A DNA stretch of 62,056 nucleotides, filler included, from Rhabdomonas costata (taxonomy: Eukaryota), in assembly GCA_019059605.1 (NCBI GenBank). It is 25 parts of 25 records of this genome, joined end to end, with 100 filler letters (N's around TTAATTAATTAA, not from the genome) between each part and the next. Parts side by side here need not be neighbours in the genome. Positions count along the whole stretch, not along the records: positions 9,956 to 12,344 come from JAHMHO010003664.1; 24 more parts are not named here. One strand, 5' to 3'. The translations under genes were made by a program, and so were the position numbers. Of this stretch, positions 1 through 62,056 are shown one piece after another (positions within the stretch are counted from its first letter, which is position 1; the number at the start of each line of letters is the position of its first letter). The notes under the pieces were generated by a model. That model was given only the letters and a program-made list of their open reading frames with translations, made no database searches and was not told where the DNA came from.

Positions 1-2389
1 GCTCACTGTATTCACCGCGCATCAGCCGCGGGAAGAATGTTCTTGCTCTTCACTACTCGCCAAAACCGCAGCCACCATCAGCACCACGGCCGCGACCCCC
101 GTCCGCAAACGCAGTGCGCCATTTCACATCTACCGCCGACCGCAGCGCCCGCGGCAAGCTCCCAAAAGCGGCTCCTTGCCGCAGCGCACCCAACATGATC
201 ACCTACAACACACACCACGAAGTCACCAGGAACTCTGCACACACCACCAGCCACGAACTATCCAAAGCACCACACGAGCCACACACCTACACGACCCAAC
301 CTAACTTCAATCCCACACCAGCCAACAGCACCGAACACACCGTATACGCCTCAGAATGCACATTCCCAAGCCACATGTAACTGAAACACAGAGAGCTTCA
401 CCAATCCACCCAGCACCATCAAACACGCCCCACACGACACCTCCACACCATTCACACCACCCCACATCGCAACCCACCCGATGACTTCCACCAAACCCTA
501 GCCATACCAATGCAACATCAAGCACATAGCCACCATAGCAACACCTGACACCACGCCCTACCAACACAGCAACCCACTGCAGACCCTGACACACCAACCA
601 AAAGCAACACAACAGGACGCAAGCACAACAACCACACCAAATGCGCGTTCACAAGTTCGAAGCACAGCAACAAGCACACCAATATTGGCACCACATAAAT
701 CCCATTGAAGCCACGCACAACACCTCTACGCACACATTGGACCCCAAACCATACCACGTAGATCGATTCTGCAGCAGACACAACACACAAATCAATACAG
801 TCACACACGCAATCGCCAAAGCACCCACGAACCATGCACCTATCAAATCCACGCATGCTCCACACTACGCCAGCCACGAACCCAACCCTGCAACCATCAA
901 TGCCACCGAAACAAACCGAAACACCACCCGAACCAAGCCCACCTAACACACACGATATCCGCGCACTCAAACCCACAAAACCACCCTCTGAAGACAGAAG
1001 CAATCTTTGTAGCTGACCGACACATACATCCACACCACTGTAGAGAAGCGAACCAGCCAAGCTAGGGTCACCTACCAAGTTGAAATCCAACGCACCGCTA
1101 CAACAGAATACGCATCACCCACGCACTAAGCACAGAGGATCACACCAAAGTCGTCTTGAAGACACAAACCCAGCACCGCAAGTAGAGGAAAAATAACGGC
1201 AGACGAACCAGCACAACACCGCAAAGAACCACCACACCCAAACCCAAGTCTAAGGGGATGCTGAAAAAGAGACAGTATTGCGCCTAAAACGTAAGTCAAC
1301 CACGGGAACCCACAAGACAAATTATCGCACGAAGTGAGACGCAACAGACCAGATTCAGGGAACAACATCATCGTAGAAATTAGTAACTTAGCTAAGGAAC
1401 CTAGAAAGCTACGGAGACAGGAATCCGAACCCGAAGGCAAAACGCCAAATAACCCAACGCAACAAAAAGACCGACTATGAAACAACCAATAAAACCTAGC
1501 GAAGAATATAAAGGCGACACAACAGTCCAAGACAGCTGTTTAGGCCTTCCATCCTCATCATAAACAAAGACACTAATGTAACCACTACAGAATCTCAACA
1601 CCACAACCCAGGAACACTCCGACACAAAGAACACCATCACCACCCACCCTAACCCCTACACCATGACCCTAAGCACACAACCCACCAGACGCACCGTAAT
1701 CCTGCGCACAGAACCCTACAAAATGAACACAGACACGCAAATCCAACCATCGAAATCGCACTCCGATACCAACACCTAACCAAGAAACACGAAGACCGAT
1801 GCGATAAATCTACCCCTGAAACCATGAGCACGAAACCCACCACACTACCCATACACCAGCACACACGCTCATCATCACCCGGTACGCACTCCACCACCTA
1901 GCGCATGATACCATCATTCTACTCACTAACAATATGCACCCCTTCCTCATACCACCATACACCCACCATGAGGCCCCAACCACAAGCTTCACTCCCTCAC
2001 ACCGCTACACACCTGAGGCACACCTGTGCAAGCTGCATACCCCATGTGATGGTACACTAGATGCAAACTCACAGATGCACGAGAATACGGCATGATACAC
2101 CACTACTTGCAATTGCCAAAGAGACGCTTTGGACTTCACGGTCTGGTAGCGGCATGGCGGGGCCCATGATCCTTTGGACAAGGCACACCATCTCAAGGAT
2201 AATCGGTACCTGCCGTGCCACCAGGACGCAAAATGGAGTTACTCCGTGTGGGCCGCAAACACGCATGGCGTATTTCACCACCATCTTTTGCAAAAAAAAA
2301 GCTTATCAAGCAGCTGAAGACTAGCTGCGCCTACGCCAACGATACATCCGAGGACCTGGACGCCAAGGTGTGGAAAGCGGTGTCCACGG

Positions 2390-2489
2390 NNNNNNNNNNN
2401 NNNNNNNNNNNNNNNNNNNNNNNNNNNNNNNNNTTAATTAATTAANNNNNNNNNNNNNNNNNNNNNNNNNNNNNNNNNNNNNNNNNNNN
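2390..2489. other. Artificial contig-joining spacer N44-TTAATTAATTAA-N44 (first of 24, recurring every ~2.49 kb; last at 59573-59672)
   Basis: Identical palindromic 12-mer with stops in all six frames, flanked by 44 N each side; the sequences on either side are unrelated. Confidence 0.98.
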
Positions 2490-2544
2490 TGTGGGGTTGG
2501 TGGGATTTTTCTGGATATGTTTTTCTGGATTTTTCTGCGCCCAG

Positions 2545-2710
2545 GGGAACCGCTGCGCTTCGGGCGCAGGCTGCGGCTCGGGAGCTGTACCTGGAGAGCG
2601 TCGAGGCAAGGTACGTCGCTGCTGTGCAGCAGACATCGGCAGAGAAGGAGCGGCAGGCCATCCTGCAACAGCTGCTGTCCCAGCTCGAGGAGCAGCTTAG
2701 GACCACAGAC
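2545..2710 (+). CDS. Internal exon, coiled-coil-like protein of unknown function
   Basis: Pyrimidine tract plus cag at 2542-2544; open GC-rich frame GTAALRAQAAARELYLESVEARY...QQLLSQLEEQLRTTD; gtacgt donor at 2711. Confidence 0.5.
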
Positions 2711-2989
2711 GTACGTTCTCTCTCTCTTTCTCTCTCGCTTCGATTTGAACTCAAAAAGTGTGGTGATGTGAAGTATCAGTGTACGCTGACTAAGAGCAAG
2801 AGCTGACGATGAACCCTGCCCCGCGAAATGATCTGTGCAGTGATTAAGCCCAAAGTCATTTTCCTCATCAACGGGATGTTTCGTGGTTTCGGAAACGCGA
2901 GAAAGTTGAATTCTTATGGCTTTTTGAGGTTCAGAGCGGCGGTGAAGGAAGCAGGAGAAATTAAGCATAACTTACCACATAACTTACCA

Positions 2990-3950
2990 CACAACATTTC
3001 GAATCACACGTTAAATGGGCTCTCATCGGTCAGCTTTGTATTTTGGTTAATCCTCGCTGGGGCTGATCAAATGAGGAAAATATTACGCAGAATGCCACAA
3101 ACTTTCCCACACTACCACATTCCAGAATCCAGTTTATCACAGCTTATTTTTACAAATTCAACCTCTGCTGAATTTTCCTTCCCGGGATCATTGTGTCAGT
3201 CAGTGGTCACTGGATCTCCGCATCGACCTTGTCCTTCGTATCCATTCCGTTTTTTCACGCGGATTCGTGGGTTTACCCTGAGGGTAAGGACCTGCCCTGA
3301 CACCCCGAATCGCGAAACACAAGGCTCTTTTATCCCTTCCTTGCTGTAATCCCTCCCTTTTATCATCCTAATTCCGAGGCTTGGGTCTCCAATTGACAGT
3401 AGAATTTATGCCACCCACCTCCTTTCTAGCTGCCACTCTTGTCAGTCGTCTCCTCCTTCTCGCCGACTTTCCGTGCTGCATCCGAACGGCTTGTTTTCCT
3501 TCAGCACTGTGTCCCATGAGTTGCTTAGAGAAGTCCTCGCACAGTTTAATCTCCCATTATTCCAGATTAAATCCACTTTTCGTTTGTCATCGTCCTCCGT
3601 CTCCACCCGAAGACTTGGAGTAGTGAATTATATCGGAAACTTTCTTGGATTTACAGCTCCGAAAGGCACCATTCTGTTCGCCTTCTCGTTCTGCATCCGC
3701 TGAGGCCCTTTCTGTGAAAATTCTCTGCAATCCGGCCTCATCGTCTCCGGCGAAAACTCTCATCTCCAGCCCCATGTTGACCTCTCAAAACCAACCATCT
3801 ACTCTCCGTCTCCACATCTAACCGACCCTGTGCTCCTCCTCCTCCTCCTTTCTCAGTGACTCGGTCTTCCGCTGGGGACATTCTTTGATGAAAGTGCCCA
3901 ACTTGGCCACATTAGTTTTTACACAGAAGGCACTCTTTGTTGGGTATCAT
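2990..3950 (-). mobile_element. Possible highly degenerate non-LTR retroelement remnant (CCHC knuckle, then APE-endonuclease-like start)
   Basis: Minus strand ~3925-3860 reads CKN*CGQVGHF/IKECP (one stop, one frameshift). Downstream GFWNV (~3130) and QNTKL (~3040) resemble the WNV and QETK motifs of APE endonucleases. Motif-level only. Confidence 0.3.
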
Positions 3951-5728
3951 GTTGGCTAGCCTTCGTGTGGGCGGTGGGGCTGGGTGGTTTGGGGCTTGGT
4001 TGCTAAGCGTGCGTGTATTCTTATTGTATTCTAGTGTAGGGTTTCGTGGCATATAGGGCATAGTGGTTAGGGGTTATGTGTAGGTGTATGGTATAGGTAT
4101 AGGTGGTTGGGTTGGGGTTGGATTCAGAGCGTTGGTTTGTGAGGTTGATATTGGAGTGGGATGATTGGTTGGAGGGTTCGGGAAAATACACTGGATGCAA
4201 CCTTCTTCATCTGAAAGTCCTACCCACATTATGCGGAACTGTTGCAAGTTGGTCGTGCCACGCACCCCCATGCGGTTCCTTCCGTGGCCTGGCTATCCGC
4301 CTCACCCGGGGTCCCCCCCATGATCCCTTTGCTGACCGTCTGCCTCTCACCTGGACGTGCTCTGGTCTTCTGTGCTCGCCTTCGCGCTGTGGATGGGTAG
4401 CCTGGCCCATGGATAGGTGGACTATGTGGACTAGTAGCTGTAGTAGTCCTGTAGTATTGACTACACTGCATCATGGTCGCCTGTAGTGGTGGCAGAAAAC
4501 CGCCTTCATTCAGTGCTCGCAATGCTGTGCGTCAGCGCCAGAGGCAGGCGCGAAGGACGTAGCATTGGAGCAAGGGCAGCCCAGCTGCTGACAGGGTCGC
4601 AGTAGGTCCCAGTATGAATAGTGGTCGTCTCCGGACAGCTTAATGCGGGAATGTACTCGCTGAGCCAAACGAACAAAACACACAAAGATCGTGGGGTTGG
4701 TTTCCCCAGGGTCGAACTTGGAGTGTAGGAAGCGCGCCGTAAATGACTTCGAGCGTCCCGAGTGGGCGTGCAGACCAGTCGCATCAAGGCAATCATACTC
4801 GGTTTGCGACCACTTGGGCTGTGCCGCATCCTGCAGCAATGTGCGGCAGTGGCGGGTTGTAGCGACATACCACTGCTCNNNNNNNNNNNNNNNNNNNNNN
4901 NNNNNNNNNNNNNNNNNNNNNNTTAATTAATTAANNNNNNNNNNNNNNNNNNNNNNNNNNNNNNNNNNNNNNNNNNNNAAAAGAATGATCCCAGGCAGAA
5001 GAAGGGTGGAAGTCGGGGCTGTCTGACACGCTTCCAGCCAATGGATGGGGGGGATGCCAGCGGATGGAAGTATTGTGCTCAGGTCCTTTTGGTCGATTTG
5101 CACATTTGCACTCGGTGTTTTGGGTGGGATATTTTGAATGTGAGTGCTGCTCGTTGGCAGGAGAGACTTCAGCTGTGATTTGTTGGGGTTCAGAGGCTTG
5201 CCTTAGGAACGAGAAAACGCCTGAATGAAAAATAGGAAGGGACGCGAATGTTAGCGACACAATGTCACATTTCTTATATACCCGCCTGAAGCTCTGTTGA
5301 GCAGCCGCCTGGTGCAAACCGCCACGTTGAAGGCCAATCTCACTGCCCTGCCCCGTGCGTCCCAGCCAGTCATGCATACATGCGTATAACAAGAGGCTAA
5401 GCCCTGCTCCTTGGGGTCGAGTGTGCATTAAACGCTGATTTTCTGTGTTGACGAGCTGACGGAGGTCCGCTTTAAATAAAAAAAACACGCTCAGTGTTAT
5501 AAGCTGGTGAATGAAATGTCAACGAAGTGACAGGGAAAGCAGGGTCGTCTCTTTTTGTTTTAATTTTTCTCCGTCCGAAATGCTCTCATCTAATAAACAG
5601 TTCTCACTTTAAGAGAAGAGGGCAAAATTTTTAGGATGGAGCTGCCCCTTCTGATAGAGTGAGCTCTGGCTTCTCATTTGCAGGTGGGGATTTTGTCCCT
5701 CAATTTTTCTGCTCTGCTGATTTGGATT

Positions 5729-6601
5729 ATGGGATTCTTTTCGCGGTCCCGTCGCGTGCTTCTTGGCGGGGCCGGGGCTGTCGTGGCTCTTCCCCTGGGG
5801 TATGCCCTTGCGCAGCAGCTGCTGGGGCCATCTTTCGGGGAAATCCCCCAGTTGGCATTTCAGCAGAACCCCACCAATTTGCACCTGCTGTCCCAGTGCC
5901 CCTCGCTCACCTCTGAGATGAAGCTGATGGACTTCATCTCCCCTCATGTGGACTCCTTTATCTACACCTATGTCAGCTCTCGGCGCAGCGTGAAATTCAA
6001 GGTCAACCAGACCTTAACCCTTCCAGACGGGGGCACGATTGGGGTGGACTGGCTGACCCCCCCTGACCCGGACCGAACCACCCCCACTGTGGTGGTGATG
6101 CATGGACTGACCGGGTGCACCCGTTCGATGTTTACGCACATCCGCAAGCTGCAGGCCGCGGGCTTCGCGGTGGCTGGGGTCAACCGCCGTGGCCATGGCA
6201 CCCCACTGCTGCCGCTGACCACCCCGAAGTTCAGCGTTTTCGGGGATGCGGATGACTTACGGGAGGCCGTGATGCACATCCACCGACAGGTGATAGTCAA
6301 ATGGATCAGAAGCACTACCCAAGCGCTGTTTTCCGACCCACTGCCTCCCATACGCAGCGGGCACCACAAGAACAGGACTGGGTGCCCACAGGCATCGCGA
6401 GAGAGCAGAGGGGAATTGTTTTTCACATGTTTTAAAGTCTTCCCTATGAACTTAGGTGCCCAAGTCTCCGATCGTGCTGCTGGGCCTCTGCGCGGGCGCT
6501 GGCTCCATCCTGGCCTGCGTTGCCAATGAGGGCGAGAAGTTTTACAACAAAAAGAAGCTGAGTGGCGGTGACAAAGACCCCTATGAAGACTTTCCTGTGC
6601 G
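5729..6601 (+). CDS. Alpha/beta hydrolase, ABHD1-3/YheT-like, 5' part (exon 5729-6289; exon from 6456 to about 6601)
   Basis: Motifs LPDGGTIGVDW, VVVMHGLTG, NRRGHG, LTTPKF..GDADDL; phase-0 intron gtgata(6290)..ttag(6455); second exon VPKSPIVLLGLCAGAG occupies the nucleophile elbow. Confidence 0.85.
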
Positions 6602-9600
6602 GTGCGTGCCGCACCACTATACTCTTGCTTCTCAGTGTCCACAGCACTTCTCATGCGAAGTTCTCCACAAAGGGCCGCTCTCTGCTTATAACCGTATGGC
6701 TTCGCGCCTTCTCGCAGGATTTTCTGTGCGGGTTTGTGAAAGCGTTTTGTCGGCGTGGTTCTTCTACCCTGTTTCGCTGTCGTCATTCCTCCGTTCCGTC
6801 AGGCTCAGGGTCTGTCGCTGAGATGCTGATTGGGCCCCCCACCCCCCACCGGCACGCGTGTTGGGTTTTTTGTGCTTCCTATGAAGGTTCTGTGCCCTTG
6901 TTTGCAGAGCTGCCCTCGCGCTGTCCCCAGCATATCATCTGCCCACCATTTTGGCCACAATGCCCTGGATCTACAGCAAGTACTTCGCCTATAGGCTCAC
7001 AAAAGGTTTGGAGCGGACTGCGCCTCCGACAAGCCTCCCCTCTCAGCACACCTTTGCACCTTTGCATTTAAGGGTGCTTAACTCCGTCTTTCTACGGAGC
7101 ATAGTGAGCTATGGCTGCCTCTAAAGATCTTTCTGTATCAAGCGCTTGTTTTTCAGCCACCCCCAGCCCACCCTGTTCCCAAGTTTTTGGAACCTTACTA
7201 TGGATACATAAGAACAGTTATGAAGGGTCACAGGGGCCAATAAAACCCCCCTGGATGTAGGGGTCAAAAGACCGTAGGCCTTTCAATATTTTCAAAACCG
7301 CGACACGTGATTTTCTGGGACGAATTTGCAGGCTACCTGGAGACGAACAAATTCGTCCCAAAAAACNNNNNNNNNNNNNNNNNNNNNNNNNNNNNNNNNN
7401 NNNNNNNNNNTTAATTAATTAANNNNNNNNNNNNNNNNNNNNNNNNNNNNNNNNNNNNNNNNNNNNGGGGTTTGGGACAGGCACACGATGTTTTGGAGGG
7501 GAAAGGAATTCCTGGCTTAATTTGAGCAAAAGCGCAGTGGAAGGGCAGGGGGAGCGGGGCAGCTCATCAACCTCGGTGCGGAACCAGTGCCGCAAGAACG
7601 TCTGCACGGCACATTTGGGCTTCAGGTCCTCTGCCTCCTCCTCCTCGGGCTCGTTGGGGGAGTGCGGGGAGGAGGATCTCCCTGAAATAATGGATGCGGG
7701 TCTCCAGTTGATGTCACGATGACGAATTCTCCAAAGGGTTCAAACAGTCCCCAGGGAACTGAAGATTTCACAAACAAAAACACTGGTCCGAACGACAACC
7801 TTCTGTGGATAACTACTCTACATTCGTCCGGAAGGAAGCCAATTGCCGAACAGACTGCCTCGAAGCCCTTGAAGCCCGAACGCACGCCAATTATGAGAGC
7901 GTACTGAAGGTTTCTTCAGTACGATCTTCAGTAAGGCGGTGGGTGCAAGGCAATGGCATTCCCGGTTTACTATTGCCAGATCTCCCATGTGCATGACATA
8001 CGCTGGCTGATCAGTAGTCCATGGCAGCGGCAATCATTGTCTTCGTTGGGAGCAAAGTAAAGCCCGAAATACTCAGGGTCAACGGCCAACGCCTGCGAAG
8101 ACAAAGAACACAACTTTCCGCAATCAACCACCGAAAATGGAGATGGCGTCAATTCACACGTTCGTACGACATTTCCCGGTGGATGGATCACCGGAACTGA
8201 TGATTGCCCAAGGCCTTAATTCATTGCATCATTCAATTTTCAGAAGGCCAACTGTGAATTCCACAGACCCCACAACGCTTCTAATAAACCCAGGGACAGG
8301 CATTCGCAAAGAGACATTCCAGAGGAAGGGCATACAACGCAGTGGACACAATGGGTCGGCACCTGCCGAGCAATGCGACGGGCTTCTCTGAAAGGCTTCT
8401 GCTCTGCGGAGGCGGCAGCAGTGGGAGCGCTGGCAATGTCCACGTCCAAGTGCACTGCACTAGGGGACTGCAGCAGCAAGACCTCATCCGTCTGGGTGGA
8501 CACATGGGCCTTGCTGGGGGGAGGTTCGGGCATCACCATCGCAGTCCTAAAAAAAGGTGCCAGGGAGAAGGTCGACTGTGCGGAGCATCCCGTTGACTCG
8601 ACAAACGAATGTGCACAACCAGGTCATGAAAAGTGACCACTGGCGGGAGAGGGGAAGGGGGAAAGAAATGAAAAGGGGGGCATTTGGTGCTTTGCTGTCA
8701 TGTGCAGGTTGGGTTTCTTACAACGAACTGACGAAGTTCACTTTTGCCCTTCGTTTTGCGCGAGCGCTGAAGTGACAGGTGAGACCAACCACCCAAAAAA
8801 AGACGAACCCCCCCCCTCAAAAAAATATCTGGCGAACGCTTTGGCACCACGACAGAGTTCTACAAGGTCCAGCGCCTGCGCAGCGTTCGCTTCAACAATA
8901 ATAGAAGTAAAGAGGTACGTCGCAAAGAAGAAGGGAAGTGTCCGCCCTCCTGTGTGGTTCCCACCTGGAATACCTGCCCGAAAACCTCAGAATGCTCCTG
9001 TGAGATTCCGTCACTGGCAGGGGATGGGAAAAATGTTCCCTGCAGTTCGATTTGAATGATCGTCCTGGGCGACTGTTGTGTCCGCCATCGCCTCCTTCGT
9101 TTATTTTTCATTTCATTTTGTTTTTTGATCTGTTCTTATTTGCAATGGGTCTGAAACCATTCTGCGCCACGAGCTCAAGGAGTTGGAGGAACACCCTTTT
9201 TGTTACATTAATACATGTAGTTAAATTAATACCACATGTAGTGTCCTCATGCCCCCCACTACCAACTCCAACGCCATCTTAAAAAAGCCAGACAAATTGG
9301 GTTGAAAGGTTACCACATCCGGATGCGTCCGTGTCTACTTCTTTCTACTGTTCGAGTTCAACCACAACTCTCCCTTTTCAGCCCTAACCGAGTCACCTGC
9401 TTGCTGACGTCCTGATTCTCGTTGCCCATCAAGGCCACAATGCGAGGCTTAACGTCCAGCGCGTTCAGAATCCTTTGATGAAAATTGAAGCGAAATGTGA
9501 TATTCCCGCAGCGAACAGCAAGAGACGTGGCGGCGGTTCACGTGCTTGAAGAAAGTACACTGCGACCAAGAATCCCCTGTCCCACCCACTCGCCCACCGT

Positions 9601-9955
9601 GCAACAATCAATTCGGACGCTATCCCCATTTCTCTCTATCGTTTGAGCAGCATCAATTCCCGCATCAATTCGCAGGAACCTAAAAATTATGTTCACTTCA
9701 GTCAATTTTTGCTTTGGGAAATTCTGACATAATTCGGATCCTAACAAACTCAATCTCTGGATATTGAGGGCAAAGCCGAAGCAGGCCAAGGGGTCTTTTC
9801 TGTGTTCAGTGGCCATATCCCGGCCGGTCCTTGCACCGGGCCGGTACCCACACCCNNNNNNNNNNNNNNNNNNNNNNNNNNNNNNNNNNNNNNNNNNNNT
9901 TAATTAATTAANNNNNNNNNNNNNNNNNNNNNNNNNNNNNNNNNNNNNNNNNNNN

Positions 9956-10781
9956 GGTTGCCGGTGAACTCGGTGAGGCGCTGCGCCCTCCAGCGGAGAA
10001 GAACAGGGGCGTAGGACTCGGGAAGGGTCACCGCTCCCGTGATGACAATCACTGCAGCAAAGATGGTGAGGTACCCGAGGACCCACTTCCAACCTGAGGT
10101 CATCCCCAGAAACCCACCGGTAATCGGGCCCAGAGCGGGGCCCATGAAGGGTGCGGCGGAAAACACGGCCACGGCCAGGCCCCGCTCCTTCGCAGTGAAC
10201 ATGTCGGCGAGGGTTCCGCCGGAGTTCACCAAGGGACTGGCACCGAAGAAGCCCGCCAGGAACCGAAAGATAAGCAGAGTGTGGGTGTCCGAGGAGACGA
10301 TGGTGACCCCTTGCCACATCGTGAACATGGCGTAGGTGAAGATAAACAAGTTGCGGCGTCCCAGAACCTCGGAGAAAGGGGCCCACAGCAGAGGCCCAAA
10401 CGCAAACCCTAACACATAGAGAGAGACGCCCAGGGTCAGCACCACTGTGGAAGAGGGGAACTGCTGCGCAATCGAGAGGATCCCCCCAGAGTACGCGCTG
10501 GAGGCCAGGGAGACGGACAGCGTGGAAATTGCCAGGAAGATGGTGGAGTACCACTTGTAGGCCCGCGGCCAGGTCATGGCGTTCTCGGGGTGGTTGGGGA
10601 GCCACTCCACGAGGTACGGGTCCTCCTGGGTTCCCGAGCCGGCGTACTTGTGGTTGATGAGGTCATCGAAGGGGGTCTCGTAGTATCTCCACGGGGGCTT
10701 GAAAGTCTTCGGAGGAGTGAGGGTCAGGGCCCCAGAGGAGCCCACAGACTTCCCCATTTCCAGGTCAGAAGTTGCTATCAT
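9956..10781 (-). CDS. MFS transporter, DHA1 (drug:H+ antiporter 1) family, fungal-like; intronless over the visible 826 nt; truncated by contig end
   Basis: Motifs W...HPENAMTWP...KW, GFAFGPLLWAPFSEVLGRR, FRFLAGFFGASPL, GGTLADMF..KERG, GPALGPITGG, PESYAPVLL. Confidence 0.93.
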
Positions 10782-10850
10782 TTCTCAAAGGAACGAAATC
10801 GCGGGACACACACAAGACAACACAACACAAACAATCAGAAGAACAAGGAA

Positions 10851-10866
10851 CTGTAAGAGAGAGAGA
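10851..10866 (-). promoter_or_regulatory. Polypyrimidine tract plus AG (cis- or trans-splice acceptor candidate) about 70 nt upstream of the MFS start
   Basis: Minus strand reads tctctctctcttacag. Confidence 0.4.
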
Positions 10867-11968
10867 TGCGTGTGTGGATGGAAGGGCACGGCGCACACTC
10901 TCACCCCAATGTCGGTCGTGTCGTCCAACCCAACAGCACCACAGTGAACGCACCAAAAAGCCAACAGGTGTGCAGAACAAGCAGCACAAGGACATGCCAC
11001 AGCTCACCGCGCCAAGGCGCTATGTGTGTGCGTGTGATGAACGTGTGCGTGATGAACTCTTAGCTGAGCAGCTGAATGATCGGGTGTCTTACTGAAGTGG
11101 CTGGCGTTTCGACCCTGGCGGTGTGGTTGGGTCAGCATCAGCAAGACACCATCTCCGCCTGTCTTGGACGCTCTTCGTCGGGTTCTTTGCAACTATGGGG
11201 TGGAGGTCGACTTTTCGTGGGATGCTTGGCATCTGAAATGGGCACGAGACAGGGGAAGTGGATTTCTTAGGGAGAAGCTGGTGGCGTGAGGCTTCCAGCC
11301 GCTCCACAAAGCAGTGGTGATCAAGAACAGTAGTGGTAATCAAGAACTTGCCCAGGGCAACTACCATTCCCGGCTTTGTGCCGAGCTGCTGCGCAAAAAC
11401 TCCTCTGGATATTTGCGGCCTCCCAATAACTGCCAGGGCTGTATTCAGCGCGGCATGACTAGAGCTCAGAGGGGCGGCTGGGGCGCTCTGTTTTGTGAGC
11501 GAGCGTACCATCCTTCGTTACGCCGTCCTCAAAATACTCGGCCATTCAGTCCACGAACCACTCATGTAGGTCAGCGCTCTCTGAGACGGCGCTTCCAGTT
11601 CTCAACCGCCCCCACCCCCCGGCTTGAGAGTACCGATTTTCTTTTTTGTGCAGTCGTCGCAGGGTAGTTATGCAATGGCGTCTTGAGCTTCTTCTCAGGG
11701 GGCTCGCTCGAGGAAGCTTATTATTGGAGAGTACTTGTTGCCAACAGAAAACGGCATCTGGCCACATTCCGATAGTCCGCCCCGATTTTTATCGCAAGTA
11801 ACAAACCTGCGGCCTCCGAGTGTCCAACCAACTACAATACACCTTCTTCAGTGAAACCGGAAATTAACTGAAAGAATGAGTTCACCTTCAATTGAGCGGT
11901 CATTTTCCGTCATTGGTTGAACAAATCTGAGCAAATTTGCCGTCTGGACTGAATTCCTAGTTTTTGAT

Positions 11969-12018
11969 ATGGCCGATGACAGTGAGTGGCTTTTCGAATC
12001 AATCATTCAGTTCCTAAG
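11969..12018 (+). CDS. First exon of a CFAP36 (CCDC104/BARTL1)-like ciliary protein
   Basis: ATG, MADDSEWLFESIIQFL(R), then gtgcgc donor at 12019. Resembles the CFAP36 N-terminus (EW..ESI..FLR) but is only 16 codons. Confidence 0.6.
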
Positions 12019-14933
12019 GTGCGCGCAGCTTTTTGGTGCGTTAGAAAATAGAGTTTTTGGTTCCAAGCCAGCTGTTTTGTGCACCCAAACGCGCTAACTC
12101 AACATGTTAGGAGATGGGGTTACAGGTCCCCTTGCTGAAGTTTTCTTAGAAACAACGTTAGTTGGCCTTTGAAAACTCACGACAAGGGCCAGTTGCTGGT
12201 TCAGGATGTCTTAGTGCTAAGACAAGATGGGTGTGTGTGAGGACAGGCAAATTTCTCACGGAGGGACGGTTGTTCTTTGATGCCCTGATAATGCCAACAT
12301 ATTATTAAATAGATTTTCCAATTTTGATTCCAGAAAAAAACACCNNNNNNNNNNNNNNNNNNNNNNNNNNNNNNNNNNNNNNNNNNNNTTAATTAATTAA
12401 NNNNNNNNNNNNNNNNNNNNNNNNNNNNNNNNNNNNNNNNNNNNTTTTGGGCACGCCAATATATAAAAACAAATATATACAAATATATGCGCAGAGAAAA
12501 CAAATGACGTCACGACAGATTCAAAACAACAAGCGCAAGGAAAAGAACAAGAGCCACCCGCTGGTCTGATTGGCATCGACCGACACCCTGAGAATGGGGG
12601 CCCAGGGCGAAATTTTTTTGCAAAATTTTTTCGCTGAATTTTTTTCTCTACATTTTTTTTGCAGCACTGCAAGGACTCTTTCAGCAAGGAGAACGTGCGC
12701 TTTGGAGGTGGACGACGGCTGCGAATTAGCCAAAGACGAACAAGTGCTGGTGAAAAACCGCGGCAAACATACGTTCTGGTGCACAAAAAAAGGACCTGAA
12801 AAATTTCACCTTCAATTTTTTCCGCAATTTTCCCGGGGCCCCACCCTTATAAGAAGAGAAGGTGGGGAGAGGAGGGAGAGCAAACACCTTAGCAAGGTGT
12901 CTAGCTTATCCACCGGAACAGTTCCTTCCCCAGCAGAATCCAGGAAGGCCCGTGGGCTGGCCATTGATGTCCTCCCCGGAAGCGGAGAGACAAGGCCTGG
13001 GACAAGATAGTAACCGGCGGGACAAGGAAAAGCGGAGTGCAGAAAAAAAAAGAAGTGGGTCACGGTATGCACGAACGGCGCGAAAGGTGAAAGGAAAAAA
13101 GAAAAGGCAAGCGAATGAGCAGGTAGAGAAAGAGTGGAGGCCACAGAAGCAGGGATGAGAGTAAAACCTGACCACAGAAATCAGTAAACAGGGAAACAAG
13201 CGGAGAAAAAGACGGCAGAACAAAAAGAAACAAGGGCAACGTATCATTGTGAAAGAGCACAGTTTCATCCCAGGAATACCTTTGACTGTGGATGAATGGT
13301 GGTAAAAAGCGGTGAACTTCTCAATACCCAGCCACAGCATCGTTCACGATTTGCTCACAAAGGTACTCTGCACGGTCCGCACACGGCCAGACTTGCCCTG
13401 GCCAGCGCAAGGAGACTCTCTCTAGGTAGAAGTACTGTATCACAGGTTTGGAAGAGATGGGTTGTTGGCATATCACACACTTCCAATCTGAAAAATTTGG
13501 ACAACAACACCCGAGCCCTTGTGAGCGTTGATCACGCATGAATACTGAAGTCCTATTCGTGCTCAAAACAAGATTGAAGAATGATTACTGAAAAGGGTTT
13601 GCTGTGGCGGAAGGTGTGTCCCATGGATCCCTCCAACCAATTTTCGATCGATGAGTATCAGAATTTCATTTCCAAATCAAACAACCGGCTTGTCACTCCT
13701 CCGGCTTCGAGCTTGTGTGCCCTATGTGCAGCGCAACAAACGCAAAACAATGGACACAAAAAAAGACGCAACAAGAAGCAGAAAAAGAAGCACCGAGCGG
13801 CCTCTTAAGAAAGGCGCACGGAGCTTCGAGAATAAGTGCTGCATATTTACAAAAACGCTAAAATCTCATAAACTGTACATGGATTTGAATCCCGGGGGAT
13901 AGGGACAGAGAGTGAACTGAAGAACACCTGTCGCTGTGACCGGAACTTGCCGTCACAAAACGCAAGCACGCAACTCACCCATACACAGACAAGGCGCCCA
14001 ACAGAAGAGTCGTGCTGTGGAAAAACCTTCCAGATACCCAGTAACCCCCACACTAAATACAGTACCGAAGAGCACATTGAAGAAGTTCGCCCTCCTCGTC
14101 AACACTCAAAGGTGTGAACACAGAATGAGCCTGTACTCAGGGGTGCCCACGGCATTGTACTGACCCCACACGCTTGTACAACCTGCCAAGCTCGAGACCT
14201 CGGAAACCGGGGCCCCGCGGGGAAGTAGGTGCAGGGAGGGGGGGGCATCCGGAGCGTGCTACGGATGGATATCGAAAAAGCTTCTGAGGCAGTGCTGCGG
14301 GTTTCCTTTCAAGGACGAGTTCAGCTACACACTGGGGCAATCCGGGCACACCTGCACGGTAAAGTGACGCCAGACGACGCAAGCCAGGTGAAGTTGTTTG
14401 GTCCCGACAAATCACAGCAGGAGCTAGACAGACCTACTTTCCATAACTGTCCCCAAACTGCCATTGGCACAATTCCAACAATTCTGACAACAAGTCTTCT
14501 GAGAAAACATGAAAACTCTTTGCTCTGGTCCTTTCCACAAGAAACCCGCACTTCACACAAAAAATCAGCTTTTGGAACTTGGGGCACTGCCGGTGTGTCA
14601 ATTAACATGAATCCTCTTTTCCTCCTTTTGCCAGGCCAGCAACACACAAAAGTGCCCCATGTAAGGCAGCCGCAACCAAAGCATTCCGGCTCATCCCGGT
14701 GCCAGCATAAAGGACTCCCGAGCTCTCTAGCTACGTTGTGCAACAGGCCCAGTGCGGAGGCCTGCAAAAGGTCCAAAATGGGTACTCCACGCGCTTGGAA
14801 AGGCAGCCAAGTCGGAAAAAAAAAAACCCCAACNNNNNNNNNNNNNNNNNNNNNNNNNNNNNNNNNNNNNNNNNNNNTTAATTAATTAANNNNNNNNNNN
14901 NNNNNNNNNNNNNNNNNNNNNNNNNNNNNNNNN

Positions 14934-16565
14934 GTTGTTGGGGCAGAGGTGGGAGGGCATCATGGCCTGCCGGGCGGCCTTGCGGGCCCGGTGCTGCTTC
15001 AGCATAGCCTGCACCTTCCGCTGCCGTGGGTCCTTCCGCAGCCGGTCGTCCGGGAAGAAACACCTTTGGGTGCGCGCGTGGGGGTTTGTGAAATGTCCTC
15101 CCGGGTAAAAGAAACTTCCCTTGAAGAAAATGAGATGTTTGTGGCAGTTTCTGCACCAACACAGAGAAACTAAGGTACGGGGGGGGTACTCTGGGCTGGG
15201 GAGTGAACATGCGCACACCACCACAGCAGGAAGCACAGCAGCCAGGGACCTAAGGCCATAGGGCGAAACTAACACTCGTCTGCAAAACAGGGGCGTACTT
15301 TTGCGCCGTCACCGCTCCAGCACATACCAATAATAAAACTCTCTTTTCTGCCATAATAGCAAAAAGGGCTAGAGGGCTAAGCCGACGGAGGCCTTTTGTA
15401 TATACAACAGGCCTACCGATAGTGTGAATTTCGTTTGGAAACCAGATACCCCGCCAAATTCACCGCACGCAAGACCCAAGCAACACCGGTGACAGTAAAA
15501 CCATCCCTTTTCTGTCCAGTCCCGTGCCTGAAGGAAAGAGGAGCGGAAACGTCAATGCCCACGACGCACAAGCACACACCGCGAGACAGCGCTTCCCACC
15601 ACCACTGCCAGCAGCATGGCCAGGCACAGCCCTGAGGTCCCGCACAGCGCGCAAACCACTAGGGTGAAGGCCTTCTTGCTGGGTAGGTACAGCCGGTCCA
15701 CCACAAAGCTGTCCGGGTGTCCGTCCACGTAGTAGCACGCGAAGGACGCGCAGCTTGCGCAGCATTGGCAGTCCGGCACGTTGGAATCCTCCAGTTGCTG
15801 CACGTACACAACGGAGAATCTTAAAATCCAAAACAAAAAACCTCGCTCTACCCGTGCAGGTGCGGTTCTGTCTCAATCCAATGCAAAGTTATCGAAGAAT
15901 CCAGGATGAATGCAAAATGAAGGCACCTGGTGGGTTGTGAAGGTCAGCTGCCCGGACACCCAAATCAGGGTGGCAGTGGAGGCGGTGGCTGGGGAGGCCG
16001 CGGTAGCGGTATTGTTGGTCACGTTGGTGGAGCTCCGGTTAGAGCCCGAGGCGGAAACGGTGGGGAAGGTGGTGCCCGAGGCCAAGGTGGTCGCAGAGGT
16101 GGCGTTGGGGGGGCCCAGGTGGTAGCTCCTCACTTGGGCCGTGCACGTGCCGTCGACCCACTGGGCTTTGACACATATGCACTGGCTGTCAATCACATCC
16201 TGAGAAGCGGGAAGGTGGTGGGGGTGCCAGAGAGGCCGAACACCTTCTGTCTGTCTGTTTGTCTCTATTTCCCACTCAATCAATACTCAACCACTGAAGC
16301 GTTAGAAACCAAAGGTGGTGTGGAATTTGATCCGTGTAAAAAAATTCGAACGCTTCCACCAAAGCGTGGGCATTCCCAGCTGAAGCATGAATAGATTTAT
16401 CCCATGCTCCCAGTGCAAAAGCCAGCTCCCCCCTCCGCCGATCCGGAGCCAGACCCCAGTGAGGTCAGAGATGTACTGCATGGCGAAGTACACGGCGCCG
16501 TAGAAAAGCGCCCCCGCGGCTGCGACGAAGAACAGCCTCACCAGGGCATCCACGACGGAGGACAT
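14934..16565 (-). CDS. Two-TM protein with Cys-rich, Ser/Thr-rich loop (exons 16565-16455, 16199-15960, 15797-15580, 15063 to contig end)
   Basis: Four exons with GT-AG junctions whose phases (0, 0, 2) join into one frame; hydrophobic segments LFFVAAAGALFYGAVYFAM and LCGTSGLCLAMLLAVVVG; basic C-terminal tail. Confidence 0.72.
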
Positions 16566-19500
16566 TTCGCACACGAGTTAGGCAATAAGAATGCAAGTCA
16601 CGCAAGACACACAAAAAATGCACACGGGATCGCAAAAGACGAGAAAACTGAGGAAAACAAGGAAGGGACCACTGACCACTTTCTCCACTGGAATCAATCT
16701 AGGTCCAAAACATGCGGCCTTTCTCTGGTTCAGAACGTGGCAGGTGACCGCAGGAGGTTCTTCCCCTTCCTTTCGTTCGTCCTTCCTGGGGATGGGTGGG
16801 GTCGGTATGCATCCGTTTCCCGAACGCTCAAATGGAAAAGATACGGGGCAGGAGCGTGTAGCATTGGCGGTCAACGTCGTTGCTTTGGACGAGCTTGGGC
16901 AAAGCAGAAGACGAATTGCACAAGACCAAGACAGAAGGCAGGGAAGACATTGCTATACCAACTCGTCACCTACCCGCTTCATGAAGTGCATCATGGAAGC
17001 AATACAAAACGTCATCCGAATATATGATGAAGAAAGGGAATACCATCTCGGACAGTGTACAAAAGGAAAAGTCAAAAGAATATCGCGCATTGCCTTCAGG
17101 ATATTACTTCAGAGAGCTTCGCAATTCCCACCAGCATCACCACCTTCCTGTTTATTTATTTGCACGATCAATCAGCGAAATTTCGAAGTACCCGCTTTGC
17201 AGGCAGACAACATGGCCCACCAAACACATGGAAGGGCCTTGCCCGCAAAATAAGAATAAGGGCAGCTGCTCCTCTGCCCCATGCCCCAAAGCAGAAGCGG
17301 GGCACGGCAGGGACCGCACCGNNNNNNNNNNNNNNNNNNNNNNNNNNNNNNNNNNNNNNNNNNNNTTAATTAATTAANNNNNNNNNNNNNNNNNNNNNNN
17401 NNNNNNNNNNNNNNNNNNNNNTGTGTTGGGTGAGTTTAGTGGGGGAGGGAGTGCGTCGAGTGCCTGGGACAAAATGGTGTGGTGTGCCAAGCAAATGACC
17501 GTCGTCCAAAAACCAAACTCCCCAGCTCACGAAATGCCGAGCCAACTCCACTTCCGAGAGTGTTCCGACAGAGAAGAGGGCAGGTCCAAGTGGGTCGCCC
17601 TGCTGGACGCCCTGTGCAGAAGAAATGATGCCGTGTGCTGTGAAGAGGGGTGTCGGGGAGGCATAGCACCAATCTGCCCAATAATGAGCATTTTATGATC
17701 GTTTTAGGTCAAATTGACTCTTTCTGGGGGGCCTCCTGGAGACTTAACAAGCGAGCAAGGGAGGGCGTGGTTCAAGAAGAAATTTCAGGGGAAGGATGTA
17801 CCTTAGGGTCCAAAAGAGCCCTAGGGCAAGGAGTTTCAGAAAATTTCGGAATTATTTGCCATTTTCTACTATGGAGAGGATCCTTTTTAAAATTAGTTTC
17901 TGTCGTTTCTGAGTTAGGTATACTTCCGTAGGTCGGAAAAGCACCATCCCACGCATGACCAATGCCCCAACCATACTACAATTTGTTCATATAAAAAGTA
18001 CACATCATTTGAACTCCTGTCACTGCATTTCAAAAGGAATACTTTTCCGTGGTCCAGTATGCACTGGAGACACGTAACTTTGTATCCAATATTCCGTCAA
18101 AACAACCCACTCGAACCATTGTGCACACCATTAATTTAAAATTTTTCTAGACCTAATGCCTGGCACTGGTGGGCAGACAGTGAACACTAAACAAACGAAT
18201 ACACCAAAAACTGAAATGGCCCCTCAAACGTGTGACAAATCCGGGCATTGCTGGCGAACCACAGTCCACACTAACCAAAATCAATCGAAATCAATCAAAA
18301 AGAGGCCACTCTATGGTTTAAATCCGCACTGCCTTCAAAACCTCTCAACAGCCACGGGTCCGCAGAGAATAAACGCAACAGAAGCGTCCTGAGTTCCGCA
18401 CAAGGGGATGGTGCTGGCATCAAGAAACACGGCCATTCACATGGCACTAATGTTGAAGGTCAGAAACAGAAGGGGCAAACGGGCACAACGAAGTGAGTAT
18501 TCAGGGAAAAGAGCGAGAAAAGGTCACGTGACAAGCAGAACACAGTGGCCTGCGGGATGGTAGGGGAAGCCCTGGTACGTACTGTGCGGTATCCTAAGGA
18601 CAAAGAGACTCTGCCGGGGTAACGGGGTTCTAAACCAAAAAACACACAACCCTTCCACCCCTCCCTCCCTCTCTCCTTTCCACAGACCCACTTGAGCAAC
18701 AAGATACACAAGCCTACCCAGCGACACATTTCCACGTCTGCACAGGACGAGCATTCAGGATGAGGGGGAGGGTCCATCCCAAAGGATGACATCCTGGCAA
18801 CAGAACAAAAAGAGCGAAAAGCGCTGGTACAAGCGGAAACCTGAGGCGCCATTACCGCAAGGTTACTGCAGCACAAACCGGCCGAAAAAAGGCAGAGGGC
18901 CGACGCGAAAATCAAATCAAATTCCGTTTGTCCTACCTCTCCATGGCCCAGCACTCCCTGCAGCACATCCTCTTCCTTCGTTTCGATTACGCACTGCAGT
19001 GCACCATGGTGCAGAAAGGTATCCGGTAGTGCTTGAGTGGAGGAAAACTGAGGCACGGTGAAAGATCACACAAGAAAGAGATGCGAGGAGGTTGGGAGGA
19101 AGGAGGAGGGCGCTGGGAGGCAGGACAAGGTTGCTCGGGAAAGCCACTCTGTGGAAGCTGACAGAGAAGGGAAGCCTCAGACGAGCTCCCAACTCCCTCA
19201 AAGCAAGACGAAAGAACACATGAGACAGAGGCTGAAGGCGAACCAAAAAACCTGATCAAACGCTCACTCTACACAGTGCTGACGAATGACGACTGCGGTG
19301 GTTATCGGTTCACCAGTGCACGTTGCGAGAAAAAGGAGCCAGGGACAGCAAAGGAAAGAGAAAGTAAAAGAGAAAACCTGATGTAAACGAAGTCTGTCTT
19401 TATGTCATGCATTTGAACAGAGCATATTTACATTCTGAAAAAAAACGTATGCATAAGAGAACGTAATGGGTCAAGCAGAGCAACAGCACCCTGCCCGTCT

Positions 19501-20000
19501 CCCGGAAGACCTCGGGGGGGTTGCGCAGTGTGCCTGCGGAGTGCTTTTGAAGAGCCTCGGCAAAGGAAAAAAAACTATGTACAGCGCGAAAAAAAAACCA
19601 GCGGAAAAAGAGCCTGGAATTCCCATGTCATCCACACTGTCCTTCTCTATCTCTTTCCTTGCCGTTCCAAATCCCTGAAGAGCTCGCTCGAAGTACGACC
19701 ATTCAGTCGTCACCATTGCACATCAAGGCACGGGAGCCTTTAAACAAATTGTAAAACAAACTAAACGAGGAAAGAATGAGAGGAAGACGACCGAGAGCAA
19801 GGAGATNNNNNNNNNNNNNNNNNNNNNNNNNNNNNNNNNNNNNNNNNNNNTTAATTAATTAANNNNNNNNNNNNNNNNNNNNNNNNNNNNNNNNNNNNNN
19901 NNNNNNGGTGTGAGTTTTCGATTTTCTGGCGTGTAGGAGTGGAGAACTTTCCCTTTCCCCTTTATCCCTTCACCGATGAAGAAGGCCAATGGGGATGTAT

Positions 20001-20080
20001 GGGTGAGTGAGCGGTGGCAGCGGTGAGTCAATGGGTGAGTGAGTGGGTGAGTGAGTGCGAGTGTGAGTGAGAGTGAGTGC
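20001..20080 (+). repeat. Degenerate (GTGA)n microsatellite; similar tract near 60532-60568
   Basis: Repeated gtgagtgagtg units. Confidence 0.7.
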
Positions 20081-20569
20081 ATCATGTTTTGTGCGTTTCT
20101 GTGTCAAGTTTTGCATTAACAGTGCCCAATAGCGCGAATGTACAGCAAAGATCCCCCAAGGACCTCCTGGAACGGGGGGCGGGAAAAGATCGGCTTAACG
20201 ATTCCACACCATTGCCTCGCGTCCGCTGGAAGCCCCTGCGTAGTGGGCCCACGAGGCTGGAAGGGATGGCCTGGTGCCGTTGCTGCTGCTGTTGCAGCAG
20301 ACGAAGCTGCTCCATGGTCTGCTCCCGTCGCCGAAGCATCTCTTCGTACAACGCCAACTGAGGAGAGGGCTGCTGCTGCCGCAAGGGCTGGTCGGGCGAT
20401 CCCGAAGTCCGGCCAGGGAAACTCACCCCAGCCGGAAGTGACCCCTGTGAAATGTGAAGCCCGCCATCCTAAAGCCGCAGGGCAGGGATGGCCTTTTCAA
20501 CAAAATTAGCCCGCTTGAACGGCTGGGGCCTTTTCTCGTGGGAACGACCCTTGGGGCCTCTCTTTCGCA

Positions 20570-20738
20570 TGGGTGAACGGGCAGCACCGGTATCTACAGC
20601 CGTTGCCCTGCCAGCACATCACTCTATAGCTGCGCTGGGGGCTATTCCTACCCTCTTCCGCTGAACCTCCTGTACCTCGGGGTTGTCTAGCTGACTCCTT
20701 GCCCTGGTGCGTCTGCGAGTACTGTGGATTCCCGTTGG
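20570..20738 (-). repeat. Dispersed repeat copy 1, encoding a CCCH zinc-finger segment; flanking frame looks disrupted
   Basis: Aligns by eye with 44780-44947; reads YSQTHQGKESARQPRGTGGSAEEGRNSPQRSYRVMCWQGNGCRYRCCPFTH. Confidence 0.8.
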
Positions 20739-22690
20739 TGGTAGCAAAAGGACTCTGATTTCTTGCGATGGTCGATGGTCCGCTTGTGCCTCTGCGGACT
20801 GGGTTCGTCTCTACGTGGGTTCGTTCTAGGTGCTCCTCCCTTGGGTTCACGTGGTGTATGCGTGTGTGTGTGTGTGTGTGTGTGTGGCAAAACCCAAACG
20901 CCGCCGAATGAGGGCTGCGCCGCAGTGGCGGAGGGGTCGGCGACGGCCAAGGGCTTCCTGCATACGAACGGGAGCCGCTTGGAACCCTCTGCCCATCTCA
21001 GCTGCAGCACCCTTGCGGAAACCTCCACGTGCCTTTTTGTTATTTTGTTAAGGAGGCACAAACACCGAAGAGGGACCAGGGCAACCCGACCCATGTTTCA
21101 TGACGCGAACTTGATGAATTTTTCTCGGCACACTTTTTGTTCTTCGGTAAAAAAAATTTCTAACAACTAATCAGGGGCATTTCTGTTGCATGATCGGAAA
21201 ATGAAAAACAGTGTGAGGGCAGAAACAAGCACAAGACCAGGATCGTGTTTCCACACAGACGTTTCGGTCGGCACGAAAGGGGGCTCCCAGGGGGCCACAT
21301 TTCATAAGGTTTACGCAGGAATCTTTTTTCTTTGCATCGCAGCTCTAAACGGAGTGAAACGCGGGCCGATTACGGAGATGCTGATCTCATTTGCTCTTTT
21401 TGGCATCGAGGGAGCAGGAGCTGCCACAGTCAATAGAGAGCACATGTCATGATGCCACCGACGAAGAAAGTAGCCGATAAACCGACGTGGTAGTCAGCAG
21501 AGAGGGCTCTTGGATGGGTGTGCCCGGCATTACTGGTGTCGGGGACCGATGATGCCCATGCACTCTGTTGGAATACGGTGAACGGTCCACCGAACGCAGA
21601 CTCGTTACACATAACGAGAGAGTGATTGTCGGTCAAAGAGTACGTAATACTCCTCCACGAAATGAAAAAAACAGCGATGCTTGGTGGGGAGAGGGGTGGA
21701 CAGACCCACACGGGTGGTCCGGTTCTGGGGGACTCACCGGGATAATCCCTGTGGTGAAGGGCGAGCCGTCGATCCAGCGCATCGGAGCTGCCCCGACAAC
21801 AAAGCATATATCCCCCACACAAACATGAGACTGGTTTCTGGGGTGTAGCAAATAAGGCACAAAGGCGGGGCATGTGCGGTGTGTTTAATATCATGCACGA
21901 TGTGTCGTGAAACCCGAGGCACGTGAAGTGCTTATTGGGCTCCGCACGGATTTCACAAATCCCACACACACAACTGCGGCAAGCGCTTGCTAAAACCGCT
22001 CCCACTCACACACTTCTACTCTAGTAGCTTCAGGAACTCCGCCCCACTTGCAACTGCTTCAGTGTCTTCATTCCCCCATATGTCACGTGCCCGCACTTCC
22101 GCGAAAAGAAAAAGAGAAAGGTCGAAACCTAACTCATACCGCGGCAGAATATTCAGAAATGGGCTCGTGCTGCGGAGAGCAATCTGGTGCATTTCGCAAG
22201 GTCTAAAAGCAGATCCGGGACGACCTGTTCTGTACAACACACATTGCACGGTGGCACAAGCCTCTGCCCTCGTAACATTCAGCGATGACCCCCCAAAACC
22301 CNNNNNNNNNNNNNNNNNNNNNNNNNNNNNNNNNNNNNNNNNNNNTTAATTAATTAANNNNNNNNNNNNNNNNNNNNNNNNNNNNNNNNNNNNNNNNNNN
22401 NATTTGCTATTTTTATTGAAACGTCGTATACCCTTGCTAAGCCCAAAGGAAAGTTTTGGGGTCGGGGGTCTGAGGTGCCTGCTACTGTTCCATGAAACCT
22501 GTGAAACGTGGCCCGACTGGTAGATGAATTTTTCCCCTTCCCTTCCGTGTGTCTGCGTGGTGAACCGGTGAAGCGGAGATTTCGAGAATCCTTATACGAG
22601 CACCCAGTCAGCGTACGTTGAATGTCGGGGACGATTTTTCATGCATTCATGCCACTGCCTTCTTTCAGCCCACTGTGTACATAATTTCAG

Positions 22691-24066
22691 GCTGAATTCC
22701 CGGGGCTCTCGTTGATCAACGCCTCCCTTGGGCTTCACCTGGCGCAGTTCCTGGTGCTCAGCGGGTCAACGTGGTACTCCGCCACGGCGGCGGTGTACGT
22801 CCTGGCCTCGCCCGTGGTGGGGCTGGGCTTCGCAGTGGCCTTCCCGTCCTTCCAGACCAACCGCGACTTAATGCCGTACCCTCCCCAGGTGCAGGCCGTC
22901 GACTGCGCGGGGAACCGCGTGCCCACGGCGAACGGCACCGTCACCGTGAGCTTCTACTCTAAGGTCAGATGAAGTGGTGGAAATGGAATGGTACGGTAAC
23001 GGTGAAAACGAAAGCCTAAGGGAGAAGGGGCATGGAAAACGTTCTAACCTCCGAGATATCTATGGTGGCCTATCTTGGGTGGAGCTGGTGGATAAGTTTC
23101 CTCCTGGGCAACGTTTCGGGAGGCCTGTTGTATATACAAAAGACCCCAGGCCTGCTTCGGCTTAGCCCTCTTCACCGCCAAAATTTTCCTCCTGGATTGG
23201 TGTTGCAGACCTTTGCCAACGATTGGCTTGTTCACAGCCGCACAAAATTAACTTACCCAACGTTCTACTGCCGTGGCCGAGGGGTCATCAGATGTCGTAA
23301 ACACCTGCCGGTGCCCAGGATTTACCACCTTGCTTGCCTAAACCTCCCCCACCCCCGGCCCAGAGGAAGGGGCGCTGGTGTATAGTGTTCATTGGGGAAC
23401 GTGGGGCCGTTGTCTGAAATCACGCCGCTCGTGGCTCCATCTCGCTGGCTCTATCAAGCTCCGGCCGAACTAGGCGGCGGCTGGCCTTCGCTCCTGTATT
23501 TTTGTCCTACTTATGGGCCAGAGCCCAAAAAGATGAGTCCCCGCGAACAGTCACAGCCAAGGAGAAAGGCAAGGGAAAGACAGATTAAATCCTTTTTTGA
23601 TCTATCGTTCTACAACCGTGTAACGCCGTAATACGTTTCAACGCCCCCCCCCTCTCCCTTAAGCGAGACCGCCTTTCTGAAGTTTACGATTTTTTTTGGT
23701 ATTTCAACACTCCTCCAATGAAACCAACCTGCACGTAACACCACATAATGAGGAGCGTCATGCGGAGTCAGTTTCTGTGCTCGGTCGTCCACACGCCCCA
23801 TTGCACTTTGCCTCTCCCCCCACCACCCGCAGAGCACAGGGGTTTTCATAGAGGCCGGCACCCCCGTGGGGATGGTGTACGGGTTGGCGACCTTCACGAC
23901 CCTGCGGTGTGTGAAGTGCAGCACCACTCCGGGGCAGTTCTTCAGGGCTGTGTTCAGCTGGGCAGGCTACTCGCTGTCCTCTCCGTGGTTCAACCTCACT
24001 GCCTGCCCCGCCACGAACAACCTGGTGGAGTCCCTAAGCCCAAGCTACGGCGACCTGAACGCCCAG
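22691..24066 (+). CDS. Extracellular Ig-like/IPT-repeat protein, internal exons 22691-22963 and 23833-24066
   Basis: Phase-0 GT-AG exons joining in frame; PPQVQAVDCAGNRV..GTVTV...GLATFTTL (Ig-like repeat pattern) then VESLSPSYG (IPT/TIG-like start). Confidence 0.6.
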
Positions 24067-24901
24067 GTCAGCACATAGCCGTAAAAGGACACACGCAATC
24101 ATGATCGCAATGTCCGAGGCAGAATGTCTTGCGGTGGGCAGAAGCTGTAAGGCGAAGGTGGGTGCCCCTATAGTGTGGTACCAACAGTACCCATTCGTCC
24201 ACGAGCGTGGAGCTCTTGGAAATTATGATATGATTCATTTTAAAGGAAGCGAGTTCTGACACTGACGTGCCACGAGAAAGGAAAGAAGCCACTTACCAAG
24301 AAGGAACCAACACCAATAACGTTTTTGTACACCTTTTTGTTATTTTGCCCGAAAAGTTCATTTTTAATGAACAAAAGACCCAGGCCTGCTTCGCCCTTCT
24401 GGAAAGCAAATTTGTGACCATTTTCAAGTTTATTTGTAAAGTGAAGGAAACAATAGTAGTGAGGAAGCCCCAGGTGAGAGGAGATTAGCGTAAGAGGGTG
24501 TGCGAAGGAGGCAGCGGCGCGCATCTTTACAGTGATGGCACGGCCGAAGGAACACCCAGCGGTGTGTTTGAAGAACAGAAGGCACTAGCCAACCAAGGTA
24601 GGAAGATGGAGACTCAGGACCTCAAAGAGATTTGGGCAGCAACGGAACAGTGGAGACAGCCGTTGCAGGAAATAGTGCTTGACACTGAACTCTCTTCTGG
24701 TCACTGGCTCAGACGTCGTTCAAGATAAATAGCAGTCCCGAAGGGAGTGACCAACTTGAAGATGGGCCCCAAACGAACCCCCCAACCACNNNNNNNNNNN
24801 NNNNNNNNNNNNNNNNNNNNNNNNNNNNNNNNNTTAATTAATTAANNNNNNNNNNNNNNNNNNNNNNNNNNNNNNNNNNNNNNNNNNNNGGGTTTGGGGG
24901 T

Positions 24902-26308
24902 GTGGTGATCGCATACGAGCCGATCTGGGCCATCGGTATGGGGGCTCTTTTTTCTTTGTTCTTCTTGTTAGCCGTTCTGCGGATCTTTCTGCACCACACC
25001 CGCGTCTGCCGACTCTAGAAAGGAGGCTGGTGTATTATCTCATTTGGCCTCTTCGTGTGGATGGCCGTAGCCCTGGAACGGGCTAGTAGTCACAACTTGA
25101 AATATGCCGGTTGGGGCACGCATGGGGAATTGTAGTTTAGCTTAGGAAGCTTTCCAGCCTCTTGCTGCATCTTTTTAGCTCGTTGTGGCATTTGCAGGGT
25201 AATTATGGACTTTTTCAGGCCTGTTGGATCCATCAGCATTTTTTTCAAATGCTTGGATGGGTACTTTTGGGCTGGTGCGACCCCAGCAGTCCTTCCTTCC
25301 ATCTGATCGGGGGTGGGCCGGACCGGAATTCTTTCCCTCTCTCCCCTCCTCACCTCCTGCTCTTGCTATCACTTTCTTGCTCCGCACTGCGCATAAGATA
25401 TCAGATCGCCCCAGTGCCGCAGGTGCTTTTTTGGGTGCTTCGCACAGGTACTGGGAAGACCGCCACCCCTGACCAGGTCAGTGCTCCTGTCATTTTGATA
25501 TGACTTGTCATCCCTAAGCGTAATTGTTTTCCCGAGTTTGTTTTCTTGGGTCTGGTTGTTGGAGGTTGGGCCCACCGCTCCCTCAGGCCGAGGAGGTTCA
25601 TTCTGCCATCCGCAAGTGGTTCCGCGAGAAGGTCTCCGAGCAGGTCGCTGGGAGCATCAGGATCATGTACGGAGGTAACCGCCGTCTTTTTGGAGTTTGT
25701 GGACAACTATTCTGACGACAGCTATTCTGAGGCATCCCAGGGGGGTGCAATCAGTTTCTCTGCCATCCATGGGCTCCAAAGCTATTCCACCCTCACCCTT
25801 CGAGGAGTCGGGAACTGGTATGAACTGGTATGGATTGATAAGGAGATGCCTTTCTTTGTCACCTTCAGGCTCTGCCAACGAGAAGAACGCGGCGGAGCTG
25901 TACTCGAAACCCAACATCAATGGCTTCCTTGTTGGCGGTGGGCCTCTTCCTTATTGCTTTGCCAGTGACCTCGCGTGCTTGTTTTGTCCTGCTTGCAATG
26001 GCAGACGAGAAATGCGAAAAAGAAAAAGAAAAGAGAGAACCAAACAACGAAAAGTTTTTCGCCTCTACGTTTTTTGGCCAGTTCAGGCCCAACCAGTTGA
26101 AACTTGGTTTAGAATATCTCTCTTTTGAAAACCGATATGTTGCAAAAAGGAAATGTTGGCCTTTCTTTCTCGCCGGGCAAAAGATTGCGGTTACCGGCTT
26201 TCTCAGCGACTAAATCGAGGGGGGCGGTATGGCGTGGTGGGTTTTTCAGGTGCCTCACTGAAGCCGACCTTCATTGACATCGTGGTGGCGTGCAACACCT
26301 GCAAGTAA
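24902..26308 (+). CDS. TPI: Triosephosphate isomerase, 3' part (exons ~24902-24935, 25448-25476, 25587-25674, 25869-25937, 26250-26308)
   Basis: Spliced product [26 protein letters not shown]...RIMYGGSAN...[20 protein letters not shown]; four GT-AG introns with consistent phases. Confidence 0.97.
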
Positions 26309-28512
26309 GCACTTGGCGCCTTGTTCTGATGCTATCCACCAACTGCTTCCTTGGCTGCTTTCGCATGTATATATTCATGCACAAGTTTCCTTGGACTTTG
26401 CATGTTTGAACCCTTCGTTCCGTGCTGCATTTGTACTATGCCTTTTCATCAGGAAAATGGTAGAATCGGGTCCAGTTCTCTGGGTGGCCTTCAAAGTCTC
26501 AGTCTCCCATAGAGGGTAATTCTTCCTGATCAATGGATGATAAAGACAGTCTTGCCACCAGTTAGTAATTGAAGCCGAAGCCATTGAAGCCAGAGGTGCT
26601 GCAAGGCATGGATGAAAGAATATTTTTCTGCGGACGCCTTGAACAAGCATGCGACCAATTGGGGAGCTGTCGCATAATCCTTGTCGTGTCGTGTTTTTCT
26701 CACGCCCTCGCCTTGGCACTTGCGCTGGCGTTTGCCTTGTCAATGTTAGAACATGCCGGCGCACTGCCCAAGCGAAATTTTTCGCTGCTGGTTGGTCGAA
26801 AAAGGAGTCGTTTTTGTTATGGGGAAATTGCGCCAGAGCAAAAGCCTCTGGTCGATATTTGGAACGTTCGGATTTCGCGCAGCGTGGTTTTGGTCCTCCC
26901 CCTACCAACCGGCTCTCATGAAAGCGTGCTCCTGCATGTTGTAAGCCGAATGCTAGTCCGGTCTCCCGGATCATCCACCCCGAAAATTTCTTCTGTACAT
27001 GATCTCCATAGGGCATGATCGATGGAAATTTCCACCCGTAGGTAATCACAGTTTACACCATAAGTTCACACCGGCAGATCGAAGGTGAAGGGACTAACCG
27101 GAAAAGGAAAAAGCACGCCGGCTGATTCCGCGACGTCGGTGGGCGGTTGGCATTTTGGGAATTTCAGAAAGGGGGGAAAGCAAGCCAAGGGGGAGTTTAC
27201 AACACTCATAAAAGTAAATTATTTGATGGAAATTAAAACCGCGTAAAGGTGGGTGGTGCAGCGTGAAACAAAAAACNNNNNNNNNNNNNNNNNNNNNNNN
27301 NNNNNNNNNNNNNNNNNNNNTTAATTAATTAANNNNNNNNNNNNNNNNNNNNNNNNNNNNNNNNNNNNNNNNNNNNGGTGTTGTTGTGCTGCCCCTGCGC
27401 CAATGCACTAGTGGTGTCCCAGCGTCCGGTATAATTTTCACTGGTGAGACTCAGCACCCAACGCAAGGGGTGGGTTCATTCATTCATTTATTCACCTCTG
27501 GCACATTCCCTAAGCTTCAAGCAAACAAGCAGACAAAACGCTTATCTCAAAGATAACATAAAATACCCCAGACGAATTGCCGAAAGTGGTGGGACCAAAT
27601 TGGGCCGCGACCCTCACTACATTGACCAATCAACATCAGTTGTGATCAGTAGGGCTAAGATGTGTGTGTGTGTGTGTGTGCGGGTGCCAGTGCCACAAGA
27701 AGACCTGGGGCTGGCCGTCCTGGGTCGGGGCAGTGACTCGGTTTCGCCTCGACCTCCTGGAAGAGTGGGCAGATCCCATTCTTTTACACCCAGCAAACCC
27801 GCAAACCCTGGACCCTCTCAAACTTGTCACCTCTCACCTCTCAGCTCCAGCACACACACTTTCGCAATGTCACAAGACAGGAGAGAAAAAAATGGGGAAA
27901 CCTGTGCGTGTACGGCACAACAAGGAATGGCGCAGGTCGATGTGGTTAGTTAGTCATCTAACAACACAAAAAATGATGGGGATTCGGCAAAATCCCCAAT
28001 AAATCGATGGAGTTGTATCCACCCACCGCAACGGCAGGGCCGAACGAACCGACAGGGAAACCCTATACGCAACGGGCGACCAGCTACCGACCATTTCCGA
28101 CCATTCTCGACCATTTGCGGACCGGACGTCCCCCAAGCTGCTGGGTGAAACAATGGGCTATACCCACCCGGATCGCTAAATTATGGGAGAAACCTCCCCA
28201 CACCTCCAAAGGACTGTGCGCACCCTCATACGAAGAACGCGAAGGCATCGAGGAACAGGACTGCCAACAAACCCAAAACTTTCCTGACTGCAGTCATGCA
28301 GGTCATGCAGGCACGATGAAAAGCATCTTCGAAGAACAACAACAAAGTATTGCCGAAGAGCAAGGAAGCATTCGCTTTGGTTGGGAAAGTCCATTCGCCC
28401 TCCGCTAGAATATCATATGAGCGGTTAAAGGGGCCAATGTCAGCATTTAAGGGTGGCCCAACGAGCGCCTGAGGCTCTGGAGGCCGGTAGCCGTCTCCGT
28501 ACTGCTGCCGCA

Positions 28513-28767
28513 CTATGAAGAGCAGGACACGCAAATCCGAGGCTTCCCCGCCGGCAAGGGCTCCCTATAGCGGCACAAGTCTGCTTCCTTCTGCTCCTCA
28601 AAGGGGTGCGAGAGGATGCGCTGCAGCCTTTGCACCTCCTCGGAGATGCAAAGCCCTGATGAGTTTGGCAGGGAGTTGGCGCCGTCGGTCCTGTGAGCGG
28701 CCAGAGCCGCCGTGGCGTCCTCGATGGCTGCCTGGGCCAGGTAGTTACGGAGTATGTACTTGGGATT
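28513..28767 (-). CDS. SELO: Selenoprotein O (SelO/YdiU AMPylase) family, C-terminal exon, Cys form; pseudogene fragment not excluded
   Basis: NPKYILRNYLAQAAIEDA...EEVQRL..IL.HPFEEQ...ICVSCSS* matches the SelO C-terminus; no in-frame AG acceptor. Confidence 0.85.
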   Translation of the reverse strand, partial: NPKYILRNYLAQAAIEDATAALAAHRTDGANSLPNSSGLCISEEVQRLQRILSHPFEEQKEADLCRYREPLPAGKPRICVSCSS

Positions 28768-29156
28768 GGATACAGTGCATCGAGTGCAGGCATGAGGCAC
28801 GCATCACTTATGAATAAACACATATAAACAAACACAGCCAGCAAGTCCGTCGAAACCCCAGGAAAAAATTGGAAAGGAAAGAAAGGATGGGCCGGAACCC
28901 CGAAGATGGGCAAGGGATGGGTTTGGATTTGCTCCGCAATTACTAGCGCCACTACATCAATTTCGGGTTCGGTCTCAGGTTTCGGGTTTGGTTCTGACAT
29001 TTGGCTTGGTAGATATGCCACAACCTTCCGTCACAATCTTTAAATTGTGGGAAAACGCAGAACCCAAACATTGGCCGATGGTGCTGGAAACTGTAAGGAG
29101 CCCCAATGGCAGAAAAACAAAGCCGAAAAGAAGCCGGAAGTTGTGAATATACACAC

Positions 29157-29628
29157 CCCACAATCAGAACGTCATTGACTCCAACATGGGCCATAGCCCT
29201 CTCCGTGATCTCACATAGCATCGCAAAGATTGTCTCCTGCGCGCAAGCGGGCAGCATCAGAATTGAGCTTCCAATTCAAACATTGCTAAAAGCAACGAAA
29301 AAAGCCCGACAGCTTTCAACTTGAATTTGAAAGGCAAGCGAGCAACCGAAGAAGGTCGTAGCCCCGGTGTCTCATGCAGGGTGGCAGCATCAAAGGGCAA
29401 GAAGAAGGGAAGACATCGGCGGAAATTTCTGAAGGAGCGGGATATTCGCAGCACAAGGTGAAGAAGCAAGGTCAGGGTTACCTGCAAACTAAAGCACAAG
29501 TCGGCGTCGGTGAAGTCCACCGGGAGTTGGGCGTGGCGCTTCTCCCCTTTGCCAGCCCGGACTCGGGCCTGGTTCTGCAGAAGCGTGTCGCAGAAGGACA
29601 GGATTCCGCTGAAGCTGACATCCATTCC
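29157..29628 (-). CDS. KAE1: tRNA t6A threonylcarbamoyltransferase Kae1/OSGEP, two internal exons (29628-29482, 29236 to about 29157)
   Basis: [10 protein letters not shown]...[25 protein letters not shown]...VLIVG joined by a phase-0 GT-AG intron. Confidence 0.93.
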
Positions 29629-30901
29629 CTGAAGGGAACCGCACAAAAAAGCACGCAAAACGCACAAGCAATTCACAGTGGGCTAATATATCCCAAGTCC
29701 ATACCCGCAAACACTCACACCACCCCGAGATTTTTTTGTGGATAAATTGTATCCCAAAACAGAANNNNNNNNNNNNNNNNNNNNNNNNNNNNNNNNNNNN
29801 NNNNNNNNTTAATTAATTAANNNNNNNNNNNNNNNNNNNNNNNNNNNNNNNNNNNNNNNNNNNNGTTGGGGGTGTGGCATGAACTAGGCCATGCACGGGT
29901 CCCTGGGATTGTAATAGAGGAATTTACAGGGGGTCAGGCGATACCGGGGTCCCCTGGAATCGCAATAAAAGTGTTTGCATGGCTTAGGATTCGATGCGCG
30001 TGTCCCCCAGGACTCTTTCCCGGATGTGTTGGGTAGCTCCGCTTGGGGGCTTTCATTTGTTGGATATGGATGTGCGGTTTACAGTGGGTTGGGGGGGGGC
30101 ATAAATGCACTTATGCCTGCTTTCCCTATGCGCTATGGCTCGCAACCGAAGAAAGAGCGACTGACTCATTGACTTGGAACAGAGTAACGAGAATGAAAGA
30201 GATGAACGATGGACTGCCGAGGGAATGAAAACAGACAAAGCTAATAATATTTCATGCGCAGGGAAGGCTCTGGAAGAGCGCCAAAGATGGGGTGGGGACA
30301 TGCCACGACAAGCACGAAGATCCCCTGGGCACACAGCTTGACTCTGCTGAAAGCAATGGCCGCGGCGCTCGCTCCTGTGCCACGAGAAGGGGAGGGGACA
30401 TGAGAAGCAGCGAACAGCCCGGGTTTGCGAGCGCCTATGAGCGTCCCCCCCCCCCCGTTTACGGCGGGACTGGCATTCATCATCAAGCACGCCAGATACT
30501 TTCAAAAACGCAACGCTTTCGGTGCACGGCAGGTCATTATATACACCACCACGGTGTCTGTGTCTGTGTCTGTATGTGTGTGGCATCGACCGTCAAGGCC
30601 TTTTTTGGTACCTCAGGGTCGGCAGCTGTTGCTGGCGCAGCAGTGCCAGCGGCAGTCACAGAATTGGAACCGATACTTTCCTAATTTGTGACGGGGGAAG
30701 GGGCAGGCTACCGACCCCGACACAGCTTCCAGATCGATTGTGTCAGCATGTCGAAGCATGACGCCATCTGCTTCAGTCCCTAAAGGCCAAACAAATATCC
30801 CGGCGAAGAAGCGATGAAGGCACCAACAGGGAAGAGGGACGAGTGGCAAAGGGTTGCGGAAGTTTCGGCATTGTTGTATGCATCATGGGTAGCTTGAGTG
30901 C

Positions 30902-32137
30902 CTTGTGTTAATAAGGAGGGTGGGGATGTTGCCCTGTGGCGCCGCGATGACGATGATTAGCGCGGTAAAGGCGGAGACGGTGCCGGCGTAGGAAAACCGC
31001 GCCGTGCCGCCACGAACGTACGTTGACAAAACAGTCCACGAGGTCAGCACGGCCACGGTCCACCACCACTGCTCCGCATAGGACAGAGCGAGGTAGCTCA
31101 CCATCGCTGCCATAGAGGTGCCCTGAACCGTGCAAAATATTTGCTTGGGCACATAGAGTAGAGCTCAGAAAGGCCATGGCTGGTTATGGCACACTTGGGT
31201 CGTGGCTGGAATGACGCAAGCAAGCGACCCAGTTACTCCGAGATTCAGCATCCTTGCACCACGCCATCATATCATCATTTCGAAAGGCGGACGGAAGCTC
31301 AAAAGGGAGCGTGCCAAAATTCGGCCTTCTACGTGTAAAAGGATCCCAGGCGCCCCGGGCAAACAGAACAGGTTCGGCCTCTTGGTGGGGGTATCCCTTG
31401 GGTCACTTGGGACAAGGGCTTCAAAAAGGAACTTGAAGTGGTGTTTCCCGGTTTGTTAGATTGCAGTGCTGCCACCGCCATCTACGGAAGGAAACAGGAC
31501 TTAAGAACCAGCCAATTAGGCTGCCTCTCGAAAAAAAAACAAGACGGAAGAAGGAAAAGAGCCATTGCCAAGAGACCAAGGTCCATGTAACACAGAGCCG
31601 AAAGCTTCCCCCGGCGTGGTAGTCCGCCAGAAAGCAGACCTGCGAGCACACCATAGCAAGAACGGAAGTATACATATTCAAGGACCGCAGCAAATCTGGC
31701 AAAAGGGTTACACACCACCAATCAGCCAAACACAGCCACACAAACATACACACACAAAAAAAGGTATAATCCAGACGCACGAAAGCAAAAAATCATGGCA
31801 AAAAAAGAATGCTCTCCCCCATCCACAAAAAATACTCTTCTGTTGCTTCCCTGGGAAGGCGCTCTAAAGAGATGGTCACAGGCCCATTTTCCCATTCACA
31901 CATCCAGCACCACGTGCAAGGCAAGACACCCACGCAGCCATAAACCCACCAGAAAAAGGTCATTCCATGACTATATCAGCATCTACTTTCCGCTCCCAAA
32001 TTTATCCCACCGCCCCACCCACAGACGCCGTTCACCGTCATCGGGGCCCAGAAAGCAAAGGGCTCCACCGCAACAACCGCCGGGGTCAACGGCAGCACCG
32101 CGCACAGGGTAACCGTCAGCGCATACTTCAATGGAGC
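30902..32137 (-). CDS. FUSC/ALMT (aromatic acid exporter-like) membrane protein, internal exons 32137-32036, 31639-31577, 31122 to about 30902
   Basis: Spliced KYALTV...FWAPMT|VCFLADYHAGGSF...TL|GTSMAA...YAGTVSAFTALII...R follows the FUSC-like TM pattern; phase-0 GT-AG introns. Confidence 0.65.
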
Positions 32138-33315
32138 CTGTGCGGCAAAACAAACCAAGAACTCTTGTTGTCCAGACAAATAAAAACTGCTTTTGAAAAA
32201 CGTTGGCGCCTAAAGAAAAAAGACGATCGTCGGGAGATTCAACACAAAAANNNNNNNNNNNNNNNNNNNNNNNNNNNNNNNNNNNNNNNNNNNNTTAATT
32301 AATTAANNNNNNNNNNNNNNNNNNNNNNNNNNNNNNNNNNNNNNNNNNNNCAAAAAAAAGCGCCCAAACCCCAGCTGATGGTATGGTCGTCGAACGATTC
32401 GGAAACGCCATTCGCCATCATCCACAGGATCATTGCCCAATATCTTCATAGCACACCGCGGAAAACAAGATACCAACATCTCCACGGGTGCAAGCCGGTC
32501 GTGCTCAATAAGATACACAACCATGTGGACACAAAGACGGGACAGCAACGTGAGGACCAAACGTCCAAGTGGAAAAGGGTAGAGAAGCAACCGAATGATA
32601 AAATAAAATACACCACACACACACACGCACACAGGCACACACACCTCACATCTCTTTCCAGATGTTCCACACGTTCTTTCCCCGCGCTCAACGTCGTGTG
32701 TGGTATTGTTAGGAACCTTTACTTGGCGCATTGGGCTGGTATCCAGGGAAGTGAACTATACGTGTTGCCCTACGCCGCACAACATCAACACCGCTCGAGG
32801 ATTAAAAAAGAACTAAGGCAATCTGGTCGGAAATCCAAACCGACAAAACGAGACGACGACTTTACCTCGAAACTAAATCTTGGGCGCAATTTGTCAGGGA
32901 AAAGCATGGCATCAGGGTAATTCAGCTTATCTTATGTTATGTCGAATCCCAGTTGACTCAGAATAGGAAGGGTTCCCCGGGGTTAGTATGTGTGAAGGAG
33001 AGAAAGAGGAGGAAAAGGAGAAGGGAAACTCAGACAGTGCTCAACGGGCAGACCCACAGTGCCAACGGACTGCGATACCCGCTCAACCATCATCTACACA
33101 AACTTCACTCGAAATTCATCCCACAAACCCCAAAACAACACCATCTTTCAATCGAATGTAACCGGCTTTAAATCCAGTGCTTCTTGTTCAAAGGCTCACT
33201 GAGGACAGCAGAAGGGAGAAGGGGTCTCCGCCGCAGAGCACGCGTTGGGAGGGGTCACCGCCGCACCAACGCCCGCCCCGGCACCGGAGCCCCCCATAAC
33301 ACCCGCTGAAGCAGG

Positions 33316-34272
33316 CTACGCGGAGGTGGGTGGGGAGCTGCCTCCATAGGATGGGGCTCCATAGGAGAACGGCGCTGCGTTGGGAGGGGTCACCGCCGCA
33401 CCAACGCCCGCCCCAGCCCCGGAGCCCACCGAAACACCCAAGGAAGCAGGATACGAGGATGTGGGCGCAGAGCCCCCGCCGTACAAACGGCTGCCACTGG
33501 AGTATGATGCAGCGCTCGGAAGGGCCCCCACGCCCACCGGTGTGCCCGAACCCAGCGAAGTACCCCAGGATGTGGGGTAGGTAGACGTGTGCGGGGTGCT
33601 GCTACCAGGGATTGGGGCTCCATAGGAGTACGACGCAGCGCTGGGAGGGGTCGCCGCCACACTCTGCCCAGCACCCGCCGTGGCAGCGGGGCCCGAGACG
33701 GGTGTGGTCCCGGTCGCCGCGAAGCCGTTGGGAGCTCCCCAAGCACCAGGAGCAGGACCCGAGTACCCGCCAGGGCGGTAGGAATACGATGCTGCCGTGG
33801 GAAGAGCCGCCGCTCCCGCCACAGCCGTACCGACGCCCGCATAACCGGCGGTTGCATTTGCTGGGGTGCCGTAGGAGAACGACACGGAGCTGGGGGCAGG
33901 GCCCGCCGTGGCCGTAGTGCTGAAACCCACCGGCTGGGCTCCCCCAGCAGAAGCTGTGGGGCGGAGGAACGGCACCGTGGTGGCAGTCGCAGAGGGAAAA
34001 CTGGTGGTGACTGCCGCCGAAAGCCCTGAGATCGGTCTGCTGAGTCCTGCAGTGGATGGCGACGAGGAGGTCGGTGGGGCCGGGGCGGTATAGCTGAACG
34101 AAGGGGCTTTGGTGGCCGCCGTGGGGAAGCCATAGATGGGATTCGTGTAACCATAAAGTTGCGTGGGTGCCGCCGACGCACCGTAAGTGTACGCTTGAAA
34201 GGAGTTGGCAGGAGCTAGGTTGGTGGCATAACTCGGGTAGCCGTAGTAGCCCTGTTGCTGAGTGGCGGCGAT
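33316..34272 (-). CDS. Terminal exon of a low-complexity Gly/Ala/Ser/Pro/Thr/Tyr repeat protein (AASYSYG-type repeats)
   Basis: T-tract plus cag acceptor at 34275-34273; 957-nt open frame to TAG; recurring SFSYG, AASYSY and APFSYG units. Confidence 0.65.
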   Translation of the reverse strand: MAATQQQGYYGYPSYATNLAPANSFQAYTYGASAAPTQLYGYTNPIYGFPTAATKAPSFSYTAPAPPTSSSPSTAGLSRPISGLSAAVTTSFPSATATTVPFLRPTASAGGAQPVGFSTTATAGPAPSSVSFSYGTPANATAGYAGVGTAVAGAAALPTAASYSYRPGGYSGPAPGAWGAPNGFAATGTTPVSGPAATAGAGQSVAATPPSAASYSYGAPIPGSSTPHTSTYPTSWGTSLGSGTPVGVGALPSAASYSSGSRLYGGGSAPTSSYPASLGVSVGSGAGAGVGAAVTPPNAAPFSYGAPSYGGSSPPTSA

Positions 34273-34844
34273 CTGTAAAAAAAAAGCATTGTAGGAAAGC
34301 GGACACTGAAGAGGAAGTCAGTCGGCACAAACCACATCAGGGTTCTGGGCTATGGGTCGATTCCCTTCGTACTTTTCAAAATGCGCTTCTTACTCATTGA
34401 GGAAAAAATGCCTTCCAAGACGATTTCCCCCGAGCTTATGATGGTCACGGTAAGCCAGATGTGCAAAATCGAGCGCATGAGAGAGAAGCACGCTGCGCTG
34501 TTCAGTTCCCTTCTTCATGCATTTCGCTCCTTTTGCTTCCATTTTTTTTGACGTTATCGCACACCTTGGGCTGAAGGTTTCCCATTTTGCACAGGATTAC
34601 AAGAAGCTGAAAAAAGTCTGAAAGCCTGACTTTGGAAATCGAGGCAAAAAAGAATGAAAGGGAAATCCAATGGAACAGGTTCCTCTCACACCGGTTCCGA
34701 GGGTTCTGCTGATTCAAAAGCACAGAGTACCAAACAAANNNNNNNNNNNNNNNNNNNNNNNNNNNNNNNNNNNNNNNNNNNNTTAATTAATTAANNNNNN
34801 NNNNNNNNNNNNNNNNNNNNNNNNNNNNNNNNNNNNNNGTTTTG

Positions 34845-34965
34845 GGTGGGAAACGGAACGCTGGTGCATTGGTTTTTTCTCCCATACACCCACACAATCC
34901 AACCACTACACCCCCGTAAGTATATCGTGAGTAAAAACCAATGCACCAGCGTTCCGTTTCCCACC
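34845..34965. repeat. Perfect 33-bp inverted repeat (34845-34877 / 34933-34965) at contig start
   Basis: ggtgggaaacggaacgctggtgcattggttttt and its exact reverse complement; 55-nt spacer. Confidence 0.9.
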
Positions 34966-35390
34966 ATATTTTCCAAGCATACGATCAATACTTGCACCAA
35001 AACACAGAGGCTCACTCGGCAAGGGGTGGAACGCTGAACCGCACCGTCGCTGTGCGTAGATCCGCTTCAAGGAGGAACGCCTTGCTCTGACTTCAGAGGT
35101 CTGCCAGGCCCTTAGCCTAACAAAGAAACAGGGGTGCAGCACAGTCCCAAGAACTTTTCGCCAAGCCAAACGCGGGAACAAATCTGCCACCGAAACACTG
35201 CAACACAACCAGATCCCCCCCCCCCCGACAGGGGCAAGGCATCGTGATTTGCAACGGCAAACCCTAGAATGCAATGGGTAGCACTGGAATTTTTAAGTAT
35301 CCGCGGAAAACGACTCCACACCGCAGAAACATTAAGGCACATAAAAAGAGCATATCCGCATAAATGCAAATGCATAAATAGTGCAAATAG

Positions 35391-35410
35391 CCCTAACCCT
35401 AACCCTAACC
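35391..35410 (+). repeat. Short interstitial telomere-type repeat (CCCTAA)3
   Basis: ccctaaccctaaccctaacc. Confidence 0.6.
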
Positions 35411-36338
35411 AAGTTTCAAATATAGCCCGCGTCATCTCAGAGGTAGGGATTGACACGCAGGCCAAAAAGAAGCAAAAGCACCACCACGTAAATCCAGTTT
35501 TTTCACTTCCCCTTCCCCTTTTAGCTTCGAAGTCCGAAAACGCCTTATTTCGGGTGCACTTTTTTCGGTTGTGATTTGGAGCACCAATCCGCCCGGTGGG
35601 TGGCGCTTCTGGAACGTATCATTCCTTAAGAAACGGAGTCATTATCAAAGTTGCAGCATCCACAATTCGGCACAGACAATTGGATGAGATTCAATGGGGA
35701 CGGCAAGAACAAACCTACAGGCCCCATTTCCAGAAGCCTTGGACAGCGTGCCGATAGAGGCCATGGTGTTGGGTTGCATCTCACACCGCACACAGCCATG
35801 GGTGGGCTATTTCGCACCAGAAACTCTCGCCGCTTTTCAGAACACACCCTTTCCGAAACAGAGATGCAAAGCAAGTGGGAAAGCAGAAACACTTGTCCGA
35901 AAAACATGGGGGGGGGTTCAGCGAAATCACAAATGGAATTACACACGCCATTTCACCTTCATCTCAGCAAATCGTCGCACTTCAACTCGCGGCACGAGGC
36001 AGCGTGCAAGCGACGAGGCTAACCGCAACGGCGTGCAGTGGTGCATTTGGACATTGTACAAAGGGTCGCCAATTGCACGCTTCTCCCGACCTTTCCTCAC
36101 GTCATCAAGGGTTGAACACAGATAAGCACCAAACCCTGCACAGGTAAACGGCGTTCACTGCAATGCGTGGTGGCCAGAAACCCATCTAACAGAACGAACG
36201 ACCCCCCTCCCCCCCACGAAAAAAAAGAAATCACTCCACCCGTTCCAAATACCGATGACAATCGGTAGGTGGACGGTGAATGCAATATTTGATAGGCTCC
36301 GCATGACACCACGGATCCCGACGTTTACGGGTTTAATT

Positions 36339-36632
36339 TTAGGATGATGTCGTCGCAGCTGAGTCAGCCGTCCCGCTACCCATGGCCGCATCATCCTGAC
36401 CAGGAACGCCCTTGAGCCAGGCAATGGGCTTTGGGGAAGAGCCCCCTAGCTCTGCGGGGAGCTGCTCTGGGGCAATAAACTCCCGAATGTGCGTGAGGAA
36501 GTCCGTGCCCCAGATGTGAATCTTCTCCCGGACCACGGGGTCCAGCCATGGGGAGACGATCTTCCACCCAAAGCTCACCACTCGAGGGGCATTGATCACG
36601 AACATGTACCGCATCCCCTCAGGATACACAGC
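36339..36632 (-). CDS. CRAL-TRIO/Sec14 lipid-binding protein, terminal exon
   Basis: cag acceptor, then YPEGM..MFVINAP...W.IVSPWLDP.VREKI...FIAPEQLPAELGG, then stop. Confidence 0.9.
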   Translation of the reverse strand, partial: AVYPEGMRYMFVINAPRVVSFGWKIVSPWLDPVVREKIHIWGTDFLTHIREFIAPEQLPAELGGSSPKPIAWLKGVPGQDDAAMGSGTADSAATTSS

Positions 36633-37332
36633 CTGATCTGATGCGCGAAAAGGAAAATGGGGGTTATCTCTTACAAAACATCTCTCACTGGATATGAACC
36701 CAAAAGAAGAAGAGTTGCGGAGGCTGCGACGACGAAGAAGCACCGTCAACGATTGGAGGGGATGGGATTCGGAAAGATCGTGCATAATGACCGTAAACTG
36801 AGACTTTTGTCACATGAACTCAGTTTCTCGGCATAAATCTTGCGTCTGTACTGTGTTGCCAATCGGATGCTGGATTGGGGAAAATAGCATCTTCTACCCC
36901 GAAAACATTTGCCGCCCCGTGCAACCCCTTCTTTTTGAGACTCATCTTTGTTTGCCAAGCTACGCTGCCAGCTGGGGGGTTATGTACCTGTACTCAGAGA
37001 CACTCATTCGAGCAGGATTTTAGGGCTAAAAGACTTCAGATCGGAATGTCACAGACTAATCTCTCCCGGTGGAGCTAACCTTAGTATATAATAGACAGAG
37101 TGAAGAACAGAAGTCGGATTCACAGACCTAGAGTAGAGATCTTGTTCATGAAGCTGATCGCCTGAAACGAAAAATGTCCGAAGAAACTGTCCGCTCACCT
37201 TGAGTAGGCAAGTTACCAAAACCCNNNNNNNNNNNNNNNNNNNNNNNNNNNNNNNNNNNNNNNNNNNNTTAATTAATTAANNNNNNNNNNNNNNNNNNNN
37301 NNNNNNNNNNNNNNNNNNNNNNNNGGTTGGGT

Positions 37333-37421
37333 TGAATTCAAACCAGTCTGGGCTGGTTACTTCAACTGCAGTATATCGCGCATCAAATGATAACACTCCA
37401 GCCCAGACTGGTTTGAATTCA
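37333..37421. repeat. Perfect 24-bp inverted repeat (37333-37356 / 37398-37421) at contig start
   Basis: tgaattcaaaccagtctgggctgg ... ccagcccagactggtttgaattca; 41-nt spacer. Confidence 0.9.
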
Positions 37422-37502
37422 CCCCTACTAAAGACTTAACAAGAAAATGCACCACACCAGATGTCAACGCCTTCACCAGGGATTCAGTCAGTACCACTCA
37501 AG

Positions 37503-37900
37503 ATAAAAAGGTTGAGTAATGCGGCCGTTCTACCGTGCCGCAAAACAATAGGTGCGGCAGGCTACGACATTGCGACTGTGACCAACTTGGTCGTTCCTGC
37601 GAGAGTAAATGCGGTAGTGCCTACCGTCTTGAGGTAACTCCTGGTAGCTATGGTTGTATAGCCCCGCGCAGGGACTTGGCTGCAACTCGACACATCGCTG
37701 CGGGAGCTCGAGTGATCGATGCAGACTACCGTGGTAATATTGGCGTTGTCATTTTTAACAACTCAGACCAAGACATTAACGTTACTATAGGAGACAACGT
37801 GGCGCAGCTCCTCCTTGAGAAGATTGCAACCCAAGAAGTAATTGAGCAAAGAGAGCTGACAATGACCGGACGAGGAGGCCAATGCTTTGGCTCCACCGAT
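37503..37900 (+). pseudogene. Trimeric-type dUTPase domain within the retroelement (one frameshift near 37630)
   Basis: Five motifs in order: AAGYD, IAPRRDLA, VIDADYRGNIGV, IGDNVAQLL, RGGQCFGST. Confidence 0.9.
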
Positions 37901-39709
37901 GCGCCTGGCACATCACCTGTATTTTCAGCGCATATTCTGCCCTCGAAGCAGACAGCTCTCAGGATCAAACTGGTGCTCTCCCCTCCGGGAAACTTACCGC
38001 ACGTTAAGCGTTTCGCAATCTCCTCAGAAAAAGAACCAGAAGAAGTCTCCGAAGCTGAAAGGCAGCGTATCAGTTGCTTTGCAGAAACTAAACTTAAATC
38101 CAAGAGACGCAGAAAATTGTCCCCACGCTGTTTGGTCGAAATGCAGTTGGACCTCAAAAACATCGATCCCTGAGGAATTTCTACAGGTGAACGGAGAGTT
38201 TGCTCACATTGTTTACGATAAACTACCTCCTGGTCTCCCACAATCTCTGCAGACCGACCATCGCATTGATCTAATGGAAGCTGCCAAGGTACCGGCACAG
38301 CGTCTTTACCGTCTGTCACCCCTCGAGGACAAGGAGTTGCAGCTTCAAATGAAGGAATTCCCCGACCTTTGTTTTATTCAACCGACCATTTCACCAGATG
38401 GGGCAGGTATTATCTTTGCCGCAAAAGCCAAAGGAAAATTGCGTCTTTGCGTCGACTACAGGCCACTAAATGCCATCACAAAGGTGGATGCAGACCCCCT
38501 ACCTCGAATAATGAAATGATGGATCAGGTAGGTAAGGAGCGTTACTTTACTACGCTCTATCTACACTCCGGATTCCACAAAATCCGATCCACCCTGACCA
38601 CATCGAGCGCACTGAGTTTAAAATCAAATACGGCACCTATCACTACCGAGTTTTGCCGTTTGGCTTCTGTAACGCCCCGCCTACCATGGACCTTCTTTTC
38701 TCCGACATTTGTAAATCTGCAGGAGCCTATAATGACGATGTTTTTATTTTCACTGACACGATCGACCAACATCTGTACGCACTGCGTCAAGTCTGTAGAC
38801 GATTAGACGACAACAGCCTGTGCGCTAGCCCGGAAAAATGCTCCTTCTGCAAACCATAATTTGAGTACTGCGGGTTTTTTGTCTGCCAAGAGTGTGTCCG
38901 TCCTATGCCCGAGAAGCTTGCGGCTTTTCTTATCTGGCCGACTCCTCGCAATCCTACCGAAGTAAAGAGTTTTCTGAGTTTATGCGGTTTCTACCAGCAA
39001 TTCGTCCCTGACTACGCGACTTTCGCTGCCCTCTTACCTACTTAATGAAGAAATGTCGCAAATGGCACTGGGTACCAGCGGAAATCGCCGCATTTGAAGA
39101 ACTTAAGACGCGTCTAATAAGACACCCTGTTCTCGTCATCACTGAACTTGCAAAGCCATTGATCCTTCACACTGACACCTCGGAGGTCGGCGTGGGAGCA
39201 ATCCTGTCGCTGAATGACGAGAAAGGTGACATCAGGTTGGCGGCCTGTCGCTCCAGAAAACTGTCATCAGCAGAAAACAAATCCAGTTCACGAAAATGAA
39301 ATGCTTGCACTTGTGGACTCTATGGAAGCTTGGAGCCATTATCTCTTAGGTGCAGACGTCTATGTTTACACCGATAACTCTGCTCTCAGATACCTACAAA
39401 AGAACCACCGACCAGCACTTCGTCAGATTCTGTGGCTCGAAAAACTTCAGGCCTACACACTTAAAATTACACACATTCCATGGCGGATGAATTCAGCGGC
39501 AGATGCCCTTTCTCGAGAACCAATTGAAAATTCTTCCCTTTTTGGAATGCTAATGTACGAAGTGCCAGGATCACCAACATCCGTCACTTTCTTCGGGCCT
39601 GTCCTCTCTCCCATCGTCCTGGAGTCAGATGACTGGTGGGATGACTATCTTGAGGACCATCACTGCAAGTCTACCTACTTTCATCCAGACACAGATCAAC
39701 TAAAACCCG
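37503..39709 (+). mobile_element. Degenerate Ty3/Gypsy retrotransposon pol fragment: dUTPase - RT - RNase H
   Basis: RT motifs DHRIDL, KLRLCVDYRPLN, PFGFCNAP, YNDD (38728-38739), PEKCSF; RNase H motifs LHTDTSEVGVGAIL, EMLALV, VYTDNSAL, NSAADALSR; several stops and frameshifts; no introns. Confidence 0.93.
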
Positions 39710-39809
39710 NNNNNNNNNNNNNNNNNNNNNNNNNNNNNNNNNNNNNNNNNNNNTTAATTAATTAANNNNNNNNNNNNNNNNNNNNNNNNNNNNNNNNNNN
39801 NNNNNNNNN

Positions 39810-41829
39810 GTGGTGGTGGCTCCAGCATCTTGCTCCACCACCTCCGGGTATCCTGAGACGGAATATGAACCCGGCTGGCAACGTACATCCAACCGTCGCC
39901 CTCGGGAACCACCGCAACGCAGCGCCGCGCCACTCGCCACATCGCCGGAATGATCGGCGTGGGGTCGTACAGGTAGGCCTTGGGGAAGGCCGCCTGCAAG
40001 GCCCGGGTGGCCTCCCAGGCGTGGTTGTGGGGCATCTTGCTGCACAGGTGGTGGGCCACGTGGGTGCTGCCAATGCCGTGGTGCAGGAAGTTGATCACGG
40101 GGCCGTACGGCTGTGGAGGTGCAAAGAAAACAGACAACACGGCAAATCGAAGAAGTCAAGAATGCAATGCATAGAAGAAACCCCTCCACAGTTTTGCAGC
40201 CATGCTCTCTGACCCTCCTCAGGGATGCAGGAAACACATACAACAACTCAACGAAGTACGATCTCCGTCATCATTAACGGCATCAAATATAAAGGGACCA
40301 AGGACCTAACCAGATCAATAACGAGCACACGCATAAGCACCTGCCTAGTCATTGAGTCTTGGGAACGCTCTAACGTGGGGCAGTCGGAGGTGGACACTCA
40401 AAACTTCACCCACTTGGGAGCCTACAAAGGTCTGGGGGCACTGGTTTGTCGGATACATACGGGTGTCTCAACCACATAAACAAGCACGAAACGAAGACGT
40501 GACACACCCTGTCGACGGTCGCGAACACTCCGCGGACCCAAAACCAGTTCGCCTCCTCGAAGTGCGGGATGTCCACATCAGTGTGGTGTAGCCAAGTGTA
40601 CAGCACAAGCCAACCGTTCGTGACCAGGTAGGGACCCCCGTACAGCGCCAGGACAGTCGCCCAACCCACTTCGCGGGCCCATATCATGAGAAGCGTCAGG
40701 GTCACCAGCACCCCGATGTCCGAAAGCAGAACCCTGCGTCGCCACTTTCCTGGAAACAGCTTGTCATTAAAGGGCACGAAGTGGTTGCTGAGGCCTCGTT
40801 CAGGGCCCCCTACAAGAAAACAAAGGGAAAAAATAAATGGGTGGACATCCCCCCTCTTTCTTCACACAACAGGCTTCATTGAGAGACTTCACCATTGCAT
40901 CGCAAATGAGCGAAGCACGGTGAAGCATGGTGGCCACTTTTGCCGTGGGCGCGACGAAAGATCTGCCGGTGCTTGGGGGCGGAAGGAAAGGCGGCAGCAA
41001 GCAAGCAATGGGTGTGTGGAATGTGCGAGGTAAGTGAACAGACGGACTGCTCCCAATTCGACTAAAATGGTGAGAAACATGCCAGTGTATCCCAAAGTAA
41101 GGTACAGTGGCCAGCCCAGCACCAAGTGGTTGAAGCAATTGAGGATTCCAAAGATTCCTTCTCCAAGGAGATCGTGGAGAGTAACCATGAAGTTTCCGTA
41201 CGATCCTGGTACAGCCTGAGAGCAAATAATCCACCCTCACACCAACGTCAATTAGTGTCTGCCCAACAAATAGTCACAGGCACATTTGGTCGAATAAACT
41301 GTGCTTCTTCCGCACCATCGGTTTTATGACCAGCTGTTGCACCGGGGACTGAATTGAGCTGGAATTGTCAAACTGGCTGGATCGCGGTGCATGCTGGTGA
41401 GGCACTGGGGAATTGTAACATGGATGCAAAGGACGCCCCCCTCGCCCGCGATATTTCCCGTCTGGGCCCTTGGTCCACTTTACTCAGTGACGGCGTGAGG
41501 ATTAAGTCTTCGGATCCTCCATGCGACACGACAGCACCCATTTCCGGGCGATCAGCTCTCTATGTCCGCATTGCCTGAGGTCGGATTCCTCGCACAGACA
41601 CACCCAGATTTCCGTGGGGAGAGACGGGCTCCGAGGAACACCTGATTCGGGACGTGGGTCTCTCCCTGTAGGAGGTGATTCGTGCGGCTGTGGTGGATCT
41701 GATGACTGCGCTGGAAGCTGAAGTACGGCACAAGCAAAGCAGAGTGCAGCACGAAGCCCACCGCGTCCTGCAACGCCGCGAAGCCGCAGAACGCCCCGTG
41801 CCCACACTCGTGGGCAATCACCCAGCACC
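39810..41829 (-). CDS. Delta-12/omega-6-type fatty acid desaturase (exons 41829-41642, 41215-41083, 40809-40508, 40110 to contig end)
   Basis: Three His boxes HECGH, HQIHH, HVAHH; also YTWLHHTD and ATVDRPYG; exons join in frame with one GC-AG intron. Confidence 0.93.
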
Positions 41830-43184
41830 CTGTGAACGAGGGGCGCAAACATGAATGGACGTGTGGTATTTCAGGCTGCCGGCAGTTAACTGCATGACTC
41901 CAGAAGGCTCCAAGAAGCTTTCCAAAAGTCGGTTTGTCAACGCCCAAAACAGGTTTGAGCTCAAGGTGCAGTAGGATACCTAGCGATACGTACCGGTAGA
42001 AATCCTGGAAATCTCATCTCAGGATCAAAATTCATATTGATAGTGAGAGAGCGCATCTCAGGGGTGTGTCATCAGAGTCAGCAATCATAAAGAGCACAAA
42101 GAAAGCATAAAGAGTCAAACTTCCATCTCAGACATCAAATTCACTTCAGCTCAGCGGCCAGAACAAACTTCAACCTCAAAAGGCCCACCCCCCNNNNNNN
42201 NNNNNNNNNNNNNNNNNNNNNNNNNNNNNNNNNNNNNTTAATTAATTAANNNNNNNNNNNNNNNNNNNNNNNNNNNNNNNNNNNNNNNNNNNNGTGTTGG
42301 GTGTGTGTGGGTTGGGGGGGGAGAACTCAATTGCAACAACATCCTGCGTCACAGCTTGTACAGCGGGTTGTAGTAAGTTGCGAGTGAGGGCCCATTGATC
42401 GAACCTGAAGACCACGGAAGGTCCAGAATCCCCAGCTTGGGGGGTGAAGAGCACTCCAGAAATGGTTACGGGTCCGGCCTGCAGGGCGGAGCGCGCAGTG
42501 CAATCGTCCGCAAAAAGAGCCCGGCAGCACCCCCAGTCTGTGTGCTGGCGGTAGTACGTGACCCACCGAAGGTCCGGGAAGACGGGTTGGAAGAGCCGCA
42601 GCAAGATTGCCGAAAACGGAAACCTCACGGGTACGTGCCAATACCCAGGGTCCCTGGAATCGGACACTACGGGGCCGTAGGGTTCTCTCCTGACGTCCGA
42701 CGACTTGGGATCTGAGAAAAGATTTGGCGGGAAACAGAGGAATGGATGATTCAGGAACCCACATGTGTAACGCAAGAAATGCTCCCTCGAGCATTCGCAT
42801 GTGCGGCCAAACGAAATGTCTCTGAACTCTCTAACCTTGACGAGTTGCTGCCCAGCAAAGGACAACTCTCGGTAATTCTGAAATCCTTTTCAAAGCACGA
42901 ATAGGGACAGCTCAGAGGTGCACGCGGCGGGGTGTGGTAAAATGAGGCAATGAACCTGACAAGGAGGATGAGACTGGTGCCGAATGCCCCACTGTAAAAT
43001 TACGGGAATTCAAAGTGGTGAAGGCGGAGTAAAACCACCTCGGAATTCCCCATGGGCGATGGCGGGGGCAAACCAAAAAAGAGATCCGGATCATTGTGTC
43101 TAACACCAAGAGATAGGATGCACTGGCGATGCACATGGCGCAGGAACCGCATTTGTTTATCCACGCAGTGGAAACACATACAAA

Positions 43185-43207
43185 CCTGACCTGACCTGAC
43201 CTGACCT
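43185..43207 (+). repeat. (ACCTG)n pentanucleotide microsatellite
   Basis: acctgacctgacctgacctg run. Confidence 0.8.
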
Positions 43208-44779
43208 GTCTCGTCCTGTGTGTCTCGTCATGTGCAGCTATATTTTCAAATGTTACAATAAAGAAGGTTCCGCACTGTAACTACTGCATGCCAGCACCAG
43301 TGGCCAAGAGATAAACCGCGAACCTCACCCCAGTCACCGCTGTGAAGTGGTCACAAATTCCTGCGAGGACAGAAGTGAAGCGTCCCAAGGCATGGCGTTC
43401 CCGAGTCATATGGCAAACATGCGCAGGGCAAAAGCATGCCCGAGGCTTCCCATAACTTCCACAATCTGGCGTCACAAAGAGTCATGCACTCCGGTCATCA
43501 GTGGAGGCATGGCATGGCACTAAACTTTATCGGCAACATTATATAACATTATCACGACAAAGGTGACGCTATTTTCCAGGTGGGGATGGCGCATGATATG
43601 TCTCAGGGATGCAAAAACCAATCCCCCCTGTACCCAGTAAGAACTTTCTGTATTTCTAAGGAGATTAACATCCACAGCGCACCACGTCATCTGGTCACCC
43701 ACAAACCCAATCGTCACCGAGCCATCACCTCATCGCGTCCAAAATTCGAGCGGCAATGTCAGGGCGCTGCACATGAACAGCCAGAACAGGATCTGGGGTC
43801 GTGCTGCCAAGAGTGGCCCTAACCGTCCTGAGCTCCACAGTGGTAGATAAAATCTGTACAGGGCTTTTCAGAAGAGCCACCTCTCATCAGCCAAACTGGA
43901 AAACTCGGCAAGCCCTACACCTTCGAGTAAAAAGTACTCAAGGCGCTTGAGGCCAGCCAAGTGCTGGCGAAGGAGGGCAAGCAGCGTTGCACAGTGGTCA
44001 AGAGTACGTGAGCTGGAGTTGAGGAAGGCAGAGCCTGCGAACAGGCAAACTTTAAACTTAAGGTCAGAACCGAACAACGCGCAATTTGAACTGAATTTGC
44101 CGGAGTTCCGTTGGGATCCAACTCCCCCCCCGTCCTTCTCTCAACAAAAAACTGCCATACTAAGAAGGAATCCGATCCCGTGCGCCATTCAATTCACCAA
44201 CCACTAGATCTGGCACCTGCACTGACACTGATACCACCCGACGTCCTGGGGGGCCTTGCGGACGGACTATGGGGTGTACACCACATACAAAAGCACACTT
44301 CCGTGAAGGGTTTAAAGGACCATAGGGGGATGTATGTACCCGCCGGAAGAAGCAAGAGGCTGCAGAATGGAATTTCGGGACTAGGGTTCATATCTCACTG
44401 AACTTAAAAGAAACCTTAAAACATTTATCAAACCCCAACTGCAGCGCGAAACACGTTGAAGGGGCAGGAAAAATACACACGATGGTCTGCCCACGGCCAA
44501 GGGTGCAATGACCGAAGCATAGAGACTCGCGAGCCCTCTTATACCCCAAAGGCGGTAGAGCCACAAACAAATAGGGGCAAAGTGCAATTAATTTTTTGTC
44601 ACGTTGAGGTGAATCACAATTTTCCCTGCCAACTCCCGTTGAAAAAAATGCCGGGGGCTGACATTATGCCCACACACCCNNNNNNNNNNNNNNNNNNNNN
44701 NNNNNNNNNNNNNNNNNNNNNNNTTAATTAATTAANNNNNNNNNNNNNNNNNNNNNNNNNNNNNNNNNNNNNNNNNNNN

Positions 44780-44949
44780 TGGGTGAACGGGCAGCACCGG
44801 TATCCGCAGGCGTCGCCGTGCCAGCACATCGCTCTGTCTTTGCGGTACGGGCTATTCCTGACCTCTTCCGCTGAGCCTCCGGTACCTCGAGGCTGCCTCA
44901 CTGACTCTTTGCCCTGGTGCGTCTGCGAATACTTTGGTTCCCGTTGGCC
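44780..44949 (-). CDS. CCCH zinc-finger exon, paralogous to 20570-20738; truncated by contig end
   Basis: ctag acceptor, then open frame GQREPKYSQTHQGKESVRQPRGTGGSAEEVRNSPYRKDRAMCWHGDACGYRCCPFT. Confidence 0.55.
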
Positions 44950-47349
44950 CTAGCATGTGTGTGTTTGACAAAAAAAGATGTGGGCCTGAACATTTCGGAT
45001 CTGGTATGGAAATCTGGTTGGAAACGTAAACCTTTAGGAACGTTCTGAACAAACCGGCATTTTGTGCACCATTGAAATTGCATTGCCCCTCATTCTTTAA
45101 GGATCGAGAAGCCCTTTCAGCAAATGAGACTTATCGACCGCCCCACCACCACCTCTCTCCGCCTTCTAAAAGCAGAAATCAGGATCAGCCTGGGACCCTC
45201 AAACAAGCGGTTCCCACCAAAAGGCTCCGCGAAAGGTCAGCGGCTGAAGAAAAAACGAAGAACGCGGTGGAGCCCCGACAAAAGTGGACCCCCAGCCTTG
45301 CACACACACACACACACACCACAGCTGACGCGCACACGCACGGTACGCGCGAACACTCCCGACCGACACGCCACATGTGCGCCGCGCAAGCAACACAAAC
45401 CACAGCTTGCAGGGGCGAAGGCAAAACGAGGGAGGAGAGTAGTATGGAAGGTGGTGGGGTGGCACGGACGGAAAGCCAATGCTTCACCAAAAATACTCTT
45501 TTTTCTGAAATGAGGTGCACAAGGAGGAGGCGAGAGAGTAGGGCCATGTAGGGGGTGAATACAAATGAGATATTTTGCCCGGGGGAGGTGGGAGCCAAAG
45601 CCTGCCATCTGCGCATAGAGAGGAAACTCTACGACGACGACAGAGCGGCAAAGACCCTCGGCGCGCTCACCCACCCGGAGTGGCCTCCCGTATGCACAGG
45701 CATATCCATACATCCACTCCACAAAGCACACACAGGTGTACACACAAACACGTGCACGAGCAATCACCACCCCGAGGAAAAGATTGCACGCAGGCCCAAA
45801 ACAACGGATGCAAGCAAACTTAGCGAGAGGCAACGTATTCGTGACGCAGTCTTTGGTTCCCTTCGCGATTCGGGATAATGTTAACTACGGGAAAAACCCT
45901 GCAGTGCCACCAAGGAGGCACATTCTGAAACCCTAACAGTCAGAAATTTGTTTCACAAAATATAAGACCCCAGAACTGCTTCGCCTTCTGCCAAATGTAG
46001 AACTATCAATCTTAGCAAAATATATGTGCAAACATTTGAGAGCACTGTTAATGCTACATTAGCAATGATTAAACATGAATATAACCATGTGTGTGTGAAC
46101 AGCGTTCCCTTCGCAAAATTAAAGCCAAGAGGCAGGAAGGACTCTTGAGCACCAGTGTTCTGCTCCCACCCCCCGGAAATCCCGGTTTTTCAAACGGCTG
46201 CCCACCTTTCCAGAGCAAGCGCTTAGAGAGTAGGGGCTCACAAGTCTACCTTCTTATGAATCCTCCTGCGGCAATCTCTACCTCTAATCACATCAGGGGT
46301 ACTAGCACACACGCAGCGAAGGGGTACGCCCCGAAGTAAACCCCGGGGGCACCAAAAAGGACAAGCATGGGAGGGCAAGTGGGGGCACTCCCCCACAAAG
46401 CTGGACTTTAGCCCAGGGTCCACACAGGAGCAGACACGGGAAAGAAGAAAAAGAGGTGAGTTCACACCTGCTCTCGAAATCCACGAATATCGTACGTGAA
46501 GAAGAGACCGTTTCAAAGCCCCATGCATTCCACAGTACATCCCGACTCCCACCGCCCACCCATCCCATCCTTCCCGCCATTCCAGTTGCGTTGTAGGACA
46601 GATATGTACATGAAGGAGGACGAGTGATTTCAGATGGTGAAACGGCGCTCGTGTCTTCAAACTCCATGAAGGAGAAGAAGAGGAGTGCGGATAGCACGCG
46701 GGGTGGGGGGAGGAGGGGAGTCATCATGAAGAAGCAGAGTGGAATCGAACGTGAGGCACAAAAAGGGATCGAAAAGAAAGGCAGGAAAGAGAGATGCAGG
46801 AAACAAAGGGAATTGCACACGCTCTGTACAGAAGGCAAGACAAGAGGAGGCGATGAGGGTGGGGGACCGGCGTGGCTCAACCCGACGCTCTCCGGTAGAA
46901 GAGGACGTATGCTGAGGGGCCGGCCACCTTGGCTTCGCTAATCTGCGCAAGGCAAAGCAACGGAAAGCCTCTGAGCAAAGCACTGTTATCTTGCCCGGAG
47001 GAAGGAAGGGAGGGGGGAGGGGGTGCTGGAAGGGTACAACCCACGTATCTAATCTACCAGCGAAAGAAATGAAGAGCCACCGTCGGCAAACCCACGCAGT
47101 GGCAGGATGAAAGGGTACAGCGGGGCGACCACGCGCGAAGATCGAGGGACCCACCCACACAAACNNNNNNNNNNNNNNNNNNNNNNNNNNNNNNNNNNNN
47201 NNNNNNNNTTAATTAATTAANNNNNNNNNNNNNNNNNNNNNNNNNNNNNNNNNNNNNNNNNNNNCGGAAATAAGGTCCGAACAAAGCTGTGCGTATTCAG
47301 CCCACAAACACAAACAACGGCAGACCCCACCGCTCACTCACACAAAAAC

Positions 47350-49467
47350 CTCAGTGAGGCCACTCGCCGCACACAGCATCAAGACGGTGCGCCCATCGCA
47401 GGCCTTCAGATTGAGATTGGCCCCGAGTTCCGCCAGTGCGCTGAGGGTCTGAAACGGAAAGCAAAAGTTCAACTTTCTGCGAAAAGGAGGAAACATACCG
47501 AGAAGCACAAATCGCATCCCATTCCGGAAATCAACTCGCCCAAATTAAAAAAGTGTCACTTCACGTCCCGAGAACGGAGAAGTGCATCGACCGCATGGCC
47601 AGGGCCACTGACCGCCTCTGACGTAGGAACTTGCGATTCAAGGCATCCACAGGAACACGCTATCCTTGAATACAGGGGTAGGCATCTCCTCGCGTTTTGG
47701 GAAAGGTGCGCTCCTTTGTACTGCCATGGCGTCCTTTCGGTATGCCATCCTCGGTAGCCTCAAGGCGCACCCCACCCAACAATTCTTTATTCTCTCTTCT
47801 ATTCTTTTCACAGATAAAAAAGCTGTGACCACAGTTCCCAGTTCCCAGCAGCCAGCCTCACGCAGGTAGCCGCCGCTGGTGGGCAGATGGGAAGCTGCAA
47901 ATTATGTGTAACCTAAAGGACGAAACCGCCAGAGAAAAGAAAGTTACTGGCCCCCTGAATTAGGGTAGGGGTGGACGGCCCGCCGGTTGGCAGCAAAAAA
48001 AAGGGCCCGAAAAAGGTCTGCATTGAAATCACCCAACCGAAGCATTCGGGGGACAGCGTGAAGTGCTGGGGACGCGAACCTGAGCATTGTGCAAAGCTCA
48101 GGCTCAGTTCACAGGTGTCAAAATTACGAAAAAGTGCACTCCGGGGAGGGGAGGGGATGAAAACGGTCGGCAATAAGACCCTTATGAGGGAGAACCATGG
48201 AATTTAGGGGAACAAGCGGTACCCCATGTCCCGCCCCTCCCGAAAACTAATGAGGGTCGGAAGCCCTCCTGGAAGGTAACCATGTACAGATAAGGAAATT
48301 CACGACTGAGGCAGGAGGCAGCCCATAGCGCGCACCTCCGCTCGGCCCTTGTCGGCCGCAAACATGGCGGCGGTCCACCCGCCGTTGTTTTGGGCATCGA
48401 TATTCGCGCCATCTTTGACGAACTTCACACACAACTAAAGAACACGGGAAGAAAATGGGAAATAGGAAACATGGATGGGGTTTTGTGACTGAGTAGGCAG
48501 TGTGTGAGGGAGAAAAAAGGAAAGGATACAGCAGGGACGCAGCGAAGTTTCGCATTCTATTTTTTATTGCCAGTTTTCATGTTCAAGTGATTCCATTGGT
48601 AGATTGATGTTCGCTGCATAGCCGCGATGGTCCCCAAAAGCCAGAAAGGAAGGAGCACCACCTGGATTGAACACCGCAAACGCCTGCAGACCACAGACCA
48701 CACACCACATACCCAGACGCCACGTGCCATACAAATTGGCGTGCAAACCTCAGTGAGGCCACCAGCCGCGGAGCACATTAGAAACGTGCACCCATCGGAG
48801 GCCTTTGCGATGAGGCTAGCGCCAAGTTTCGCCAGTTCGGCGACGGTCTGCAGAAGAGAAAGCGACAGTGAGGAGAGGAAGGTAAACGACGAGGCAGATA
48901 TCGTGCAACAGGAGGCAGCGCTGCTCACTTGAATAGAACCGCGTTGGAAGGCACTGTTTTTTTGAGCAAAAAATCTGCACGGCACGGCGTCGCCACTGCT
49001 CAGTGAAAGGTCGCACGGCACTACATAAACGACCGCAATTGTCGTGTGCAAGGCGGTTCGGCTCACCTCACGGCAGCACAAAGGTTTTTCTACACGAAAT
49101 CGGAGGAGGGGGGGTGTTTACGAAAACACCCTCCAACAGAACGACAAGTTTCGCTTGCTCGCCTGCCGATGTCGGTTTCTTGACTGCCTGTTGTCGCGGA
49201 ATAAGGTCGCCCCATTCGGTGTTCAATCGGCCAATGGGTTCACTCTGCCGCAATGATCGGCACTGTGCTGCAATGCTTCGCTCCAACGACTTAGTTTGCC
49301 GCAGTTGAAAAACAATAACATAGAGAGGAGCAGCGACCTTCGTCATTCTTTTTGCAGCACACATGTACCTCTTTTTGGCCGTCGTGCGCCGCGAACATGG
49401 CGGCAGTCCACCCGTCGTCGTTTTGAGCATCAATTTCGGCGCCATCTTTGATCAACTTCACACACAC
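47350..49467 (-). CDS. Ankyrin-repeat protein, four internal 99-nt exons (49467-49369, 48847-48749, 48434-48336, 47448-47350)
   Basis: Each exon has 33 codons with AG/GT ends in phase 0, e.g. VCVKLIKDGAEIDAQNDDGWTAAMFAAHDGQKE; matches the ankyrin L...GA.I...D..G.TA.M.AA..G pattern. Confidence 0.92.
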
Positions 49468-52400
49468 CTTCGAAAAAGAAAGAGCAAGTGTTCACAGGGA
49501 GGACAGCATGCGCGCGAGTGCATAAAGCTCTTCGTAAAGAAGAAATGCAACCGCCCCACCCCTCAAAGAAATTAAAAACTACATCGAAAAAGGGGAAAGA
49601 CTTCGCACATAGCACACAGCGAAGGAAGGCACGCCTCCACACAACCCNNNNNNNNNNNNNNNNNNNNNNNNNNNNNNNNNNNNNNNNNNNNTTAATTAAT
49701 TAANNNNNNNNNNNNNNNNNNNNNNNNNNNNNNNNNNNNNNNNNNNNATGTGTTGCGGTTCGCGGTTCACTTGGCCACATAGTCATCAATTGCACCCTAA
49801 TCCCTCCCAAAGTCCCTCAACTTCAAAACTATGTTCATGTTTGGTTTCACAAGTTCTCACCCTCCACGCGGCGGGACAGGCGAGCGATTTCCAAAAGCAG
49901 GCTGCACACATACGGTGAAATGCGGACTGCCCGTGGCCACTGACATCACAGGAGGAGGTGACAATACTGGCGGTGGTGATGCCGGTGGTAGTGACGCTGG
50001 CAGTGGAGGAGGCTTTGGAAAGCGAAGGCACATGTGGCTTGTAAAAGCATTTCAAAACATATTTTTCTCCCCTGAAAAAATCTTCTCCCGTAAAAACCTC
50101 AGAAAAGGTACGAAGTGCCTCATTTGTGGTCACAATGGTGAGTGACATAGCCGCTTCGCTTCCACTGGTACCCTAGATGAAAGTTTCCATCGCAATACGT
50201 TCAGCGTGCCCAACCAGCGCCCGCCAAGGATGAGTAGCAGGTCATCTGTCCAATCTCCAGGTCGAGAGGAAGGCCCCAATGAAGCGCCCGGTAGAAAAAT
50301 ACATTAACCTTTGTTTTGTTCGCTGTGCGCTTCTCTCCTTCGCAGGGGGAACTGCCCTCCACAGCACAATTGCTGCTGTGCAAGCTGCCTCTCCTTCCAG
50401 GGGCTTTCTAGTCTGAATTAGGGATCGTCCCACCTCGCTCGCCCGCTAACCCAAAAACGCTTGGAAACCTTCCTTACATTGGTTGAACGCACCCTCATGA
50501 GAAAGGTAAGAAAAGCAACACCGTGCTCAACACCTCACGGGTCAGAGGGGTTGGGTGGGGGGTGACGGTCACCCCTGGTAACGATTTTTCCTCTTGCAAC
50601 AACATTAAAAGTCGTCAAAGACCCCCCCTCCCAGGCAACGTTCCAGCCGCCCGGCATCCAATAGGATTTTTGAATATCAGCTCCTGGCGGCATGCTGGCA
50701 GACCAGCAGAGGAAAAAAGTTCAAAAATCGGAGTAGGGCACCGAATATAGAAACTTGTTTGGTTCTCGACAACCCCTCCCCCCTTCACACTTTCAGCGTT
50801 CTCCGCACAAAAACTATATCCACACAGAGCCACAGGTTCTCGCCCCCTGCGGGGCAGAACAAGAGTGAGCCAATTACAAAGGCACACTACGCACCGGGAT
50901 TTGCGAATTGTGTGGTTGTGGTCGAGGCAGTGGCGGGAATACGTCCCCTGGCTCCCGGCCGGAGACCCGCCCGAGGACGGCGGAGAAGGGACCATCCCAG
51001 GCGGCTGGACCTTGGGGAAGAAAGAAAAGGGATGGGAAAGGTTTCATGAGAAAGGTGGACAAGCTGATTGTCGTCTTGGTGCAGGGCAAGTCAACCAAAA
51101 ACTCTGACAAAAAAGCATCAGGAACCATGTGACTTTTTTAAGTTGCACTTGGAGGGCCTGCGTGAATGAGTGTGTGCGTTCAGCTGGGATATGGCGCGTT
51201 TCACCTCAGAACCACTGTTAGCGGTTACCCAGGTCACAAATCCCTGTTGCCTATCCTTGCACAGCTCTTCTTTCATTCCCTTTGTGAGGTGCACCATACT
51301 CTCTGCGCGTATTTCGTGCACTGCTGCCCAAGGATGGGAAGGGTCGCATCTCAGAACGTCCCTTCGGGTTTGGAGCTAATTGGAGTTTCGTGAGACCACC
51401 GTTTTACCTCGAAAACTGAGAGGTGAAAAATGTTTCCAAGGAAGGAGACCTTTCAGACTTACACAGATGTGGACGGTGTTCATCCATATTGTCTGAATGA
51501 AATGCCTCAGTGGGAGTTTTCTGATGAATTTGGGTGGTAAACTGGTGCCCTTTTCTTAACCAAAAAACCCGTGCTTTCGAGAATTCCCCTTTCGAGAACT
51601 TGCTGACAGTGGTTAAGTCAAGGCAATCGGAGAAAGCTGCTCAATTTGATGCGCATCTTTCCAGTTTGACTGGTTGATATTTGCGTGGGAAACTCCTACT
51701 TCAGTTAGGAAATAGAGTCGTTCTTCGCTGTGGTCTAGTTGCTGGAACAGTCGCATTTTGGTTAGGTGTGGTGGGAGTCGGGGGTTTTCAACGGCGTTAA
51801 CCGTTTTGGGACATTGCGAAGCGGTCGGGAAAACGTCGTTATACGGACCCCCCAAAAAAAACACAGTTGTGGAGGGTCCAGCAGGGCTATGACAAGGTTT
51901 GTAGGTCTCAATGGCGAAAGCACCTTTTGTCAAAAGTTCACAAACGCAACAACATCGTGGTGTTGGGAACGCTTCCCTCTCCCTTTTCCAACAGCGAGAA
52001 TGCACAACCCATCACACGGGAATCCGTGCAGAGCTACCACCTCTTGGTTTTACACAAGGCCTGTATCATCTCAAAAGTACGGGGTAGAGGTAAACACAAT
52101 ACATGGCAGGCACATGCAAAAACCACNNNNNNNNNNNNNNNNNNNNNNNNNNNNNNNNNNNNNNNNNNNNTTAATTAATTAANNNNNNNNNNNNNNNNNN
52201 NNNNNNNNNNNNNNNNNNNNNNNNNNGTTGTTGGGGATTCGGTAAACTGTGCCAGTGATGCGATGCGATATTTTTGCAAAGCCGTGCTGGCACCAGACAG
52301 ATTTCAGTTTAAGGGATCAGGAAAACCACGACCGTGCAGAACCCCACTGAGAACTTACCTGCAGACCTCCAGTGAGCAGTGAGCTTCTTCATCACTGCGA

Positions 52401-52532
52401 AACTGTATGAGCACTGGACGGTGGAAGTGTTTGCCCAGCCCATATTCTCAAGTTGTTCCCGAGTGAGGCAGCACCACACCGGCACTCCGGCACACCGGAA
52501 GGCCGTGCGTATCTCTGCAGCCATCCCCTCAG

Positions 52533-54499
52533 GTGCCTTCTGCCCTGATGCTGCCATCGTCTCACATTCAGAGTGCCCTTCCTCTTGGTCTGCTGGCCGC
52601 CGCCGTGCGGGACTGTTGCGCCTCGCCGCTGCTGGCCCGGGCCATGCGATGGTGGCATCGCCTTACCGCGGCGCTCGCCACCTCTTCCGTGCAGCTGCAG
52701 GACATTCAAGAGGAACTGGGGCAGACTGTGGAGAGCCTGCTGCTCGCCCTGGCGGCTACGGAGAGCTCTGAGGTGTGAGTGGAGCGGGGGGGGAAGGCAG
52801 CACGCGCTGTTTTAGTACATCCATTGTGAATGGATCAGTCACCACATCTGACCACATCTGTGCTGAAAACGCACACGTTGGCCATGGGACACAACGAACT
52901 GTGAATGCTCGCAAACATCGTCGCTTCGTCACATACAGAACACACACAGACACACACAGACACACACAAAGAAAATTCCAAAAACCGAAGAGAAAAATTC
53001 CACACGAGGATGCATAAAATTCTCACCTCCAGAAAAACACAAAATTCCAAAAACCCAAAAACCGAAAAAAGAATTTCAGAAAAGAAAACAGTGCTTCGAG
53101 CCATACTTATAGGCTCTCGAGCCCTAGAGGCTCATTGTGCAATCTTCCTATCCATTTACTGGTGATTGCTTTGTGCGCTGCTTTTTCAATGGACGCCGAT
53201 GACTTCCTTTCAGGCCTCGCTTCTGGGCGAAGCTCTGCAGTCGCTGTACTCTGTGGGGCTTCCGTTACCCTCGTTGCGGGCTCTCCTGGCGTGTATGAAG
53301 ACCCTGCTGCGGCTTCCTGACCCCAGCCGCATGGCCCTTCTGCTGCAATTGCTGCTCCGCACCCTTCGCCCCGTCCCCACCAGGGGCAGCACCGCCACCG
53401 CCAGAAGCCCGGCGAGAGCAGAGCATCGGCCCGCACCGTGGTGGCCTACAGCTCACCCCACAGAGGTTGGGGGCACCCTTCAGCAGCTTCTGGTCGCTCT
53501 CACCACCTCCGCCCTTGGGGACCCCCTGGCAACAAAGGGGGTCCGGGACCTTTGGAAGGAGGCCTGTGAGGTGGGTTTTGGCCTTTTGTTTTTGCAGGGA
53601 AGACAGCCATTTGCCCCCGAGTGAGATTGAACGAACCTTTTTCTTTGATTGGAATGGTATGGACATGATTGGTCTGGTTTAAGCTTCGAATGCCGCTCTA
53701 TACAAGTGTGCTGTCCGGAGGTAATTTGGTTTATGAGGCTTTGCGATGAAGATCTTCGTTAGATCAATCTGTCTGTTTTGAAGACCGTTTGTACGGATGT
53801 CATAGCGCAGTTTACTTTGCCTGGCTGTTCTCGATGTGTTAAAGAGCGAGAGAATCTTTAAAATCAACATGCAAAGTGCAGCAGAACCCCAATGGCACCT
53901 TCTAAACCCGGCCTGTCATTGCCAGCATAAGAATAGTGCTCTTGCTTGTTTGTGCAGACCCCAAAACGGGGGGGACACCTGGAAGCCCCGCACGCAAAGA
54001 AAGTCAGAATACGTGTTTCGAAAGAAAAGACATCACCCCAAAATAATAATTCCTCCCAATTTCTTCTCAGTGAAAGTGTGGTGGAATGGGAGGGGGCGGG
54101 GGTGCTGCAAACGCCTTTCCTTAAACAGCTCTTGGGAAGCTGCGAGTTTTGTGACCTTCCCCTTGTGCACTGTGCTCAGGTTCTGCCCGGGTCGGGCCTT
54201 CCTCGAAGCTGCCTGCAGGACCTGTGGCTGAGCTACCTGCAGTGGCTACAGGCTAAGGTTGGCGTCTCCTGCCACCTCACTGAGGAGCTGGACCTCGCGG
54301 AGGCGACGTGGCGGCGGCTACACGACTCTGGACTTTTGCTTGAGGACACCCATGGCGAGGACGCTGGGGTGCTATGGGCGCTGGTCCGTGGATACTTGCA
54401 GGTGCGGCCGGGAGGGCTGCGCAAGGCCTCCACCTTGGTGGCCGAGGCGCTGCGCGGAGGGGCGCGGCCCCCAGCAGACCTCACCCCGCAGGAGCACAG
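52533..54499 (+). CDS. Leu/Ala-rich helical protein of unknown function, internal exons 52533-52772, 53214-53570, 54180-54499
   Basis: Three GC-rich open exons with AG/GT ends and compatible phase-0 junctions. Confidence 0.65.
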
Positions 54500-56725
54500 G
54501 TCAACGTGCGCCTGAAATTGCAAAATTGGTAATGATATGGCACTCCTTTAGTTGCACGGGAGCGACGGACGTACGGGGGGATCTGGGAGGTGGGCGCACC
54601 CACCCCCAACNNNNNNNNNNNNNNNNNNNNNNNNNNNNNNNNNNNNNNNNNNNNTTAATTAATTAANNNNNNNNNNNNNNNNNNNNNNNNNNNNNNNNNN
54701 NNNNNNNNNNGTTGGGGGTGGGGTGGGGGTGGTGCAATATGGGAAATATTTTTTCTGATGTACAATGTTTTTGGATTGGTGATCATCTCGGCACACACAA
54801 TTTCTTAATATAAACGTTCAAAGTATGGCGATGAACTGTGTCGCTTTCTTTGCTCAATTTTGCTTGTCTTTGCAGGCATTATCTTTTGTAAGGACTGCGA
54901 AGAGCACTGCCCCATCGAGGAGGGACATTGCGAAAAAACTGCAAGTGTGTAAGTGTTCTTTTTGGAATATATCCTCGCATGAATCGTTTTTATCACTTTC
55001 ACTCCAGTGATAACCAAAAGGCGCACCTTTTCCTTTCCCTCCTTCCTAAACTGGTATCAGTGAAGTGAAGTTACACTGGTCATCAGTTTTGGAAATTCTT
55101 TTCCTTTTTTCATTTCCGTATGTCCTTTTCAACTTGTGGTGGGTTATCTGTGTTTCCTGACGTCGACTACGGTATGGACATTGCATGGCACTTGATCCCA
55201 CTAGTGGCCGATGATCTTTTTTTTTGGTGGGCGGTTCGCTTTTTCCTTCTCTTTTTCTGTTCCAGTGGGCTATTTCAGAAAACAATGCTGTGCTGTCACA
55301 TCGAGGGTTGTGTTCTTTCTTTTCACAAATTAAGCTTTCGTTTGTTGCTTGAAGCGGCGTGAGCGCTGCTGAGGTTGGTGATGAATTCTCCGCCCAAAAA
55401 ATTGTTTGGGATTGTATTCAAACTCGTGAAGAACTTTCATGCCGTGCGCTGATATGCTTCAGAAGTCTGTTTAACCTTCAGATGCCGTCTGGTGCCATTG
55501 CGTGCACAACAAAATAGAGGCAGGGTTCCACTTCGAAGCGCACAAGAGAGGTTAGTGCTTTTATCGGCTTCTCCTCTTTCAAGAATTGCGTGGGTGGGTG
55601 CCTGAACCTGTCCCCTTGTTTGGATGTCGGGGGGGGGGGATTTTGCTTCATATGCTCCGTCTCTGAAGTATCTGTTCTCTTCTTTTGCCATCCACTGTTT
55701 CTTTGGGGATGCGCAACCAACTGAACCAACTGCGTGATTCGAATGAATCGAAAGCACCTCTGCTTTTTCAATCACACTTTTGGTGATCAAAAAGTTTACA
55801 TTGCTGCACAGCATATTCAGTTTTTGTCAAGGGTCAGGCCAGTTGCAAAGCTCTGTTGCAAAGTTGAGCTCATGCATCTGTCCCACGTGAATGGGAGTGT
55901 GGTGTTTGCCAATTGGTCTCTGCCTCTGCTTCGCAGCTTTTGGAAGGAAGCGTCCCCCGCCCGAGCTGAAGGAGGAATTGTAACCACTCCTCCTTCCTTC
56001 ACCATGTTCCACCATATCCTTCTTCTTCGGATATGTGGAGCAATGGAAGGGACACTGATGTTGTACTTGTCTATGTGTGTGGTTGGCTCCTAAGCCGGCC
56101 ACCAGTGGCATATGTGACCAATAGTGAACATCCGCAGCTACGAAACTGAGGCCGCCTATTGTTGAACGTGTGTGAAGCTGGTGTTATGTTCGGTGCATCC
56201 AAAGCTTCCGGTTCTTTGCTGACTCCTAGATTTGACGTACTTGACCAAGCATCCTACCCAACTCCAAAAAGCGACGACAGGTCAAGGGTCTAGGGATTTG
56301 GATACAGTCCGAACGTGTGGGTGAAGGTTGGGGGACGGGTCGGATTGGAAGGGCGGTCCACTCCTCTCTTCTCCTCTCCTTTGAGCGAATATTGCAATTT
56401 TCTTTGGGCCCAGCGCCGAAGCTTTCGAATTCCTCGGTTGTGGAGGACGTATCTTCACATCCCATGACATCTTCCCTGTTTGAATCCTTATTTCCTTATC
56501 CTTGTTTCATTTCGGGCATCCCACAACATGCATCGCTGGTAATTCCCTGTTCAGCACAGTTCTATCTAGATTCGTGCGTTTTGCTGCAGAGCAAGGCAAC
56601 CCAATTTGCGGTTGTATCCGAGCCGATATCTGGTAACCTTGCGTTCTGGTGTTCTGGATCCGTTTGTTTTTGAGGGTTTTTGAGGGTTTCAGAGCTGCAT
56701 CTTTCTCCCCTCACCTCCGGAGTCG

Positions 56726-57089
56726 ATGGCCCTGGCCCCTCCTTCGCTGAGCTCCTTCGCTGCCTCTGCCCTTGCAAAGGCCGCAGCTGCGCTGACTCTG
56801 GAAGACTTGCGCAGCATGCCCACCCCCGCACTTATTCAAGTGTGCCTGCATCTAGGCCTGGAGGAGCTCTTTCTGGTGCTCCGCCGAGCAGGACAGGGAA
56901 ATGGTGTCCCCGCGGTTAAGGGAAGGACCACGGACTTAGGGCTGCTGTGGCGAAGACTTCTGTGCTTGGGCGGGGGTGCGGGTGCCCGGGTGGACCGCGC
57001 CACGCTGTGCTCCGGGGAGGTGGACTGGCAATCCAAGGCAGCCTCGCTGTACTTCTTAATCAAGCCCCGCTGTGTTCCTCCACAACCCC
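56726..57089 (+). CDS. Probable 5' coding exon, unknown protein
   Basis: GC-rich frame from ATG (MALAPPSLSSFAASAL...) open to the contig end, with an AG shortly upstream. Confidence 0.4.
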
Positions 57090-58902
57090 NNNNNNNNNNN
57101 NNNNNNNNNNNNNNNNNNNNNNNNNNNNNNNNNTTAATTAATTAANNNNNNNNNNNNNNNNNNNNNNNNNNNNNNNNNNNNNNNNNNNNGGGGGTGGGTG
57201 GTAACGTTGTGAGACAAGGGTGTCAATGAAAATGAAACCCACAGGAAACGTTAAATGCTACTGGGGGCAAACGCCCCCCCTTCCCATCAGTTGGGAGAGG
57301 AAGCCAGTCAGGACGTGGCGAACACGCGGGATACCCGTCCCCCTCCCCAATGTGTCACCCTCGCCCTGCATTTCGCCCCAAATCAGTCCCTTTTTATCTG
57401 CAATCTCCTAGGAACCGTTCATCGCTGTTCTGGAGCAAAGTCACAGAGTCCGCTGTGCTCCACATCCCAACATATCCTGCATAATTCCAAAAGCTTTTTT
57501 CGGGCCCCTAAAATCCTCAGAAGGAACTTCAGGAGACAGAGGAATAGAGCAGATACACCCAGGATATTCAGTCCTCTTGCCCGAAGTTTGTCGGATATTG
57601 CCTAAAAGCCTGGATAGTGGAGAGTGGACACCAAACAGACACAACCCCAATGTTGTGGTGGGCCTGTGGTTGCCTTCCAACCACTGCTATGAAGAGGGTT
57701 CCTCTCCATGCCTGCACTCTTAGCATGGGTCAGAATTTGAGGAGTGCGAGCAGGCTTCCAACACATGAAGTGCGAGCCGTGCTTCGAGCCCATGCTTCCG
57801 GGGCCAGGCTCCCTTGCTTATTTTGAACGATAGAGCCAACGAAACACTGCAATGTGGTACCAGACTGAGCTGGGGATATTCTTATTCTTTGGTGTAGCAA
57901 AGCTGTTAACAAGTTGTTTTTAAGTATGCCATTTTGCGTCTCAGGAAATGGGATGACCACATTTCACTTGGTCGACCTTTGCATTGTCAGGTCGTCACGT
58001 TAATACTGCTGTTTTTTTTCTTTTTGTAGCAACTCTCCCCCATTGCGTTCAACCGCTCTACGTCCAGCATTCAAATGAAAGCATTTATCCCTTGTCCACC
58101 TTTTTCACGTTTTCTCGTCACCCTTTTCTCTGCGCGAATGTGTATCCTGGACGTTTTTTCGCCCTTGGCTCTTTTATAGGACTCGTCGACTGCCGTGGCA
58201 CTTCTGCCCCAACCTGCGGGGCTGCCGGGGCTGGCGGCATGCCTGCGGCGGGGCTTACGGCCTGCTTACCCTGCGGCCGGACTCCCCGGAGTACCAGAGG
58301 GCGGAGCGTATCTTTTTGGACACCGCGAATGGCCGCTACCGGGTCACTCGCATTGACATAGTGAACAATGCCAACCTTCAGGTCCTGGGCCCATCTGGCG
58401 GTGGAATTGACGTTAGGGTTGGGGGCAGGGGATAACGAGTTACCAGTGGCAATCATCCATCGGTATGATAACCTGTTGATAACCTGTTGCTAATCTTAAC
58501 CCCCCCCCCCTCCAGGCTACTTTTCCGTTCCAGGTGCTCGCTACGACTGCGCCGCGGACTATTCTCTACATTTTACATACCCCCTCACACTAGAACTTTT
58601 CGAGGTTGCTGTCACATTTCCTACTCACTAGTGGTATTTACGAATTTAGCACATTTTGTTCCTTTTGGGCCCATTCCGAGTTCAAGGGTGGCTAAGCCAC
58701 TTTTGGTTTCCTTTTCCTTTTTTGCATGCTGACACAAGCTGATCTATGTCACGGGTTGGTGTGAACATTATGCCCCCGGAAAGCGGAGCTGCGCACTCAC
58801 GACCGTGGCTGAAGAGTTTGGGGGAGAGTCTGTTGTTGCGCGCGGTAGGCGTTCCCCAACCTTTCCTCTTGTGCACCTCTCTCGGTCCCACTCAACTCTC
58901 AG

Positions 58903-59109
58903 CGGCTGTTTGAAGGGCACTGCATGATGCTGCAGGCCCGCAGCCAGAGGAACGACTTCCAGGCCAAATGGCACTCCGACCGCTTCCACGTGCACCGCCG
59001 GAAAATTATGGACCGCTTTCAAAGCCTTTCACGCCCACACCGCAGCGCGGAGTGGCAGTTTGGAGGGGTTTATCCTGTTGCGGCCTTCCACGGAACATCG
59101 GTGGACACG
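58903..59109 (+). CDS. Internal exon, possibly from a PARP-like ADP-ribosyltransferase domain
   Basis: Pyrimidine tract plus ag; open frame ending VYPVAAFHGTSVDT; gtgtgt donor. FHGT resembles the PARP catalytic His motif; downstream motifs not found. Confidence 0.4.
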
Positions 59110-59715
59110 GTGTGTACGTGTGTGGTTGCATGTTATGCTCAATTGAGGTTTCCAAAGAACCGCCGCCCAGCTGCAGCGAGGTGATCCGCAGCCAAGCAGC
59201 GGGAGGATATTTGAAGGCCCTTTGGAGGTAAAAAGATCACCAGAGCTGATACCTTGCGATTATGTCTTGTGCCATGTGCCTCGTACCTTGTACATTTAGT
59301 GTAGATATGTGCATCCAAGGGGAAGAAAGACGAAAAGTGCAGTTAAAAAAGTGCAGGCTGAATATTACCCCGCGTGTAGTGTGTGTATGTGAACGTTCCC
59401 AACCCTCATCTCAAGCTTTGCCAGTGAAAGTCAATCGGTCAATCGCGAGTGCCGAGGCAACTGATACCTTGAACCGGACACTGCTGGTCCTCCAAGTTTC
59501 ACAGGGGACTTGGTTGTGGCCAGAGTTGCCTTCCCCTTACGCTTGAGCGAGACCAGAGTGTTACCCACACCCNNNNNNNNNNNNNNNNNNNNNNNNNNNN
59601 NNNNNNNNNNNNNNNNTTAATTAATTAANNNNNNNNNNNNNNNNNNNNNNNNNNNNNNNNNNNNNNNNNNNNAGCGGGCGAGTGGGGGGGGGGGTGACGC
59701 CAGGGCTGTTCCGAC

Positions 59716-61073
59716 CTTCCCAGATCTGCACCAGAGCATCCTTCGATAGCAACAGCCTGGCCGTGGCATTGGGTAAGTTGAACGCCAATGCCTATTGAAT
59801 TAAACAAGAACGGGAGAACAGCCGGTTCTGCGCCAGGAGTGCCTTCCAAACATCCGGGGAAAGAGAGGGTCATTCGGAACCTCTTTCTGATTTCAAGTTG
59901 TCTTTCAGGACGCACGTATGTAGGAAAGCAAATGCACCTCTGTCCTTGGCCACGGGTGGGGATCAGGAGGAGAGAGAGATGGAAAACGGCAGGCCCTTAT
60001 GCACTTACCACGCCCAACCTCGGCGAGGAGCGGTAGACCTATTCGAACAGGCTTCCCACTCCAAAACGGTATCAACTAAAATGGATACCTCTGATTCACT
60101 TAGCATTCCACACTCAAGAAGGAAACTCCTCGTTGCACAACATACACACAGCAAAACTCACTCGCGACAAACGAGCCATGGCACAGGATGGGATCAGTAT
60201 TGGTGAGGAGCCAAGGTGCCCCAAAACACATTGAATTGTGTGCAAGGAGCTCCCAACACACACACATACCATGGGGTGCACAATAATCGGCAGGTGGACC
60301 ATGTCGGGCTCGGGCATGGCCGGGGGCATCGTCGCCAGAGCGAAATCAACCTGACAGGCCCAACACAAAAAAAGGAGCTTTGCAAAGGAAATTGCAAAGG
60401 ACAAGGTTCAGCTTAGGAAACTACAAAAAGGGAATTCATTCTTGGACGTGTTGCAGGAACAACAAAAAGACACACGCGCTAAAACGACCGAGTCGGTAAC
60501 AAAGGCGGAGAATCAGAAATGGGCGGAGGCATGAGTGAGTGAGTAAGTGAATAAGTGAGTGAGTAAGTGCGACAGAGGGATCTCACGGTATCTTAATTTT
60601 AAAGGCGAGCGGGTCGATAAACGCAGACTTAGAAATATATAATTGCTGCTCACAAGCAGCACTACGTTTGATTTCTGGGGCATATGTTTCGGTAACTTTG
60701 AAGAATCAGAACCAAACATCGCAGATTATACTGGAGATCACACAAAATCCACCGCGCCCGCGCAAGCCCGCTGCCCTGCTCCGAAAATGCCAGGCATCGG
60801 TACGGGTGCCCTGGGGAACCAACACGAGATGCCCACCTGGTGCAGACGAAGCTCGCTAAGACCATCAGAGCTGTTGGTGGAGGCAAAGTTCAGCTCGTAC
60901 TGGGGGTAGGCCTCCTCGAAGAACTTCTTCCACTTCCACGCGACGCCTGCCACGGCCAGCTCCGAGCCGGCGCCCCGCAGGACCACAGGAGAGGAGGTCG
61001 CCACGGAGGACAACACCGCAACACAAATCACAAGTAAGGCACGAACACACAAACAAAGAGACGCACCGGCCAT
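59716..61073 (-). CDS. Signal-peptide protein with PstS-like periplasmic-binding domain, 5' part (exons 61073-60837, 60350-60270, 59791-59716)
   Basis: Hydrophobic leader, LRGAGS...W...F...YP, VDFA, HLPII, AFNLP...LLLSKDALVQIWEG in PstS order; GT-AG introns in phase. Confidence 0.78.
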
Positions 61074-62056
61074 CTCTTCCACACAAGCAGACACGCACAG
61101 GTGCAGGTGCACCGGGATGATCGGAAATAACCGGCCGCAAATACACAATGTGGGAAAGCAGACGCGGTACTCAAGAACCCAAACGCTCGGCAAAAGAGTG
61201 GGCTGCCCAGAAAAAGGCGACCTATTCTTCCGGCAATAAGGAACTTCCCTTCACTGCTAACCCCATTCTACCATTTACCCGAGGTCGAAGCGAGCTTTCA
61301 ACAACATTGTCCAGTGTTCACATTGTCCACTGATCGCAAGGGCACAGAAAACATGCAAAAAGATGTTGGGCAAGGGACCGTGGCGTATGTCATGTCAAAG
61401 GATTCAAATAAAGCACGCTCCCATTTCTTCGAACATTCAGCAAGAACGTAAATTTCATAAAGGAGCCATGCAGCTCAGTTTATTGATATTATTGAGGTGG
61501 TTCGGGCAACTCTTGTTTAAGGCGACGCCGCAGAAGGAGGGGTCAAAACTTTTCCGTTTGCCCAGCATTCACAAATTCCCAAGCCAATTCGAAACGACTG
61601 TCTCATCTTAAAAACCCACACCCCGGAAAACTTGAATGACAGCCATGTCAACCCAAAATCGTGTCTGTTCTTCTTCTGCTAGCGCGCGTCCAAGTATAAG
61701 TGGCGGAAAGATGAGACTTCCCAGTCTCCCAGCAGCCCGCAAGAGAAGCTCCCCAGCTTCACAGTGCAGAGCCCAGGCGTGTAGGATGATATGGACAACC
61801 TGTGGGGAAACCGCATGCATTAGCATCAATATGCCACCAAATATACACTAAATACACCAGATACATTGTCCCAGTCACCCAAACCTCAAGCGTATGGAGT
61901 CATCCGAAATGTTTTTGCTACATTCCCCCTCCCTTACACACTGAGTCACTATTTGCAGCGTCACCCTTATCACCCTTTGCCCTCCAGGAGTGCACTTCCC
62001 CGCAGTTCTCTGTGAGTGAGCTCTGCATACGTCTACCGTACAACCACCCCACCACC

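Follow-up and report, generated by a model that had tools for sequence, protein, structure and literature searches.

How a transporter of fungal type comes to lie in the draft genome of Rhabdomonas costata, an osmotrophic euglenid, is the question raised by this locus: the gene may have been acquired by the euglenid, or DNA of a fungus may have been sequenced along with it. The analyzed window, 62,056 nt of assembly GCA_019059605.1, consists of 25 unlinked pieces of 2379–2395 nt each, which are chained by 100-nt artificial spacers (N44-TTAATTAATTAA-N44). The transporter frame and a short exon previously attributed to CFAP36 are both located on the piece at 9956–12344 (JAHMHO010003664.1). A sequence-only reading of this piece had proposed an intronless fungal gene, arranged head-to-head with a spliced host gene and integrated into a flagellate genome rather than residing on a contaminant contig. 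Because the window is a concatenation of unlinked contigs of ~2.4 kb, arguments from neighborhood across the spacers are void.

The transporter frame occupies 9956–10781 on the minus strand and, as had been noted, is uninterrupted over 826 nt (275 codons plus one nucleotide). It opens with an ATG at 10781–10779, which has an in-frame stop directly upstream, and is cut off at 9956 by the end of the piece. The deduced fragment matches MFS_1 (PF07690) with 83 bits against a gathering score of 33.4 (E = 2.4e-23), with residues 83–258 aligned on positions 1–177 of the 347-position profile, and gives a second Pfam match to Sugar_tr (E = 4.3e-11). Its identity with the EukProt protein RCo036078 of R. 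costata (627 aa), which begins at the same ATG, extends to 273 of 275 residues and agrees with the flagellate host named earlier. Proteins with the prefix RCo were predicted from a transcriptome of R. costata prepared by poly(A) selection, as stated in the accessible text of the genome report (PMC8219788). At its N terminus, the fragment carries the leader HKYAGSGTQEDPYLVEWLPN.PEN, which lines up with the equivalent one in Ustilaginomycetes proteins. The H in "HPEN", as previously read, is particular to the DNA: codon 64 (10590–10592, minus strand) is CAC (His), where the transcript-derived protein and the fungal relatives have Asp. This discrepancy is an amplification error, an assembly error, or an allele. 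The visible 275 of 627 codons make up the 5′ 44% of the gene, the rest of which is found nowhere in the window, and the description as intronless is thus valid for this 44% only. Other conserved genes in the window are indeed split, as shown by the FA_desaturase matches at 39811–40155 and 41555–42013 and a partial CRAL_TRIO domain; these lie on other pieces, however, so the contrast drawn with them spans unlinked contigs.

In major facilitators, motif A lies in loop 2–3 (G...SE..GRR/K) and antiporter motif C in helix 5 (G...GP..GG). The fragment has a motif-A-like sequence, GPLLWAPFSEVLGRR, at residues 129–143 and an antiporter-motif-C-like sequence, FMGPALGPITGG, at residues 212–223, both of which are also present in the orthologs of Kalmanozyma brasiliensis and Mycosarcoma maydis; the antiporter-motif-like string reads GPALGPITGG. 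The listed matches carry the names mfs-multidrug-resistance transporter, polyamine transporter 3, benomyl/methotrexate resistance protein, and mdrA, which are annotations and not assays. Judged by the annotations of its closest relatives and by motifs A and C, the fragment belongs to the fungal DHA1 subfamily. DHA1 transporters have 12 transmembrane helices, and DHA2 transporters 14. In a hydropathy scan too crude for counting helices, RCo036078 shows 12 peaks, some of them overlapping, and two fungal orthologs show 11 and 13. The product is classed as a major-facilitator drug:H+ antiporter of the DHA1 type and probably has 12 helices. Its fungal relatives suggest, by analogy, a location in the plasma membrane, where the proton gradient would drive the export of cationic or hydrophobic toxins or of polyamines.

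Among the 120 matches listed, those ranked directly after RCo036078 are from Ustilaginomycetes or lack a taxon label (61–70% identity), and the next ones down are from Tremellomycetes, Exobasidiomycetes, and Ascomycota (~50–57%); none is from another euglenid or any other euglenozoan. In a careful IQ-TREE analysis (58 rows, LG+C20+F+G4 PMSF), the query falls inside a clade of 14 Ustilaginomycetes and 9 unlabeled rows with a support of 100/99 and, within it, inside the subset that excludes Violaceomyces (98/91). Two quick trees gave the same placement. A constraint that grouped the 23 fungal rows without the query, a group chosen after the tree was known, cost 11.5 lnL (AU p = 0.027). The terminal branch of the query measures 0.80, compared with at most 0.33 for the Ustilaginales rows. 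Given this long branch and the fact that the closest known fungal sequence among the matches listed is only 66–70% identical, the source is not a common laboratory yeast. Both protein matches and phylogeny thus bear out the earlier assignment to a DHA1 transporter of the Dikarya type and narrow it to Ustilaginomycetes; that the ancestry is fungal is solid. Near relatives among the matches listed are also attributed to a fern and a hornbeam; in the tree, both lie amid fungal sequences, and they appear to us to be contaminated assemblies.

The same tree bears on the idea of vertical inheritance, in which an old DHA1 gene of euglenozoans or protists would look fungal without being so. Family members are carried, among the matches listed, by a rotifer, by Planoprotostelium, and by one EukProt transcriptome, as vertical inheritance would allow, but these three group with one another next to Ascomycota (100/96) and lie far away from the query. 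The latter sits four levels down, in Basidiomycota and, within these, in Ustilaginomycotina and Ustilaginomycetes; that other euglenozoans are missing from the listed matches also argues against descent within Euglenozoa. Since the tree nests the protein inside Ustilaginomycetes, a broad protist origin is refuted, and grouping with broadly distributed protist homologs, which the sequence-only reading had named as the outcome that would contradict it, is not seen. Vertical protist origin is rejected by the careful tree, and we regard it as extremely improbable.

Residence in the euglenid genome was previously argued above all from the head-to-head arrangement with a spliced CFAP36 exon. A string reading ATG..MADDSEWLFESIIQFLR and followed by GT is present at 11969–12018 (plus strand) and begins 1,187 nt from the transporter start, in agreement with the 1.2 kb given before. 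The 12-residue pattern EW..ES...FLR right after its start codon, with the GT that follows, is reminiscent of CFAP36 or BART-like proteins. Four tests of the identity were negative. Five downstream or overlapping frames matched no Pfam family at E ≤ 10, and none of six word-sharing candidates for the 58-aa frame reached E ≤ 10 in a word-indexed search among those proteins of at least 103 aa in a set of 5.8 billion. A phmmer search of the PDB with the claimed exon retrieved no relative, the only match being Sin3a (E = 0.66), and the ESM Atlas gave no supporting neighbor, the best being a bacterial DUF645 at 0.77. A query of 17 residues has little power in searches of these kinds. The GC3 of the claimed exon (0.56) is atypical of the host, in whose exons it is about 0.8. 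A consensus donor, GTGAGT, at 11980–11985 could end the exon after MADD, and no in-phase GT–AG continuation in a downstream frame was found by eye. The CFAP36 identity is therefore unsupported by profiles, proteins, structures, or the language model, and the string may have arisen by chance. With it falls the key argument against contamination: as the exon lacks support and the flank yields no other gene, the piece does not demonstrate that the transporter is linked to the host.

The whole flank of 1,563 nt (10782–12344) is without a supported gene. Its three ORFs of at least 90 aa have no Pfam match, and it contains no stop-free 30-codon stretch with host-like GC3. Within a 142-codon ORF, 27 codons (11104–11184, minus strand) resemble a 137-aa predicted protein from a 702-nt ENA contig, which was the single match of this ORF in an exhaustive phmmer search of 1.84 billion representatives (E = 5.7e-4, 20 of 27 residues identical); no Rfam family above threshold, tRNA, or significant fold was found at 11104–11184. 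In composition, the flank resembles the other 24 pieces. Its GC content is 0.504 (0.483–0.560 in the other pieces), its trinucleotide distance is 0.140 (0.159 ± 0.056), and its dinucleotide δ* is 0.057 (0.066 ± 0.030), with 27 of 48 control segments lying farther away, in a measure that is noisy for 1.5-kb segments (control range 0.019–0.188). The CC/GG ratio of 0.95 is 2.8 SD below that of the other pieces. Repeats common to this piece and the other 24 do not exceed chance (best 22 nt, E = 1.4).

Upstream of the ATG, the polypyrimidine-AG mentioned in the sequence-only reading is present on the minus strand at 10851–10867: the tract ATCTCTCTCTCTTAC (10853–10867) is followed by an AG (10852–10851) that sits 69 nt from the ATG. 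It is a possible spliced-leader acceptor and, if the AG serves in trans-splicing, the 69 nt at 10782–10850 (minus strand) would be the 5′ untranslated region. CT-rich stretches are common in fungal promoters, too, and the tract with its AG is thus not discriminating. The leader tail of R. costata is CATTTTTTCG according to the available part of the genome report (PMC8219788); it is absent from the DNA of the window, as expected of a trans-spliced leader.

Codon usage connects the transporter more closely with the euglenid pieces. The GC3 of the frame is 0.80 (third-position C 126, G 95, T 39, A 15), and that of the host exons is 0.82 (C 112, G 112, T 36, A 14), the latter set being drawn from three other pieces, where four exon stretches with Pfam support supply 274 codons. 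The RSCU of the transporter correlates with that of the host exons at 0.64, compared with 0.12 for a retroelement in the window and −0.02 for a fungal homolog from a metagenome. This homolog was the only fungal comparator obtained from a metagenome scan (a locus of 1,205 nt, 50% identity) and, being all coding, is useless for calibrating non-coding DNA; the compositional comparisons were made among pieces of the window, and their power to separate euglenid from fungal non-coding DNA is uncalibrated. The coding GC of 0.61 beside a flank GC of 0.50 mirrors the published values of 58.25% for the transcriptome and 51.63% for the genome.

The published material also informs on possible fungal DNA in the source. 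As far as the consulted portions of the report describe it (PMC8219788), the culture was monoeukaryotic and non-axenic, the cells that supplied the DNA had been sorted by FACS or microdissected, the DNA was amplified before the draft was built, and decontamination covered prokaryotes only. In the supplement (tables S1–S10, including the predicted mitochondrial proteome), 9 of 13 genus names of Ustilaginomycotina or other basidiomycetes do not occur, and the remaining ones are Ustilago (1), Testicularia (1), Melanopsichium (2), and Rhodotorula (1); the same tables name "Euglena gracilis" 112 times and "Trypanosoma" 66 times. With E values from 8e-7 to 4e-23, the four rows that refer to Ustilaginomycotina are weak matches, and no strong smut-fungus matches are present in tables S1–S10. 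One of the entries is a cytochrome c, RCo030283, whose best match is from Ustilago bromivora (E = 4e-23) and for which the table records the absence of an E. gracilis homolog, an oddity that might indicate a fungal source.

The main rival to a transfer is that both the piece and the transcript stem from an unsampled Ustilaginomycete yeast in the non-axenic culture, with gene and flank alike being fungal. The nesting of the protein inside Ustilaginomycetes, the 826 nt free of introns, and the piece's lack of a demonstrated host gene all fit such a source. So do a clean-up aimed at prokaryotes only, the Ustilago match of RCo030283 without a Euglena homolog, and the precedent of the fern and hornbeam assemblies. 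Smut genomes are GC-rich, compact, and intron-poor. A GC-rich smut yeast could show a similar codon usage. Genomes of this kind would not be expected to pair a coding region whose GC3 is 80% with a flank of 50% GC, and 1.56 kb devoid of a long ORF would be unusual in them. Codon usage and flank composition are, moreover, indistinguishable from those of the other pieces, the supplement lacks strong best matches to Ustilaginomycotina, and the closest known fungus among the matches listed is only 66–70% identical despite dense sampling. The description of the culture as monoeukaryotic and of the cells as FACS-sorted, in what is accessible of the report (PMC8219788), speaks against a yeast as well. 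On these grounds we consider contamination unlikely, though a serious contender.

A host-like flank beside a fungal-type gene would also be accounted for if a contaminant coding fragment had been joined to euglenid non-coding DNA near 10782–10900 during amplification or assembly. The draft derives from amplified DNA, by the account in the available text (PMC8219788), pieces in the window end in G/T-rich or C/A-rich primer-like tails, and low-complexity CA-rich and GT-rich runs lie at 10800–10890, directly upstream of the ATG. Against such a joint, the three matches to the primer-like motif in the window (up to three mismatches) are at 933, 17422, and 42293, and none that might mark a chimeric joint is inside 9956–12344 at the same stringency; an adaptor-marked joint is rejected. 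An artificial junction would, in addition, leave the host-like codon usage of the coding part unexplained, and the transcript-derived protein shares the same ATG. We therefore regard a chimera as very improbable.

Taken together, fungus-to-euglenid transfer of the transporter gene is the reading that we consider probable, with some reserve. Residence in the euglenid genome, formerly based on linkage to CFAP36, is now favored, short of proof, by indirect evidence: host-like codon usage, a flank of similar composition, and a supplement without a strong smut-fungus signal. The absence of another euglenid from the matches listed and the CC/GG ratio of the flank count against it. If residence is accepted, the piece would be a nuclear genome fragment of R. 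costata or a near-identical strain, and the gene would have been acquired horizontally from a fungus of the class Ustilaginomycetes (smut fungi together with their yeasts); a product of a matching polyadenylated transcript exists, which suggests that the gene is expressed, and the upstream AG may serve spliced-leader trans-splicing. The full scenario, in which an osmotrophic euglenid took over a multidrug or polyamine efflux pump of a smut-type basidiomycete, adapted the gene to its own codon usage, and now expresses it, presumably as a trans-spliced transcript, seems to us only a little better than evenly balanced. If the transfer is true, it would be the first documented one from a fungus to a euglenid, and the borrowing of fungal transport genes by osmotrophs would extend to a fifth, unrelated lineage (Discoba). 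A resident gene would represent a clean, datable eukaryote-to-eukaryote transfer into Euglenozoa with an identifiable donor class, for which the distribution of the gene among Menoidium, Distigma, and other Rhabdomonas would serve as a simple dating marker, and the efflux of toxins or polyamines would fit the ecology of an osmotroph among sediment bacteria and fungi. If the gene is instead a contaminant, the EukProt copy of the proteome would hold fungal sequences that survived a prokaryote-only clean-up.

Among known proteins, the nearest counterparts are the "probable mfs-multidrug-resistance transporters" of Ustilaginomycetes such as M. maydis and K. brasiliensis, which are 64–70% identical to the query over 90–99% of the fragment. 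They share its N-terminal leader, H(R/K)Y.GSGT..DPYLVEWLP.., have a similar length (595–611 aa compared with 627 aa in RCo036078), and enclose it in their clade. Unlike them, the query is carried by, or at least was sequenced with, a euglenid, and it has a terminal branch about twice as long, a distinct C-terminal tail, and the codon usage of the euglenid pieces. Characterized fungal DHA1 drug:H+ antiporters include Flr1, Candida Mdr1/BenR, Tpo1–4, and Qdr2. The query has the MFS_1 fold and the motif-A-like and antiporter-motif-like strings in common with this group, whereas its similarity to the closest solved structure, yeast Qdr2, is remote (E = 9.7e-8, 34 bits, residues 76–257). No report of a fungus-to-euglenid transfer of such transporter genes was found in the literature searched, and euglenids, MFS, and Ustilaginomycetes all go unmentioned in the available text of a survey of transfers into osmotrophs from 2026 (PMC13345962). 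The closest parallel, should the gene be resident, is the acquisition of osmotrophy-linked fungal transporter genes by oomycetes, as presented in the accessible parts of two studies (PMC6063262, PMC6431176): in both cases, a fungal nutrient or efflux transporter occurs in an unrelated osmotrophic protist, and the recipient's sequence is nested inside fungi. The present case differs in that the recipient would be a euglenid (Discoba) and in that it concerns a single gene on a 2.4-kb piece whose host linkage is not proven.

The transporter fragment on the piece at 9956–12344 (2,389 nt) is real. Its open frame runs on the minus strand from 10781 to 9956 (275 codons plus one base), has an in-frame stop directly before the ATG, and matches Pfam MFS_1 at 83 bits (cut-off 33.4; E = 2.4e-23). 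The best database match of its translation is P0002, a 627-residue protein (EukProt record RCo036078) identical to the fragment at 273 of 275 residues. One mismatch is His64 in the DNA, where P0002 and the fungal relatives have Asp, and the other is the final residue, at the contig edge. Residues 276–627 of P0002 have no counterpart anywhere in the window, and the frame stops at 9956 because the piece, not the gene, stops there. The sequence-only reading had called the gene intronless, which holds for the uninterrupted 275-codon frame and thus for only 44% of the coding sequence.

According to the available part of PMC8219788, RCo numbers belong to protein predictions made on the poly(A)-selected transcriptome of Rhabdomonas costata. 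This euglenid flagellate is primarily osmotrophic, and its culture is described there as monoeukaryotic, yet non-axenic. The same part states that DNA came from FACS-sorted or microdissected cells and was amplified before sequencing, that contaminant removal was prokaryotic only, and that the assembly is highly fragmented (N50, 1,194 nt; longest contig, 8,093 nt). The character of the window agrees with such a draft. Its 62,056 nt do not form one continuous chromosomal segment: 48 runs of exactly 44 N form 24 spacers of the type N44-TTAATTAATTAA-N44 (e.g., 9856–9955 and 12345–12444) between 25 pieces of 2,379–2,395 nt, whose length roughly falls along the window. Because the pieces are unlinked, synteny or neighborhood readings across spacers are invalid, and the other genes in the window offer no context for the transporter gene.

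Many pieces have G/T-rich tails at their starts and C/A-rich tails at their ends (e.g., 17422–17439, 42294–42310, 7467–7480, and 9847–9855). An 18-nt motif resembling a primer of a commercial amplification kit fits the starts of two pieces (17422 and 42293) with two mismatches and has a third match at 933, an internal site of another piece. The tails are probably untrimmed primer-derived bases, so that the first and last 10–25 nt of each piece should be regarded as unreliable.

A protein search with the fragment gave 727 matches at E ≤ 0.001 among 8,000 candidates, the best 120 of which were listed. Behind P0002, the matches listed were Ustilaginomycetes or unnamed proteins with 61–70% identity, the genera being Kalmanozyma, Mycosarcoma, Pseudozyma, Moesziomyces, Ustilago, Sporisorium, Melanopsichium, Thecaphora, Testicularia, and Violaceomyces; the next tier among them comprised Tremellomycetes, Exobasidiomycetes, and Ascomycota at about 50–57%. 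Matches labelled as fern (P0045) and hornbeam (P0084) sit among the fungal rows and look like products of contaminated assemblies. Trees were built from 58 of the 121 retrieved proteins, with the other 63 omitted: the query, all 14 named Ustilaginomycetes, 6 named Exobasidiomycetes, 8 Tremellomycetes and 9 Ascomycota picked by hand, 5 non-fungal or unnamed EukProt proteins, and 15 unnamed rows.

In the most careful tree (IQ-TREE, LG+C20+F+G4 PMSF, 611 columns), the query fell within a set of the 14 Ustilaginomycetes and 9 unnamed rows at 100/99 and also within that set minus Violaceomyces at 98/91, and two quick trees under two models agreed. A constraint that kept the query out of the group of 23 fungal rows cost 11.5 log-likelihood units (AU p = 0.027), a p-value weakened by the fact that the tested group was defined after tree inspection. 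Elsewhere the gene tree tracks fungal classification, with the Tremellomycetes in one clade at 100/100 and the Ascomycota in one at 87/63. The terminal branch of the query (0.80) is long compared with those of the Ustilaginales rows (at most 0.33) and Violaceomyces (0.48). On these trees, the transporter sequence is of smut-fungus descent, and the fungal-type ancestry proposed earlier is borne out. Grouping with broadly distributed protist homologs was checked and did not occur: the three other non-fungal carriers, a bdelloid rotifer, Planoprotostelium fungivorum, and an unnamed EukProt transcriptome (proteins P0040, P0111, and P0079), form a separate DHA1 clade beside the Ascomycota (100/96). 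Vertical descent of the transporter within the euglenid lineage is scarcely credible beside this nested placement.

Whether the gene resides in the euglenid genome was approached indirectly, in part through composition. The GC3 of the fragment is 0.80 (third-position C 126, G 95, T 39, A 15) and that of host exons is 0.82 (C 112, G 112, T 36, A 14), the latter taken from four Pfam-supported stretches that together hold 274 codons and lie on three other pieces. The RSCU of the fragment correlates with that of host exons at 0.64, with the retroelement at 0.12, and with a fungal metagenome homolog at −0.02. The 1,563-nt flank (10782–12344) has a GC content of 0.504 (other pieces, 0.483–0.560), its distance from the pool of other pieces in trinucleotide composition is 0.140 versus 0.159 ± 0.056 (14 of 24 pieces lie farther), and its dinucleotide δ* is 0.057 versus 0.066 ± 0.030 (27 of 48 control segments lie farther). 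TpA (0.48), CpG (0.78), ApA/TpT (1.27), and CpA/TpG (1.26) in the flank are like those of other pieces, whereas CC/GG is not (0.95 vs. 1.09 ± 0.05). Coding sequence of 61% GC adjoining a flank of 50% mirrors the contrast between transcriptome (58.25%) and genome (51.63%) in the available part of PMC8219788; the only fungal DNA obtained to calibrate the codon-usage, flank, and GC-contrast comparisons was one metagenome locus (L001), all of it coding.

A genuine fungus-to-euglenid transfer is the reading we favor, with some reserve. A fungal contaminant is a less likely alternative. Against residency, no host gene is linked on the piece, no intron interrupts the stretch of the gene that is visible, and the codon bias could be common to a GC-rich smut yeast. 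If a living smut yeast had been abundant enough to give a full-length transporter transcript, strong matches would be expected in supplementary tables S1–S10 of PMC8219788, which include best NCBI hits for the predicted mitochondrial proteome. When these tables were screened for 13 smut and other basidiomycete genus names, nine were absent (Pseudozyma, Sporisorium, Moesziomyces, Malassezia, Tilletia, Cryptococcus, Kalmanozyma, Anthracocystis, and Puccinia), as were Thecaphora and Violaceomyces; Ustilago, Testicularia, and Rhodotorula occurred once each and Melanopsichium twice. The four Ustilaginomycotina rows are weak matches (E = 8.3e-7, 4e-12, 2.2e-13, and 4e-23). The same tables contain "Euglena gracilis" 112 times and "Trypanosoma" 66 times. 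RCo036078 itself is absent from the file. One loose end is cytochrome c RCo030283 (table S7), whose best match is Ustilago bromivora (E = 4e-23). This record is flagged as having no E. gracilis homolog and adjoins a second cytochrome c, RCo028914, of Euglena type; it might represent another fungal-type gene or else mark a contaminant. That the contig is a chimera is very improbable, no primer-like motif marking a joint inside the piece.

A further argument against contamination had been linkage to a cilium gene, a CFAP36-like first exon at 11969–12018 (+). The string is present in the DNA and is followed by GT. Neither the 58-aa frame holding it nor four downstream frames had a Pfam match at E ≤ 10; among 5.8 billion proteins of 103–2,000 aa, a word-indexed search gave six word-sharing candidates and none at E ≤ 10; the PDB returned Sin3a alone (E = 0.66), and the ESM Atlas a bacterial DUF645 protein at 0.77. 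Since an exact 17-residue match would score an estimated 35–40 bits, the EukProt R. costata set probably holds no protein starting with this string. Its GC3 is 0.56 versus about 0.8 in supported host exons, a consensus donor, GTGAGT, at 11980 could close the exon after four codons, and by eye no downstream frame could be joined to it in phase via GT-AG. As a 17-residue query has little statistical power, the exon is unsupported rather than disproved, and the linkage argument fails in either case.

The flank holds no supported gene: none of its three ORFs of at least 90 aa has a Pfam match, no stop-free 30-codon stretch has host-like GC3, no tRNA was found, and no Rfam family reached threshold (best, snoU6-53 at 12207–12267, 18.9 bits vs. 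a gathering score of 36). In an exhaustive search of 1.84 billion representatives, a 142-aa flank ORF had a sole match (E = 5.7e-4), P0122, an unnamed 137-aa predicted product of a 702-nt ENA contig. The similarity covers 27 codons at about 11104–11184 (−; 20/27 identical, 74%); this stretch has no significant fold and could represent either a short repeat or conserved non-coding DNA.

In the whole window, 254 stop-to-stop ORFs of at least 90 aa were found, of which six overlapping the transporter frame were excluded; Pfam matches at E ≤ 0.001 occurred in 8 of the 248 scanned (1/126 and 7/122 in two batches). The C- and N-terminal parts of a fatty-acid desaturase (partial FA_desaturase; 39811–40155 and 41555–42013, −; GC3 0.82–0.85) sit in different frames with about 1.4 kb between them, which points to a gene split by at least one intron. 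A partial CRAL_TRIO exon (36342–36809, −; profile positions 89–153 only, E = 1.4e-18) is part of another split host gene. Split conserved genes of the kind named earlier do exist on other pieces, but the contrast drawn with the transporter sets side by side contigs that are not linked. A retroelement pol fragment at 37520–39708 (+) matches dUTPase (2.6e-19), RVT_1 (2e-10), and RT_RNaseH_2/RT_RNaseH (4e-17/3e-13), and its low GC3 (0.43–0.55) differs from that of cellular exons. A 177-nt repeat with 84% identity occurs on two otherwise unrelated pieces (20570–20746 and 44780–44955), and a shorter 34–56-nt repeat is common to the pieces at 7467–9855, 14934–17321, and 22402–24789.

The fragment carries a motif-A-like GPLLWAPFSEVLGRR and an antiporter-motif-like GPALGPITGG, by what we take to be the definitions of these motifs, and both are common to the smut orthologs. 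By homology, the product would be a DHA1-type drug:H+ antiporter; the nearest solved structures, yeast Qdr2 and bacterial QacA, are only remote relatives (both E about 1e-7). It would most likely use the proton gradient at the plasma membrane to expel cationic or hydrophobic toxins or polyamines. A pyrimidine tract plus AG 69 nt upstream of the ATG is a candidate acceptor that might receive a spliced leader on the transcript, and it does not discriminate between the rival readings.

Neither a fungus-to-euglenid transfer nor this gene came up in the literature searched on R. costata and on euglenid or osmotroph horizontal transfer. A 2026 survey of transfers among osmotrophs deals with Fungi, Labyrinthulea, Teretosporea, and Pseudofungi, and "euglen", "MFS", and "Ustilag" do not occur in its available part (PMC13345962). 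If true, a fungus-to-euglenid transfer would be an event of an already known kind; the available parts of PMC6063262 and PMC6431176 concern transfers of transporters from fungi to oomycetes.
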